Positions 1 through 64,000 of a stretch of 64,000 nucleotides of DNA are shown here, one piece after another. The first letter of the stretch is position 1, and every line of letters starts with the position of its first letter. The stretch is taken from the NCBI GenBank assembly GCA_964035545.1, contig OZ037768.1, forward strand, positions 5,984,741-6,048,740, read 5' to 3'. The DNA comes from Bugula neritina. Taxonomy: Eukaryota > Animalia > Bryozoa. The position numbers and the translations under genes were made by a program. The notes beneath the pieces are model-generated. The model had not been told where the DNA came from. It did not search any database and was given only the letters and a program-made list of their open reading frames with translations.

Positions 1-88
1 TGCCAATACTTTTACATGAGTGTATTTTTAACGTCATCCATTTAATAAACCAGCAGTAAAGCCATAAAAAGTCAGAAGTTGTGCTCAC

Positions 89-1601
89 CTGTCTTTATAT
101 AAATGTAGTATTCCCTGTACTCTCTCAACCGAAGGATTACCACAGTAAAAGTCAACAGTACTACTCAACTTGGCCGTAGCAGACTTGGGACGACTCCTTC
201 TGGGGGCTCCTCGCTCAGTATAGGAGTCTGGTGAACCCTGACGAGTGTGAGAGGAGATAATACTATGTATATGCACATGTTATCACACAGAATACTTTGT
301 ATATGTACATGTTATCACACAGAATACTTTGTATATGTACATGTTATCACACAGAATACTATGTATATGCTATCACAATTATAACATACGTAATGAGGAA
401 AGTTCACTTTCTATGTGTTAGCGAGATATGATATAAATTTCAACTGCCTAATACTAATTAATTTATAAATAAAAGATGTTGTAAACATTAAAACTCGCAA
501 TTGAGAAACTGCACCAGCCTATCATTTACCACTTGACTAGATTTTGAATTCCAACACAGATAAAAAATATTTAGTTTTCTAGTTGTCATATAATTCAACT
601 TGCACGTATTATAATACAGCAGCATGCACATCACATTACCCGGGAGGTAGAGGGCTGGGGATCTGTAGGTGAGCTTGCTGACGCTACTGACTTGTGCGCT
701 ACTGCGGCAGCATAACTACCGGGTACTGCATCGCTGTCTGTGCTAGAGCGCAGCGAGTGTCTTTGACTGCTACTTGAGCTTGAACGTGGACTCCCATTCT
801 TTGAAGGCTGACCAGATGCCTTAGTGGTTTCTACAATAAAAACATAATAATTATACGCGATACCCGACTTAGAACACATTTCAAGCATCAGAAGCATTAA
901 GTAACATGATATAATATTTTCATATAGTAAGTAATGCCATGTATGCTAGATACCTGCTATGTTACTAAATGTCATTATTTATAGCATGTGATTGGCCTGA
1001 TAAAAAAATGTCACATGATTCAATTTATTGTATGAATTAAGAACACTTGCTGACTTGATGCCTCTAGCACATTTGATTCTTTACCCTACCATTAAAGACT
1101 AAAGTCTCGACTGTCACTTCATCAATTTGTCTACACCCTCTGATTTCTTCTGTTGTGCCACCATTTACTTTCTCTGCTTCGCTAGTGTCTTCCATATCCA
1201 GGAAAAAATTTGGAGCTATAAGTTATAAATATTCAAAATACATACTTTGACATTATAATAGTACGCATAAATCAAATATTTATATAATTCACTGAGTGCC
1301 TTTTTGAGAGTACAGTTTTATTTATTTAAAATTCAACAGAAAATACCATTGAAAATTGTTGTATAAATTACATTAGACATATAATTTAAAAATAGTCATG
1401 GCTTTAGCAACCAATTACTAATTGAAAGATGTCACATGACTACTTATCATATATAACTAGTTGCAATGACATAGATAAGTACTCAATCAAGACACTTGTA
1501 CTAGAATAGAATATTTAGTTACCAGAGTAGTGCAAGTCTAGTTCAGGGGAGTCGTCAATCAATTCTATTCGTATTACAACCAATGTTATACTATTGGTCA
1601 T
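89..1601 (-). CDS. BRAP: BRCA1-associated protein (BRAP/BRAP2/IMP) homolog, first four coding exons; gene continues beyond the left edge
   Basis: Phase-consistent GT-AG exons 1601-1523, 1215-1090, 830-640 and 237-89 translate to MTNSITLVVIRIELIDDSP...GCRQIDEVTVETL...VDFYCGNPSVERVQGILHLYKD. This matches the recalled BRAP N-terminus (MSVSLVVIRLELAEHSP; GRREMTDVIIETM) and the ISFFSGNPSVEIVHGIMHLYK segment before the BRAP2 domain. Confidence 0.9.
259..370. repeat. 32-bp minisatellite, ~3.5 copies, in a BRAP intron
   Basis: Unit GTATATGTACATGTTATCACACAGAATACTTT recurs at 267, 299, 331 and 363. Confidence 0.9.
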
Positions 1602-3288
1602 GACTTTTAACTTGCCAACTGAATAGCACCATCAGGATACCCCCTTATAAAAAGAATCATAAGCAAGTAACAACCTGAAGAATTATAAGCTATAACATTT
1701 TGCATGAATTATTTAGCTGATAAAGGCCACTATAATGTTGAACTCAAAGAAGCAAAAAAACATATGGATTCAACTCTATAACTAGTTTAAGCAATTATCA
1801 ACTTACTTACTTTTCAAAGTGCTTCTAAAATATGCATGTAATGCATGGTTAAAAAGCAAAATACAAAGAAAATAATTATCATTTAGAAAAGAAGGCTAAG
1901 ACTATAAGACAAGGCTAACTGGTGTCAAAGTTGTGGAAGTTCTGATAGACTGCATAATGTTCATAACTTTACCATAATTCACTTTAATACAAAACCATGG
2001 TTTATACAAAAATTATAAAGTTGCATATTGTATAACAACTGAAATAAACTCTAGTTATATTAACTAATTTATATAACTTTAATTCAAGTCAACACTTGCA
2101 ATGCTTAATTAAACATTTAAATATATATATATATAGATTAAAAAGAGTGGTGAGAAGTTCATTTATCAGCAAAAAGTAAATTGGTGAAACTTGATGATAT
2201 AAACTTGCAAATTACACTTTGAAATGTGGTGCAAAGGCTTCAATTTTAAGCCGCCCCTCCCAAGCAGCCCATTTGTCCGTCCACTGCTTAGGCATTAGGC
2301 CATAATCATAATGATTATCATTGTAAATACCATTATCTCATTATTATTATGATAAACTTGAACTGATTATAATAATTATTAAGAGAAAATAAAATTGAAA
2401 TAAAATGAATCATTTTAGAATTTTAAAATGGTAACAAGAGTACTGCTTACAGTTACTATAACTATTACTATAAGTATAACTGTTACTATAAGTATAACTA
2501 TACTTAATCTTATGCTATAAGTACAAGTTAGTACTTTATAATTATAGCGAGCACTAACTTTAAGCAGTACTTATTAAGGTAAACTTACAGGTTATTATTT
2601 AATTTTTCATGAAATAATTATAACATCTTATTATTTTTTATCAGCTACAAATTAATAATAAATATAATTAAAATTAAATAATCATATAAATATAACAACA
2701 ATCATTAATGATTAACTGATTGATTATGATTCATTGAAATAAATTTATTTATAAATATTAAATTTAATATTCATCAAATCAAAACATTTGGTTTTACATT
2801 CACATTATCATTGTTAACTTTCAATAAATGTAATGCTAATACAGTAAGTAATACTAATAGTAATTTATCATTCATGTTCAGAATCACTATCACTATCAGA
2901 TCCTCCTAATTCTACACACAAAAAATCATCACAATCACAATGACCATGGGCATGTGAATGTGAATTTCAATTTCGAATTCAATTATTTAAATTTTATAAC
3001 CATTTAATCTTAAGATTTAAAACCAATAAACTAAAACTTAAAAACCACTGTTTACAGTTTAAAAATAAACTAAAAGTGAATCAAAATGAAAATTCACACA
3101 TTGACATAAACTTAACGTAATACTGATACTCATCCTGATGTGATACTCGTACTGATAACATTAACACAACGATTCTTCAGCTTAAAAATGGTAACAACAT
3201 GGTCGTGTTAGCAGAGCCATTTTGCAATTTTGCATTATAAGACGTTAGACATAACCTTTTAGTTTTAAAATTGTAGCAACCAACTCAC

Positions 3289-4010
3289 AGTAGACGTTAT
3301 TTTTATGGCAGAAGTTGTTCAACAAATCAATCTCGGTGAAGTCATTGATTGAGTAGTACATAAACTCTGGAAATTTTCTTGCGGCAGGGTCGCATCATCT
3401 CTTTTAAGAAGACAACTCTATAAATAACACTCCGTGATTCGGACTTGTACTTCTTTAGATAATAATTTGTTGGTGCTACATTTAATATATCATAATCGAA
3501 TTAAAATCAAATTTGGCAGAATAACAATGTACTTATAACCTAAAAATAATATGCTGTAGCATAATTTTAAAATTGCATATTACTATTTAGTTCAAAAAAT
3601 TAATCAATTAAATTCATCAATACGATTTAAAGAACGGCCAGAGAGGTTAAAGGACACAACAGCCAAGAAATAGCAAAGTGTTGCAACACGTATGTTAAAC
3701 CGTAATAAAGTATTATGAGAGTCGATTTTACCAAAGAACGCAAACACTCCAGCAAAATACACCAGTACAAAATCTTAACGTTTTACGCGCGTACTTGCTC
3801 TCGTGTGCGCTTTTATTACAATTAATATTATAATTATCGTTACAACTTGCCGTACTTATATAATAACTGCTCACCCAAAGCAGTTCCAAACCACCAAATA
3901 TTCAACAACAGTAATTGCTCTGTTGACCATGCAATTAAAGTAGGCCTAAGCACAAGGTAAAAACTACGTTGAGTGAGAGTGTTGGCCAAAAGAAAAAGCG
4001 TATTGGTGAG
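3289..4010. promoter_or_regulatory. Putative bidirectional promoter and non-coding first exons of BRAP (-) and the PX-SH3-SH2 adaptor (+)
   Basis: Both first coding exons have an upstream splice acceptor (1619-1620 minus; 5073-5074 plus), so untranslated first exons must lie between them. There is a minus-strand donor GTGAGT at 3288 and plus-strand donors AG|GTAAAA (~3957) and G|GTGAGT (~4006). The region is locally CpG-enriched (TACGCGCGTA ~3784) and flanked by very AT-rich DNA. Confidence 0.5.
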
Positions 4011-5099
4011 TTGACCTACATTATCATTAAGTTTAACTTTGAGACTTAAGTATTTATCAATATCATTATCATTATGATTATCATAGGGATAATTGTTACC
4101 ATTACATTTACTATACTCATGATGATAATAATAATCGTTTTCATAGTATTAGTAAGATTAAATACAATTCAATAAAGTTTATAAATATACTAATCATTGT
4201 TATTATCTTGTTGATAAAATTAAATCTAAAAGTAAATGTGTAGGTTATATAGCTGACTTGCTTTTTTAACGTAAAATTCACAAATGGTATAATTCTACAA
4301 ATTAATTTTATACTATTACCTATCACTATCTGTTTTCACATTTAGTTTCACTGTATGCAATTATCATAATCATTATGATTATACATTCACATTGTACGAC
4401 TATAAGTATAACTATCACTATAAGTTAGAATCCTGTAAATGTAAACTCTACTGTTAGTTTTATGAAAACTATATGTTTTACAGTTTTTAAGGTTTAGTAT
4501 CTATACATACATCTATAGATGAATTTTACAGTTTAACTTTTATAGTCAGATTAAACAACTTGCTCATTTTAAGTGTAAATAATTCTCTCATCAACATTGG
4601 TTAACTGAAAGTTTCACTTTGTTATAGTCCTAATTTGACAAAAGTAGCCTTACCTATAAGTCTGTATGTACACTTGATTACAAACTTCTACAAGTTTCTA
4701 AAGCTAAATATTATGTATTGATTGTAAGTGTACCTGTAATAACTCTGTCATATATCTTTGTACTTATATACATTACATAAATCAGACTCATACCTAAACT
4801 GCATATGCTTTATATAAAAGTTGTAGAAATGTGAAATGCTAGCATTTCTCGATTAAGATTTTATTGATTACAAAAATTTCTTGAATGCTTTCATATTATT
4901 TATACAATTTTTTTGAAGACCTACATCTATTTAGGTAATTTGAATATAAAATGCTTGCTCATAAACATACTTTCTATATCTTCTTATTGAGTGTGTAAAG
5001 TATTAGAATTTCATGGCTTTTTATTTATGTTGTCACTTGGTTATTGAATCTACCGTGACTTGACTTCATTACAGCTGATGTATACTTAACTCAGCAATT

Positions 5100-8000
5100 A
5101 TGGCGTATAAACATTTATCTTCAGTCGAATGTATATCCATTGAAAAACGAGGATTTATACCAAACAGATATTATGTAAGTTATTTTTAATTTTAATCTTT
5201 AATCTGTAGATAACATGGTGCTTGTACATGTAGATACACATAGTGCACGTACATGTAGGTGCACAGAGTGTATGTATATGTAGATATAAATGGTGTATGT
5301 ATTACAGTGTAATAAGATAATGCTCATTCTTGACAATGTGTCATTTTGGTTAACAAGTCAATAAATGTGCTCAAGTCTCATCAGTTAAAGGGGTGAATAA
5401 TCTGACCATCAGTGCCAAAGTTATAGGAGATTATCCATGTGCCTAGCATTATGTAAAGACAATATTTATAGTTCATTTGCAGTTCCAACAGCAGTGTCTA
5501 TTTAAACACTAATCTATGCTTTATGTAACAATGATGACTTTTTATGTCAAACTTAGTGACTGAGAGTTCAATATAAGGGTTAAGTATCTTTCAGTAAGAA
5601 CTGATGGCCTTTCAACTGTGATAAGATATCAACTTACAGCCTTGTGTTTGAAATGATAGTATTTGCTTTAATCAGCCGTTACTGAGTGCACAGCAGTTTT
5701 TCCTTTAACTTTTCATAGATTTATCTAATCCATGTCATGGCCTTAAGGTTTCCATTAGCTTCAAGTTTACTATCTTTTTGGTGTGTAGGTGTTGTATGGA
5801 TGTAAAAACACAACTAGTTTTACACTCTTGTTCCAAGTTAGGCTGTTACTAGTAGAGGCTTTTTTACAAGCTTTAAATTTTTAGTCCACTTATGTATTTC
5901 TCTCAAAAGAAATGGCATATAGAGTAGTTATCTGTAGTTGAAATGAAATGAAAAAATATTCATACAGCTCAGCTTTGAGATTTTTTTTCAACTTGCTAAG
6001 GGGTGTCAGATTTACAAGTATGCAGCGAGGGATGTTGTGACACTACTACTATGTAAGGTGACATCACAGCATGTATAAAGAATGACCCACATGTTCAGGT
6101 TTCACTACACCTAGTATAATATGCTGGGTGTAGTGAAAGCTGAAGCCTACTGCCTATCTTATTGAAATGAGAAAGACTATTTATTGGCCAACAACTTCCC
6201 ACTCTACTGATGGGCCACTTTGTCTTCGCTAATAGCATTTAGTCTTTTGTGTAAGTTGTGAATGAATGCTATGCTTGGATGACTGAATATGATTTGTAGA
6301 ATAAAAAAAAAACAAAAGAAAGTTTAATCAGCTATTAAATAACATAGCGACCTGGGAAGTATGTGTAGCTGTCTGATACTTGAAATGGTTGATGTTGGAG
6401 TGTTGAAATTTTAATATCATGTCATGTGACTCATTGTGATCTATAGATTGATGATGTCATAAGGCCTAAAGGTGTTCACAATTTACCTATAAAGTTATAT
6501 GTATGAATTCCATAGGTTTACATATTAATAGTGAAGTGGAGTGATGGAGACAAACACCCCATATACAGAAAATACTCTTCATTCTATGACTTTGAGGTAA
6601 CGCACATCTAGTGCACTGCAATCTCTAAACACATGCATAATGGACCCTGTGTAGTTTAGCTTCAGTCATAAATTCTATATAATAACTTTTGGGTGTTGAA
6701 TGGCCTGCTGCGTATAGATGGCCGTCTACTTCCTACTAATATTAACTCTTCTGCATTAGCATAGCACGTAGAAATGATAAGTATACGTTTTTACTATTCC
6801 TGAAGTTAGTTATGTAATGATAAGATTAATTGAGCTATAGTAGGCCAACTGTATTACCATCATCTAAAAAACCACTCACTTCAAGATAGGAGGTCCAATA
6901 TATTTTCCTAATAAACATTTTTGTTTTTCTTTAACTTATCTGAGTAATAATTCATTGGCTACTTTCCATCTTCCTTCAGCAGCACATTGCAAGTCTTAGC
7001 TCAGTAAATTTGGTTGTGGTTGAACCTTGATTAGAAAAAAGCAAAAATTTGTTTTGAGATGATCACATAACCAAACAGTCTTGCAGGGTGTTCTAATACT
7101 GACAGAGAGTGCTAACTGCAATGGGGTTGATGTTTCTATAGGATGATCTGTAAATAGTTGCAAGCTTTTTCAATAAGTTCACCTGCCTAGACAATCTTGT
7201 TAAACTTAAACAGATGGGCAACTAGTTTTTAAGGCTGACCATTGAAATTCCATTGCCTTGAATTATTACAAGGTTTTTTTCTGGTTTTAATATTAACCAG
7301 CTCAACCTTTGAACTTGCAAATATGATATGATGATTTTACAGAAAATGCTTCATGACAGAATTGGTCACAAAAGTAGTATCCCAGAACTGCCTGGTAAGT
7401 ATTGTGTGCTACCATAATATGTAACTGTGTTATGTCTTCATGCACTATAAATAAAAACACTTTTGCATTGTGAAAACATAGTTGCATGTTTTTATAACTT
7501 TGTTATTGTCTCATGACATAATAGAATGTGACTAACTTCCATATTGTTTACTGAATTAGAAGTACTCAACATTATGTAATTCTTATTTATAGATAGAATG
7601 TAATAATAGCAGATTGGGTTGAGTTGTTATCTACACTTCCATATTGTTCACTGAATTAGAAGTACTCAACATTATGTAATTCTTGGCATAGTTTTGGGGA
7701 GTATGAAGTGTGCTCATTCTCTTCTGAAATCATTACTTATTTATAGATATAGAATGTAATAATAGCAGATTGGGTTGAATCCTTATCTACACTCAACTAT
7801 TAGCTAATATTTTAAACTAAAAACAAGCTTATCAAATAGACCAACATTTTTATTGCTGGTAAGTTGGCCAAAGGGAAGCTGCTGTGAATGAGATTTTCTA
7901 TAAACAAGCTTTAGCCAATCAGTGAAGAGTTTGATTAATCACTGTTTACATCATCTATAATTGAAGTTAAAATAATATTAGGGATTCTATATGCACTTCC

Positions 8001-11000
8001 TGTTGCCAAGTGGTCAGAAAACAGCACCAATATTTTTGCTATGCACATCAGCTGCTGTGATGGGGTGATAAGGTGGCAGCGTGGGTTAATAGGGAAAAGT
8101 TATTAACTATAACTTCCTTCATCCCACACCAAAGGTGAATGAGTTGGCATATTTTGTGAGTATTCTACGTCAACTATACATATAAACAACAGCTCAATGC
8201 TATATTCACCACCGCTTGTTGTTTACTTTTAGCCATGAACATTCTGCAGAAAGCATTTAAAATAGAGAAAAACCACATTAGTGAGATAAATGAATTTTGT
8301 ATGGTGAGTGTATCTATAGTTACATGTACACAAATGGAAGTGTTTGCATGAGCATGTCCCATTCCTCATATCTAATCCCTGTTCATGATGATCTAGTACA
8401 GCATGCAAGCTCTGTTACTAATTGCACCTTTGGTTTTCCAAAATGTAAAGTTGTCTGTGCATTTTTTAGAGTATATTGCGGCTTTCGGAGGACATTGTTA
8501 GAAGTGTGGTTGTTTCTTCTTTCTTTGAGGCTTGGGCAACCGACTTTCCCATGGAAGATTCATCTGCAGAAAACAGGTTAAGCATTCTTTTTCCTTTGGG
8601 GAGGGGAGGAGGGAGAGGGTTGAATTGTTATTCAACACCTGTGTACTACAAGTAGACTAGTGTCTTATATCTAATCTAGGTAGTACTGTCTTATATATCA
8701 GCTTCTTTCTATCATCTTTATCAACAAACATTAGCTATTAAAATATAATCAAGAGCATTGTTGGATGTTATCTCTCAAACAGAATTGTATCTTAAGCACC
8801 TGTGAGAATTGTGTGCTGAATGATGTTTGACAATCAGCCATGTATTTCAACTCTGTGTATATATTTAGTTTACTATAGCTATATTGCAAGCACCAAAGAT
8901 AATATGCATTATAGAGTATTTGCAAGTCATGTACTACTGTGGCAGTTGATCTAAATTTAATTATTCATCTCTGAGTTATTCGTGAGCATGTACTAACACA
9001 AGGTTATGTATTCAGCTTTTTGTGTTATTCATGCTTGGCCAGACAGGATGCTGGGGTGTAGCAAACAAAATACTACATCTATCGGCTACGTAATAATACC
9101 CACATGTATGATTTGCTCACTCTAACCTCAATACTATTACATTCTACCAACCTTTACAATAATGTGGCAGAAATGTTTGAACTATCTTTTGTTTCTCAGA
9201 GCTTGCCCATTGGCGTAAAGGAATGTGTGTTATTATTTACTGCTTCATCAATTTTGACTGGTGTCAGATCAAATGCTTGATACACCCGTGTGTTGGTCTC
9301 AGCTAAATTTTTGTGTTGATGCCACAGCACCTGATTGCCCCAGTTTTAATAAGTGAACTACCAACTGAATGTAATGTCTTTCAACTCACAGATACCTGTA
9401 TGTCTAGAGGTTTTGCATCTTACAGTGCTGACTTTTATCTCATAGTATGCTTTTCTAGAAACAGAGCTTAGGAGAGTAATTTCTGGTATTGGTACAATCG
9501 ATCACTTCCCTCTCTGTTTATAGTTTGAATTCTAAAGCCACCTTGTAGTTGACTGTAGTAGTTGTTGTTTGAAATCGCTTTTGTGTACCAGGGCCAGCTG
9601 GATGATAAATTTGAACAATTGTTGTAGACTGCCGGCAAAGAAGAAAGATGCCAAGAAAAAGTTACCAGTAGATTCACCAAATAAAAACACATCTGTAAGT
9701 TGGTAAATAGGGGTTGTCCTCTTTACTAAGACAGTGATAGGACAACTCTAAAATTTTTATCATTTTCTCATTACAATATTATAATGCTTGTTTTCTAATT
9801 TCGTATTTATTTGGTTTGTATTATTAAGCAATAGTTTTATTAATTTAATTTTAGTATATTGAGCAATAATGTATTGAACAATTTTGCAAAAAAATAGTAT
9901 ATAGAACACGGTGCATCATAATATTATAATATATATATAGGAGCCACTCACTGAGCCCATTATACCTTCTGCACCACCGGCTGAGGATATATATGTTCCT
10001 GTTCAAGACTTGTCTGAATTTCGACCTCGTTCAGATTCTGCAGACGACGACCTTCAAGTACAAGTGTACGTCTGCATTATGAACTACCAGCCAGACAGTC
10101 CGAGAGAACTTTCCTTGGTCCAGGGAATGAAGTGCATTGTCCTCGAACGCAATGACGATGGTGAGGAAAAATTGATCTCTCTTCTTTTTTATTTCTCATC
10201 AAGTAAATTGGTAAATAATGATATTTTGTTCACATTTCTTATATGTGATCTGGGAAAGAATAGTCTATGTTTGCGTTATGTAATAATTTTATATTATATT
10301 AAAAATGTAAAAATTTTCACTGATTTATTTACAAATCATGTTTTTTGTAATGTTAATATACACTCCATTCTTGCCAACTGATTAGTTATTTTGAAATTGA
10401 AGTTACTATTTTTGAGCTTTCCTATAGAAAATACATTTATAATTGTTACCAAGCAAATCAATGTTAAACTATAATGAGGCAACTAATTCACTCAATAGTT
10501 TGATTAGCAGTGTGTGATGTCATATGATAAGCTGCCGATGTTTCCAGGTTGGTGGTTTATAATGAGAGAGTCTGACAGACATCAGGGTTACGCTCCCGCC
10601 ACGTTCCTAGTGCCTAGTTCACCAAAGCAGAGTATAGAGAGCGTTTACTCCGAGATACCTCCTCTACTCAACAATAATAATGATGTGGAAGCTGTAGCAA
10701 TGCAGGATCCCAGTAAGTGTGGCGCAGTCACAGTGATGAAAAGGGCGTAAAGCAATAGTTTATATAACAAATAGTAAAATAATAATAAATGCTGGTAGAT
10801 AAGCTGCCTTGAGGGATTAGGTGATTTTTAGTTTCATTATTCAAAACCTATACTTTCTTAACTAGATTTACCGATTTTTTTTCATCTAATTAACCGCACC
10901 ACCTGGTAACAAATTGTATGTTATATTTATAGTTCTAACAGCAAAGGCTGTCTGCTGTTATGAGGCAAAAAGCAAAGACGAGATTTCATATGCTGAAGGG

Positions 11001-14000
11001 GAGGAGCTACACGTGCTGGATATGGATAACAGTGGGTGGTGGAAAGTGAGGTGAGAGCATGTCATGTGTATGGAGACACTCAACCTTCACAGCTATATGC
11101 TGCAATGCAGTCTCTCTTGCATATGTGTATGTTTAATATGGTCTGCGGCTGCTACTGTTGTAATGTTCTCTAAATTCAGAAAGAATTTTCATAGTTTGTT
11201 TATTTTGTGTGTTGGAACAGCTACTTAATTTAAAAAGATCTTGTTTGGCAATTTTGTAAGGAAAAATCTGTCCTCAGTGGGTTTTATGGTTTAAAAGAAA
11301 AATGTTGTTCCTAATGGTAACTTTGCACTTGAAAATTAAGTTCATGATAATTATAGCTTAAAGTTGTATAAAGCTTAAAATGTTAAAACCAAATGTTGAG
11401 TTTTGTCAATTGGAGACAATAGGCTATACAGTTTTGGGTATATAATATGTTGTAATGCTACCGCAAAGTAACACAAATTGCAGTTGCAGTAAATATTTGA
11501 TCAAGTCTTTAATTGATGAAAATTTTAAATTGAAACATTTAATTGTTTATGAGTAATTGACAAATCTTTATTCAAATGTGTTAAAAGTTTAAAGCTCAAA
11601 ATCTTTTTTTATTATTTTGAGTATTTTCAGCAGAAACCTGATGTTGTAGCTATAAATATATCATGTTTACATACGTACGTCAGGAAACTGCATGTTCTGA
11701 TTGTCCAGGGTTGTTGTCACATACCGAGTGGGAGTATAATTACCAGGAACTGTAATTCTCTCTCAGTCTCACATTCAGTTTGATTCTATTTCTGTTACTA
11801 ATAATGACTTAAAGTCTTAGACTATGAGATCGATTACTTATAAGTTGTTACGATACTCGATACTCGTTTGTCAATATAAATCGTGATGAATAAGGTAATA
11901 AATAGAATAGTTTTGTATAGAATCCTGAATGCAGTTGACAAGGGTTTTTAGTAGGTGAAGTTTTCTTTCCCTAAACTAAAACTGCAAACTTTGTTGGACC
12001 AACTACTGGCTATATTATTTAATCTTGAGCAGTAAGTATACAGTACTCTGTACACTGTACAGTGTCTTTGGATTTGTTTCTAATGACTAGAAAATTATCT
12101 GTGCAAGCAGATGAAGTTTAGGGTTTTTAATTCACAATTTTCTTGAACCAAAATTTTTTGTAATTTATTTTTTTTAAAAATTGGTGTTAACAAGAGGTAG
12201 ACATCATTCTATATCAATTAATTTTTCTGATGCACCAAATCCCAAAACCTGTAATGTACAGTAACTCAGAATGATTGTGTAAAGGTCTGCTAAGGCCGAG
12301 CAATGACTCATAAAGGTTAAACAGAAACAAAGTAATGTCTAGTTCATTATTTAAGCTATTTATAATCACAGTGAAACATGTGTTTTGTAATCAAATTTTA
12401 GAATTTATTATAACTGTAACCATATGTTTACAATTTAATTGGCAGTGATGGAATTTTATTGGCATTTTTTCTCTGAAATGTAGCATCACATCTTTACCAA
12501 GATACTTTTTTTATTACTTTCACATTTAATATAATAGTCAAACAAACCAACAGTGTATGATAACTTATTGCAGCTGACCCATGCATACTTTAGCTCTTTT
12601 TGCTTTACATTGCCATCACATATATATGCGCCACAGCTGCAGTAAGCATAAATATCCTGCTGAAGCAACTTAACATATTCTATTTTACCATCTGTATCAT
12701 GTTACTACTGATAAGGGCAGATGCTTATCTTGACAGCACAGTATTAAAACAGAAAAAAGAACAAGTAAATGCTATCAGATAGAGTGAGCAAATTTCCCAC
12801 TCACTTAGTATACAGTCAGCCAGTGAGGCAGCTGGTTAGCGAGTATATAGTGCATCTTACCATACATATAGCATCTTAGTAAAGCAGATTTCTTCTCTTA
12901 CTCAACCTTGATTTGTTAGTATTTACACTGAGTCATAATTGCCGCCTTCAAGACTTTCATTACCTTCTCCTGCTTTCTGGTTGGTTGGTTTGGTTACAGT
13001 TCTGGCAACTGAAGTATTCAATTTGTTGCATTCTTGGTTCCGCTTGAATTGAAGAGATGATTGGTGGGTGAATCAGACTAAGTACTACTGGAGTATGCAA
13101 GCTGTACATATGGTATAACTAGTAATCTCTAGCCTTGACTTTGGTAGATGTCATGGTAAAGTTGGCTTAGTTCCTGCAGTTCATCTTCAACTTGCATCTT
13201 CCTCTGTCACCAGAACTAGCACAGTGTTTATGAGAAATAACTCCCTTTACGCTAGAAAACCACCACCAAGAAGGTATGTGTTTTATATGCATTAATTTGG
13301 ACATTGGAGAAGACGTGGTAAAGATGTACGTTGTGTGCACTCTTTAGATCCTCTTTTAAAGAGTGAATTGTTATTTGAAATGTCACTGTGATATCTTGTA
13401 AGCTGATAGCCCAAACATTTATCACTTTTGCTTAGTATTATCATATGTCATGTGACCTTTCTTTGCACTATATATTGGCTATATGGTTCAAGAAATGTCA
13501 TCATCGGTTATTTTTAATTCAAAATTCAGTAACTTATAAATAACTTTAAACAGGATGTGACTGAGTTTGTGTTATTTATGACTTATCTTGTTTAATTCTA
13601 TCTGTTTACGAATTATTGACATTACTAGTTGATATATAGTGTCAAGAGGTTATGAATCAACACTCTGGATAATTTACATACTGAGTTATACTCTATTATT
13701 CAACATCCTGTAATGCAGTCACAGGTTTAAATGTGAAATAATACTTTCTAGAGATCATTTAATTGCCTCACTTGGGCTCTACTGGTTGTCACATTTATCA
13801 CTTGCTGTTATAATACAGTGACTTCACCATGGGCAGGTTGTTTCAGTATTTTGGATATTGTATTTTCTCCAACAGGCAGCACACTTTAAAGAATATCGAC
13901 AGCGCGTCTGTGAAGGAGCTTGTAGATTCTACTAAATCTGATATAGTAGAAGACAGCGAACCCGCATACGCTACTGTTTCTGACGAGATGGCGGGACGAA

Positions 14001-17000
14001 AGGTTCTAGCCCCCAGTAACAAGGCTAAATCTGAGGGGGTCATCAACTACGCAGAGTTGGTCTTTGATGAAGCTGATAGAAAAAGGTGATTTATAGTAAT
14101 TTAGTTTTTACTGTTTTATATTTCTTTCATCAATTACATACAAACAAATGTACATCAAAATATCGTAATAGTTTTCTTTTTTATTTTTAGTATTAATTTT
14201 TCTTATAATTTTCTAATAAGTCAATATTATTACTTTCCATCTTCATGTTCTACCACTGTTGCTCAGTATACACTGCACATGTATGAAATGTTTGTTTAAT
14301 GTGCCTGGTGAACTTTACTCTAAGTTACACTGTGATTTTCCCCAACATCCATCTGGAATTGTCTCTCTTAAGTTCACTTCTGTTGTCATTGGCTTGAGTT
14401 ATATTTTACCATCAGTTCGATATTGAGTTTGATTCCCGCTACAATGTTTAGTGGGAGAGCAGTCGCCTTCGCTACAATTGACTGTTAACACGTGGGATTT
14501 AAAGGAAATACTGTTTACTGTCACGTCCTTGTATATACTACACAATAACATGATTCATGAATTCACCTGGGTGTAAGGAGAAAAATAGATTGTTGAAAGA
14601 ATAAAACTCCTCTTTTCATTCAAAGCTAGTAGACATACCAACTTATTTCAGTTTCACAGGAAGCAGTTTATGATGTGTCACTACTAGTTCTCCCATAAGT
14701 TAACCTCAACTTCTGTACTTGCTTAGAGTTTTGACTGAGCACTGTGACACCAGAATGCAATAGTGTATGAAGCTTTTTAGTGCAACTAACAGGTCTGTTG
14801 ATAAAAGCATTCCGTCTGTTTAAGAGTAACGCAACCACCCATGACTGGCTTGTGACACAGATTATTGACATACTTTAATCTGATAATTAGGACATTTGTA
14901 AATCTTTAACTTACATATTTCATGTTAGAATAATACCAATGCATGAATATTATGCACGGAATGAGATTGAGATAGTACTTATGTGATATATATTTATGTT
15001 ATTCAGAGTAATAAAACCCTCCAGCAACGGCGGAGTGAAAAAAGCCGATACAGTTATATATACTCAGATTATTCCAAGGAATGGGAGAAAACCAGATGAG
15101 GTTGGCATATAGCAGTATAAGGACTTATTGATTGGCTAGACGCTAGTACTTTGCTGTAGAGTAGATAACTCCTCTGCTTTCAGTAATTTAAAAAATGAAT
15201 TCTGATGGCAGCTACATAGATATCTCAAATACAACTCTTTTGCTTTATTACTCTTAAATTTTACAACATTGAGTTTTGTAACTGATTATATTGAAAATTG
15301 ATTACCATAGATGATAATAGTCCTTTATGATTATCATAGCTATTTAAATTACTCAATTGGTTTGATGCAGCCTGCCCCATCACCCTCATCTTCACCTGTT
15401 GGAAAGAGATTTGAACGTGGAAAGGCTATAAAGAAATTTGGTGCTAAGCCTGAGGAAGGAGAAAGTGGGAGGAAAACCCCTAGTCCTCCTGGCACCCCTC
15501 CAATGACCTCTTTAGTAAGTGTTTAGCTTTTCCTAAGTGTGACGCTTAGAAAAACTTTCAAAATATCAAAGGAAAATTTGACTGCTAGGCAAGCAACTAA
15601 CCGTGGGATATCTGTAGAACAGCTGTGCTTGCTTAGCTGCAGTTAAAGACTACTGTTGAAAAATTCTTTAATTTGCTGATGTTGATATTAGTCATATCAT
15701 AGCAGTTGTTGGTGAAACTATCAACAAAATTTTATAAAAAAATGGCTCTCACGGAGTTACCAAAGTTGCCTGTTGATGGGTTCGACTTTCAACTAGTAAC
15801 AATGGCTTGGAATCGGCTCTAAAATAATGTGCACAACATAGTCGCAGTCCTCTTTCGAAACTCAAGCTTTTTTTAAGTTCATAAAGAAATATTTTGGTGA
15901 AAGAAGTAAACGCAGTGTCAGCTGCTTGTGGTGCAGAAGTATCACACCTACCCACACTAATGAGTGGGAAGTAGTAAATATTCACCTCCTCTCCAATGAC
16001 AGTTGTAGCTGTCACCATATCTGTGTATGTGACAGGACCTCAAATAGTATACCGAGTTTTCTTTTATCTCTTGACACTTTATAATTGCTATTATTGAACA
16101 TAAACTGAAGTAAAGAAAATTAATTGGTTTTATACCTTCGTTTTAATTTATTACTCGTCTTGTTCAGTGTCTGTAGATTTGTAACAATTGATTGGCATTA
16201 CTAGAGTCTAAGAAATCATGTTCTACTGTGGCAGGACCTATGCCTGATGTAATAAAGATAAATTCCCTGTTTTATAGTGCTACTGTATCTTAGTGTTCGT
16301 CCACAAATTCACTTGAAAATTTTATACTAATTCGTTTAACACATTTTGTGTCAAATTTAAAAATTACTTTTTATGCTGACTTTTGAAAAAGTTCGGTAAA
16401 AGATAGAAACTTTGATGATTTCACTATTTCTTTATGTTGGTTGCCATGTACTATTCAATCTTTCAGTAATGCTGAGAAATGTAACTTCATTAGTACTTCA
16501 ACATGGCCTCCATGCTATAGCACACAGCTGATAGTTCTAGAAGCTTTATTTTACTGGTCTTATATACAAGTTTGACTGTAATACTAAAACCTACTGTTCT
16601 TGTTGACTAGATAAAAATCTGAAAACCCCCATGAGCTTGTCATATTTAATCCATCTTAAAATACATTCCAAGTGAAACATTTTAATTTTATTTAGTTCTA
16701 GTCTACTAGACAGGCAAGACAGTTCCTTCTACTAAAGGTTATGAGCTATTAAACAGTTGCGTGAAAGAAACGTGTATTTCTAGGAGCTGTAAGTCACAAT
16801 GTCATCATTTCTGTAGCCCCATGCTTTATATGATTTACTGTGATACAGGGCCGGGTTTCACCTGTTCCTTTGAAACCCAGAGCACCACGCTCCCAGGAAC
16901 CCACACGAAACTATGAGAATCATACCCTGGCACGGTCGACAGCAAATACCTCAGCAGCAAACGGCTCGGCAGCAAACGGCTTGACAGCAAATGGCGACAC

Positions 17001-20000
17001 CAATAACGAAGGTTTGGCTTACATGAGCCTTTCCTCTTGCAAATCTCAGGCAGTGAGCGACACAGGTACTGCAATGGTTTTACATTCTTGTAATATTCGC
17101 TGTGAGCCTATACTAGCATTGCTACCATACTGGCATTCTGATTTAATGCTGAGTAAGAAATTTGTCAGTAGTAAATTAATTTATAGAAAATCTATATTGT
17201 TTTAAGTTTCAGTTTATGACTTTTATTAATGACTTATAGAGCACACTACTCACTCCATGCTAAACTATAGAAAGAATCGTGAGTAGACACTCATGTTTGT
17301 TGGCTTTTACCTGCACTGCATAGAGTATAGACTGTAGAGTTTAAATTTGCAGTCATAATGCAATAGCTGTAGTTTGGTTTTGCTTCCATTGCTATGAGTA
17401 AATATTTTAGTTTTTATAATATTATGCTTTATATTTCCACAGCATAGCTTTATTGTGTGTCTGGTTTCCATAATTTTTTATTATTTTTGTTTTGAAATTT
17501 TATGGGAAATAATAATTATAGTGACTTTACTAGCAGCTAACTTTTCATTGCTTCTTAAAGTTTGTAATTCTTATTTGAATCTCAAGTAAACTGCATCTCC
17601 CATAGTTTGTATGCTATCTGCAGGAGGAAATGATCTTCTTAGATGTAAGCTCCTTTATTCATAGCATTATTACATGTACCCCTTTCTCCTATTCACCCCT
17701 TTCTTCCTACACCTATTCACCCCATTTGTATCGTTATCTGTTGGTGGCTCATTATTCTAAATTGAGCTAGTGAGTCCTGAGTGAATGAGTCAAGTATATG
17801 TACTTACATAAGCATACTGCATCTCTCCTACCCACCCCTACCAATTGTATCTTCTAATCATCCCATTTTTTAAAGAAAATTTACACTAATACAATATCAT
17901 GTTTCAGCGGCGTATCTCCTTTTCTTGTTTCACATCTCCAGTTCAAGATAAAACTGAATACCTTCTAACTACAACGCTCTCCTTTCGTTATTTTGGACAC
18001 CACATTATTGATAGAGTTGAAGAAATTCTACAGTCACAAGGGGGCTAGTAAATGTTTTGCTATGGCAGGGTGTTTATCAGATGAGATATGTGTGCAATTT
18101 ACAGATAGCTTGTGTTTTTTCCCAGATTATCTGAGGAGATCATCTATAGAACCTCCACTACCGCCAGCCATTGAGGCACCAACTCCCACATCTTCCTCAG
18201 TGAGTAATTTACCCTCTTTGTCTTCCACTGTCTAACATGATGTCTACATGCCATGTGCTTAATCATAAATCATTTTTCACTTACCAAACTGTTAGACATT
18301 AATGTGATTATTATACTCCAACCAATACAATTATATTAGAAATTATGATAACTTTTATAATATGTTATATTCATGCTTATATTAAACTTGTTATGCCTCA
18401 TTTAGCACTGAATTGCAAAGCTGAGTCAGGCCACCTATGCTTCAGCCAGTAGTCCTGCATAACATGCTGGTTTAATTTACATATAATGAGTTTATCTGCT
18501 TTGTTTTAGAAACTTGAATACCCAAATTACTTGGGTACACCTTTGGATATGCATATTGCACCATGTTACAAGCCTATGCACTATCTTATACACTTTCAAG
18601 ATGATATCCATATATTCCACATCTAAAGTAGATAATGAATTGTGTGTATTTGTGTAGTCTTGCAACTATATGCATGTTTTAGATAAATCTGACACCCAGT
18701 ATAGAATCTTACACACCTGCGGTCTCTACAGTTCAAGCTAAAGTGTCCTACGATGGGCCTAATATCAGTGGCATGCTTATGTTTGCTAAAGGAGATACAG
18801 CTATGCTTATGTCTAAGGTGAGGCCATGGTGCTCTCTAAATCTTTCCACTAAGCTCTTTATAGTTTCTCTAATTAATCTTCTAGGTTTACCCTTCAATAG
18901 TTGTCTGGTGTTGATTGTAACCTAATGCATTTAGCTTCAGTGGTGGACATTTTGGTGAATGCTAATTTATAACCATCATTTATATAGTGATTAGCAGGTT
19001 TTCTTGTGTGTGATTAGCACAAGTCACTTTAAAATTAATTATTTTATTATGGAAACTGGAAAGTAACAAACAATGTTGACAATTTTGTTACTTAAAGGTA
19101 GTAAACAGCGCCATTTATTTACAGCTAAAAGGTAATGACAATGGTTGGTGGTATGTAAACCTACGCGGGTTTGAAGGTTATGTTCCTGGCGCCTACTGGG
19201 AACCTGTCCCTTCCAAGACCCCACGTTCTCCAGCTACTAGACACCGCACCCCCCAGCCTGTGCCTCGTACTCACAGCCCCGCAGCACCTCCATGCCACCC
19301 AATCACATCCATTGTTACAACAGCAACTACTACAACAGCCTCCACAGTTCCTACGACAGCCTCTACAGTTTCTACTACATCCGCTCCCTCGATTGAAAGA
19401 AATAGCATGGAATCTGAGCTGTGGTATCATGGGAAGATGTCAAGGCCGCAATCAGAAAAGAAACTATCCAACTTTGGCAATGGAGTTTTTCTTATCAGGG
19501 AAAGCGTAAACAGAGTAAGTGACAAATGTTGTACCTAACTGTTGAGTTTCATAAATGTCAAGGTCGTGTGACCTACTATACAAGTAGGAAAGGGCTAATA
19601 ATGTTTAGTCTTTGGACTATGTACCAAACTTGCAAGTCTTTATTGCCATAGAAATAGAAACATTGAATTTTTATTCAGTGAAGTGAGAAGGTTTGGTTTC
19701 TGTTACTGTGTAATATAATATGATATAATATAGAGAGATATATTGGACAGTACAACATGCAACTGTCTGCTGACAATGCTGCCATAATTAAAAGTTCTCT
19801 TCTCTTGCACTGGTTTACTGCAGCTAAGTAGTTGTATTAATAAATGCGTTTCTAGCGACTCACATGCGGTGTGTCAGTTTCCTGGCATGGTCATAAATTT
19901 ATTCAGTATGGCGTGAAATGGTATCTCACTGCGATGGTGATAGGAATGGTGAACTTAGGGTTTTACTTATGATAATCTGGTTGCGAAATAAGGCGGAAGC

Positions 20001-21634
20001 GTAGTTGAACTTTCTGTTTACTGTACACTGTTTTCTAAAATTAGTTGATAACTTGTAACGCATTGAATACATTTACTTTTATGTTAAATTTTTGGATGTT
20101 GCACGCTTACTCGTTCGTCATTAGACACTGCGTAAGCCTACAATCCATCACTGGTGCCAGAAACATTCACTTTGACTCTAATTATAGACAATGTGTTGTG
20201 TCGCAGGCATTTACCTTCGTATGGGAAGGGATATTCCCCAATACTGTGTTCCATACATAGTTGTGCACAGCTGGCTTCAGTACAGTTGTATAATGTAGTG
20301 TTATTCTCTAAAATCAAGTGGGCTATGCGTGTGGGTGCTGTCATACATGTGTGTCCTGTTGTATACAACGAACTCAATAATTGTGCTGGTTACTGTAATA
20401 TGATAAATTGTCTTTTCAGGTTGTAAACACAAGTTTTAGATTAGTTTTAAGATTTTTTATATGGAACTTAGGGCTAAAACTAGTGAGCTGTAAATTTACA
20501 TTAGATTTTATTTCTTTTTATAGCTTCAACATTGTTAGCTTCTTAATTAAGATATTGTAGTTGTATAATTAAATATGTTTAAGTCAGTTTGGATATGATG
20601 TGAGTTGATGGTAACAAGTTTAAAACAAATACTAGTAAAAAATGTGTTCAGATTAAAAAGTAATTTCGCATCTAGTGAAATGCAGAGTGTGAGTATTCCC
20701 AACAGTATTCCCTGTTATGAGTGGAATATGTAGACTACATTCTGGGACAGCCATGTTGGACTGCTTTTTAACCTGTTGATATATGAATGTAGTATATAGT
20801 GTGTAACCTGATGATATATGGATGCAGTAGGTAGTATGATGTAGACTGTAGAGCGTATATACATGCTGGTTGTATTGCAGGTTGGAGATTTGACTTTATC
20901 AGTTAAATGGGAAGGCAAGGTGAGACACTTTCCTATTGAAGCTAAGGAAGGCAACTTCTATAATATTGGTAAGAAATATTCTCAACAGAAGTATATATGT
21001 GTATTATATCTATTATGGTTATTATAATGATGGATATTTGACTCTTGTTCTTCTTACACTTTTACAGAGTTATATAACTTTAAAATGTTGATGCATTTTG
21101 CACATTGTAGTCTTCATTTATTTTCTGAAAAATATCGTTTTGTGTTATACCAAATTATGTAATATATTACGTTTGGTGAGATTAATATATAATCTTCCAT
21201 CAATGTTCTGAGTTGTTGAAAAGGCATTTATATGTATGGGATGTTAAATTAGACGAGAAATTTATACCTTTACAGTAACATTATTAAATATTATGGTGCA
21301 TTAAGAAGTAACATCCCTGTGCGAACCCCTGAGGGCAAGGTTTTTTTAGCGAGTTAAAGACTTGTTACTGTTGTAGCAAAGCAGCAATTAGAACTGAATA
21401 CTCTTCCTAGCACCTATACATGAAAAGTATAAAATATTAAGATGCATCAATTGAAGTAACATTTGGTTTCCAGGGTTACAAGTAAACACAATTTGTATTG
21501 ATATGTGAATTATTTCAGGTAAGCACGACTTCAAAACGCTGCACGCCGTCATCTCTCACTACAGTAAGCATCCTCTCTTTTACTCTGAGTCTAATGACCC
21601 TGTCAAACTCAAGAATGCTGCCACAAAGACCTAG
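5100..21634 (+). CDS. PX-SH3-SH3-SH3-SH2 adaptor: p47phox/Tks (SH3PXD2)-like N-terminal half plus Nck-like C-terminal SH2, ~849 aa
   Basis: 19 phase-consistent GT-AG exons: 5100-5174, 6516-6596, 7343-7394, 8233-8303, 8470-8576, 9628-9694 (alternative acceptor 9592), 9941-10160, 10548-10712, 10933-11050, 13148-13273, 13876-14085, 15007-15100, 15371-15514, 16849-17065, 18126-18199, 18683-18817, 19125-19514, 20881-20968, 21519-21634 (2550 nt, ends TAG). PX: IEKRGFIPNRYYVYILIVKWSDGDKHPIYRKYSSFYDF...IPELP...INEFC...FFEA. SH3 domains: YQPDSPRELSL..DGWWF..GYAPATFL; YEAKSKDEISY..SGWWKV..GLVPAVHL; YDG..LMFAKGD..NGWWYV..GYVPGAY. SH2: WYHGKMSR..FLIRES..LTLSV..VRHF..HYSKHPLFYSE. Confidence 0.88.
5205..5300. 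repeat. Degenerate ~26-bp tandem repeat in an adaptor intron
   Basis: About four diverged units of the form TGTAGATACACATAGTGCACGTACA. Confidence 0.55.
6094..6144. repeat. Near-perfect 24-bp inverted repeat (hairpin) in an intron
   Basis: TTCAGGTTTCACTACACCTAGTAT-AAT-ATGCTGGGTGTAGTGAAAGCTGAA: one mismatch and two G-U pairs if folded as plus-strand RNA. Confidence 0.8.
7535..7792. repeat. Intronic tandem duplication of a ~100-bp unit; the second copy is ~55 bp longer
   Basis: ACTTCCATATTG...ATTATGTAATTCTT occurs at ~7535 and ~7635. CTTATTTATAGAT...GATTGGGTTGA...TTATCTACAC occurs at ~7582 and ~7736. Confidence 0.85.
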
Positions 21635-22482
21635 TTCTGTAACACGCACAGCTCTCTGGCAGCTTTGCTGTTTCTACATTCATTAGATATTGATGTGACA
21701 TAATATTTCTGCGGCCATATTGTTTTTGCATTGAAGTAGTGCTACATTGAAAATTCATCATCAAATTTCATAATTTATAGTTGCGTTAGTTTGCCAAAAC
21801 ATATTGTACATATTTTCTTTAATCACACTATGTGCTTTGCTATGGACTAGTAAATCACAAAGTGTCAAATTCAAAAGCGTTTCCGCATGTAAATCATGTG
21901 CTAGAAACACGCTGCATACATAGCTAACTACTGACTACTGTATAAATATCCTCGGTATTGCTTTTAAATAACTTTTTCTCATTTTTATAGTTTGTACAAT
22001 ATAATGCTTTATTTCTATGCTTTGATTTTTGTAACTAAACCCTGGAGCTGGCTTCAGAGTTATACCTCATGCATGTATATTCCATAGCAGTGTATTGAGA
22101 TGACTTTACAATGATATAATATAGTTTTATATACATCATACATAATGATTGAAAATATATTCTGTTGTTTAATATTAAAATACTCTAGTATATCTTCAAG
22201 CTTTAACAAAACAAGCATAAATAAGTAGAAACACAATATTATATAAAAATATTATATGCTGTAACAACAAAGTGACTAGTATACTGTAATTAATATAAAC
22301 AAAAGTAAATGGAATAAGTGATGGTTTCATGTAATAACAAAAATAAGTGGCACATATTTTTTATTGCATAGCCCATTAATCAACAAGATGAAGGATTATG
22401 CTTTAGCGGGATTCATTAATATCTCCTGAAACTTTAATGATTGTATAATTTAATATTAGGAGTTGTTCACACCTGAAAAGTT

Positions 22483-31469
<8,987 letters not shown>

Positions 31470-34362
31470 TGCCAATGGAATGTATTTGAGGCTATTCAGC
31501 AGTGGTGAAAGTTTAGTTTTTTTTCAGAGTCTTATTACACTGCAACTAAAAACAAGCAATAAATAAGTTTAGCAGCTGAACTAAAAAGCATTATTTTACT
31601 TAAACCCTCTTTCTTGGATGCAAGATGTATATGTGTATAAGTTATTTTTAGATTAAGTTAAAAGTGTAAAATGTTCAACAAAAACCAATCATTGAGTATT
31701 ATATTTTTATGCAATAGATTAAAAAGTTAACAGCAAAATTATTTAGTTGTAACAAGCATTCTATAGCTTGTTGAAATGTTGATATAAGGTTGGGATTGCC
31801 TGGCCACTTACCTGGTGATCCCATCTTATTTCTTTGTGCTGCTAGTTGTAAGGTTAAAGCTGATCTGAGTAAGTTTTGCCTCGTTGCTAGTTTTTTTATA
31901 CTCATATGCCCTCATACTGCTATACAATAAGCTATGCCATGCAAGTCAAGTTATTACTATTAGTCATATTATACACACACACACACGTAGCTCCACATTG
32001 CAGACTATATGCTCACAGCTGGATAATTCATTTCCATTACATAACTAATAGCATTGGAATATTCCAAAGTATTGATTAGTATAAAGCATAAACCTTTCCC
32101 TTTAACACACGCAGGATTAGAAATCAGGGCTAATCAACTGCAGCCATTGATAGGTCAGTGCACTGAAGTTATTAGGCAAGTGAATAGAAATAACTAATCA
32201 ATATCAGTTTTCATTACACTTTCTATATGTTCAGAATTTTAAGAAAATTTAATAACATTTTATTGTGCACCAATTTATAGCATGAAAAATGCTTGCAAAT
32301 TGCACCTCAGTTTCGACAATGGAAATTAAATATATGTTGTTAAAAGTTTCATTTTGAGAGATGTTGCAGACCTATAAACTATATGTTATACAGTGTGATT
32401 GCTCATAGCACCATTGTGTTCATATAAACATTATATTGGTTTTTAAAGCAAAAGGAACCATTTTTATAAGCAATGTAAACATGCCTGCCATGTGAGAAAG
32501 AAGTTGCCTCCCTTTACTATTCACATCTAACAGTATAATAAGTGGAATTCAACTTTACACGTGAAGGGTGAAATAATTTATGACAATCTTAGATTCATAA
32601 TTTTTTTCAACATATTTTTATGCAATATTTCAATGAAGTTCAGACAACATTAATTGAAAACAGCTCTACCCAAGTGGGCTTACATTGAGCATAGCTACCA
32701 CCATTTTAAACAATTTACATCCAAACAACCATTTAGTTTACAAGAAAATCTCTATTTCAAACATGAAAATTTTGCTAGAAAAAAACTTTTGGCTGAAAAA
32801 TGTTACCATATTGTACAAAATGGAGAGCAAAATTCAATAATAATATTTTTTGCATGTCAATACAGACAACCATTAAGGAGTCTTTTAGTTGGTGCTGTAG
32901 TTTCTGCTAACAAAATTCTTATCTTCATAATAAAAAACAAAATAATAAATAGCTGCCAACAAACTTAAAAACCCAAATTTATTATAAGAAACAAGGCTAT
33001 TGTTTTACATAAGCAATCACTAGACTGCTGAATAATCATTTACCCCCCAACCATTCTTCTAGTGACAAGAGAGAGTAGTTAGCTATACTATAGATATCAT
33101 TGAGCCGCTATGGGTGGTAAATCTGCCCAGTCAAGACCTTTTGAAGTTAGGATGTTCTTTACAACATAAAGTATGCATTTCAGAGTTATCTTCCCTTTAT
33201 GAAATCTACTCGGTTATGTAGTTATCTCCACAGAACAACTTTGTGCCAATCAGCTTTTTGCATGGTAGCAAAGGCTACCAGAAGCACCTATACAAGATAT
33301 GCACAAGAAGAGTGCCACCATAGCTGCTCCATTCTGTATGTTTAGATGAGAACACAAACGGAGGGATGTGCAGAAGATGGAATATAGAATCACCCATATT
33401 TTACTGAATCAAATTTCTTAGCATAGTACCAAATGCTGCCAAAAGTACATGACACAAGTGTGACAAAAAGGAATTCTATAAAATCAAGTGCTACTCAAAG
33501 CAAATAGGAGTGGGAATATTAGTACAACTTTCAAGGGTTTGCAACTACCACTCACCATGACTGCTATCTTTGAAGTCATAGTTTTCAGAATATGCCTTTT
33601 TTCTATCATCTTTGGGAAATTATAAATTAGCATAAACCACTGTGAAATTTTGATATACTAAAATTGAGCTTTATTAAAATACTAAACAGAATATTTAACA
33701 AAGAATAGACTCACACAAGTACCTAACCTAATTGAAATTAGTTGGAAGAAAATTCATAATAATCTCAGAAATAAAAGCTCTTATAACATATACATCTGTT
33801 TTTAACATTCACACTACAACTGATCATTCATATAAATGAATTGCTTTTGAGAATCAAGAGAAAAAGTTAATAGGTATCAACTTTAGAGCTTTAAGTCATC
33901 TTTGAAAGAGAAAAGTTGTATGTAAAAACTTTTCACGGATTTGATTTAGTTTATCTTATGGAATATGCATTTGTAATTATTTTGATTTAATTTTCTAATT
34001 AGAAATTTAGAGGTAAAAAATATATATTTAAAGGCAAAAAATATTGAGCATTGCATAAGCCTGCATGCAGCCAAATGCGCACGGTACTAAAAGGTGGTAT
34101 ATAACTATCATATAAATAAAGTAAAAACAAACTTATTTTTCTGCAATAACTGCCCATGTTATAAAATATAACCACATATGTTGTCATTGTCAACAGCTAA
34201 ATAAATTACACTGAGCTCTACATATAAAACTCACATAATCACCATGAGATCTAATGCTGGCTTATGAAAGTCCCATGAGCCGTTGTCAGCAGTAAAATAT
34301 ACAATTCACAAGACTGTAAGGTGTAAGCAATGTTAACCATACAGTAGGAGTAAATATAACCT

Positions 34363-37300
34363 CTAGGCATCACTTCTCCGCCACTCCAAATCGGCATATT
34401 GTTGGTAAATGCTGGCTTCATCATTCACATTTGTTTCTATAATTTTTAGAAAAAAATCAGCTGAATGTTGAAAATGGTAGCTTTTTTAAAAATAATAAAA
34501 CATATTTTATCTGTTGGACTGCATGGTTGCATGACATTAGATATACTAGATATTATCCACCACCCAATATCCTGTTCTAATCCTGACCTTCCTTTTTATT
34601 TTAGACACTTTAATTTCAATAGCCTAGCTGCTAGTAAGGTTGAAAAAATGCAAAAAGCTGGAAATTCAATTCTGTTTATGATTTTTCTCCTCTGTAAGCT
34701 TCGTTTTCAATTATAATTAGGCCTACATAAATAACATCTACTAGCTACGATGTATAAAGCCAAATGTGAAACGAACTTAGATTAAGCATAGCAAATGTGT
34801 CAAAATACCATCTGAGTTGCTCCTGTTATTCAGTAATGAAAGCTGTTCCAGTTCTCTCATCATGTCTTCTATGTTGTCACTAGTTGCCATAGTCTCGAAG
34901 TTATCTGGTAGGGGGCAGCCCTTGTACCCACCGCCATCTTTGATATGCTTTATTAACCTATAAAGACGCCAAAAAGCTGCACACTTACTAATGACCAAAA
35001 TACTTCATCCAAACTCACTCGAATGTTAAGCATGAAGTGGAATAGTGAAGATGAGCTATCTTAGACGTGTTTTGCTGCTAGTGACCACAAAGTAATTTGC
35101 TTGTGATGAGCATTTCCATTGTATAAACCAGCCTTGGGCTTTCAGCAACTTATATAGCTTATTTGGAAACAAGCAAATGAAAACTTGCATCTACTGCATT
35201 GTATAGCATTCCTGTAAACAAGCCGAAGAATAAAATTACTGAAGTTACTTTTCCCTCCATAAAAATATATAATTGAGCTGGCAATGTATTCACTTCAGCA
35301 GAGCTTGTGTGGCATTTTCTCATTGTTTCACCTGGCATGTTTAGACATTTGTTCCAATCACATTTGCTATCGTGATTTTCACAAATATGTTTAGTCCTCC
35401 ATAAGTGAGTAAGAAAATATGTGTCTGTGATTTTCCTATTAGATGCAAGGATAGACTTACTTCCACCAGTTTCTATCTTGACAAAGGACATTTGGGTTGC
35501 CAATCACAATGAGTAAAGCTTTACTCCGTGTTACTGCCACATTAAATCTCTAAAATATAGATTTTATTAAACACTTAACCACTGTAATATAAAATGTGTA
35601 AGATAATGCTATCATACTCTTTTAAAATTATTTGCAAAATAAAATGTCCAGTTATTAAATATAAGAAGCATAACCTACGTCATGTTTTAAATGCAGCAAT
35701 TAATTTCAGTTAAATTGCAAATATGAATATAAACAATAACTTGAATGTTTGCAAACATTTTAAAAAAAGACTTTATATATCATCTAACAATTTTAATTTA
35801 TACCCAATCCATTTATTACAAATATTCAAAAGTACTGTTTAGACTTATTTGATCCACACGAAAAAAACTCGCGCTAGTTTAAAGCCCAAATCTGCATTAA
35901 AATTGTTTAAGCAGGCTATGAATCGCATACCGACAGTGATGCTGACAACATAGCTGCCAGTGGCGTAGAAAGAACTCCTATCATCTCCTATAGCATTTAA
36001 TTCATGGCACAGCACTACATGCTGTGCTAAATTAATGTAGATCAATAGATCACAGCTACTACCTGAAACTTAGTCTAAACTCACCATCACCAATTTTTTA
36101 CATATCTATAGATATTTTTGGATTTTCCACAAAGCTATTTATAGATACCTTTGGATTGCCCACAAAGCCAAGGTTGAACTTCCTGTCATGTTCTAGAGAC
36201 TCATCCTGACTCCTCACAGTGCTGATAATGATCACTTCTCTCTCATCTCCCTGGAACTTCTCCACAGAACCAACGGCAATCTTTTCATATTGCGTGGAGG
36301 TTACTCCTCTTTGATTTAACTTTAACTTCTTCATGGTGTCGACAATCTTTTTGACCTGAATCACCAGTTTTACAGTATATTGTTTATTATAACATATAAT
36401 TATAAACAATATTATATATGAAATGTGTAAACAACTAGATAAACTAACAACAAAGTGTCTAATTGAAGCCAAGAGTTATATCATATTGCTATAAAATCAT
36501 ATGATATAACTTACTAAACTTCTTCTATAAGCTGGAAACAGGAAAAAGCCCAAATGATATGATGATGGCATACTTTAGGGTACTTGTGATAAAATAAATG
36601 ATGCAATTCTATGCACATGCTTGATATACCCTACCTGTTGGTGGTAAGGAGAGATAACTCCAATCTGACGAGGTTCAACTCTAGGATTTTTACACTCCAT
36701 GAGCAACTGAACATAATGTCCTACCAAGTCAATTTCATTGGGATTGAACCAGGAAGGCGATGCTTTTTCTTGTTTTTCCTCACCAACTATTCCATGGAAT
36801 ATCATAGGAAAGCCTGGGGTTCCAAGTCCCTACAGGATGGTAACATTACTTGAAATACTGGAGGTAACCTACGAACGAATTTTTCACAACTATATTTTGC
36901 ATGATTATGCACACTACTTTTGCAACAAAGTTTTGCTTAGATCTGTTAGTGAAGCAATATATCATTTCAAGAGAGACAAAAGAGGGCAACATTAACGTCA
37001 ATGACTTATATTTAAATACTTGAACCAGTAACAGTGGTAGTAACACTGGCCAGTTATTGAAATGGTGTACACTACCTCCCATCGACAAAATCTTTCTCTT
37101 TGAAGTTGATCAGCAAACACCTGAAGCTCATTGTCATAAAACAGCTGGTTCGGAACTTTCAAGATGTCTGGATGTGATCTAAAGTTTTGCAGAAGTTTAG
37201 TGACATAGTTTGGGTTAAACTCCGGTGTGGTCTGATCTCTCTGGTACAGATTCTTGTTCATCAGCCTTTCTAGCAAACTAACTCCTATAATGTATATATT

Positions 37301-40300
37301 TTTGGCTCTTGGAATTAGTGCATGCAGCAGTGAAATAATTAAATGCTGGATTATACTACAGAGCCATTAGGTTTTACCTCTACTTATTTTATTCAAGTAA
37401 TTATATAAGAGGTTTGAAGGCATACAATTATTATATCTTGTAAATGAGTTCTACAACGATGTCAGGTTTAAGCTTCGTGACAGAGCAGCAACCTGGCCGC
37501 TTAGAAGAATTTAAAATTTTGAAAATCATGACTATTAGACAGAGAACTGAGACTGAGATAATGACAAATTTACCTAGACCGCCTTGAACTGCTACAGCAG
37601 ACCTAATAATAGGCCCAAGCTGCTTGGGATCCCCAGCCAATACCAATTGCCCATCTGGTCTTTTAAGGAGGTTGGCTATTGGTATGATAGTCTCAGGTTC
37701 AGTAGCATGTCCAGCCTCATCTATGAAGATGTGAGTGAAGTGACCATCTAATTCACCAGATACCAGTCTAAAAAGAGCAAAGCCTCATGACAGCAAATAT
37801 ATGTGCATGTGTGCAGTACAATGCAAGTTTTATTACAAATGACTGTCATGTAAGATTTCAAATGACATAAAATAATAGTCTTTTATAATACTAAAAGCCA
37901 TCAACAATTGATGCTATAATAAAAGAAATTTTTTAGACATTTGATAACAAAATTCTATAACATTAAAAGCTACCAACTTTAGTAAATTAACACATCTACT
38001 TTTATAATTAGTTGAAAAAAATATCTTATCTTATTGTAGTAGTAATAGACTAATAGTTACATGCAGACAAAAGTTACTAAATGATACTCTTTAAAGTTAC
38101 TAAATTACACATATGCCTCTAAGTTTCACATGATATCAATTGTCTATCAACTACAGCCCCCCCTTCCTCAGAGCTTGTATTTCTAAATATAAAAACCTAC
38201 CTTAGTACCTCAACAAAGTTTTAATGTAAAAGCTGAGTTTAAATTATACTTACCGACCAGCTGTCACTAGAGTGACAACAAGTATCCGTTTCTTCATCAA
38301 CTGCTCCTTGTTTGGAAAGTAGATCTTCTTATCTCCTCCTTTGAATGAGTGACTGAAATTGTCACTTCTGTAGTTGGAAACCTCCTTCACCTATAATATC
38401 AAGTTGAATAATTCAAAATAATTAACATGAGATTGTTATTAGGTAATACATGGAGCAAAAGCTATGTTCATTGCTGCAGGTTAACTATAGTTTGAGTACC
38501 AACCTGTATGCTCAGTCCATCAATTCAATTTACATAGGAAAAATTTTTTGTTGGTTGATATGATTCAAGATAACTGCAGGAAAATTTTAGTTTAGGGCAG
38601 AGTTAGCAATTTGTACTGCCACACTATTTGCACATAGCAATAGGCAGACACCATGAGTTTAAATTATATTAGAAACTAAATTAAATGTAAAACAAAAGCA
38701 TTTTATGTTCAAGTAACAAACTTTTTCAACATGTATAGTATACACCATAAATATGTTATTTAAATGAAAATACAAAAGAATCCATCGTTAGTCATTACCA
38801 TCTTTAGATGCATTGAGGTCACTGTGACGTTGTGGCTATGAAGTCAATAGTGGCATTTTATAATGAAAAAACTAATGTACAGTAGTTGACTGAATGCAAT
38901 GGCCTAAAAATTAAATTGAATCTTTACTATAAATTTATGTTATGTCTAGCCGATATATGCATCAAATTCAGGAGGTTATAAAGTGCATAACTAAAACAAT
39001 ATACAAAAATTCCCATATAAAAAATACCAAAAACTCTTAAAATCCAGTTGTGTATTGGTAATATAAAAGCTAATGGTGTGATAAGGACAGACCTCCTGCC
39101 TTTCAATAGCTGTGTATGTCCTAGACATAGCCTGCAATCTCATAATATCCTTCATGTCAATATGTTTCAATAGCTTTTCTGTAACCAAGTCCGCAGCAGC
39201 ATTTTGTGGAGCACAGGCCAGAATTTGAGAGCTTGGACATTCTCTGTACACCTGAAATACATCTGCAGCTTATGCAGTCAAGTTGCATTTAAAACTATTT
39301 GAGTATTCTTTGGGTCGCTGACCTAACATCATTTAGAATATTTCAGTATAAATTACATTCTAGTAAATTAAAGTAAATGTATCAATAGACAACCTAAACC
39401 GGGTTTAGATATATTCTTGTTAAATTTATTTGTAAGACTCATATATATAAAACGTGGCTGAAATAAACTACTTGAGTGCATATGAATGCACAGATACACA
39501 AATGTCCTGAAAAGATGTGATTAAGAAAGGGGACAATTCTCATTGGTTCTTGTACAATAATAATTTTCTATGATACCCTGGCTGCATAAATATACTATTT
39601 TGATTATTTATGAGTTAACAGCTACTATTCTTTAAACTTATAATACTCTTAAAATTAACTGTCTACACAGTAAAGCTGTCGGATATCACAATATTTTAGT
39701 ATTTCGCTCATATTATTTTTGATAACAGTTAAAATTATGTATCTGCACAGCAACAGAAAATTTTGCTGACTATTGAATATACCTGTTTGATGGCTTCAAC
39801 TAATGTTGTTGTTTTACCAGTTCCTGGAGGTCCAAATATGAGATAGGGGGCTGGACGAGACGTCCCTTTAACAATGTGCTGAACGGCCATCAACTGCTCT
39901 TTATTAGTTTCTATATCTTTAGTGAAAAGCCTGCAAAGAACAAAATTATCATTGAATTCATTATAAGGCAATGATTAAAATAATTTTAAATTTAAGTAAT
40001 AAACTTGCAGTGTGAACAGTATTAGTATTCATTTATATTTCTGATTGAAAAGTGCTCACCTTAAGCGCATGTCCAGGGGACTCTGAGATGACACGTTTGG
40101 CATCTTTTCTGCAACAGGAAACAGGATTTCTTTATAGGAGTCTGTCTTAGAGATGGCACGGTGTGCAACTTCTTGAGGCAACGGATTAATAAGAAACTGG
40201 ATTGTGTGTTTGGAGCCATTTATAAAGTTATCTCTAAATCTAAACAACAAAATGTATGGCAATTAGCAGAAGATAATGCAAATATGATTTTAATTTGTTC

Positions 40301-43300
40301 TAAAAATCTAAAAAAAGTCTAATTATTTATATCGCCTGTTTACTGATTGAGTACTCAGCAGCTTTCTAGACAGAGATAGCTAGTGAGCTGTTGTTGATTA
40401 TTTCTAGTCGCCATTAACAACAACTACTGATAAAACCAGAATTAAAATAGTGGAAGAATCTTACTTAGATGTTTTAAAACTAACACAAACGTAACAAATA
40501 TGGTAATAATGAGGAAGATTACCTCTTAGCAAAGCCAAGTGAAACGTCAAGCTGTAAAACATCATGAACATGACCTCTGTACTTTGTGGTTCCATCACTA
40601 GCTAAAAGACGATCTCCTCTCAGCACACTTGGGCGTTTCTCTGCTAGCCCGGGAACCTGAAAAAAATGTACAATCATATTTAGCTAGTCTTCAAAATTAA
40701 ACACTACAACTTAAACTAACTATACCAGGAATTGATTAAAATAACAGTGATTAACACTTCTTACAGGTAATGTAAGACGCATAAAAAGAACCCAGTTACT
40801 AGATAAACTTAAAAACAGTCATATATTATTATTATTATTATTATGTAACATAGTAGCTACATATAACTTACAGTCAAACGAATCAATCCAGTTCCTGCGT
40901 CTTTTCTCATTTGAGCATCTTCCATTGTATAGTATTCAATGTCTTTTTTCATCTGAAATTGCTCCAAATACAGCAAGTTGTTGAAGTGACTTCCATAAGT
41001 CCGAGGTGACAAGTCATTCATGTTCAAAGTCTCCCTGAATTGATAAACAACTACTACTATAGTGTGTGTGTGCGCGTGTGTGCACGTGTGCGCGCGTGGG
41101 CGTGTGCGCGTGTGCGCGTGTGGGTGTGCTGCGTAGCTATTAACAGTTTGAAAAACTGCAAATATTTAGATCTGAGTTATAAATTAATAAAGCTAATAAA
41201 CTTACAATATCTTGTCTCTTGGTAAATTAGATCTTATCAGCTCTTTTATATGCTGTGGGACAGGATATGGTTTTAGTTTTAAACTCATGACTAACTCACA
41301 GCTATTTCTGCAAAAAAAGTGTAAGTTTGTTAAGTAAATGTACCAGGTTTAATTACATTTCTTTAAGAATACTTTATAATAAGGCTTTTCTTCAGCACTT
41401 GATATTAGTACTTACTCAAATTCTGGCAAGAAATCGCTTTCTACTATAGGAAGCTTCATTTCCTTTAGTCTTGTAGGTTTGCGATAAGGTTCTGTTTGTT
41501 CATGCTCTAGATATAGCTGTGGGTTGTAAACACCGTTTGCCTCAATTTCTGACATTATTTCAAAAGAAATCCAGCTGTCTTTGCAAAAGCTGAATAGTAC
41601 TGGAACTTTTGCCCTTCCAGGAACAGTTAGTCGAATGTTTACCGTGACTCCGCAAATACCTGAAAAATAAATTTTTTTTCCAAATTACTAGGCCAAGCAA
41701 ATTTAGTCAAACAAAATTTAGAGCAAAAATCAAAAGCTATATCTCTTCTGCAAATAAAACTAAAGCTATAGCCTGCTACAACTTTCATAAATTAAGAATA
41801 AACTTTGCTACCTTGGGGCGGTATTTCTCTTGCTCCATCATTGCTGAGTATAACAGAAGGCATGTCATGTTTTAGCCTATAAGACTCAAGAATAACTGGT
41901 GAGGTTGAGGTGTTTGTTAGTTGCACCACTACATCTTTTGATTTCTTTAGAGCCAATACTACAGACTTTCCCCCAATAATCTCGACCTCAACACCATTCT
42001 TATTTTCCAGTAGCCGTTCCCTATGAGATGTATAAGTTGTGTGGTTTACATTTTACAAACTCAAAAGAGTTTGAATAGTTTTAATATACTTTGGTTTGGA
42101 ATAAGTATAGCCTTGCATAACAAAATCTCCATTATGCAATGTCACTGTACCAAAAATAATATCCTATTGACAGTTGCTTTGTTAGCATAAATTTAAACTT
42201 ATAATTCTTTAGAAAACCTTTGTATGCACTAAAAGACTATTTAGCATGGTCTACTAATTAATGTGGCCCATCAGTGCTTGACTGACTTGTGATTATTTAT
42301 AAAGCAATGTTGAAGATGGCAGTAAAGTTTAATTAGTAGTATGAAGCAACTTCCACAGATTAAAAATGGTGGAGAATGGTGAAAGGAAGTAGTATGAAGC
42401 AGCTAAGGGTCAAAGTTCACTTGCCTTCGTTCAGAATAACCAGGAGACTGCAGATTCTGCCTGTGCCTTTTTCCAGCAGTATGCTCTGCCTGTTGTGATG
42501 TTGGAATGCTGATGTTGCAGTGCTCACATCTCCACACATACTCAACTTCTGCATGCTTAAAAGCCTTTGCAACTGTATCAAACTCCCTAGTTTTGTCCTG
42601 TTTAATATGTTGCTCCACTTCCAGCCTGCTTGATGAGGCAAAATCGCAGTCAGAAAGAGGACATTGGTATTGATCAGTCGTCGAGTTCTGTAAATCAATA
42701 GAGTCGTACAGTGAAATAGGTTGGAAAGCGGAATGAATCATGAAATAATGGGTCTCAGCTAAACAATAGCATATGCAGTTTTAAACATGTATGTTAAGCT
42801 AAGCACATTTATGCCTTTATACTTTATAGAAGTAATAGCATTCTACTCACGGATATGTTTAAAAAAGTATTTTCAGTTTTATTGATGTGAGCCAAAGACT
42901 TTGTGTGTTCGGCGATGCCATGGAGACTTGGGAATCCCACGGCACACAACTGGCAGATGTAATAAACAGGAGGAGTTTGGTGTAAAGCTTTAATACTGGT
43001 TTTGAATAACACAATATCTTGGCCTGTCTTTGCAAAGTAGACCGGTTTGAAGGAGGCATCCCTATAATGAACTTTTACCAGCTGCCTTTCTTTCAAGCAA
43101 CCGAGAATATCTGAAGCATGAACTCGATCACTGTAATCAATATTTTAGTAGCAACAAAATGCAGCAGGAATACAATACAACATCATATTTACCAGCAAAA
43201 TCACAGTGTAGGCTATATCATCTATATGCAGTAACACTTTCCCAGAGCTGTGAAAATCTTCAAACGAATCAGTTTTTGACACTTAATGCTTTGAGTTAGG

Positions 43301-44513
43301 TGCAGTAATGGAGAAATAGAAAAATGCAAATATTCTGGAGAAGAAACGCAGCAAAAGAAATTGTCTGCTCATGTAACTTTCAAGTTACTTCTCAAACCAA
43401 AATGTTTAAAGAGGAATGAAAAACTTGGCTATGAAAGGTTCTTTGTTGCTGCACTTATAAATGAATATATTGTGGTACAGTTGATGGGCAGGTGCTATAG
43501 CATGCTGAAAGTCACGGGATTCTGCTATACAAATAGAATATTTCTTATAGAGTTGCGTTCTCCAATAAATATTACATTGTTCAAATAGCTACTTATTCTT
43601 AGATAGTTTGTATTCTGATACCAAAGTCCAAAGAACTGTAAATATACATTATTTATCATGTATCCTTCAATATAGTCGAACCAAAATAGTTTAAAAAGGA
43701 CCAAATGGCATCTTTTAAGTTTGCAGAATGCATTTATATGTCATACTTATGCTAATATATTTTAATGAAAATGTTGGTAAGGTTAAGCCACCTACTATAT
43801 TATACAGTTAGAGGGTGGTATCTATTCTTCACCCTTTGTATGCAGTATGTTAAGTGGCAGAAGATCACAAATGACATTTATAACTGTTCTGTTGTGCTTT
43901 TCAACCACGAGGAAGTTTGATTTTGATCAGAAGGTGTTGGTCAACTACCCCTTAGTTATATATTATTACATAATAACATGCTCCGTATATCCACATACAT
44001 GTTATAGATACCTTATCATTTGATTTCCGAGAAATGCTGAAATACTACGGGTAATAACTGCTGCGGATAGTTTACCACCAGAAGATGGCACATGGTCAGC
44101 TCTGAACTTGTATGACAACACTCTCAACCTTTCTCTCTCAGCTACAAAGAGTATGTAACACTCAGTAGTAGCTAAAATTTAGTTTGAACTACATTTTTTT
44201 AGGTATGTACAGCATAAGGCATTTTAGAGGATGCCTAATAACCATTTTTTGTGGACTTTAAAATTGAGGTGTCCACAATGAGAAGACACAAATATAATAT
44301 TAGAAGTATAGCAACACAATGTGCCATTTTCATAAAGCAAGCATACCATAGCCTATATATCATAGTGTGTTAAAAACACAAAGGTACATAAATTCTAGCT
44401 TGTAGTTTCTACAGCTGAAAGCTTTGAGCTTTTGACTTTACAACATTGTTGAGCACAATAGCGGAAAGAATTAGAGAAAACCCAGTACCTTTCAACTTGT
44501 TGAGTGAATTCAT
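34363..44513 (-). CDS. MOV10: MOV10-like SF1 (UPF1-like) RNA helicase, copy A, with N-terminal zinc fingers; ~1096 aa
   Basis: 20 phase-consistent exons: 44513-44489, 44141-44012, 43130-42851, 42687-42425 (GC donor), 42020-41812, 41659-41416, 41307-41206, 41034-40872, 40656-40523, 40239-40060, 39930-39783, 39251-39093, 38390-38254, 37767-37574, 37284-37076, 36829-36635, 36355-36149, 35549-35461, 34957-34809, 34436-34363 (3291 nt). MOV10 signatures: [81 protein letters not shown]-terminal EWRR. The first two exons are less certain than the rest. Confidence 0.92.
41062..41129. repeat. Mixed (GT)/(GC) alternating purine-pyrimidine tract in a MOV10-A intron
   Basis: GTGTGTGTGTGCGCGTGTGTGCACGTGTGCGCGCGTG... 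Confidence 0.85.
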
Positions 44514-44723
44514 TTTGCCCTCAGTATGAGTAAGTGTGAGAGAGAGGTTTGACAACAAACCTTACTGCTTCTGCTCTATTACTTATTATACCACAGCTTA
44601 GTTGGTCGACGTGGTTGAATCTATCATCACTTTGCGTCATGTTCATTATTCCTAATGGGAAGGCACAGTATTAAAGTTATTGGGCCGCCCCTTTGGAATG
44701 TCACTACCCAACAAATACAAATG

Positions 44724-44751
44724 CGAAATTTCCAACTCGGGGGAAATTACC
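44724..44751. promoter_or_regulatory. Two Rel/NF-kB-like motifs upstream of MOV10-A
   Basis: CGAAATTTCCA (44724-44734) and GGGGGAAATTACC (44739-44751), ~210-240 bp upstream of the predicted ATG. Both are imperfect matches to the consensus. Confidence 0.4.
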
Positions 44752-46188
44752 TTGTTATTCAGAACGAGTAATCTCTATGGCCTAGTTGAACTTAGCCTTT
44801 TGTGCTTTAAATATGCTGCATTGACATCATTGTAATGACTTCTAATGATTGGACACCAACATATTCAATATTCAAAAAACCAATAACTTCAGCTACCTAC
44901 TGCTAGTATCAAACTTAAAAATAATTAGCCAGCTTGAGTTCTATTCAGGCATGCTTATTGGCAATTGTTTATCAACAAAATCAAAGTTATTGTAAAACTT
45001 GGAATTTTGTGAAAAGATTAGGCATTGGGCTTATCCGAGGATTGAAAAACTATGAATGTAAAAACTATTCACCGCGCAGTGTTGACATTTGAGGCAAATG
45101 GTAGAACCATGCTGTTAAGAAATGACTTAAAAGGAACAATCCAGACACAACCAACACAGAATAGACTAGTCACACCATTGTGTTAAATGATGACATGCAG
45201 ATAAGAAGCATGCAGATAGAAGACATGTAGATGTGCAGATAGGAGCTGCATAGATGCTAAGTTCCTCAACTACATTGAGTTTAGTCTTCATGATATTGAT
45301 ATAAGTAACTACGTTAGTTTTATTGCACCATGTTTTCTCTTGAAGAATAAAAATTCAAACACAATCTACAGCTAAAGAATTTATATAAAAACACTGTATT
45401 CTTGACAACTGACCCACAATGCTCTGCTTGAGACATCACCAGAGAACAGTACAACTATACAAGCATACTCTCCATTGATACACCTATCTCCATATTTTGA
45501 CTATCTAGCAGTTGATTTTGTACTGTGACTTTTCAACAGCATCTGTATTTGAATGCACTAACATGACAGCTAATATAAATAAACTGAATCAATAGACTTA
45601 TTTTACCAGTATTAGCTCTTTTGGAAATGTCTAACAATAGATTATCGCATTGCACTCTGGTAACTCCCCTCTTTCAAAGCCTATAAGAGTTTACAGTGTA
45701 GACAGGGTTAGAAAATACAGAGCAAATAAGTAGAGCATACCTTCACAATCCCTCTCACAGACCTTCTGGAGCTTAGAAATCGAGAATTTCATTATCTTCA
45801 AAAATATTATAATGAATAAAAGTAATTGAAGTTGTAATTTTTAGTATTGTTTTATGAGTTTAACAAGATTTTTGCAATACTGTAAGTCAAAACATTTATA
45901 TAAACTATATATTTGTCAACTTTTATTGAATTTACCCATTGGCCAAGACTGAAAGTGCATTGAAGTAAAACTACAATTAGTGCTGTGTCTACTACTCTAT
46001 CTCTAGCTTAATTAATCCTTAGTCCAACACTATACAAGGCTAATTATTACATACTTTTCTATGTTTATGACACAAAATATATCATCAACTAATATAAGGC
46101 GCACAATACAACAAAACAGTGAACAAAAGTTATAATATATATACTTTTTGTTTATGCAGTAAATAAAGAGATGACATGTGTTTATTCA

Positions 46189-46191
<3 letters not shown>

Positions 46192-46250
<59 letters not shown>
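46192..46250. repeat. (TA)n microsatellite
   Basis: Perfect TA run between MOV10 copies A and B. Confidence 0.97.
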
Positions 46251-46253
<3 letters not shown>

Positions 46254-46573
46254 GCCTATTTATATTTTATGTATTATATAGTAAATAATATCCAAATACC
46301 TATAAAGTATGATCACCCAACAACTTCATGCATCTGCTATAAATTGTGTTTTTACATTATGTGTTTATTTTTTATATATTTAATTAAACTTACAAACCTA
46401 TATAACAACAAAGCCACTGCTATGTTTGCATTACGTTTAGCATGTTGATTTTCTTAATGTAAGAATTCAAATCCACCAATATTGTGCCTGAGGAGTGCCG
46501 AAGAAACAGGAATCTATTAGTAGCACAATAAAACATCTATATAATTAAATTGCTCTTTTCTTCAATAATATAA

Positions 46574-46577
<4 letters not shown>

Positions 46578-46641
<64 letters not shown>
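46578..46641. repeat. (TA)n microsatellite
   Basis: Perfect TA run downstream of the MOV10-B stop codon. Confidence 0.97.
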
Positions 46642-46646
<5 letters not shown>

Positions 46647-47100
46647 GTGCTTTAAAAAATGTATACTACACAAATAGTATACATGAACAGTAGTATCTGA
46701 GATAATATATAATACATGCCATAAAGTTTATTTGTGAATGTGATGAAGTTCAGGGTAACAAAAAAGCTTGAACAAATGACAAACTATATCAGTGTGAAAA
46801 TTTGAATAACTATCTTAGTATTGGCTGAATTGACATGGTTTAGTTTGGCAAGGCAGTGCATATAACTATTGCAGAAAATAATTACAATAAAAACACATTT
46901 AGATAACTTTCCAATGAGATAAAACATGATGAATAGAAACTTTTAAAAAATAATTATAAATTTTGTATAAACAACTGTGTAAATTGTAAATAAAAGCTTT
47001 CTAAAAATAAAATTTCTTCTTTTGGAAAGGACAGTTGCTTTGATTAAGCCAGGAGAAGGCCAACACCACCAGACATCGAGTATTCATCAGTTATACAGAG

Positions 47101-50100
47101 TTACTCTTTTCTATTCCACTCCTGGTCACCTTGCTGTATGTGGTCGCTGGCTCCTTGATTTAAAGCTTCTGTAAAACATAAAAATTTTTTTGAAGTGCCA
47201 TAAAATTTGAGGACATTAGAACCAAAGAATTACTTTTTCAATGCACAATTCTTAAAGAGGAATTTAGTTTAAATGATTGTCAGCCTCACTAGTAAAAAAT
47301 TGTTCACACACATAGTTTTTAGTTTTTGTGTGAAACTGTTAAAATGATAATCCATGCTAGTCTATTGTAAAGATATACTCATCAGCAAGCTTATCAATAG
47401 TGTGAAAAACAGACACGGAATATATCAGGCTTTACATTGCGTACACCTCACCTTTAATTGTCATTGACTGAGTGAGTAGAGTGAGATCTTCAATATCTTC
47501 CTCAATCTCATCTGGTGGAGAGTGGCCCGTGCACCCGCCCCCTTCTTCAATGTGATTCATCAATCTAAGGAAATAAGCCATTTAAAAAGTTTTGCTGCGA
47601 CTAACGGAAATTAGTAGGAAATGTCATTTTCAAACAGTTATTAGGATCTCTAAAATGCAGCTCGTGATTACACAGCTTTACAACATTTACAATGAATACT
47701 CACTGGCAAGCTTAGTGTCCCCTGCTAGTTTCATTGCGTTTACTAGAAATAACCAAATTACTGAGTCAAACAAGTGTTCTACTTACTTTTGCCAGTTTTT
47801 ATCTCTCCGCAGAATAGATGGGTTGCCCACAATGATCAACAGTGCTTTTGCTCTGCTAATGGCCACATTGAACCTCTACAAAACCCAATCATTTGTTGCT
47901 GATATTTTATTTTTAACAGTGCTAAGACTAAAATGTGTTGTCAATATGTTTTTCAAATGATTCAAGAATGAGCTTAATTATGATTTATTTGCATTTTGAC
48001 TGAAATCAACAAATGCATGTTATTAAAAAAACATTAATATAATATATAAATAATTAAAGTGCACTTATATTAAAGCTATTAAATGTAATTCATATTTACA
48101 CATAAACGAATATAAAAATAGATGCACCATACCTTTGGATTACCAACGAATCCCAGGTTGAAGTCTTTATCATGTGTCAGGTAGAAATCCTGACTCCTCA
48201 CCGTGCTGATAATGATCACTTCTCTCTCATCTCCCTGGAACTTCTCCACAGAGCCGACCTTGATATTAGCGTAATTTCTTGTACGCCCTGGAGTACTTCT
48301 CTCTAGTGCTTGCAGTCCTCTCCCTATTTTATTCACTTGCTGATTGTAAGGGGAGATGATCCCAATATCTTCTGGTCTTACGCGTGGGCTCTTGCACTCC
48401 ATCAGCAGTCGCACGTACTCAATCACTTGCATCACTTCGTCAGGATTAAAGAAGGATGGAGATCTAGCTTCTCTCTCCTCCCTACCATTCACTCCGTGGA
48501 AGATCAGTGGAAAGCCTTTAGTAGGCAAACCCTACAATAGTAAGAAATTATTAAGTAAACTTTAGCATTTTTGAAGCAACTACTTCCAATTCAAGCAACT
48601 TGTGAAACGCTGACTTTTGTAGACCTACCTCCCAGTTACAGAAACGCTGTCGCTGTAACTCATCAGCACAAGCCTGCAGCTCGTTGTCATAGAAACAAGA
48701 GTTTGGTACTTCCAGGATGTCTGGATGTGACCTGAAACTTCTCACTAGTTTAGTCACGTAGTTCTGGTTGAAGTGTCCACTTCTATCGTCTCTCTGATAA
48801 ATGTCACATGACATCAGCCTCTCCAGTAGACTGATACCTAAGTGTTACAACAAATAGAAGACATCCTGCATTGTGTCTGATAAATACAAGCATTTGATGA
48901 ATATTGGCAAAAAGCTATGAACAGCCATTTAACTAAAAACAAAGAAAAAAATTCAACAAATAGCTAAGGTGATAGAAAGTAATGCAAGGTAATACAAGGT
49001 GTAATGTTGATGAAATCATGCTGGTACAACATGGTTTATTTTTCATGATATTTTCCACGCATTGGCTTTTAGCATATTATGTAGACAAATATCTAAGTTA
49101 AAGAAATTAATCTCAGAAAAGAGATGTTTACTATCGTATCACATTTTAAAGCATTATTTGCCATTATAAAAGAATAAGCAGCCAAACATGCTCCGCTGGT
49201 CATACCAGCAAAGTTTTGTACAACTTAAATTCTGCATCTTTTCAGCATTGGCCACAAAACAAAGGGGAAAGAATAGTCCTTGGTTTCCAATGGTTGGATG
49301 ATAATTTATATATCAAAGTGGAATGGCTCCCCAGTGACCCCAGTGCATGAGTTATTAGTATAAAACTATACTTCAGCTTCATAGGGTAGAATATTTAGAA
49401 CCAAACAAATGCAATATGTTGATATACTGTGCCAACCAACATACCGAGTGGAGTAGCCAAAGGAGATCTAACAACAGGACCAAGCTGTTTGGGGTCACCT
49501 GCAAGCACAATCTGCACGTTGCTATAAGCAGAAGAGATGAGCCCAGATAACGGTATGATAGTCTCAGGTTCAGTGGCATGTCCAGCCTCATCTATGAAGA
49601 TGTGTGTGAAGTGATTCACCATATCAGCTGACACTAGTCTAAAATAAGACCACCATAGGTGACAACTTTGATAAAAACAGTCATACTATAAGACTTTCAC
49701 TAATAAGCCATGTTGCTCAAATGCTGGTGCCATTTGTATGTGTCATCTTTTATTGCATGTAGTAGTACTATAGCTCATTTAATGCTGATTTAACTTTCAT
49801 ATGAACTAAATTTATGATTAAAACTGTATTTTGGATATTGAGCATTTTATTCTGAGAATGTTTCATTTTTTTGCAGATTTTTTTATAAGTGTTCAAAGTG
49901 GTTTATTTATGGTTATAGCAAAGAAGAAGTGCAATGTTTACATTAGCAAAATTTAACTGTGAGCAATGATCTATCACTAAATAGGATGTAACATAGTCAT
50001 TGTTGCATTCAATAATAACACAAGACAAAAATTCTTTACCTTTATAATAGTTATACTAAGCATTTTGCATTTCAAATCTTGCCGAACAAAAAATATTTGG

Positions 50101-53100
50101 CATGAACTCTTGATTAATAGTAAAAATGACATAATATTGTAAATTATCTATTTTAAATCATTTACACACAGCTGATAATACACAACTTCTTAATCAACTT
50201 GATTTATTGACATATGTGAGAATCTGCCAGCTTTTAAGTTAAATACTTCTCAAAGTCATAATTATAAGTTTTTGCTTAATTGTTTAAAAATTAATAAAAA
50301 TTATGTTTTTTAATATAAGACTTGGTAATTATGTACATAAACTTTCTGCATGTTTATGAACATATAATAGCTGAAATAAAAGTAAACATAAAATAGGCCT
50401 TAAAATTTTAGGAGTTATCTAACCTGCCGCTAGTCACAAGAGTAGAAACCAGAACCTTCCTCTGCTTCAAAAGATCACTCACTGGGAATTCCACCTGCAT
50501 ATTGGCAGAGCCAGATGTGCCTCCAAGCATCTGTCGGCCCACCACGCCGGGCCCTCCTTCAGATTTGCTACTATAATTAGAGATCTTCTGTATCTGAAAT
50601 TAATGTATCGACACTGTGTATAATTCTATGTGCGTGTTGTGTGTGTTGTGTGCGTGAGCGAGTGTGCATGCATATGTGTATGTAATTGAGTAACAATTGT
50701 GTTATTCAATACATAAAAGAAATGTTGAAAAACATTGAAAAGTTTTAAATTTTTTGATTTAGATATTTGAGGACCTCAAGCCTATCTAATTTATTTTTTA
50801 ATTCAACTAATTTAACCTTTGAACTTCGACAACTTACAAACTGCATGTATATAACTAGGAAATCAGCAACTGGTAGAATTACCTCAGCCAAGACATCTCC
50901 GTAAGATCTAGAAGGAGCATTTAGCCTGAGAATGTCTCTCTTGTCAACATGGTCCATAAGTCTCTTAGCAATGAGATCAGCAGCAGCATTTTGTGGAGCA
51001 CAAGCTAGAATTCTACAGTTGGGATACTGCGTGTATACCTGGAAATATGCATATAATGTATCAGAATTAATAAGTCCGTCTGTAAAGGTATGCATAAAAT
51101 ATTTCAACTGTTACATCATTCAATCTCTAAAGATTTAGTACACTTTGCCAACCTATTTGTTGTAGTGGCATATTGCTGTTTACGCATATAGTTATGGTCT
51201 ACTATCTTATGTGTATATGATCAAATACTAGAAGATGTAGAGATTTAGAATAACATCAAATAGCTATCAAATATTATAGCTATAAGCAGCCTAGAATGTG
51301 ATAAATCTAATATAACTTCATGAGCTCACTTTCACACCCCGGTGAGTAACAATCTATAACTCAGTGCTGTTATCTTTCATATCAAATCAGAATTTGTTAC
51401 CATATCTATCATAATGTCATTAAAGGAATTATATATAATGTAAAACATTTACATGAGCTAATAGTTTCCTTACAGTAAAAAAAGTGATTTTTGGTAATAC
51501 AATCTTTTAGCCTTGGAGTATTTACCTGCTTGATAGCCTCTACTAAGGTGAAGGTTTTGCCAGTTCCAGGTGGTCCATAGATTAGATAGGGAGAAGGCTG
51601 AGAGGTGCCAGCCACAATATGCCTCACAGCAGTGTTCTGTTCGTAGTTGCTTTCAACCTGACGATTGAAAAACCTGAGAAGAAAGAGGAGATAAAAACAT
51701 AAAAAAATCTTCTCAAACAGTAACCATATAAACAAAAGTAGCTTGCATATTTATATTTTAAAAGGCTTGGATTCAACTGAAAAAAGCACAAGCTAATAAA
51801 ATCATACTGCATTACAGTTCAAACTTTTGTTAACACTAGAAAGTTTCAATAGCACATAGAGCTCTATGAGCTGATAAAGTAAACAATCATGTTTTCACAA
51901 AGTTGAGCAGCTTTGGAATAAAATGCATCTTTTTATAGTATATACAAGACCTTAATACTAATATACGGATAGTTTACCTCATCGGTTTGATTGCAAGAGG
52001 TGCAGGGACAGACATAGCCGAGGGGAATATCAGATGCTGAATTCGGCTCATCATTTGAAGAGATACAGCTCTATGCTCATGTTTAATTGAAAATCTGTTG
52101 ATGGTAAACTCGACCTTGAACTTCATGTTGTTGACAAATCCTTTCATAAAGCTAAAAGTAACATCGACATTTTAGATAATAGCAGTTTCCCAGAATTCTT
52201 GAGGATACCAAAAGCAAATTTTTTGTCAACTAAATGTTTAACTCAAATGATTATTACTTCTACAACCTTGACTCATAAATTAAAAAGTCTAATTAGAATA
52301 ATTCCAATTTAAATATCATTTATTTAACTTCTATTGCACATAGATGGAAAGGAAGTAGGTTATCTTATGGGAGTATCATAATTTATTTCTCAGCAAAACT
52401 GATTAGCTGTAAACAACAAAGACTTTGACACTAGCAGGTTATCACCTGTGAGAGCAGTAAAGGCCTGATTTTACGCTCGTGAGAATCACACAACATTCGT
52501 GTGAAAATTGTCGTGAGTTATCCTCTCATTATAACCAGCCACACGCTCATTGGACGAAACACATAATAAACATTCCATGAATGAATCTTGCACGAGATAC
52601 AAGCAGCAGAAAATTGCCAGACACAGAAACGTTGTAGAAATGAAATAATCACTGTTGCTAAAATTCTATTGACCAATCAAATGGTGCTTATCTTTAATTG
52701 TGATTTTTCGTTCGTCTTCGGTGGGTGCACCCAGTGAACATGATTTCGTTTGAATTCCCTCAAATTTGATCATGCGTTTGTGTTTTCGTGTCAAATAGAC
52801 GATTTTGTGTGATTCTCACGAGTGTGTGGCCAGGCCTTAACAGCTGATTTTTGATAAGTACCAACGTTATGTCATAAAACCAGCAGTATTGATAATATAA
52901 TCAGCAGTATTGATAATATAACCAGTAGTATTGATAATATAATCAGCAGTATTGATAATATAATTATCAGTTAACCATTGGCAAGCAGATTATCAAATCA
53001 CTTTGCTATTAAGATATTTCCACTCAGCAACACTTCTTGAGTTGAGGGCTGATAATTCAAATACATTTAGTTTAAAATTCCCTATTGCAATTTTCCCTTC

Positions 53101-56100
53101 AAGGGACTTTTTAATTATTTCAGTCATGTGATTCGTTGTCATAATACTAACAGCATGCCTTACTAGCTATGTTTGTCAAACAATTAGCATCATTTATTGA
53201 TTATTACCTCTCATCAAGTCCTAACTTGATAGACGTGTTGTGCACTGAGTCCACTCGTCCTTCAAAACTCACACCTTCTTCTGGATTACGAGTCACAAGA
53301 ATTGAATCTCCAGTTAATACAGAAGGTCTGTTCTCAGCCAGCCCTGGTATCTGAAGTTTGCATGTATAGAATATAATTTATATACTGAATGTATTGGATA
53401 AGTTGACCAGAAGCAACTATTGACCAGTTTTTCGTCTCAGTCAAACTGTGGCCAGTTGGGAGTTATTTTTAGTTCGAACATCTCTTCCTTTTTTCAATGT
53501 TTCATATTTTGTGAAGGGAAAAGTTAGAAAACTTGGTTATTTAAAATGTTTAGGCTACATTCATACTACAGTACTACAGTTATCTGTTTCAACTAGTACT
53601 AAGTACATGCTCACATTACATCATGGCATAATAATATACCATCCTGCTCTGTTGGCAGTCGCAAGTAATTGGAATTATTCACCACAAATACTGGTAGAGC
53701 TGGGTGTACTTTATCTCCTACTAGCAATATATGATTTTATTAGTTAGTCATGCATATACATTGAGATCTACACATGACAGTGAACTGCATAAATAAAAAC
53801 CAATATACAATAACAAGTGTTGTGTAATAAAGGCAACAGTTGATGAGTGAGATATTTTCTTTATCTGAGCAATTATGTAAATGCAAGTTGAACAAGAAAC
53901 AAAGAAGTTGACCAAAATTTGAACTTTTTCTATTTTACTACATTGCTACTAGTTTTCATACTATTTGCAATACTTACATTGTCTATGACAACAAGATTAG
54001 ACTTGGCCTCTTTTCTCATCGGAACATCCTCCATGCTGTACTGTAAAATATCGTGCTGCATTTGGTGTTCCTCCACATGAAGCAAGATATCAAAATAATT
54101 GGAGTAGCCACTCGGCTGTAGGCGAGTCAAACCCAACTCATGTCTGAAAGCATCCGGAATATGAAGTCAAAAAAACCAGGCAAGCAAATATACTATTTCA
54201 CAGGTGCTTAGTGGCTTTTGAAATTGTTGAAAATTGGCGAGCTAAAGAAAATAACAACTTTGAAATCTAGGAGAAAATGTGCAAAGTGTGATATCAACAA
54301 CAAACTTCATATGAAGAAAGGCAAGCGGTAAATACCGACTTTTTGCAATACGCTTATTAGTGGCGAGTTTCAATACCCTAAAATAAACTGCTACAGTTTT
54401 ACAATTAATTTAATTTACATGCTAAAACATACTTACATGTATAAAAAACAATAAGAAACACGTCTTAAGAACGGTTCTATCATTTGAGAGATATATGAGC
54501 CGCACACTAAACTTTGCACAGAGCACAAGTTAAAACATCAAGATTAAGAATTTGAATAAACCTGAAGAGAAACTAACTTTTTCTGTAGCCATATTTCTTC
54601 TGCTTCAATTTCATCACTTGCATCCGCAACAGCTTGTATAGCTTCGAGTACGTAGCCAGGTATCTTGTACTCCTTCAACTTATGGATGATTTCAAGAGCA
54701 ATTTTCTTGCTGAAATGAAATGAATAAGACCCTTAAACCACAGGCCTCTGTATATATAAATATGTACAAAAAGTAGATGAAAATATTCATATCCTGACAA
54801 TAACATTTTCAGTGGTAAAATATCACTCCCTTTAGAGAACTACAAATGAAATCATCATAATATACAATGTGTGTTTACTGTTGCCCAGGCTCTCACTTGG
54901 CAGATGGTCTGTAGTTGCTGGGGATAACTCTGAAGTTAGACGCTTTTTTCTTTTCTGGCTTTTTATACGGAGCAATAGGCTGTATCTCATTAAAGACAGT
55001 GGGGTTAGCAACACATTTGAACAAGATCTCTCTCAGTATCTTGAACTCCTCAGTCCCATGCTTGAATATCAACAGAATGGGTATCTTCATCTGTCCAAAT
55101 GAAGTAGGTCTAATGATAACCTTTACTTCATAGCTACCTGAAAAAAAGAAGTAAAAGTAAGTTAATAAAACATAAAAGTTTAGATTAGAAGCAAAACAAA
55201 TTATCAAAATGTAAAGAGTCAGGCTTGATTCATAATGGGCCAAGCATTTGCTGACTTACATAAGTATTTGAACATCATTAACTCAAGTTACTTGTTTAAG
55301 GAATTAAATTAACTTAGTCATCTCATTTTGTGACTTTCTGATTTTAGTTAACTTTTTACATGTTTTGAAACTTAAGCAATATTGAATCTAAAATACTTTG
55401 AAATTTTGCAGTAAATGCTCTATAGTCTAGAATCTAGACCAGGGCTGTCCAACAGGCGGCCCCAGGGCTGGATGTGGCCCCCAACCTACATTTATGTGAC
55501 CCTCAAAGGCATAAAACTAAATTATTTTGCACACGTATATGAATTAGAGTAGAAAAACCATCTTTTAAATGTCTTATTTATATACACGCTACAAAACATG
55601 CAGCTTGCAGTAATTATTGGGACATCATTGTGTAATGATTCATAAAAATTTGGAATAAAGTAATTTGAAAATGACTGATGCTGTGGCCCCCAGCCCAAGC
55701 CAAATTTTACAATGTAGCCCTCGCTCCGAAAAGGTTTGACAGCCATGGTGTAAACTCTAGTCCTATATAAACAAATTAATAATGCAATAGTTTTGAATAA
55801 AAGTGATTTAACCGAGGCTTAATCATCCAACTAATGCTTTTTAAAATGATTCAATTGTTATTACAGTTATACGGAACTTTGTCTCATAGTAGTTGTGTAG
55901 ATCCTATTATGATATGTTTTGTAGAAATATATATGCATTCTATAAAGTGTAAATCAGAAGCTCCAATTTATTTTTATCTGATGAAAGTATGCAGACAAAC
56001 CAATCATCAAATTCTGTCAAATTATAAATACTTGAACTTTATTGAGTATTTGAAGTACGAGTAAACTCAAGTCATGGACTTGACTGGATTGGACTTGTTT

Positions 56101-58605
56101 AACTTGTCATAACTTGACATTATTTAGTTGATTATTGACTTGCCGTGCTATCACTTCAACTCAAAAATGTAAGTTTTACGTATAATTTTTCGCCATTGTT
56201 ATTGCTCTCCTATATTAGATTAACGCCCTCAATTTTTTAGCCCAAATGAATTAAGCAGATTTTAAATATTTTAGATTCTTAGAATAAAAATCATACAGTA
56301 TACTAAACAAAGTGTTATAGGTTCTCAGATAAAATTGTAACTAATGAGTAAATTGCTTAGTAAGGCCTATATCTTCAAATTTTCTCTGTTGAATTGTAGT
56401 CAAACACACGGAGTCATATTTATGTACATGTTTTTGGAGACTAATATGATAAAACAAAAGTTTACCTTGAGATTTGATATGATGCGCAGCTCCAGCCGAA
56501 ACATTCCTTGCATCAGAAAGCTTTACATTTTTAGCATTGTGAAAGAGGAAGTGAACGAACGACACAAACGTAACCCGAGGTCCATTATTTCTGATCTGGA
56601 GAGTTATGGAGTTGTCAACATTTTGACCGCCGTTAACAGAAAGCACAGCGCCTGGGTCACCATCTCCCTGAGTCTGGAATTTCACCTCCACGCGTCCCTT
56701 GTCTTGAATTAAATGGTGCCTGTATAATATACAATATTACATTACATAGGTCTACAAAATAACAGCTAAAAACTTGTTCCAGATGTTCAAATGTTTGTTT
56801 TATTTGCATGCAGCAGTAAATGCTTTTCAGTATATTCATTTTCAAGTATAATTATTTTACCATTTAGGTTAAACAAGAATCCCTTAACTCCCGTAACACT
56901 TATTTTTAAATTACCAATAGTCAAATGCATATGTTTGCTATAAATTTTTACTTTGTCCAGATATACAGCCAAGAAATATAATATTTAAGCAATTTTTTAA
57001 CCCTAATTGATTTGTTAGAATAATATATAAGATTAGCGAAGTTCAAGATAAGAAAGGTAGGTTTAAAAATTCTAGTATTCTTCTCTGTCACATGTTGACA
57101 CTAATTATTAGTCATGTGCAATACCTAAAATTGTTGAGATAAATTTGTTTAAGCATTCCACTCAGTCATACAGAAGTTAAATTTACAAAGCAAACAAAGC
57201 AATGTATAAGGGACTGAAGTACTATATAGCAAACTGATACACTCACACATAAGTAGCATATTAATAAGCATTTTGTGGTCATTTATCACATTGAAAACGT
57301 TCTAAATTCTGCATAAAGACTAAAAGGTAAGATATTAATAACTGGTGGGATTAGTTTGCCATCCTGGTGTACTAGTACACTATTCAACCAACCAATCATC
57401 TGTAAGCTCAACCTGGGGGTATAAACTACAACCAACCTGTTGGTTCTATAAACTTCTCTAAACATATTCATAGCATGTCTCTGGCCTGTCTGGTGCTGCT
57501 CAAAGCTGAACTCAGAATTGCATCGAACACAGCAAGTTTCGCAGTAGTATTTTTGCTCTCTATCTTGTCTCTTTCTGATCTCATTCGAGTTGGGATCTCG
57601 AGTGACTTTAATGCTTTTATCATTTCGAAAATGCCAAACAATCCCCTCAAAATTACTTGCTCGAAAATTGCATTCCAGTTTTGGGCAGACAAAGTTATTC
57701 TAAAAATAAGAAAAAGATCAATTTAAATTTAGAATGTAAACATTAGTAATCAAAAAATATTTCATAAACTTACTAAACTAGATTATATAAATTTACTATG
57801 ACTGTTGAAATGGAAATAGATGCGTTATAAGGCTTACACCGACTGACTGACACAGGTTGTTTAGCTGCTGGATGTGTGAGTCGGAGACAAGGTGGGTGCC
57901 AAGACCGTGCTGGGAGGGAAACCCTCTGTCACACACCTGGCACACATAGAACTCAGTGCGTGACTCGTGGCCAGGGTTTACTGTAAAGACCAAATGTTGA
58001 TCTGCCTCGAGACTTATAAAAAGTGGCTTCTTAATAATCTGTCCTTTAGCCATGTACACAAACTTCTTTTGCTTCAGGTAGCTTAGCATAGCGCCATATG
58101 CATATCTGCAGCAAACAAAAAGATAATATATTATAGTACATAATAAATTAATGTGAAAAACCAACATGTCTAAGCAGTGTTGTTAATAATTATTATCCAA
58201 TGCAAAAGCAATTTCAACACACATTCTATTCATTGAAGCTTAAATTTTAAAAATACACAACATCCTTGATTTAAAAAAGACATATGTTACAATTACAAAA
58301 CATAATCAACAATGTAATTATGCCTAACAAACATTTTATATTGGTTATATTAGTATTAGAAGCAGTACTCAAGAAGTAGAAGTAATAGAAATGGCTTAAT
58401 TGAAAACATAATATAGACATAAAAATATAAGAAACATGTCAACACTTGGATGAACCTACTTGTCTAGTTGCGGATTTCTTCTACAGAACTGTCGATACCG
58501 TGAAGCCAATTCTTTCATGTAATATCGTGAATATCCCCCTTCCTCATCTAATTGCTTGAGAAAGCAAATGGCTGCCAGTTGTAGATTTACGTCAGCTCGT
58601 GCCAT
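47101..58605 (-). CDS. MOV10: MOV10-like SF1 RNA helicase, copy B, with N-terminal zinc fingers; ~1110 aa
   Basis: 18 phase-consistent GT-AG exons: 58605-58460, 58105-57838, 57699-57437, 56719-56466, 55137-54897, 54709-54578, 54143-53978, 53350-53208, 52151-51978, 51673-51526, 51038-50883, 50593-50424, 49638-49445, 48837-48629, 48531-48133, 47875-47787, 47564-47452, 47168-47101 (3333 nt). Motifs: [85 protein letters not shown]. Confidence 0.93.
52461..52837. mobile_element. PIF/Harbinger (Tourist-like) MITE in a MOV10-B intron
   Basis: ~40-bp imperfect TIRs: AGGCCTGattttacgCTCGTGAGAATCACACAA on the left and TTGTGTGATTCTCACGAGtgtgtggcCAGGCCT on the right. TAA target-site duplication at 52458-52460 and 52838-52840. 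377 bp, no ORF. Confidence 0.85.
52881..52964. repeat. 21-bp minisatellite, 4 copies
   Basis: CAGCAGTATTGATAATATAAT repeated four times with minor variants. Confidence 0.92.
55440..55747. mobile_element. Non-autonomous hAT (Charlie-like) DNA transposon remnant in a MOV10-B intron
   Basis: TIRs CAGGGCTGTCCAAC and GTTTGACAGCCATG (12/14 complementary), subterminal (T/C)GGCCCC motifs, and degenerate 8-bp flanks ATCTAGAC / GTGTAAAC resembling the NTCTAGAN hAT target preference. Confidence 0.78.
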
Positions 58606-58786
58606 CGTAATTTGTTAATGTAACAGCTGCTTAAAGATGCAAGGTCTTTTATTTGATGGTGCGCTGAATAGATAAGAAAATGTTCGCCTGATGACTTGGC
58701 ACTTGATAAGCCAGCAACACAAATGCTTTACTTCTCTGATGGAACAAACTTATACGGGCAAATTTGCTGGAGTGGAAATTGCAAAT

Positions 58787-58796
58787 GGGAATTCCC
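58787..58796. promoter_or_regulatory. Palindromic NF-kB site upstream of MOV10-B
   Basis: GGGAATTCCC, ~180 bp upstream of the predicted ATG at 58605. GGAAATT half-sites lie nearby (~58774, ~58853). Confidence 0.55.
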
Positions 58797-60254
58797 CGGT
58801 CGTGTTTTACCGACGGGAGCTATTCTGTTGATTGTCACGCACCGTTAAACATGGAAATTATTCCACTGAATAATATTTCTATTAGACTATCCAAACAAAG
58901 CTACCAACCATAGTAGGCTCTTTCCACTAACAACATTCGCAACAAAAACCAAAGCAATCGATTTCCTAAGGTTGCGCCTTATCATGTGTCAGTACAGGTT
59001 AAATAAGAATTTAGATTCTAGAACAAAACTTACAAGCAAGCCTGTTGTTTAAGAACACATGTACTTGCAAGAAAGATTGGAAAACCTTGGGCTAAGGTGA
59101 CACCTTTTTCATTACATAGTTCGAAAGTCTTCGCAATGGCTAATACAGTTTTGTGTGACTATAGATTACTAAATAGATGTATGTGAAATATCCTGGTACC
59201 TACTCTCTATGCCCACCATTGCCCCTATATAGACCAACCAGGGATCTTGCACAACGCAGCATTTGGCTACAGTTGTTATCAACTTGTGCAACAAACACCT
59301 AGCATCTTGTGTCACAGGATGAACACATAGAAAAGAAGTCTTATCATCTAAGAAACCTAAAAAGTCTGCATTCAATCATAAAATCGAGAATACGTAGTTA
59401 TATCATAATAAACCTTCAACCATGCAAGTATACATACTAAAGCTCATAGTAGTATTATAGATATTGAAAGAAAAAGGAATTTAATGTCTTTGTTACTGGT
59501 AAAGAAACCATTTAAAATCTAAGCTTTCATGTTTCAAGCACAATTTGAGAACAACTAAGAAGAAGCAGATTAATTGTCCTTGGAACTAGAGCTAAGAATC
59601 TTACATATGACCTTCACCTTCAATGACAAGCAAGGAAATTAGCCTGTCTGCACAGCTAGTCAATGGTTACAAGTACATATGTATTTATAGCTGACTAAAG
59701 ATTTTGGTGTGGCAATCATATTCAAAAACTGAAGTGCTTTTCACCAGCATTGCGGCACTGATTGTATTAGCTGGAATAGAGAGATGTCTGTGAAAGATAG
59801 AGTAGAACTTTGACTACTACACTAACTTAGTAGTCCAAGTGATAAGCAGAATGTTAGTAAACTTACTCACCTTGAGTTCTTCAGACTGCAACAATTTGCC
59901 TATAACTACAGCTGTTGGCCCCAGCAACTAGTGAAGTCAACTAAATCAATAGCCTTGGAACAACACTGCTCACGTGAACTTTGCCTCCTACTTCCCTGTA
60001 TTTATCGACACACATGTGCCAACTTAATCATAACTAAATATCTGCTAGCTATACAATATATATATGGAATGAACTACCATTTGCGTAGTGTTAAGTCATT
60101 GAAGCGTGTCTAATGTGTTTTGTTGACACTGTGTAAAAATATGCCATGTGGTTATTCACTAGCTGTGGGAAATAATGAATACCAGAACTATTGACTGCAA
60201 CTGAGAGTTGGGCATAAGCATACAGTTTGGAACATAATGAGATGCTTGATAAAT

Positions 60255-60307
60255 AAAAACTTTATTGATCAAAGAGTATAAACACTTTATTGGTCAAAGA
60301 GTATAAA
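60255..60307. repeat. Short tandem duplication carrying two minus-strand AATAAA signals (likely MOV10-C polyadenylation region)
   Basis: ACTTTATTG(A/G)TCAAAGAGTATAAA occurs twice, ~330-370 bp downstream of the copy C stop codon. Confidence 0.6.
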
Positions 60308-60628
60308 TAACCAAAAATAATACACTTTATAGAACAAGTTATTTGTAACAGAAAAGGTTGAAAATAGCAAAATACTGATAACAATCAATGAGCTAACAGT
60401 ATAAACTTTTTAAGTGAGCAAGTTCAAGAGAGTTTCAAAAATAAATTAATTTTAGTGTAAAAATCAAAACTGAAAACAAAACAAATGTGAGATTAATGAT
60501 TGGCACATGAAAATAAGGCACCTGCTCAATGAATTAAATAATGAAATACTGATAAAAATCTGGAACTAGCAACAAGTTGAGAGTGACCAATAGGAGGTCT
60601 TGTAACATCCACAGATCTCTAAAGATTC

Positions 60629-63347
60629 TCAAGAGATTTCTCTCTCATTATGGGGCATATCTGGCTCAACATGCTCCAGTATTCCATTTGTCTCTCCATA
60701 ACCACTCTCTGAAAGAGATAAGCATTAGTTTTAGAGAACAATGGTTTTATTATTTAGAGACAAAAGTGGCATAATTATTATAATTGTACCACAGTAATAG
60801 CTAATATTATAACATACACTCTGCCATGTTATGAGTAATCATGCTGAGAGTTAGTTGAGTTTAACTCTTCTCCACTCAAATGAGTTCTAAGTTGTAGAAA
60901 GACACTGTGCTACTGATGATGTTTACAATGAAGGCAATCATACAAAGAAGAATGCTTTGTGGTGACTAAATCCACAGATGAATACCCTATATTCATCTCA
61001 ATAGACTTTAAAATTATAGAAAATCAGTAGTAGTTGAAGTTTTGATGCACTTACAAGTAATGCAATAAATTAATTCACAGCTTGCTTGCTGTCACCATTC
61101 TCAAGGCTAAATACTGACCTGAGAAACAGCATGTGAAAGCAGTTACATAATCATATAAAACCCTATTATAAAAGCACTACTGTATAGCTACAACACATAA
61201 TATAAGGCTATGAGATAATATTGACACCTCTCTAGCAAGCACTACAGTAGTCAACATATAAATAAGCTGAACAAACCATTTGAATATCCAGACACATAGC
61301 CACATGACTCATCTGCTGAAATATCTTCAGGTAGAGGGCTTCCCGTATACCCCCCTCCTTCTTCAATGTGCATTAACAACCTGCGCAAAAATCAACGCGT
61401 ACAACTTTTAACAAAGGTAAAAATAAAGATTTTTAAAGCAAGTCAATAAATAGTGATCACCCAGTAAAGTTAAATTAACAGTATTTGTTATACATCTTTA
61501 CACATGAGATAAATTCGTTACTTTTTAGATGCTAATGCCTGTTCAATATGTTCACAATGAAGTCTTGCAAAACATTACAAACATGTAAGCCAAGTGTGCA
61601 TGCTACTGGCCATAAGGACTTAAGTCAACAATATTTCCTATTTCAATAGGAATTGTGTATTTTTCACTTCACTCTAAAGTTTAGAGGGGCAGCGTGGTCT
61701 AGGGGTTAGGGCATTTGCCTAGTAAACACAAGGTCATGGGTTCCAGCTGGACAAAGGCCATTGGTGATGTTAGGAAGTGCATCCAATCATATTGCTCATG
61801 TGCCTCATTTAAATAAGTCCTTAGCCTGCTTTAACAAAAACCTTTCCATCAAAAGTTTCTCACAGAAATAGCGACTATAAACTTCCGTGAGTTTTTTTCT
61901 AAAGTTTAATGCAACAGCGGAAACACATTTGACTATATATTTAATGTTGCTCTTACCTACTCCAGTTTTATTACTATACCAACAAAATGGTTACATTCTT
62001 ATACATGTTATTATATTGAGCTAAAGTGGAAGTCAGACATGATAATCTACTTTACCTGAACCAGTTTTTGTCTTTTCGAAGGATGGCTGGGTTTCCAATT
62101 ACGATGAGCAAAGCCTTAGCTCTAGTGACAGCGACGTTGAATCTCTACAGATAAAAAAGATCCTTGGTGAGTAGAAAACTATGAGTCATTGTTTAATATG
62201 ACAGGTTTTACTATATTATATAAAACGAATATTGAATAGTGTCACAGTAAGAACTATTTAAGTAAATTATTTACTAATAAACTAGAATAAATTAATACAA
62301 TTAATTATCTTATTATTTTTAGTTATAAGCATTTTCAACATTGAAACATCAACGTTGAAGATACCATGCATTGTCATCTTTGACAGACACAAAATCAATC
62401 TCACAATTATAAGTATATTTCTTACTCTTAACATTGGAAATTGATTATTTTCTATACTTTCACAAAATATTTCAATTCAGAGTAATTTAAGTAGAATAAC
62501 TATTTGTATTTAAAAAGAATACCAAAGGTCTAAAAATTATAAAGTATGGTTGGCAAAAGCTAACTTACTCTTAAACTGTCATACAATTTGAAATGTTAAA
62601 ATGTTTAATAATTTATTTAAAATATTATTTCAAGAAAGTAGTTCGAAAGCTTTCATTCAGGGGAAAACAAAAATATGAGTTCCTAATGTTTTTGACTCTC
62701 CAAACCTCCCAAGTCCTGCAGACACCTATAAACATCTATAAAATAATCATGTAAAGATACCTTTGGATTACCCACAAAACCAATCTTGAAATCTCTGTCG
62801 TGAGTTAGAAAAGACTCCTGGCTACGGACTGTGCTGATTATGATCACATCTCTTTCATCCCCCTGAAATCTTTCCACAGAACCAACTTTTATTTTTGCCA
62901 AATTCAGACAATTTCCTTCATTTCTGGAGTCCGCAGTTCTTAGCGCTTGAGTTATTTTCTTCACCTAATTTGAACCGATCAACATATCACAAGTTTGACA
63001 AGACTAACAGCCGTAAAATCAACAAACAAAAACTGATTAATTATACTCATGAAATACAGCTGTTTAGAATTAAACAACATAGTAAATAAATACAGTACTA
63101 ACTATATTAGACTAGCTGTTCTAAATTAACATGATTTTTCAATAAAACAAACCTGCTGGTGATAGGGGGAAATAATTCCGATGTGATCCGGGGTTACTTT
63201 AAGGCTTTTGCATTTGAGCAGGTCTTGAGCATAGTTGAGGACCTGCATAACTTCAAACCTGTTGAACCACGAAGGGGATTTATCTTCTTGTTCCTCTTTC
63301 CCGTCAACACCGTGGAATATGAGAGGGAAATTTTTAGTGGGTAATCC
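60629..63347 (-). CDS. MOV10: MOV10-like SF1 RNA helicase, copy C, last five coding exons; gene begins beyond the right edge
   Basis: Exons 63347-63153, 62964-62761, 62144-62056, 61380-61277, 60708-60629. Translation: [16 protein letters not shown]...SPSWFN...[10 protein letters not shown] / [23 protein letters not shown]...GFVGNPK / [19 protein letters not shown] / [10 protein letters not shown] / ...NEREIS*. Confidence 0.9.
61686..61840 (+). mobile_element. tRNA-derived SINE remnant in a MOV10-C intron
   Basis: The tRNA-like head has an A box (GTGGTCTAGGGG) and a degenerate B box (GGTTCCAG) at tRNA-like spacing. It is followed by a non-tRNA body (GGTGATGTTAGGAAGTGCATCC) and an A-rich end. 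There is no intact acceptor stem. Confidence 0.65.
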
Positions 63348-64000
63348 CTAAGTGAAAAACACACTGGATATTGATTATTTTATCTTCATTGTAATGAAAG
63401 GTTTATAACTCAGCAAACTGATAACAACACAAAAAAATTTGCCTAACAATATGCAGTTAGGGATTTTCCCTAAATTAGTATAATTTTTATCAATCATGTG
63501 ATATATATTACATCATTATTGCACAAGGAAAATATTAAAAATAAACTTATAAACTAATAAACTAATAGTTGCCAGCTAATGATTAGCAGATTAGAACAGA
63601 GATAAATAAAGTTATTTATCTTGTTTGTAGCTTAACTTCTCCAATGGCCAATGGGTATACTCAAATACTAGCACAAATTTCAAATCAAACAATTTCAATT
63701 TGATCAACAAGAACTTTAATGATTAAAACAATCTTGTGGAGGAGATTTGCCACCAGCGTACTAACTTGACCTAAGACTATATCCTAAGTCAACTAAAGTT
63801 GCTGGTTAGATGACATTTGGGTGAAGTAGTGGGGAAATTGAGATAGCCTAAGCTCTTTATTTTTTTAAATTTTGATTTGAGGGCTGTATGGATTAATTCT
63901 CTCTTGGTCATAACTTCCTTTGCTGAATTTTTAATCTAGAACACAGACTTTTCTCAACCTCTCCAGCACCTCACCTACTTCATAGATGATGACTCTCCAG

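Follow-up and report, generated by a model that had tools for sequence, protein, structure and literature searches.

A PX-SH3-SH3-SH3-SH2 gene of Bugula neritina and its unnamed invertebrate family: a possible phosphotyrosine docking scaffold

Introduction

In the genome of the bryozoan Bugula neritina, a window of 64,000 nucleotides (the whole stretch of DNA analysed, from contig OZ037768.1) holds exons for a PX domain, three SH3 domains and a C-terminal SH2 domain. Do these form one gene, is the combination peculiar to this lineage, and what might the product do? A first-pass annotation had proposed a single spliced frame joining a p47phox/Tks-type core to an Nck-like SH3-SH2 tail, and knew of no characterised protein with the order PX-SH3-SH3-SH3-SH2. 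The latter statement held up: a literature search turned up no account of any PX+SH3+SH2 protein, and a 2010 survey has SH2 combined with FYVE, not with PX (PMC2837644).

Results

The locus is one expressed gene

Positions 5100..21634 (+) form one real, expressed gene encoding a signalling scaffold. The coding span comprises 19 exons (5100-5174, 6516-6596, 7343-7394, 8233-8303, 8470-8576, 9628-9694, 9941-10160, 10548-10712, 10933-11050, 13148-13273, 13876-14085, 15007-15100, 15371-15514, 16849-17065, 18126-18199, 18683-18817, 19125-19514, 20881-20968 and 21519-21634, all +). The product of 849 aa, with which full-length relatives are colinear, has the domain order PX-SH3-SH3-PPPRR-Tyr/Pro-rich-SH3-SH2. 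Every intron is GT-AG, the phases are compatible and the frame is free of stops. The acceptor of exon 10 may lie at 13133 or 13148, with the frame unchanged, and a check of exon 2 for a suspected frameshift revealed none. A genome search found a single copy. Database searches with the model were run exon by exon, full-length relatives standing in for the joined protein; exons were joined only for alignments and trees.

RNA-type contigs from four runs, belonging to four studies, link all exons from that carrying PPPRR through the SH2 exon. Joints were examined over about 13200-19199 (6000 letters), a span between the 5' exons and the last exons. The joints 13273>13876, 15100>15371, 15514>16849, 17065>18126, 18199>18683 and 18817>19125 (+) come from the four runs; 14085>15007 (+) was seen in RNA-type contigs with loose ends. 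Three of the four runs gave no coverage of the introns, and two contigs, 1959 and 1974 nt long, each reach from exon 12 into the SH3/SH2 exon. A frame-keeping candidate exon of 21 nt (17624..17644, +) was skipped in all RNA contigs examined; it was dropped from the model and is probably unused. The contigs are 90-99% alike to the genome, and the RNA therefore appears to derive from a diverged population or a sister species.

The single spliced frame of the first-pass annotation is thus upheld by the model and by RNA joints from 13273 to 19125. If two adjoining genes, a PX-SH3-SH3 organiser and an SH3-SH2 adaptor, had been wrongly joined, it would be relevant that the RNA joint evidence begins only at 13200 and that amphioxus has the rear half alone. 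However, RNA links the PPPRR exon, which also holds the end of the second SH3 domain, to the SH2 exon, and full-length relatives carry PX and SH2 in one chain. A false join is extremely improbable.

A p47phox/Tks-type core with an altered PX domain

The PX domain (5100..8576, +) is encoded by exons 1-5, of 75, 81, 52, 71 and 107 nt. Pfam gave no match to these exons alone because they are too short, whereas comparison of the model PX with Tks-type PX domains gave scores as high as 51 bits. Its exons correspond to those of the Tks-like genes in the genome, with which the core has in common the 81-nt second exon and three more intron positions. The first two SH3 domains, SH3a (10058..10615, +; about aa 191-247) and SH3b (10935..13193, +; about aa 281-334), both keep GWW. 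A phase-1 intron interrupts SH3a at G|WW, just as it does in the Tks-like genes of the genome, and SH3b has a phase-2 intron after WWKVR; Pfam recognised SH3 in 9941-10159 (weakly) and in 10935-11048 (E 6e-9). The linker between the two measures about 34 aa, as compared with 14 aa in p47phox (PMC8348221). The PPPRR motif KPPPRRQHT (13257..13885, +; aa 356-364, with KPPPRR at aa 356-361) spans an RNA-confirmed joint and is the equivalent of the autoinhibitory AIR of p47phox and PTAM of Tks. On these grounds the core was correctly annotated as p47phox/Tks-type.

With p47phox (NCF1), NOXO1 and Tks4/Tks5 (SH3PXD2B/A) the gene shares PX, tandem GWW SH3 domains, a PPR autoinhibitory motif and a further SH3; a C-terminal SH2 and a conserved SHP2-type tyrosine pair set it apart from them. 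The PX domain also differs. K44 and H85 occupy the positions of p47phox R43 and R90, where relatives have K, S or T and mostly K, respectively; the canonical two-arginine phosphoinositide pocket is missing, and the FPxEAG loop of Tks/p47phox PX domains is absent here and in all family members.

Might the product, as the first-pass annotation suggested, serve chiefly to organise NOX while carrying a receptor sensor of its own, so that the SH2 domain would sit on an activated receptor and the tandem SH3 would be freed from PPPRR to bind p22phox, giving superoxide at that receptor? The family core profile has NCF1 as its best match in the PDB (E 3e-52), and the two GWW motifs have been well preserved, as has the PPR motif. 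The genome has a p22phox whose tail ends PKNPPPRRP, and four of its loci show NOX-type NAD-binding domains; p22phox is a binding partner of Tks proteins (PMC7663256, PMC8348221). Against this, the genome already has three ordinary Tks-like PX-SH3-SH3 genes without SH2, the family core evolves fast, its PX has lost both key arginines and the loop, and the whole core is apparently missing in amphioxus. A predicted tandem-SH3 + PPR model of the Lingula relative matched p47phox entries first, but with an rmsd of 9-13 Å and without the closed groove of p47phox, a result that is weak because the alignment was shallow. We regard a primary role in NOX organisation as rather unlikely.

The link to Nck lies in the SH2 domain

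The third SH3 domain, SH3c (18728..19208, +; aa 623-680), is closest to the later SH3 domains of Tks-like proteins (46 bits against Tks SH3s, 12 bits against Nck SH3-3). The SH2 domain (19416..21631, +; aa 750 to about 845) occupies three exons; Pfam reported a weak SH3 with an SH2 (E 2.5e-6) in 19125-19514, and SH2 in 20881-20967. Its FLIRES arginine, R777, and RHF histidine are intact, and the pocket residues are invariant or almost so across the family. The best single-SH2 match in the PDB is Nck1 (87 bits); PDB searches with single SH2 exons gave nothing significant, PLC-gamma, Fes and Nck being mixed. A phase-0 intron (19514|20881) is common to the genome's Nck and all family members checked, whereas 13 other SH2 stretches in this genome lack it. 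Two SH2 trees, containing one certain Nck row only, placed the domain near Nck but did not recover a resolved grouping with it (support 35/73 to 70/78).

Of the proposed Nck-like SH3-SH2 tail, the SH2 half therefore stands and the SH3 half does not: the relationship to Nck appears to be confined to the SH2 domain, as judged by its best single-domain match and the shared intron. Nck1/Nck2/Dock likewise end in an SH2 domain, but their SH3 trio is not found here, where the SH3 preceding SH2 is Tks-like. An Nck orthologue was rejected, given the presence of PX, the lack of an SH3-SH3-SH3-SH2 layout and a separate true, full Nck elsewhere in the genome. A further locus, C4:8.17 Mb, was rejected as Nck since it looks like a Src-family kinase.

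The mixed tail could also suggest that Tks and Nck functions are paired in one chain to serve actin protrusions, with phosphotyrosine sites being connected to N-WASP and to structures like podosomes. Nck acts on actin via its SH3 domains. The present protein did not acquire those domains, the genome already has a full Nck, and the tyrosine pair described below points to SHP2 rather than to actin regulators. Although an Nck-like SH2 beside a Tks-like SH3c would suit such a pair, and the Tks-Nck partnership is published, with Tks5 recruiting Nck in invadopodia (PMC7663256), we find this role improbable.

The gene belongs to a family spread over several phyla

Full PX+SH3+SH2 relatives were found in Lingula (XP_013417761), Capitella (ELT99001) and Priapulus (XP_014664968), and partial ones, from incomplete models, in Owenia and Ridgeia; one further spliced contig has an ORF that encodes both PX and SH2. 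The amphioxus form keeps the tyrosine pair, SH3 and SH2 and is PX-less, a search of the amphioxus models and 10 kb upstream having yielded no PX-SH3-SH3; the docking half can therefore stand alone. Only eight relatives were found, and their database labels read SH3PXD2A-like or uncharacterised. When the C-terminal halves were aligned and the alignment was used for a word search, all hits were SH3 proteins unrelated to the family. A lineage-specific chimera was rejected, since the same layout occurs in other phyla, and by sequence the gene belongs to an unnamed family spread over several invertebrate phyla. The annotation's caveat that the architecture may be widespread in invertebrates proved apt: it occurs in lophotrochozoans and a priapulid and, shortened, in amphioxus.

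In a tree of the PX-SH3-SH3 core (unrooted, with no vertebrate rows), the family and Tks/p47phox-like proteins were split at 100/99. This split, the SH2 domain and the three SH2-less paralogues in the genome led us to reject a plain Tks4/Tks5 or p47phox orthologue. The family constitutes an unrecognised branch of the NOX-organiser/Tks superfamily, hidden under SH3PXD2A-like labels.

A conserved tyrosine pair

The first tyrosine of the pair, Y419 (INYAELVF; 14042..14065, +), fits the SHP2 N-SH2 consensus, with hydrophobic residues at -2, +1, +3 and +5 and an acidic one at +2; the second, Y449 (VIYTQII; 15053..15073, +), lies 30 residues downstream. The pair conforms to the SHP2 N-SH2 pattern in the literature and is similar to IRS-1 pY1179 (PMC8007070). 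Using a pattern that was defined after the family had been seen, though following the published consensus, we found a pair in 8/8 family proteins and in 0/14 Tks-like controls. Its spacing is 23-35 residues across the family, the surrounding region is otherwise unalignable, and shuffled sequences contained a pair in 0-4 of 2000 cases per protein. The pair is the family's most conserved extra feature and likely provides SHP2 docking sites; an SHP2-like gene occurs in the genome. The first-pass annotation had not singled it out.

YxN is the rule for a Grb2-SH2 site, and Y532 in YEN (16906..16923, +) is of this type. A YEN usually follows the pair in the family; YxN sites are a weaker sign, being present in 7/8 family proteins but also in 8/14 controls.

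Discussion

We favour, with a probability of roughly 0.55, a phosphotyrosine docking scaffold that would represent an old, unnamed invertebrate subfamily, a p47phox/Tks-type gene having gained an Nck-related SH2 domain. Going beyond the gene, domains, family and conserved motifs described above, we infer the following course of events. At rest, PPPRR would lie in the tandem-SH3 groove, as in p47phox and Tks4. Binding of the SH2 domain to a phosphorylated receptor or receptor-bound protein would recruit the scaffold to the membrane, with weak help at most from the altered PX. A tyrosine kinase would then phosphorylate Y419 and Y449, which would engage both SH2 domains of SHP2/Corkscrew and turn SHP2 on, while phosphorylated Y532 would bind Grb2. 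The freed tandem SH3 and SH3c could take proline-rich partners, with p22phox as one candidate. SHP2-type tyrosine motifs also bind SHP1, and the output could therefore be inhibitory rather than Ras-activating. The well-kept tandem SH3 and PPR motif are not needed by a docking scaffold and count against it.

Such a scaffold would act like Gab, IRS or FRS2, to which it is unrelated. With Gab/DOS, IRS, FRS2 and Dof it has in common a front membrane-binding module, a long disordered middle and, here by sequence only, tandem SHP2-type tyrosines and a Grb2-type YxN. It differs in having PX, its own SH2 and three SH3 domains in place of PH, PTB or DBB; the likeness is one of functional analogy alone, with no sequence relationship.

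Coupling to NOX may occur via p22phox, which the genome encodes with a PPPRR tail, and might link tyrosine-kinase signalling directly to ROS production. It is distinctly unlikely that the family is an undescribed, bilaterian-old receptor docking class, missing from the standard model animals, with SHP2 (on the tyrosine pair) and NOX-p22phox (on the tandem SH3) both held by one chain; if it were, local peroxide at the phosphorylated receptor could tune the just-recruited phosphatase. The docking-scaffold reading itself suggests a receptor docking protein in lophotrochozoans, priapulids and amphioxus for which no counterpart was seen among vertebrates, flies and nematodes. True FRS2 is reported missing in molluscs and annelids (PMC7260276), and the family is therefore a candidate for the link from receptor to SHP2 and Grb2 in such animals.

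A single spliced frame runs from PX to SH2

The gene on the + strand at 5100-21634 of the window is AT-rich and intron-rich, with a GC content of 0.45 in exons and 0.33 in introns. Its 19 exons, joined across GT-AG introns with compatible phases throughout, encode 849 aa in one open frame. Exon-by-exon Pfam analysis placed SH3 domains in exons 7 (9941-10159, weak), 9 (10935-11048) and 18 (19125-19514, weak), with SH2 called in exons 18 and 19 (19125-19514 and 20881-20967). PX, which is split over five short exons, was missed in this single-exon run; in local comparison its best score with PX domains of the Tks type was 51 bits. Between the PPPRR exon and the one with the end of the third SH3 (SH3c) and the start of SH2, all predicted joints were seen in RNA-type contigs from four studies (on 13200-19199), and six consecutive exons were spanned by single contigs of about 1.96 kb. 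A 21-nt candidate exon (17624-17644) was skipped in the contigs. The reads were 90–99% alike to the window, which points to a diverged population or a sister species as their source. The open frame and the RNA joints bear out the continuous PX-to-SH2 frame proposed in the first-pass annotation; two separate genes are nearly excluded.

Two features noted by eye, an AG acceptor 25 nt upstream of the ATG (5075-5099) and a donor-like site near 4007 (in about 3600-4010), suggest an upstream non-coding exon. Exon 14 contains a 15-nt tandem repeat of about four copies (16932-16995), encoding AANG-like units in the disordered middle.

The front half is of p47phox/Tks type

Database searches used single exons as queries, with full-length relatives standing in for the joined protein. 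A profile of the PX-SH3-SH3-PPR front (core) of the family, the SH2-bearing relatives of the gene, had human NCF1 as its top match among solved structures (E 3e-52), followed by the SH3 domains of Tks5. Three further PX-SH3-SH3 genes in the genome have no SH2 in their vicinity: two form a tandem pair at C1:2.99-3.01 Mb, and the third is at C1:0.24 Mb. These Tks-like genes and the gene have in common an 81-nt second exon, an intron after the PX proline stretch, and introns at G|WW in the first SH3 (SH3a) and after WWxxR in the second (SH3b). In an unrooted core tree, in which the branches of the gene's protein and Priapulus are long, five SH2-bearing proteins were separated from 14 Tks-like proteins, the three paralogues included, by a branch with 100/99 support. 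The family forms a subfamily of its own within the p47phox/Tks superfamily and is not an Nck. The pair (G000:C1:2993800-3007000) is a recent tandem (100/100) lacking the SH3a-SH3b intron; the third ordinary gene lies at G000:C1:235300-241700.

The FPxEAG loop is absent from family PX domains, and that of the gene has K44 and H85 at the positions of p47phox R43 and R90. By published rules (PMC6449406), these residues make canonical PtdIns3P binding unlikely. As in Tks4, where a motif of the PPPRR type binds the tandem SH3 (PMC8348221), SH3b is followed by PPPRR.

The SH2, but not SH3c, is Nck-like

Against the PDB, the family SH2 profile scored highest with Nck1 among single-SH2 chains (87 bits; totals above this are two-domain sums). 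Among the SH2 domains of the genome and the search hits, the genome's Nck gave the highest mean score (143; the runner-up had 119); the names of the remaining SH2 genes of the genome are labels based on resemblance. The true Nck gene (C7:6946100-6955930) carries a phase-0 SH2 intron exactly at the position of the gene's 19514|20881. This intron also occurs in Priapulus, amphioxus, Capitella and Owenia, and 13 other SH2 stretches of the genome read through the site. SH2 trees placed Nck near the family with weak support. SH3c reached 46 bits with Tks SH3 domains, compared with 40 for Nck SH3-2 and 12 for Nck SH3-3. The tail had been described as an Nck-like SH3-SH2; this is supported for its SH2 and not for its SH3. 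Together, the scores and the intron indicate that a Tks-type ancestor most likely acquired an Nck-related SH2 only, with Nck the likely donor, short of proof. The Nck SH2 intron opens with an in-frame array of copies of its donor site (G000:C7:6954650-6955000).

The architecture is old and shared by several phyla

A word search with exon 18 returned close genomic fragments (45–88% identity) with identical exon layout, and a close relative lies on ENA record BRYA16-1. The family was gathered by a large search together with another word search; its closest named members are lophotrochozoan. Members are Lingula anatina XP_013417761 (918 aa, 12 isoforms, labelled SH3 and PX domain-containing protein 2A), Capitella teleta ELT99001 (788 aa), Priapulus caudatus XP_014664968 (857 aa, PX weak), a spliced SRR3401642 contig (701-aa single ORF with PX, two SH3 and SH2), the partial models Owenia CAH1802253 and Ridgeia KAK2177778, and Branchiostoma proteins. 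In Owenia fusiformis, unannotated SH3a and SH3b exons missed by the model lie upstream of CAH1802253 (L054:7339-8594, a fetched stretch). An extra degenerate mid-protein SH3 is present in Lingula, Capitella, Owenia and amphioxus and absent from the gene and Priapulus. In Branchiostoma belcheri, model KAI8505266 merges the family gene with the adjoining dehydrogenase.

The caveat that the layout might be widespread in invertebrates is borne out, with the full layout in Lingula, Capitella and Priapulus; amphioxus shows the rear half, no PX, SH3a or SH3b being found in the models or 10 kb upstream. From this distribution, the architecture is at least as old as the protostome ancestor, and its rear half as old as the bilaterian ancestor. 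No vertebrate, insect or nematode members turned up in limited searches, and humans are not known to have a PX+SH2 protein. Within limited collections, no description of a PX+SH3+SH2 architecture was found in the literature, and Atlas look-alikes were confined to NCF1, Tks, NOXO1 and Nck clusters. This spread lessens the surprise of a fresh chimera.

A conserved tyrosine pair suggests a docking scaffold

Although the middle region cannot be aligned across phyla, a pair of tyrosine motifs 23–35 residues apart is present in every one of the eight family proteins, for example INY419AELVF/VIY449TQI in the gene, LNYTTINF/VAYAEI in Lingula, LNYTEIEF/VIYTEV in Capitella, LNYVQLDL/TTYSQI in Priapulus and MNYADIDF/SMYATI in amphioxus. 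The pattern, written after the family was seen, was found in none of the 14 Tks-like controls and 0–4 times per 2000 shufflings. It equals the consensus published for SHP2 N-SH2, in which positions -2, +1, +3 and +5 are hydrophobic and +2 or +4 is acidic; IRS-1 LNpYIDLDL is a model ligand (PMC8007070). The genome has an SHP2-like gene. Six of the eight also have YEN downstream of the pair (Y532 in the gene), a weaker sign because YxN sites are present in the controls too. Paired motifs in Gab1, IRS-1 and FRS2 engage both SHP2 SH2 domains, and Grb2 is bound by pYxN.

From these sequence features, we consider a docking scaffold somewhat favoured (probability about 0.55). Its SH2 would bind a phosphorylated receptor, Y419/Y449 and Y532 would be phosphorylated and SHP2 and Grb2 recruited, and PPPRR may hold the tandem SH3 until release. 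Gab, IRS and FRS2 would be analogues only. A conserved SHP2-type pair in an old, unnamed phosphotyrosine scaffold gives a lead that is specific and testable.

Compatible with the docking scaffold, though rather improbable, is a receptor-coupled NOX organiser. The genome has NOX-type domains and encodes p22phox with a PKNPPPRRP tail; against this reading stand the ordinary organiser genes already in the genome, the altered PX pocket and the apparent absence of the core from amphioxus. Invertebrate p47phox-like proteins with additional SH3 domains are known, SH2 being unmentioned there (PMC2121648). The podosome role that the Tks5-Nck analogy might suggest is less likely still. The p22phox gene (G000:C5:12370771-12371948) has an intact proline-rich C-terminal tail.

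Elsewhere in the window, three tandem MOV10/UPF1-like RNA helicase genes (AAA_11, AAA_12) lie on the - strand at 35100-43100, 47500-58200 and from about 62600; the front part of at least one of them encodes C2H2-type zinc fingers.
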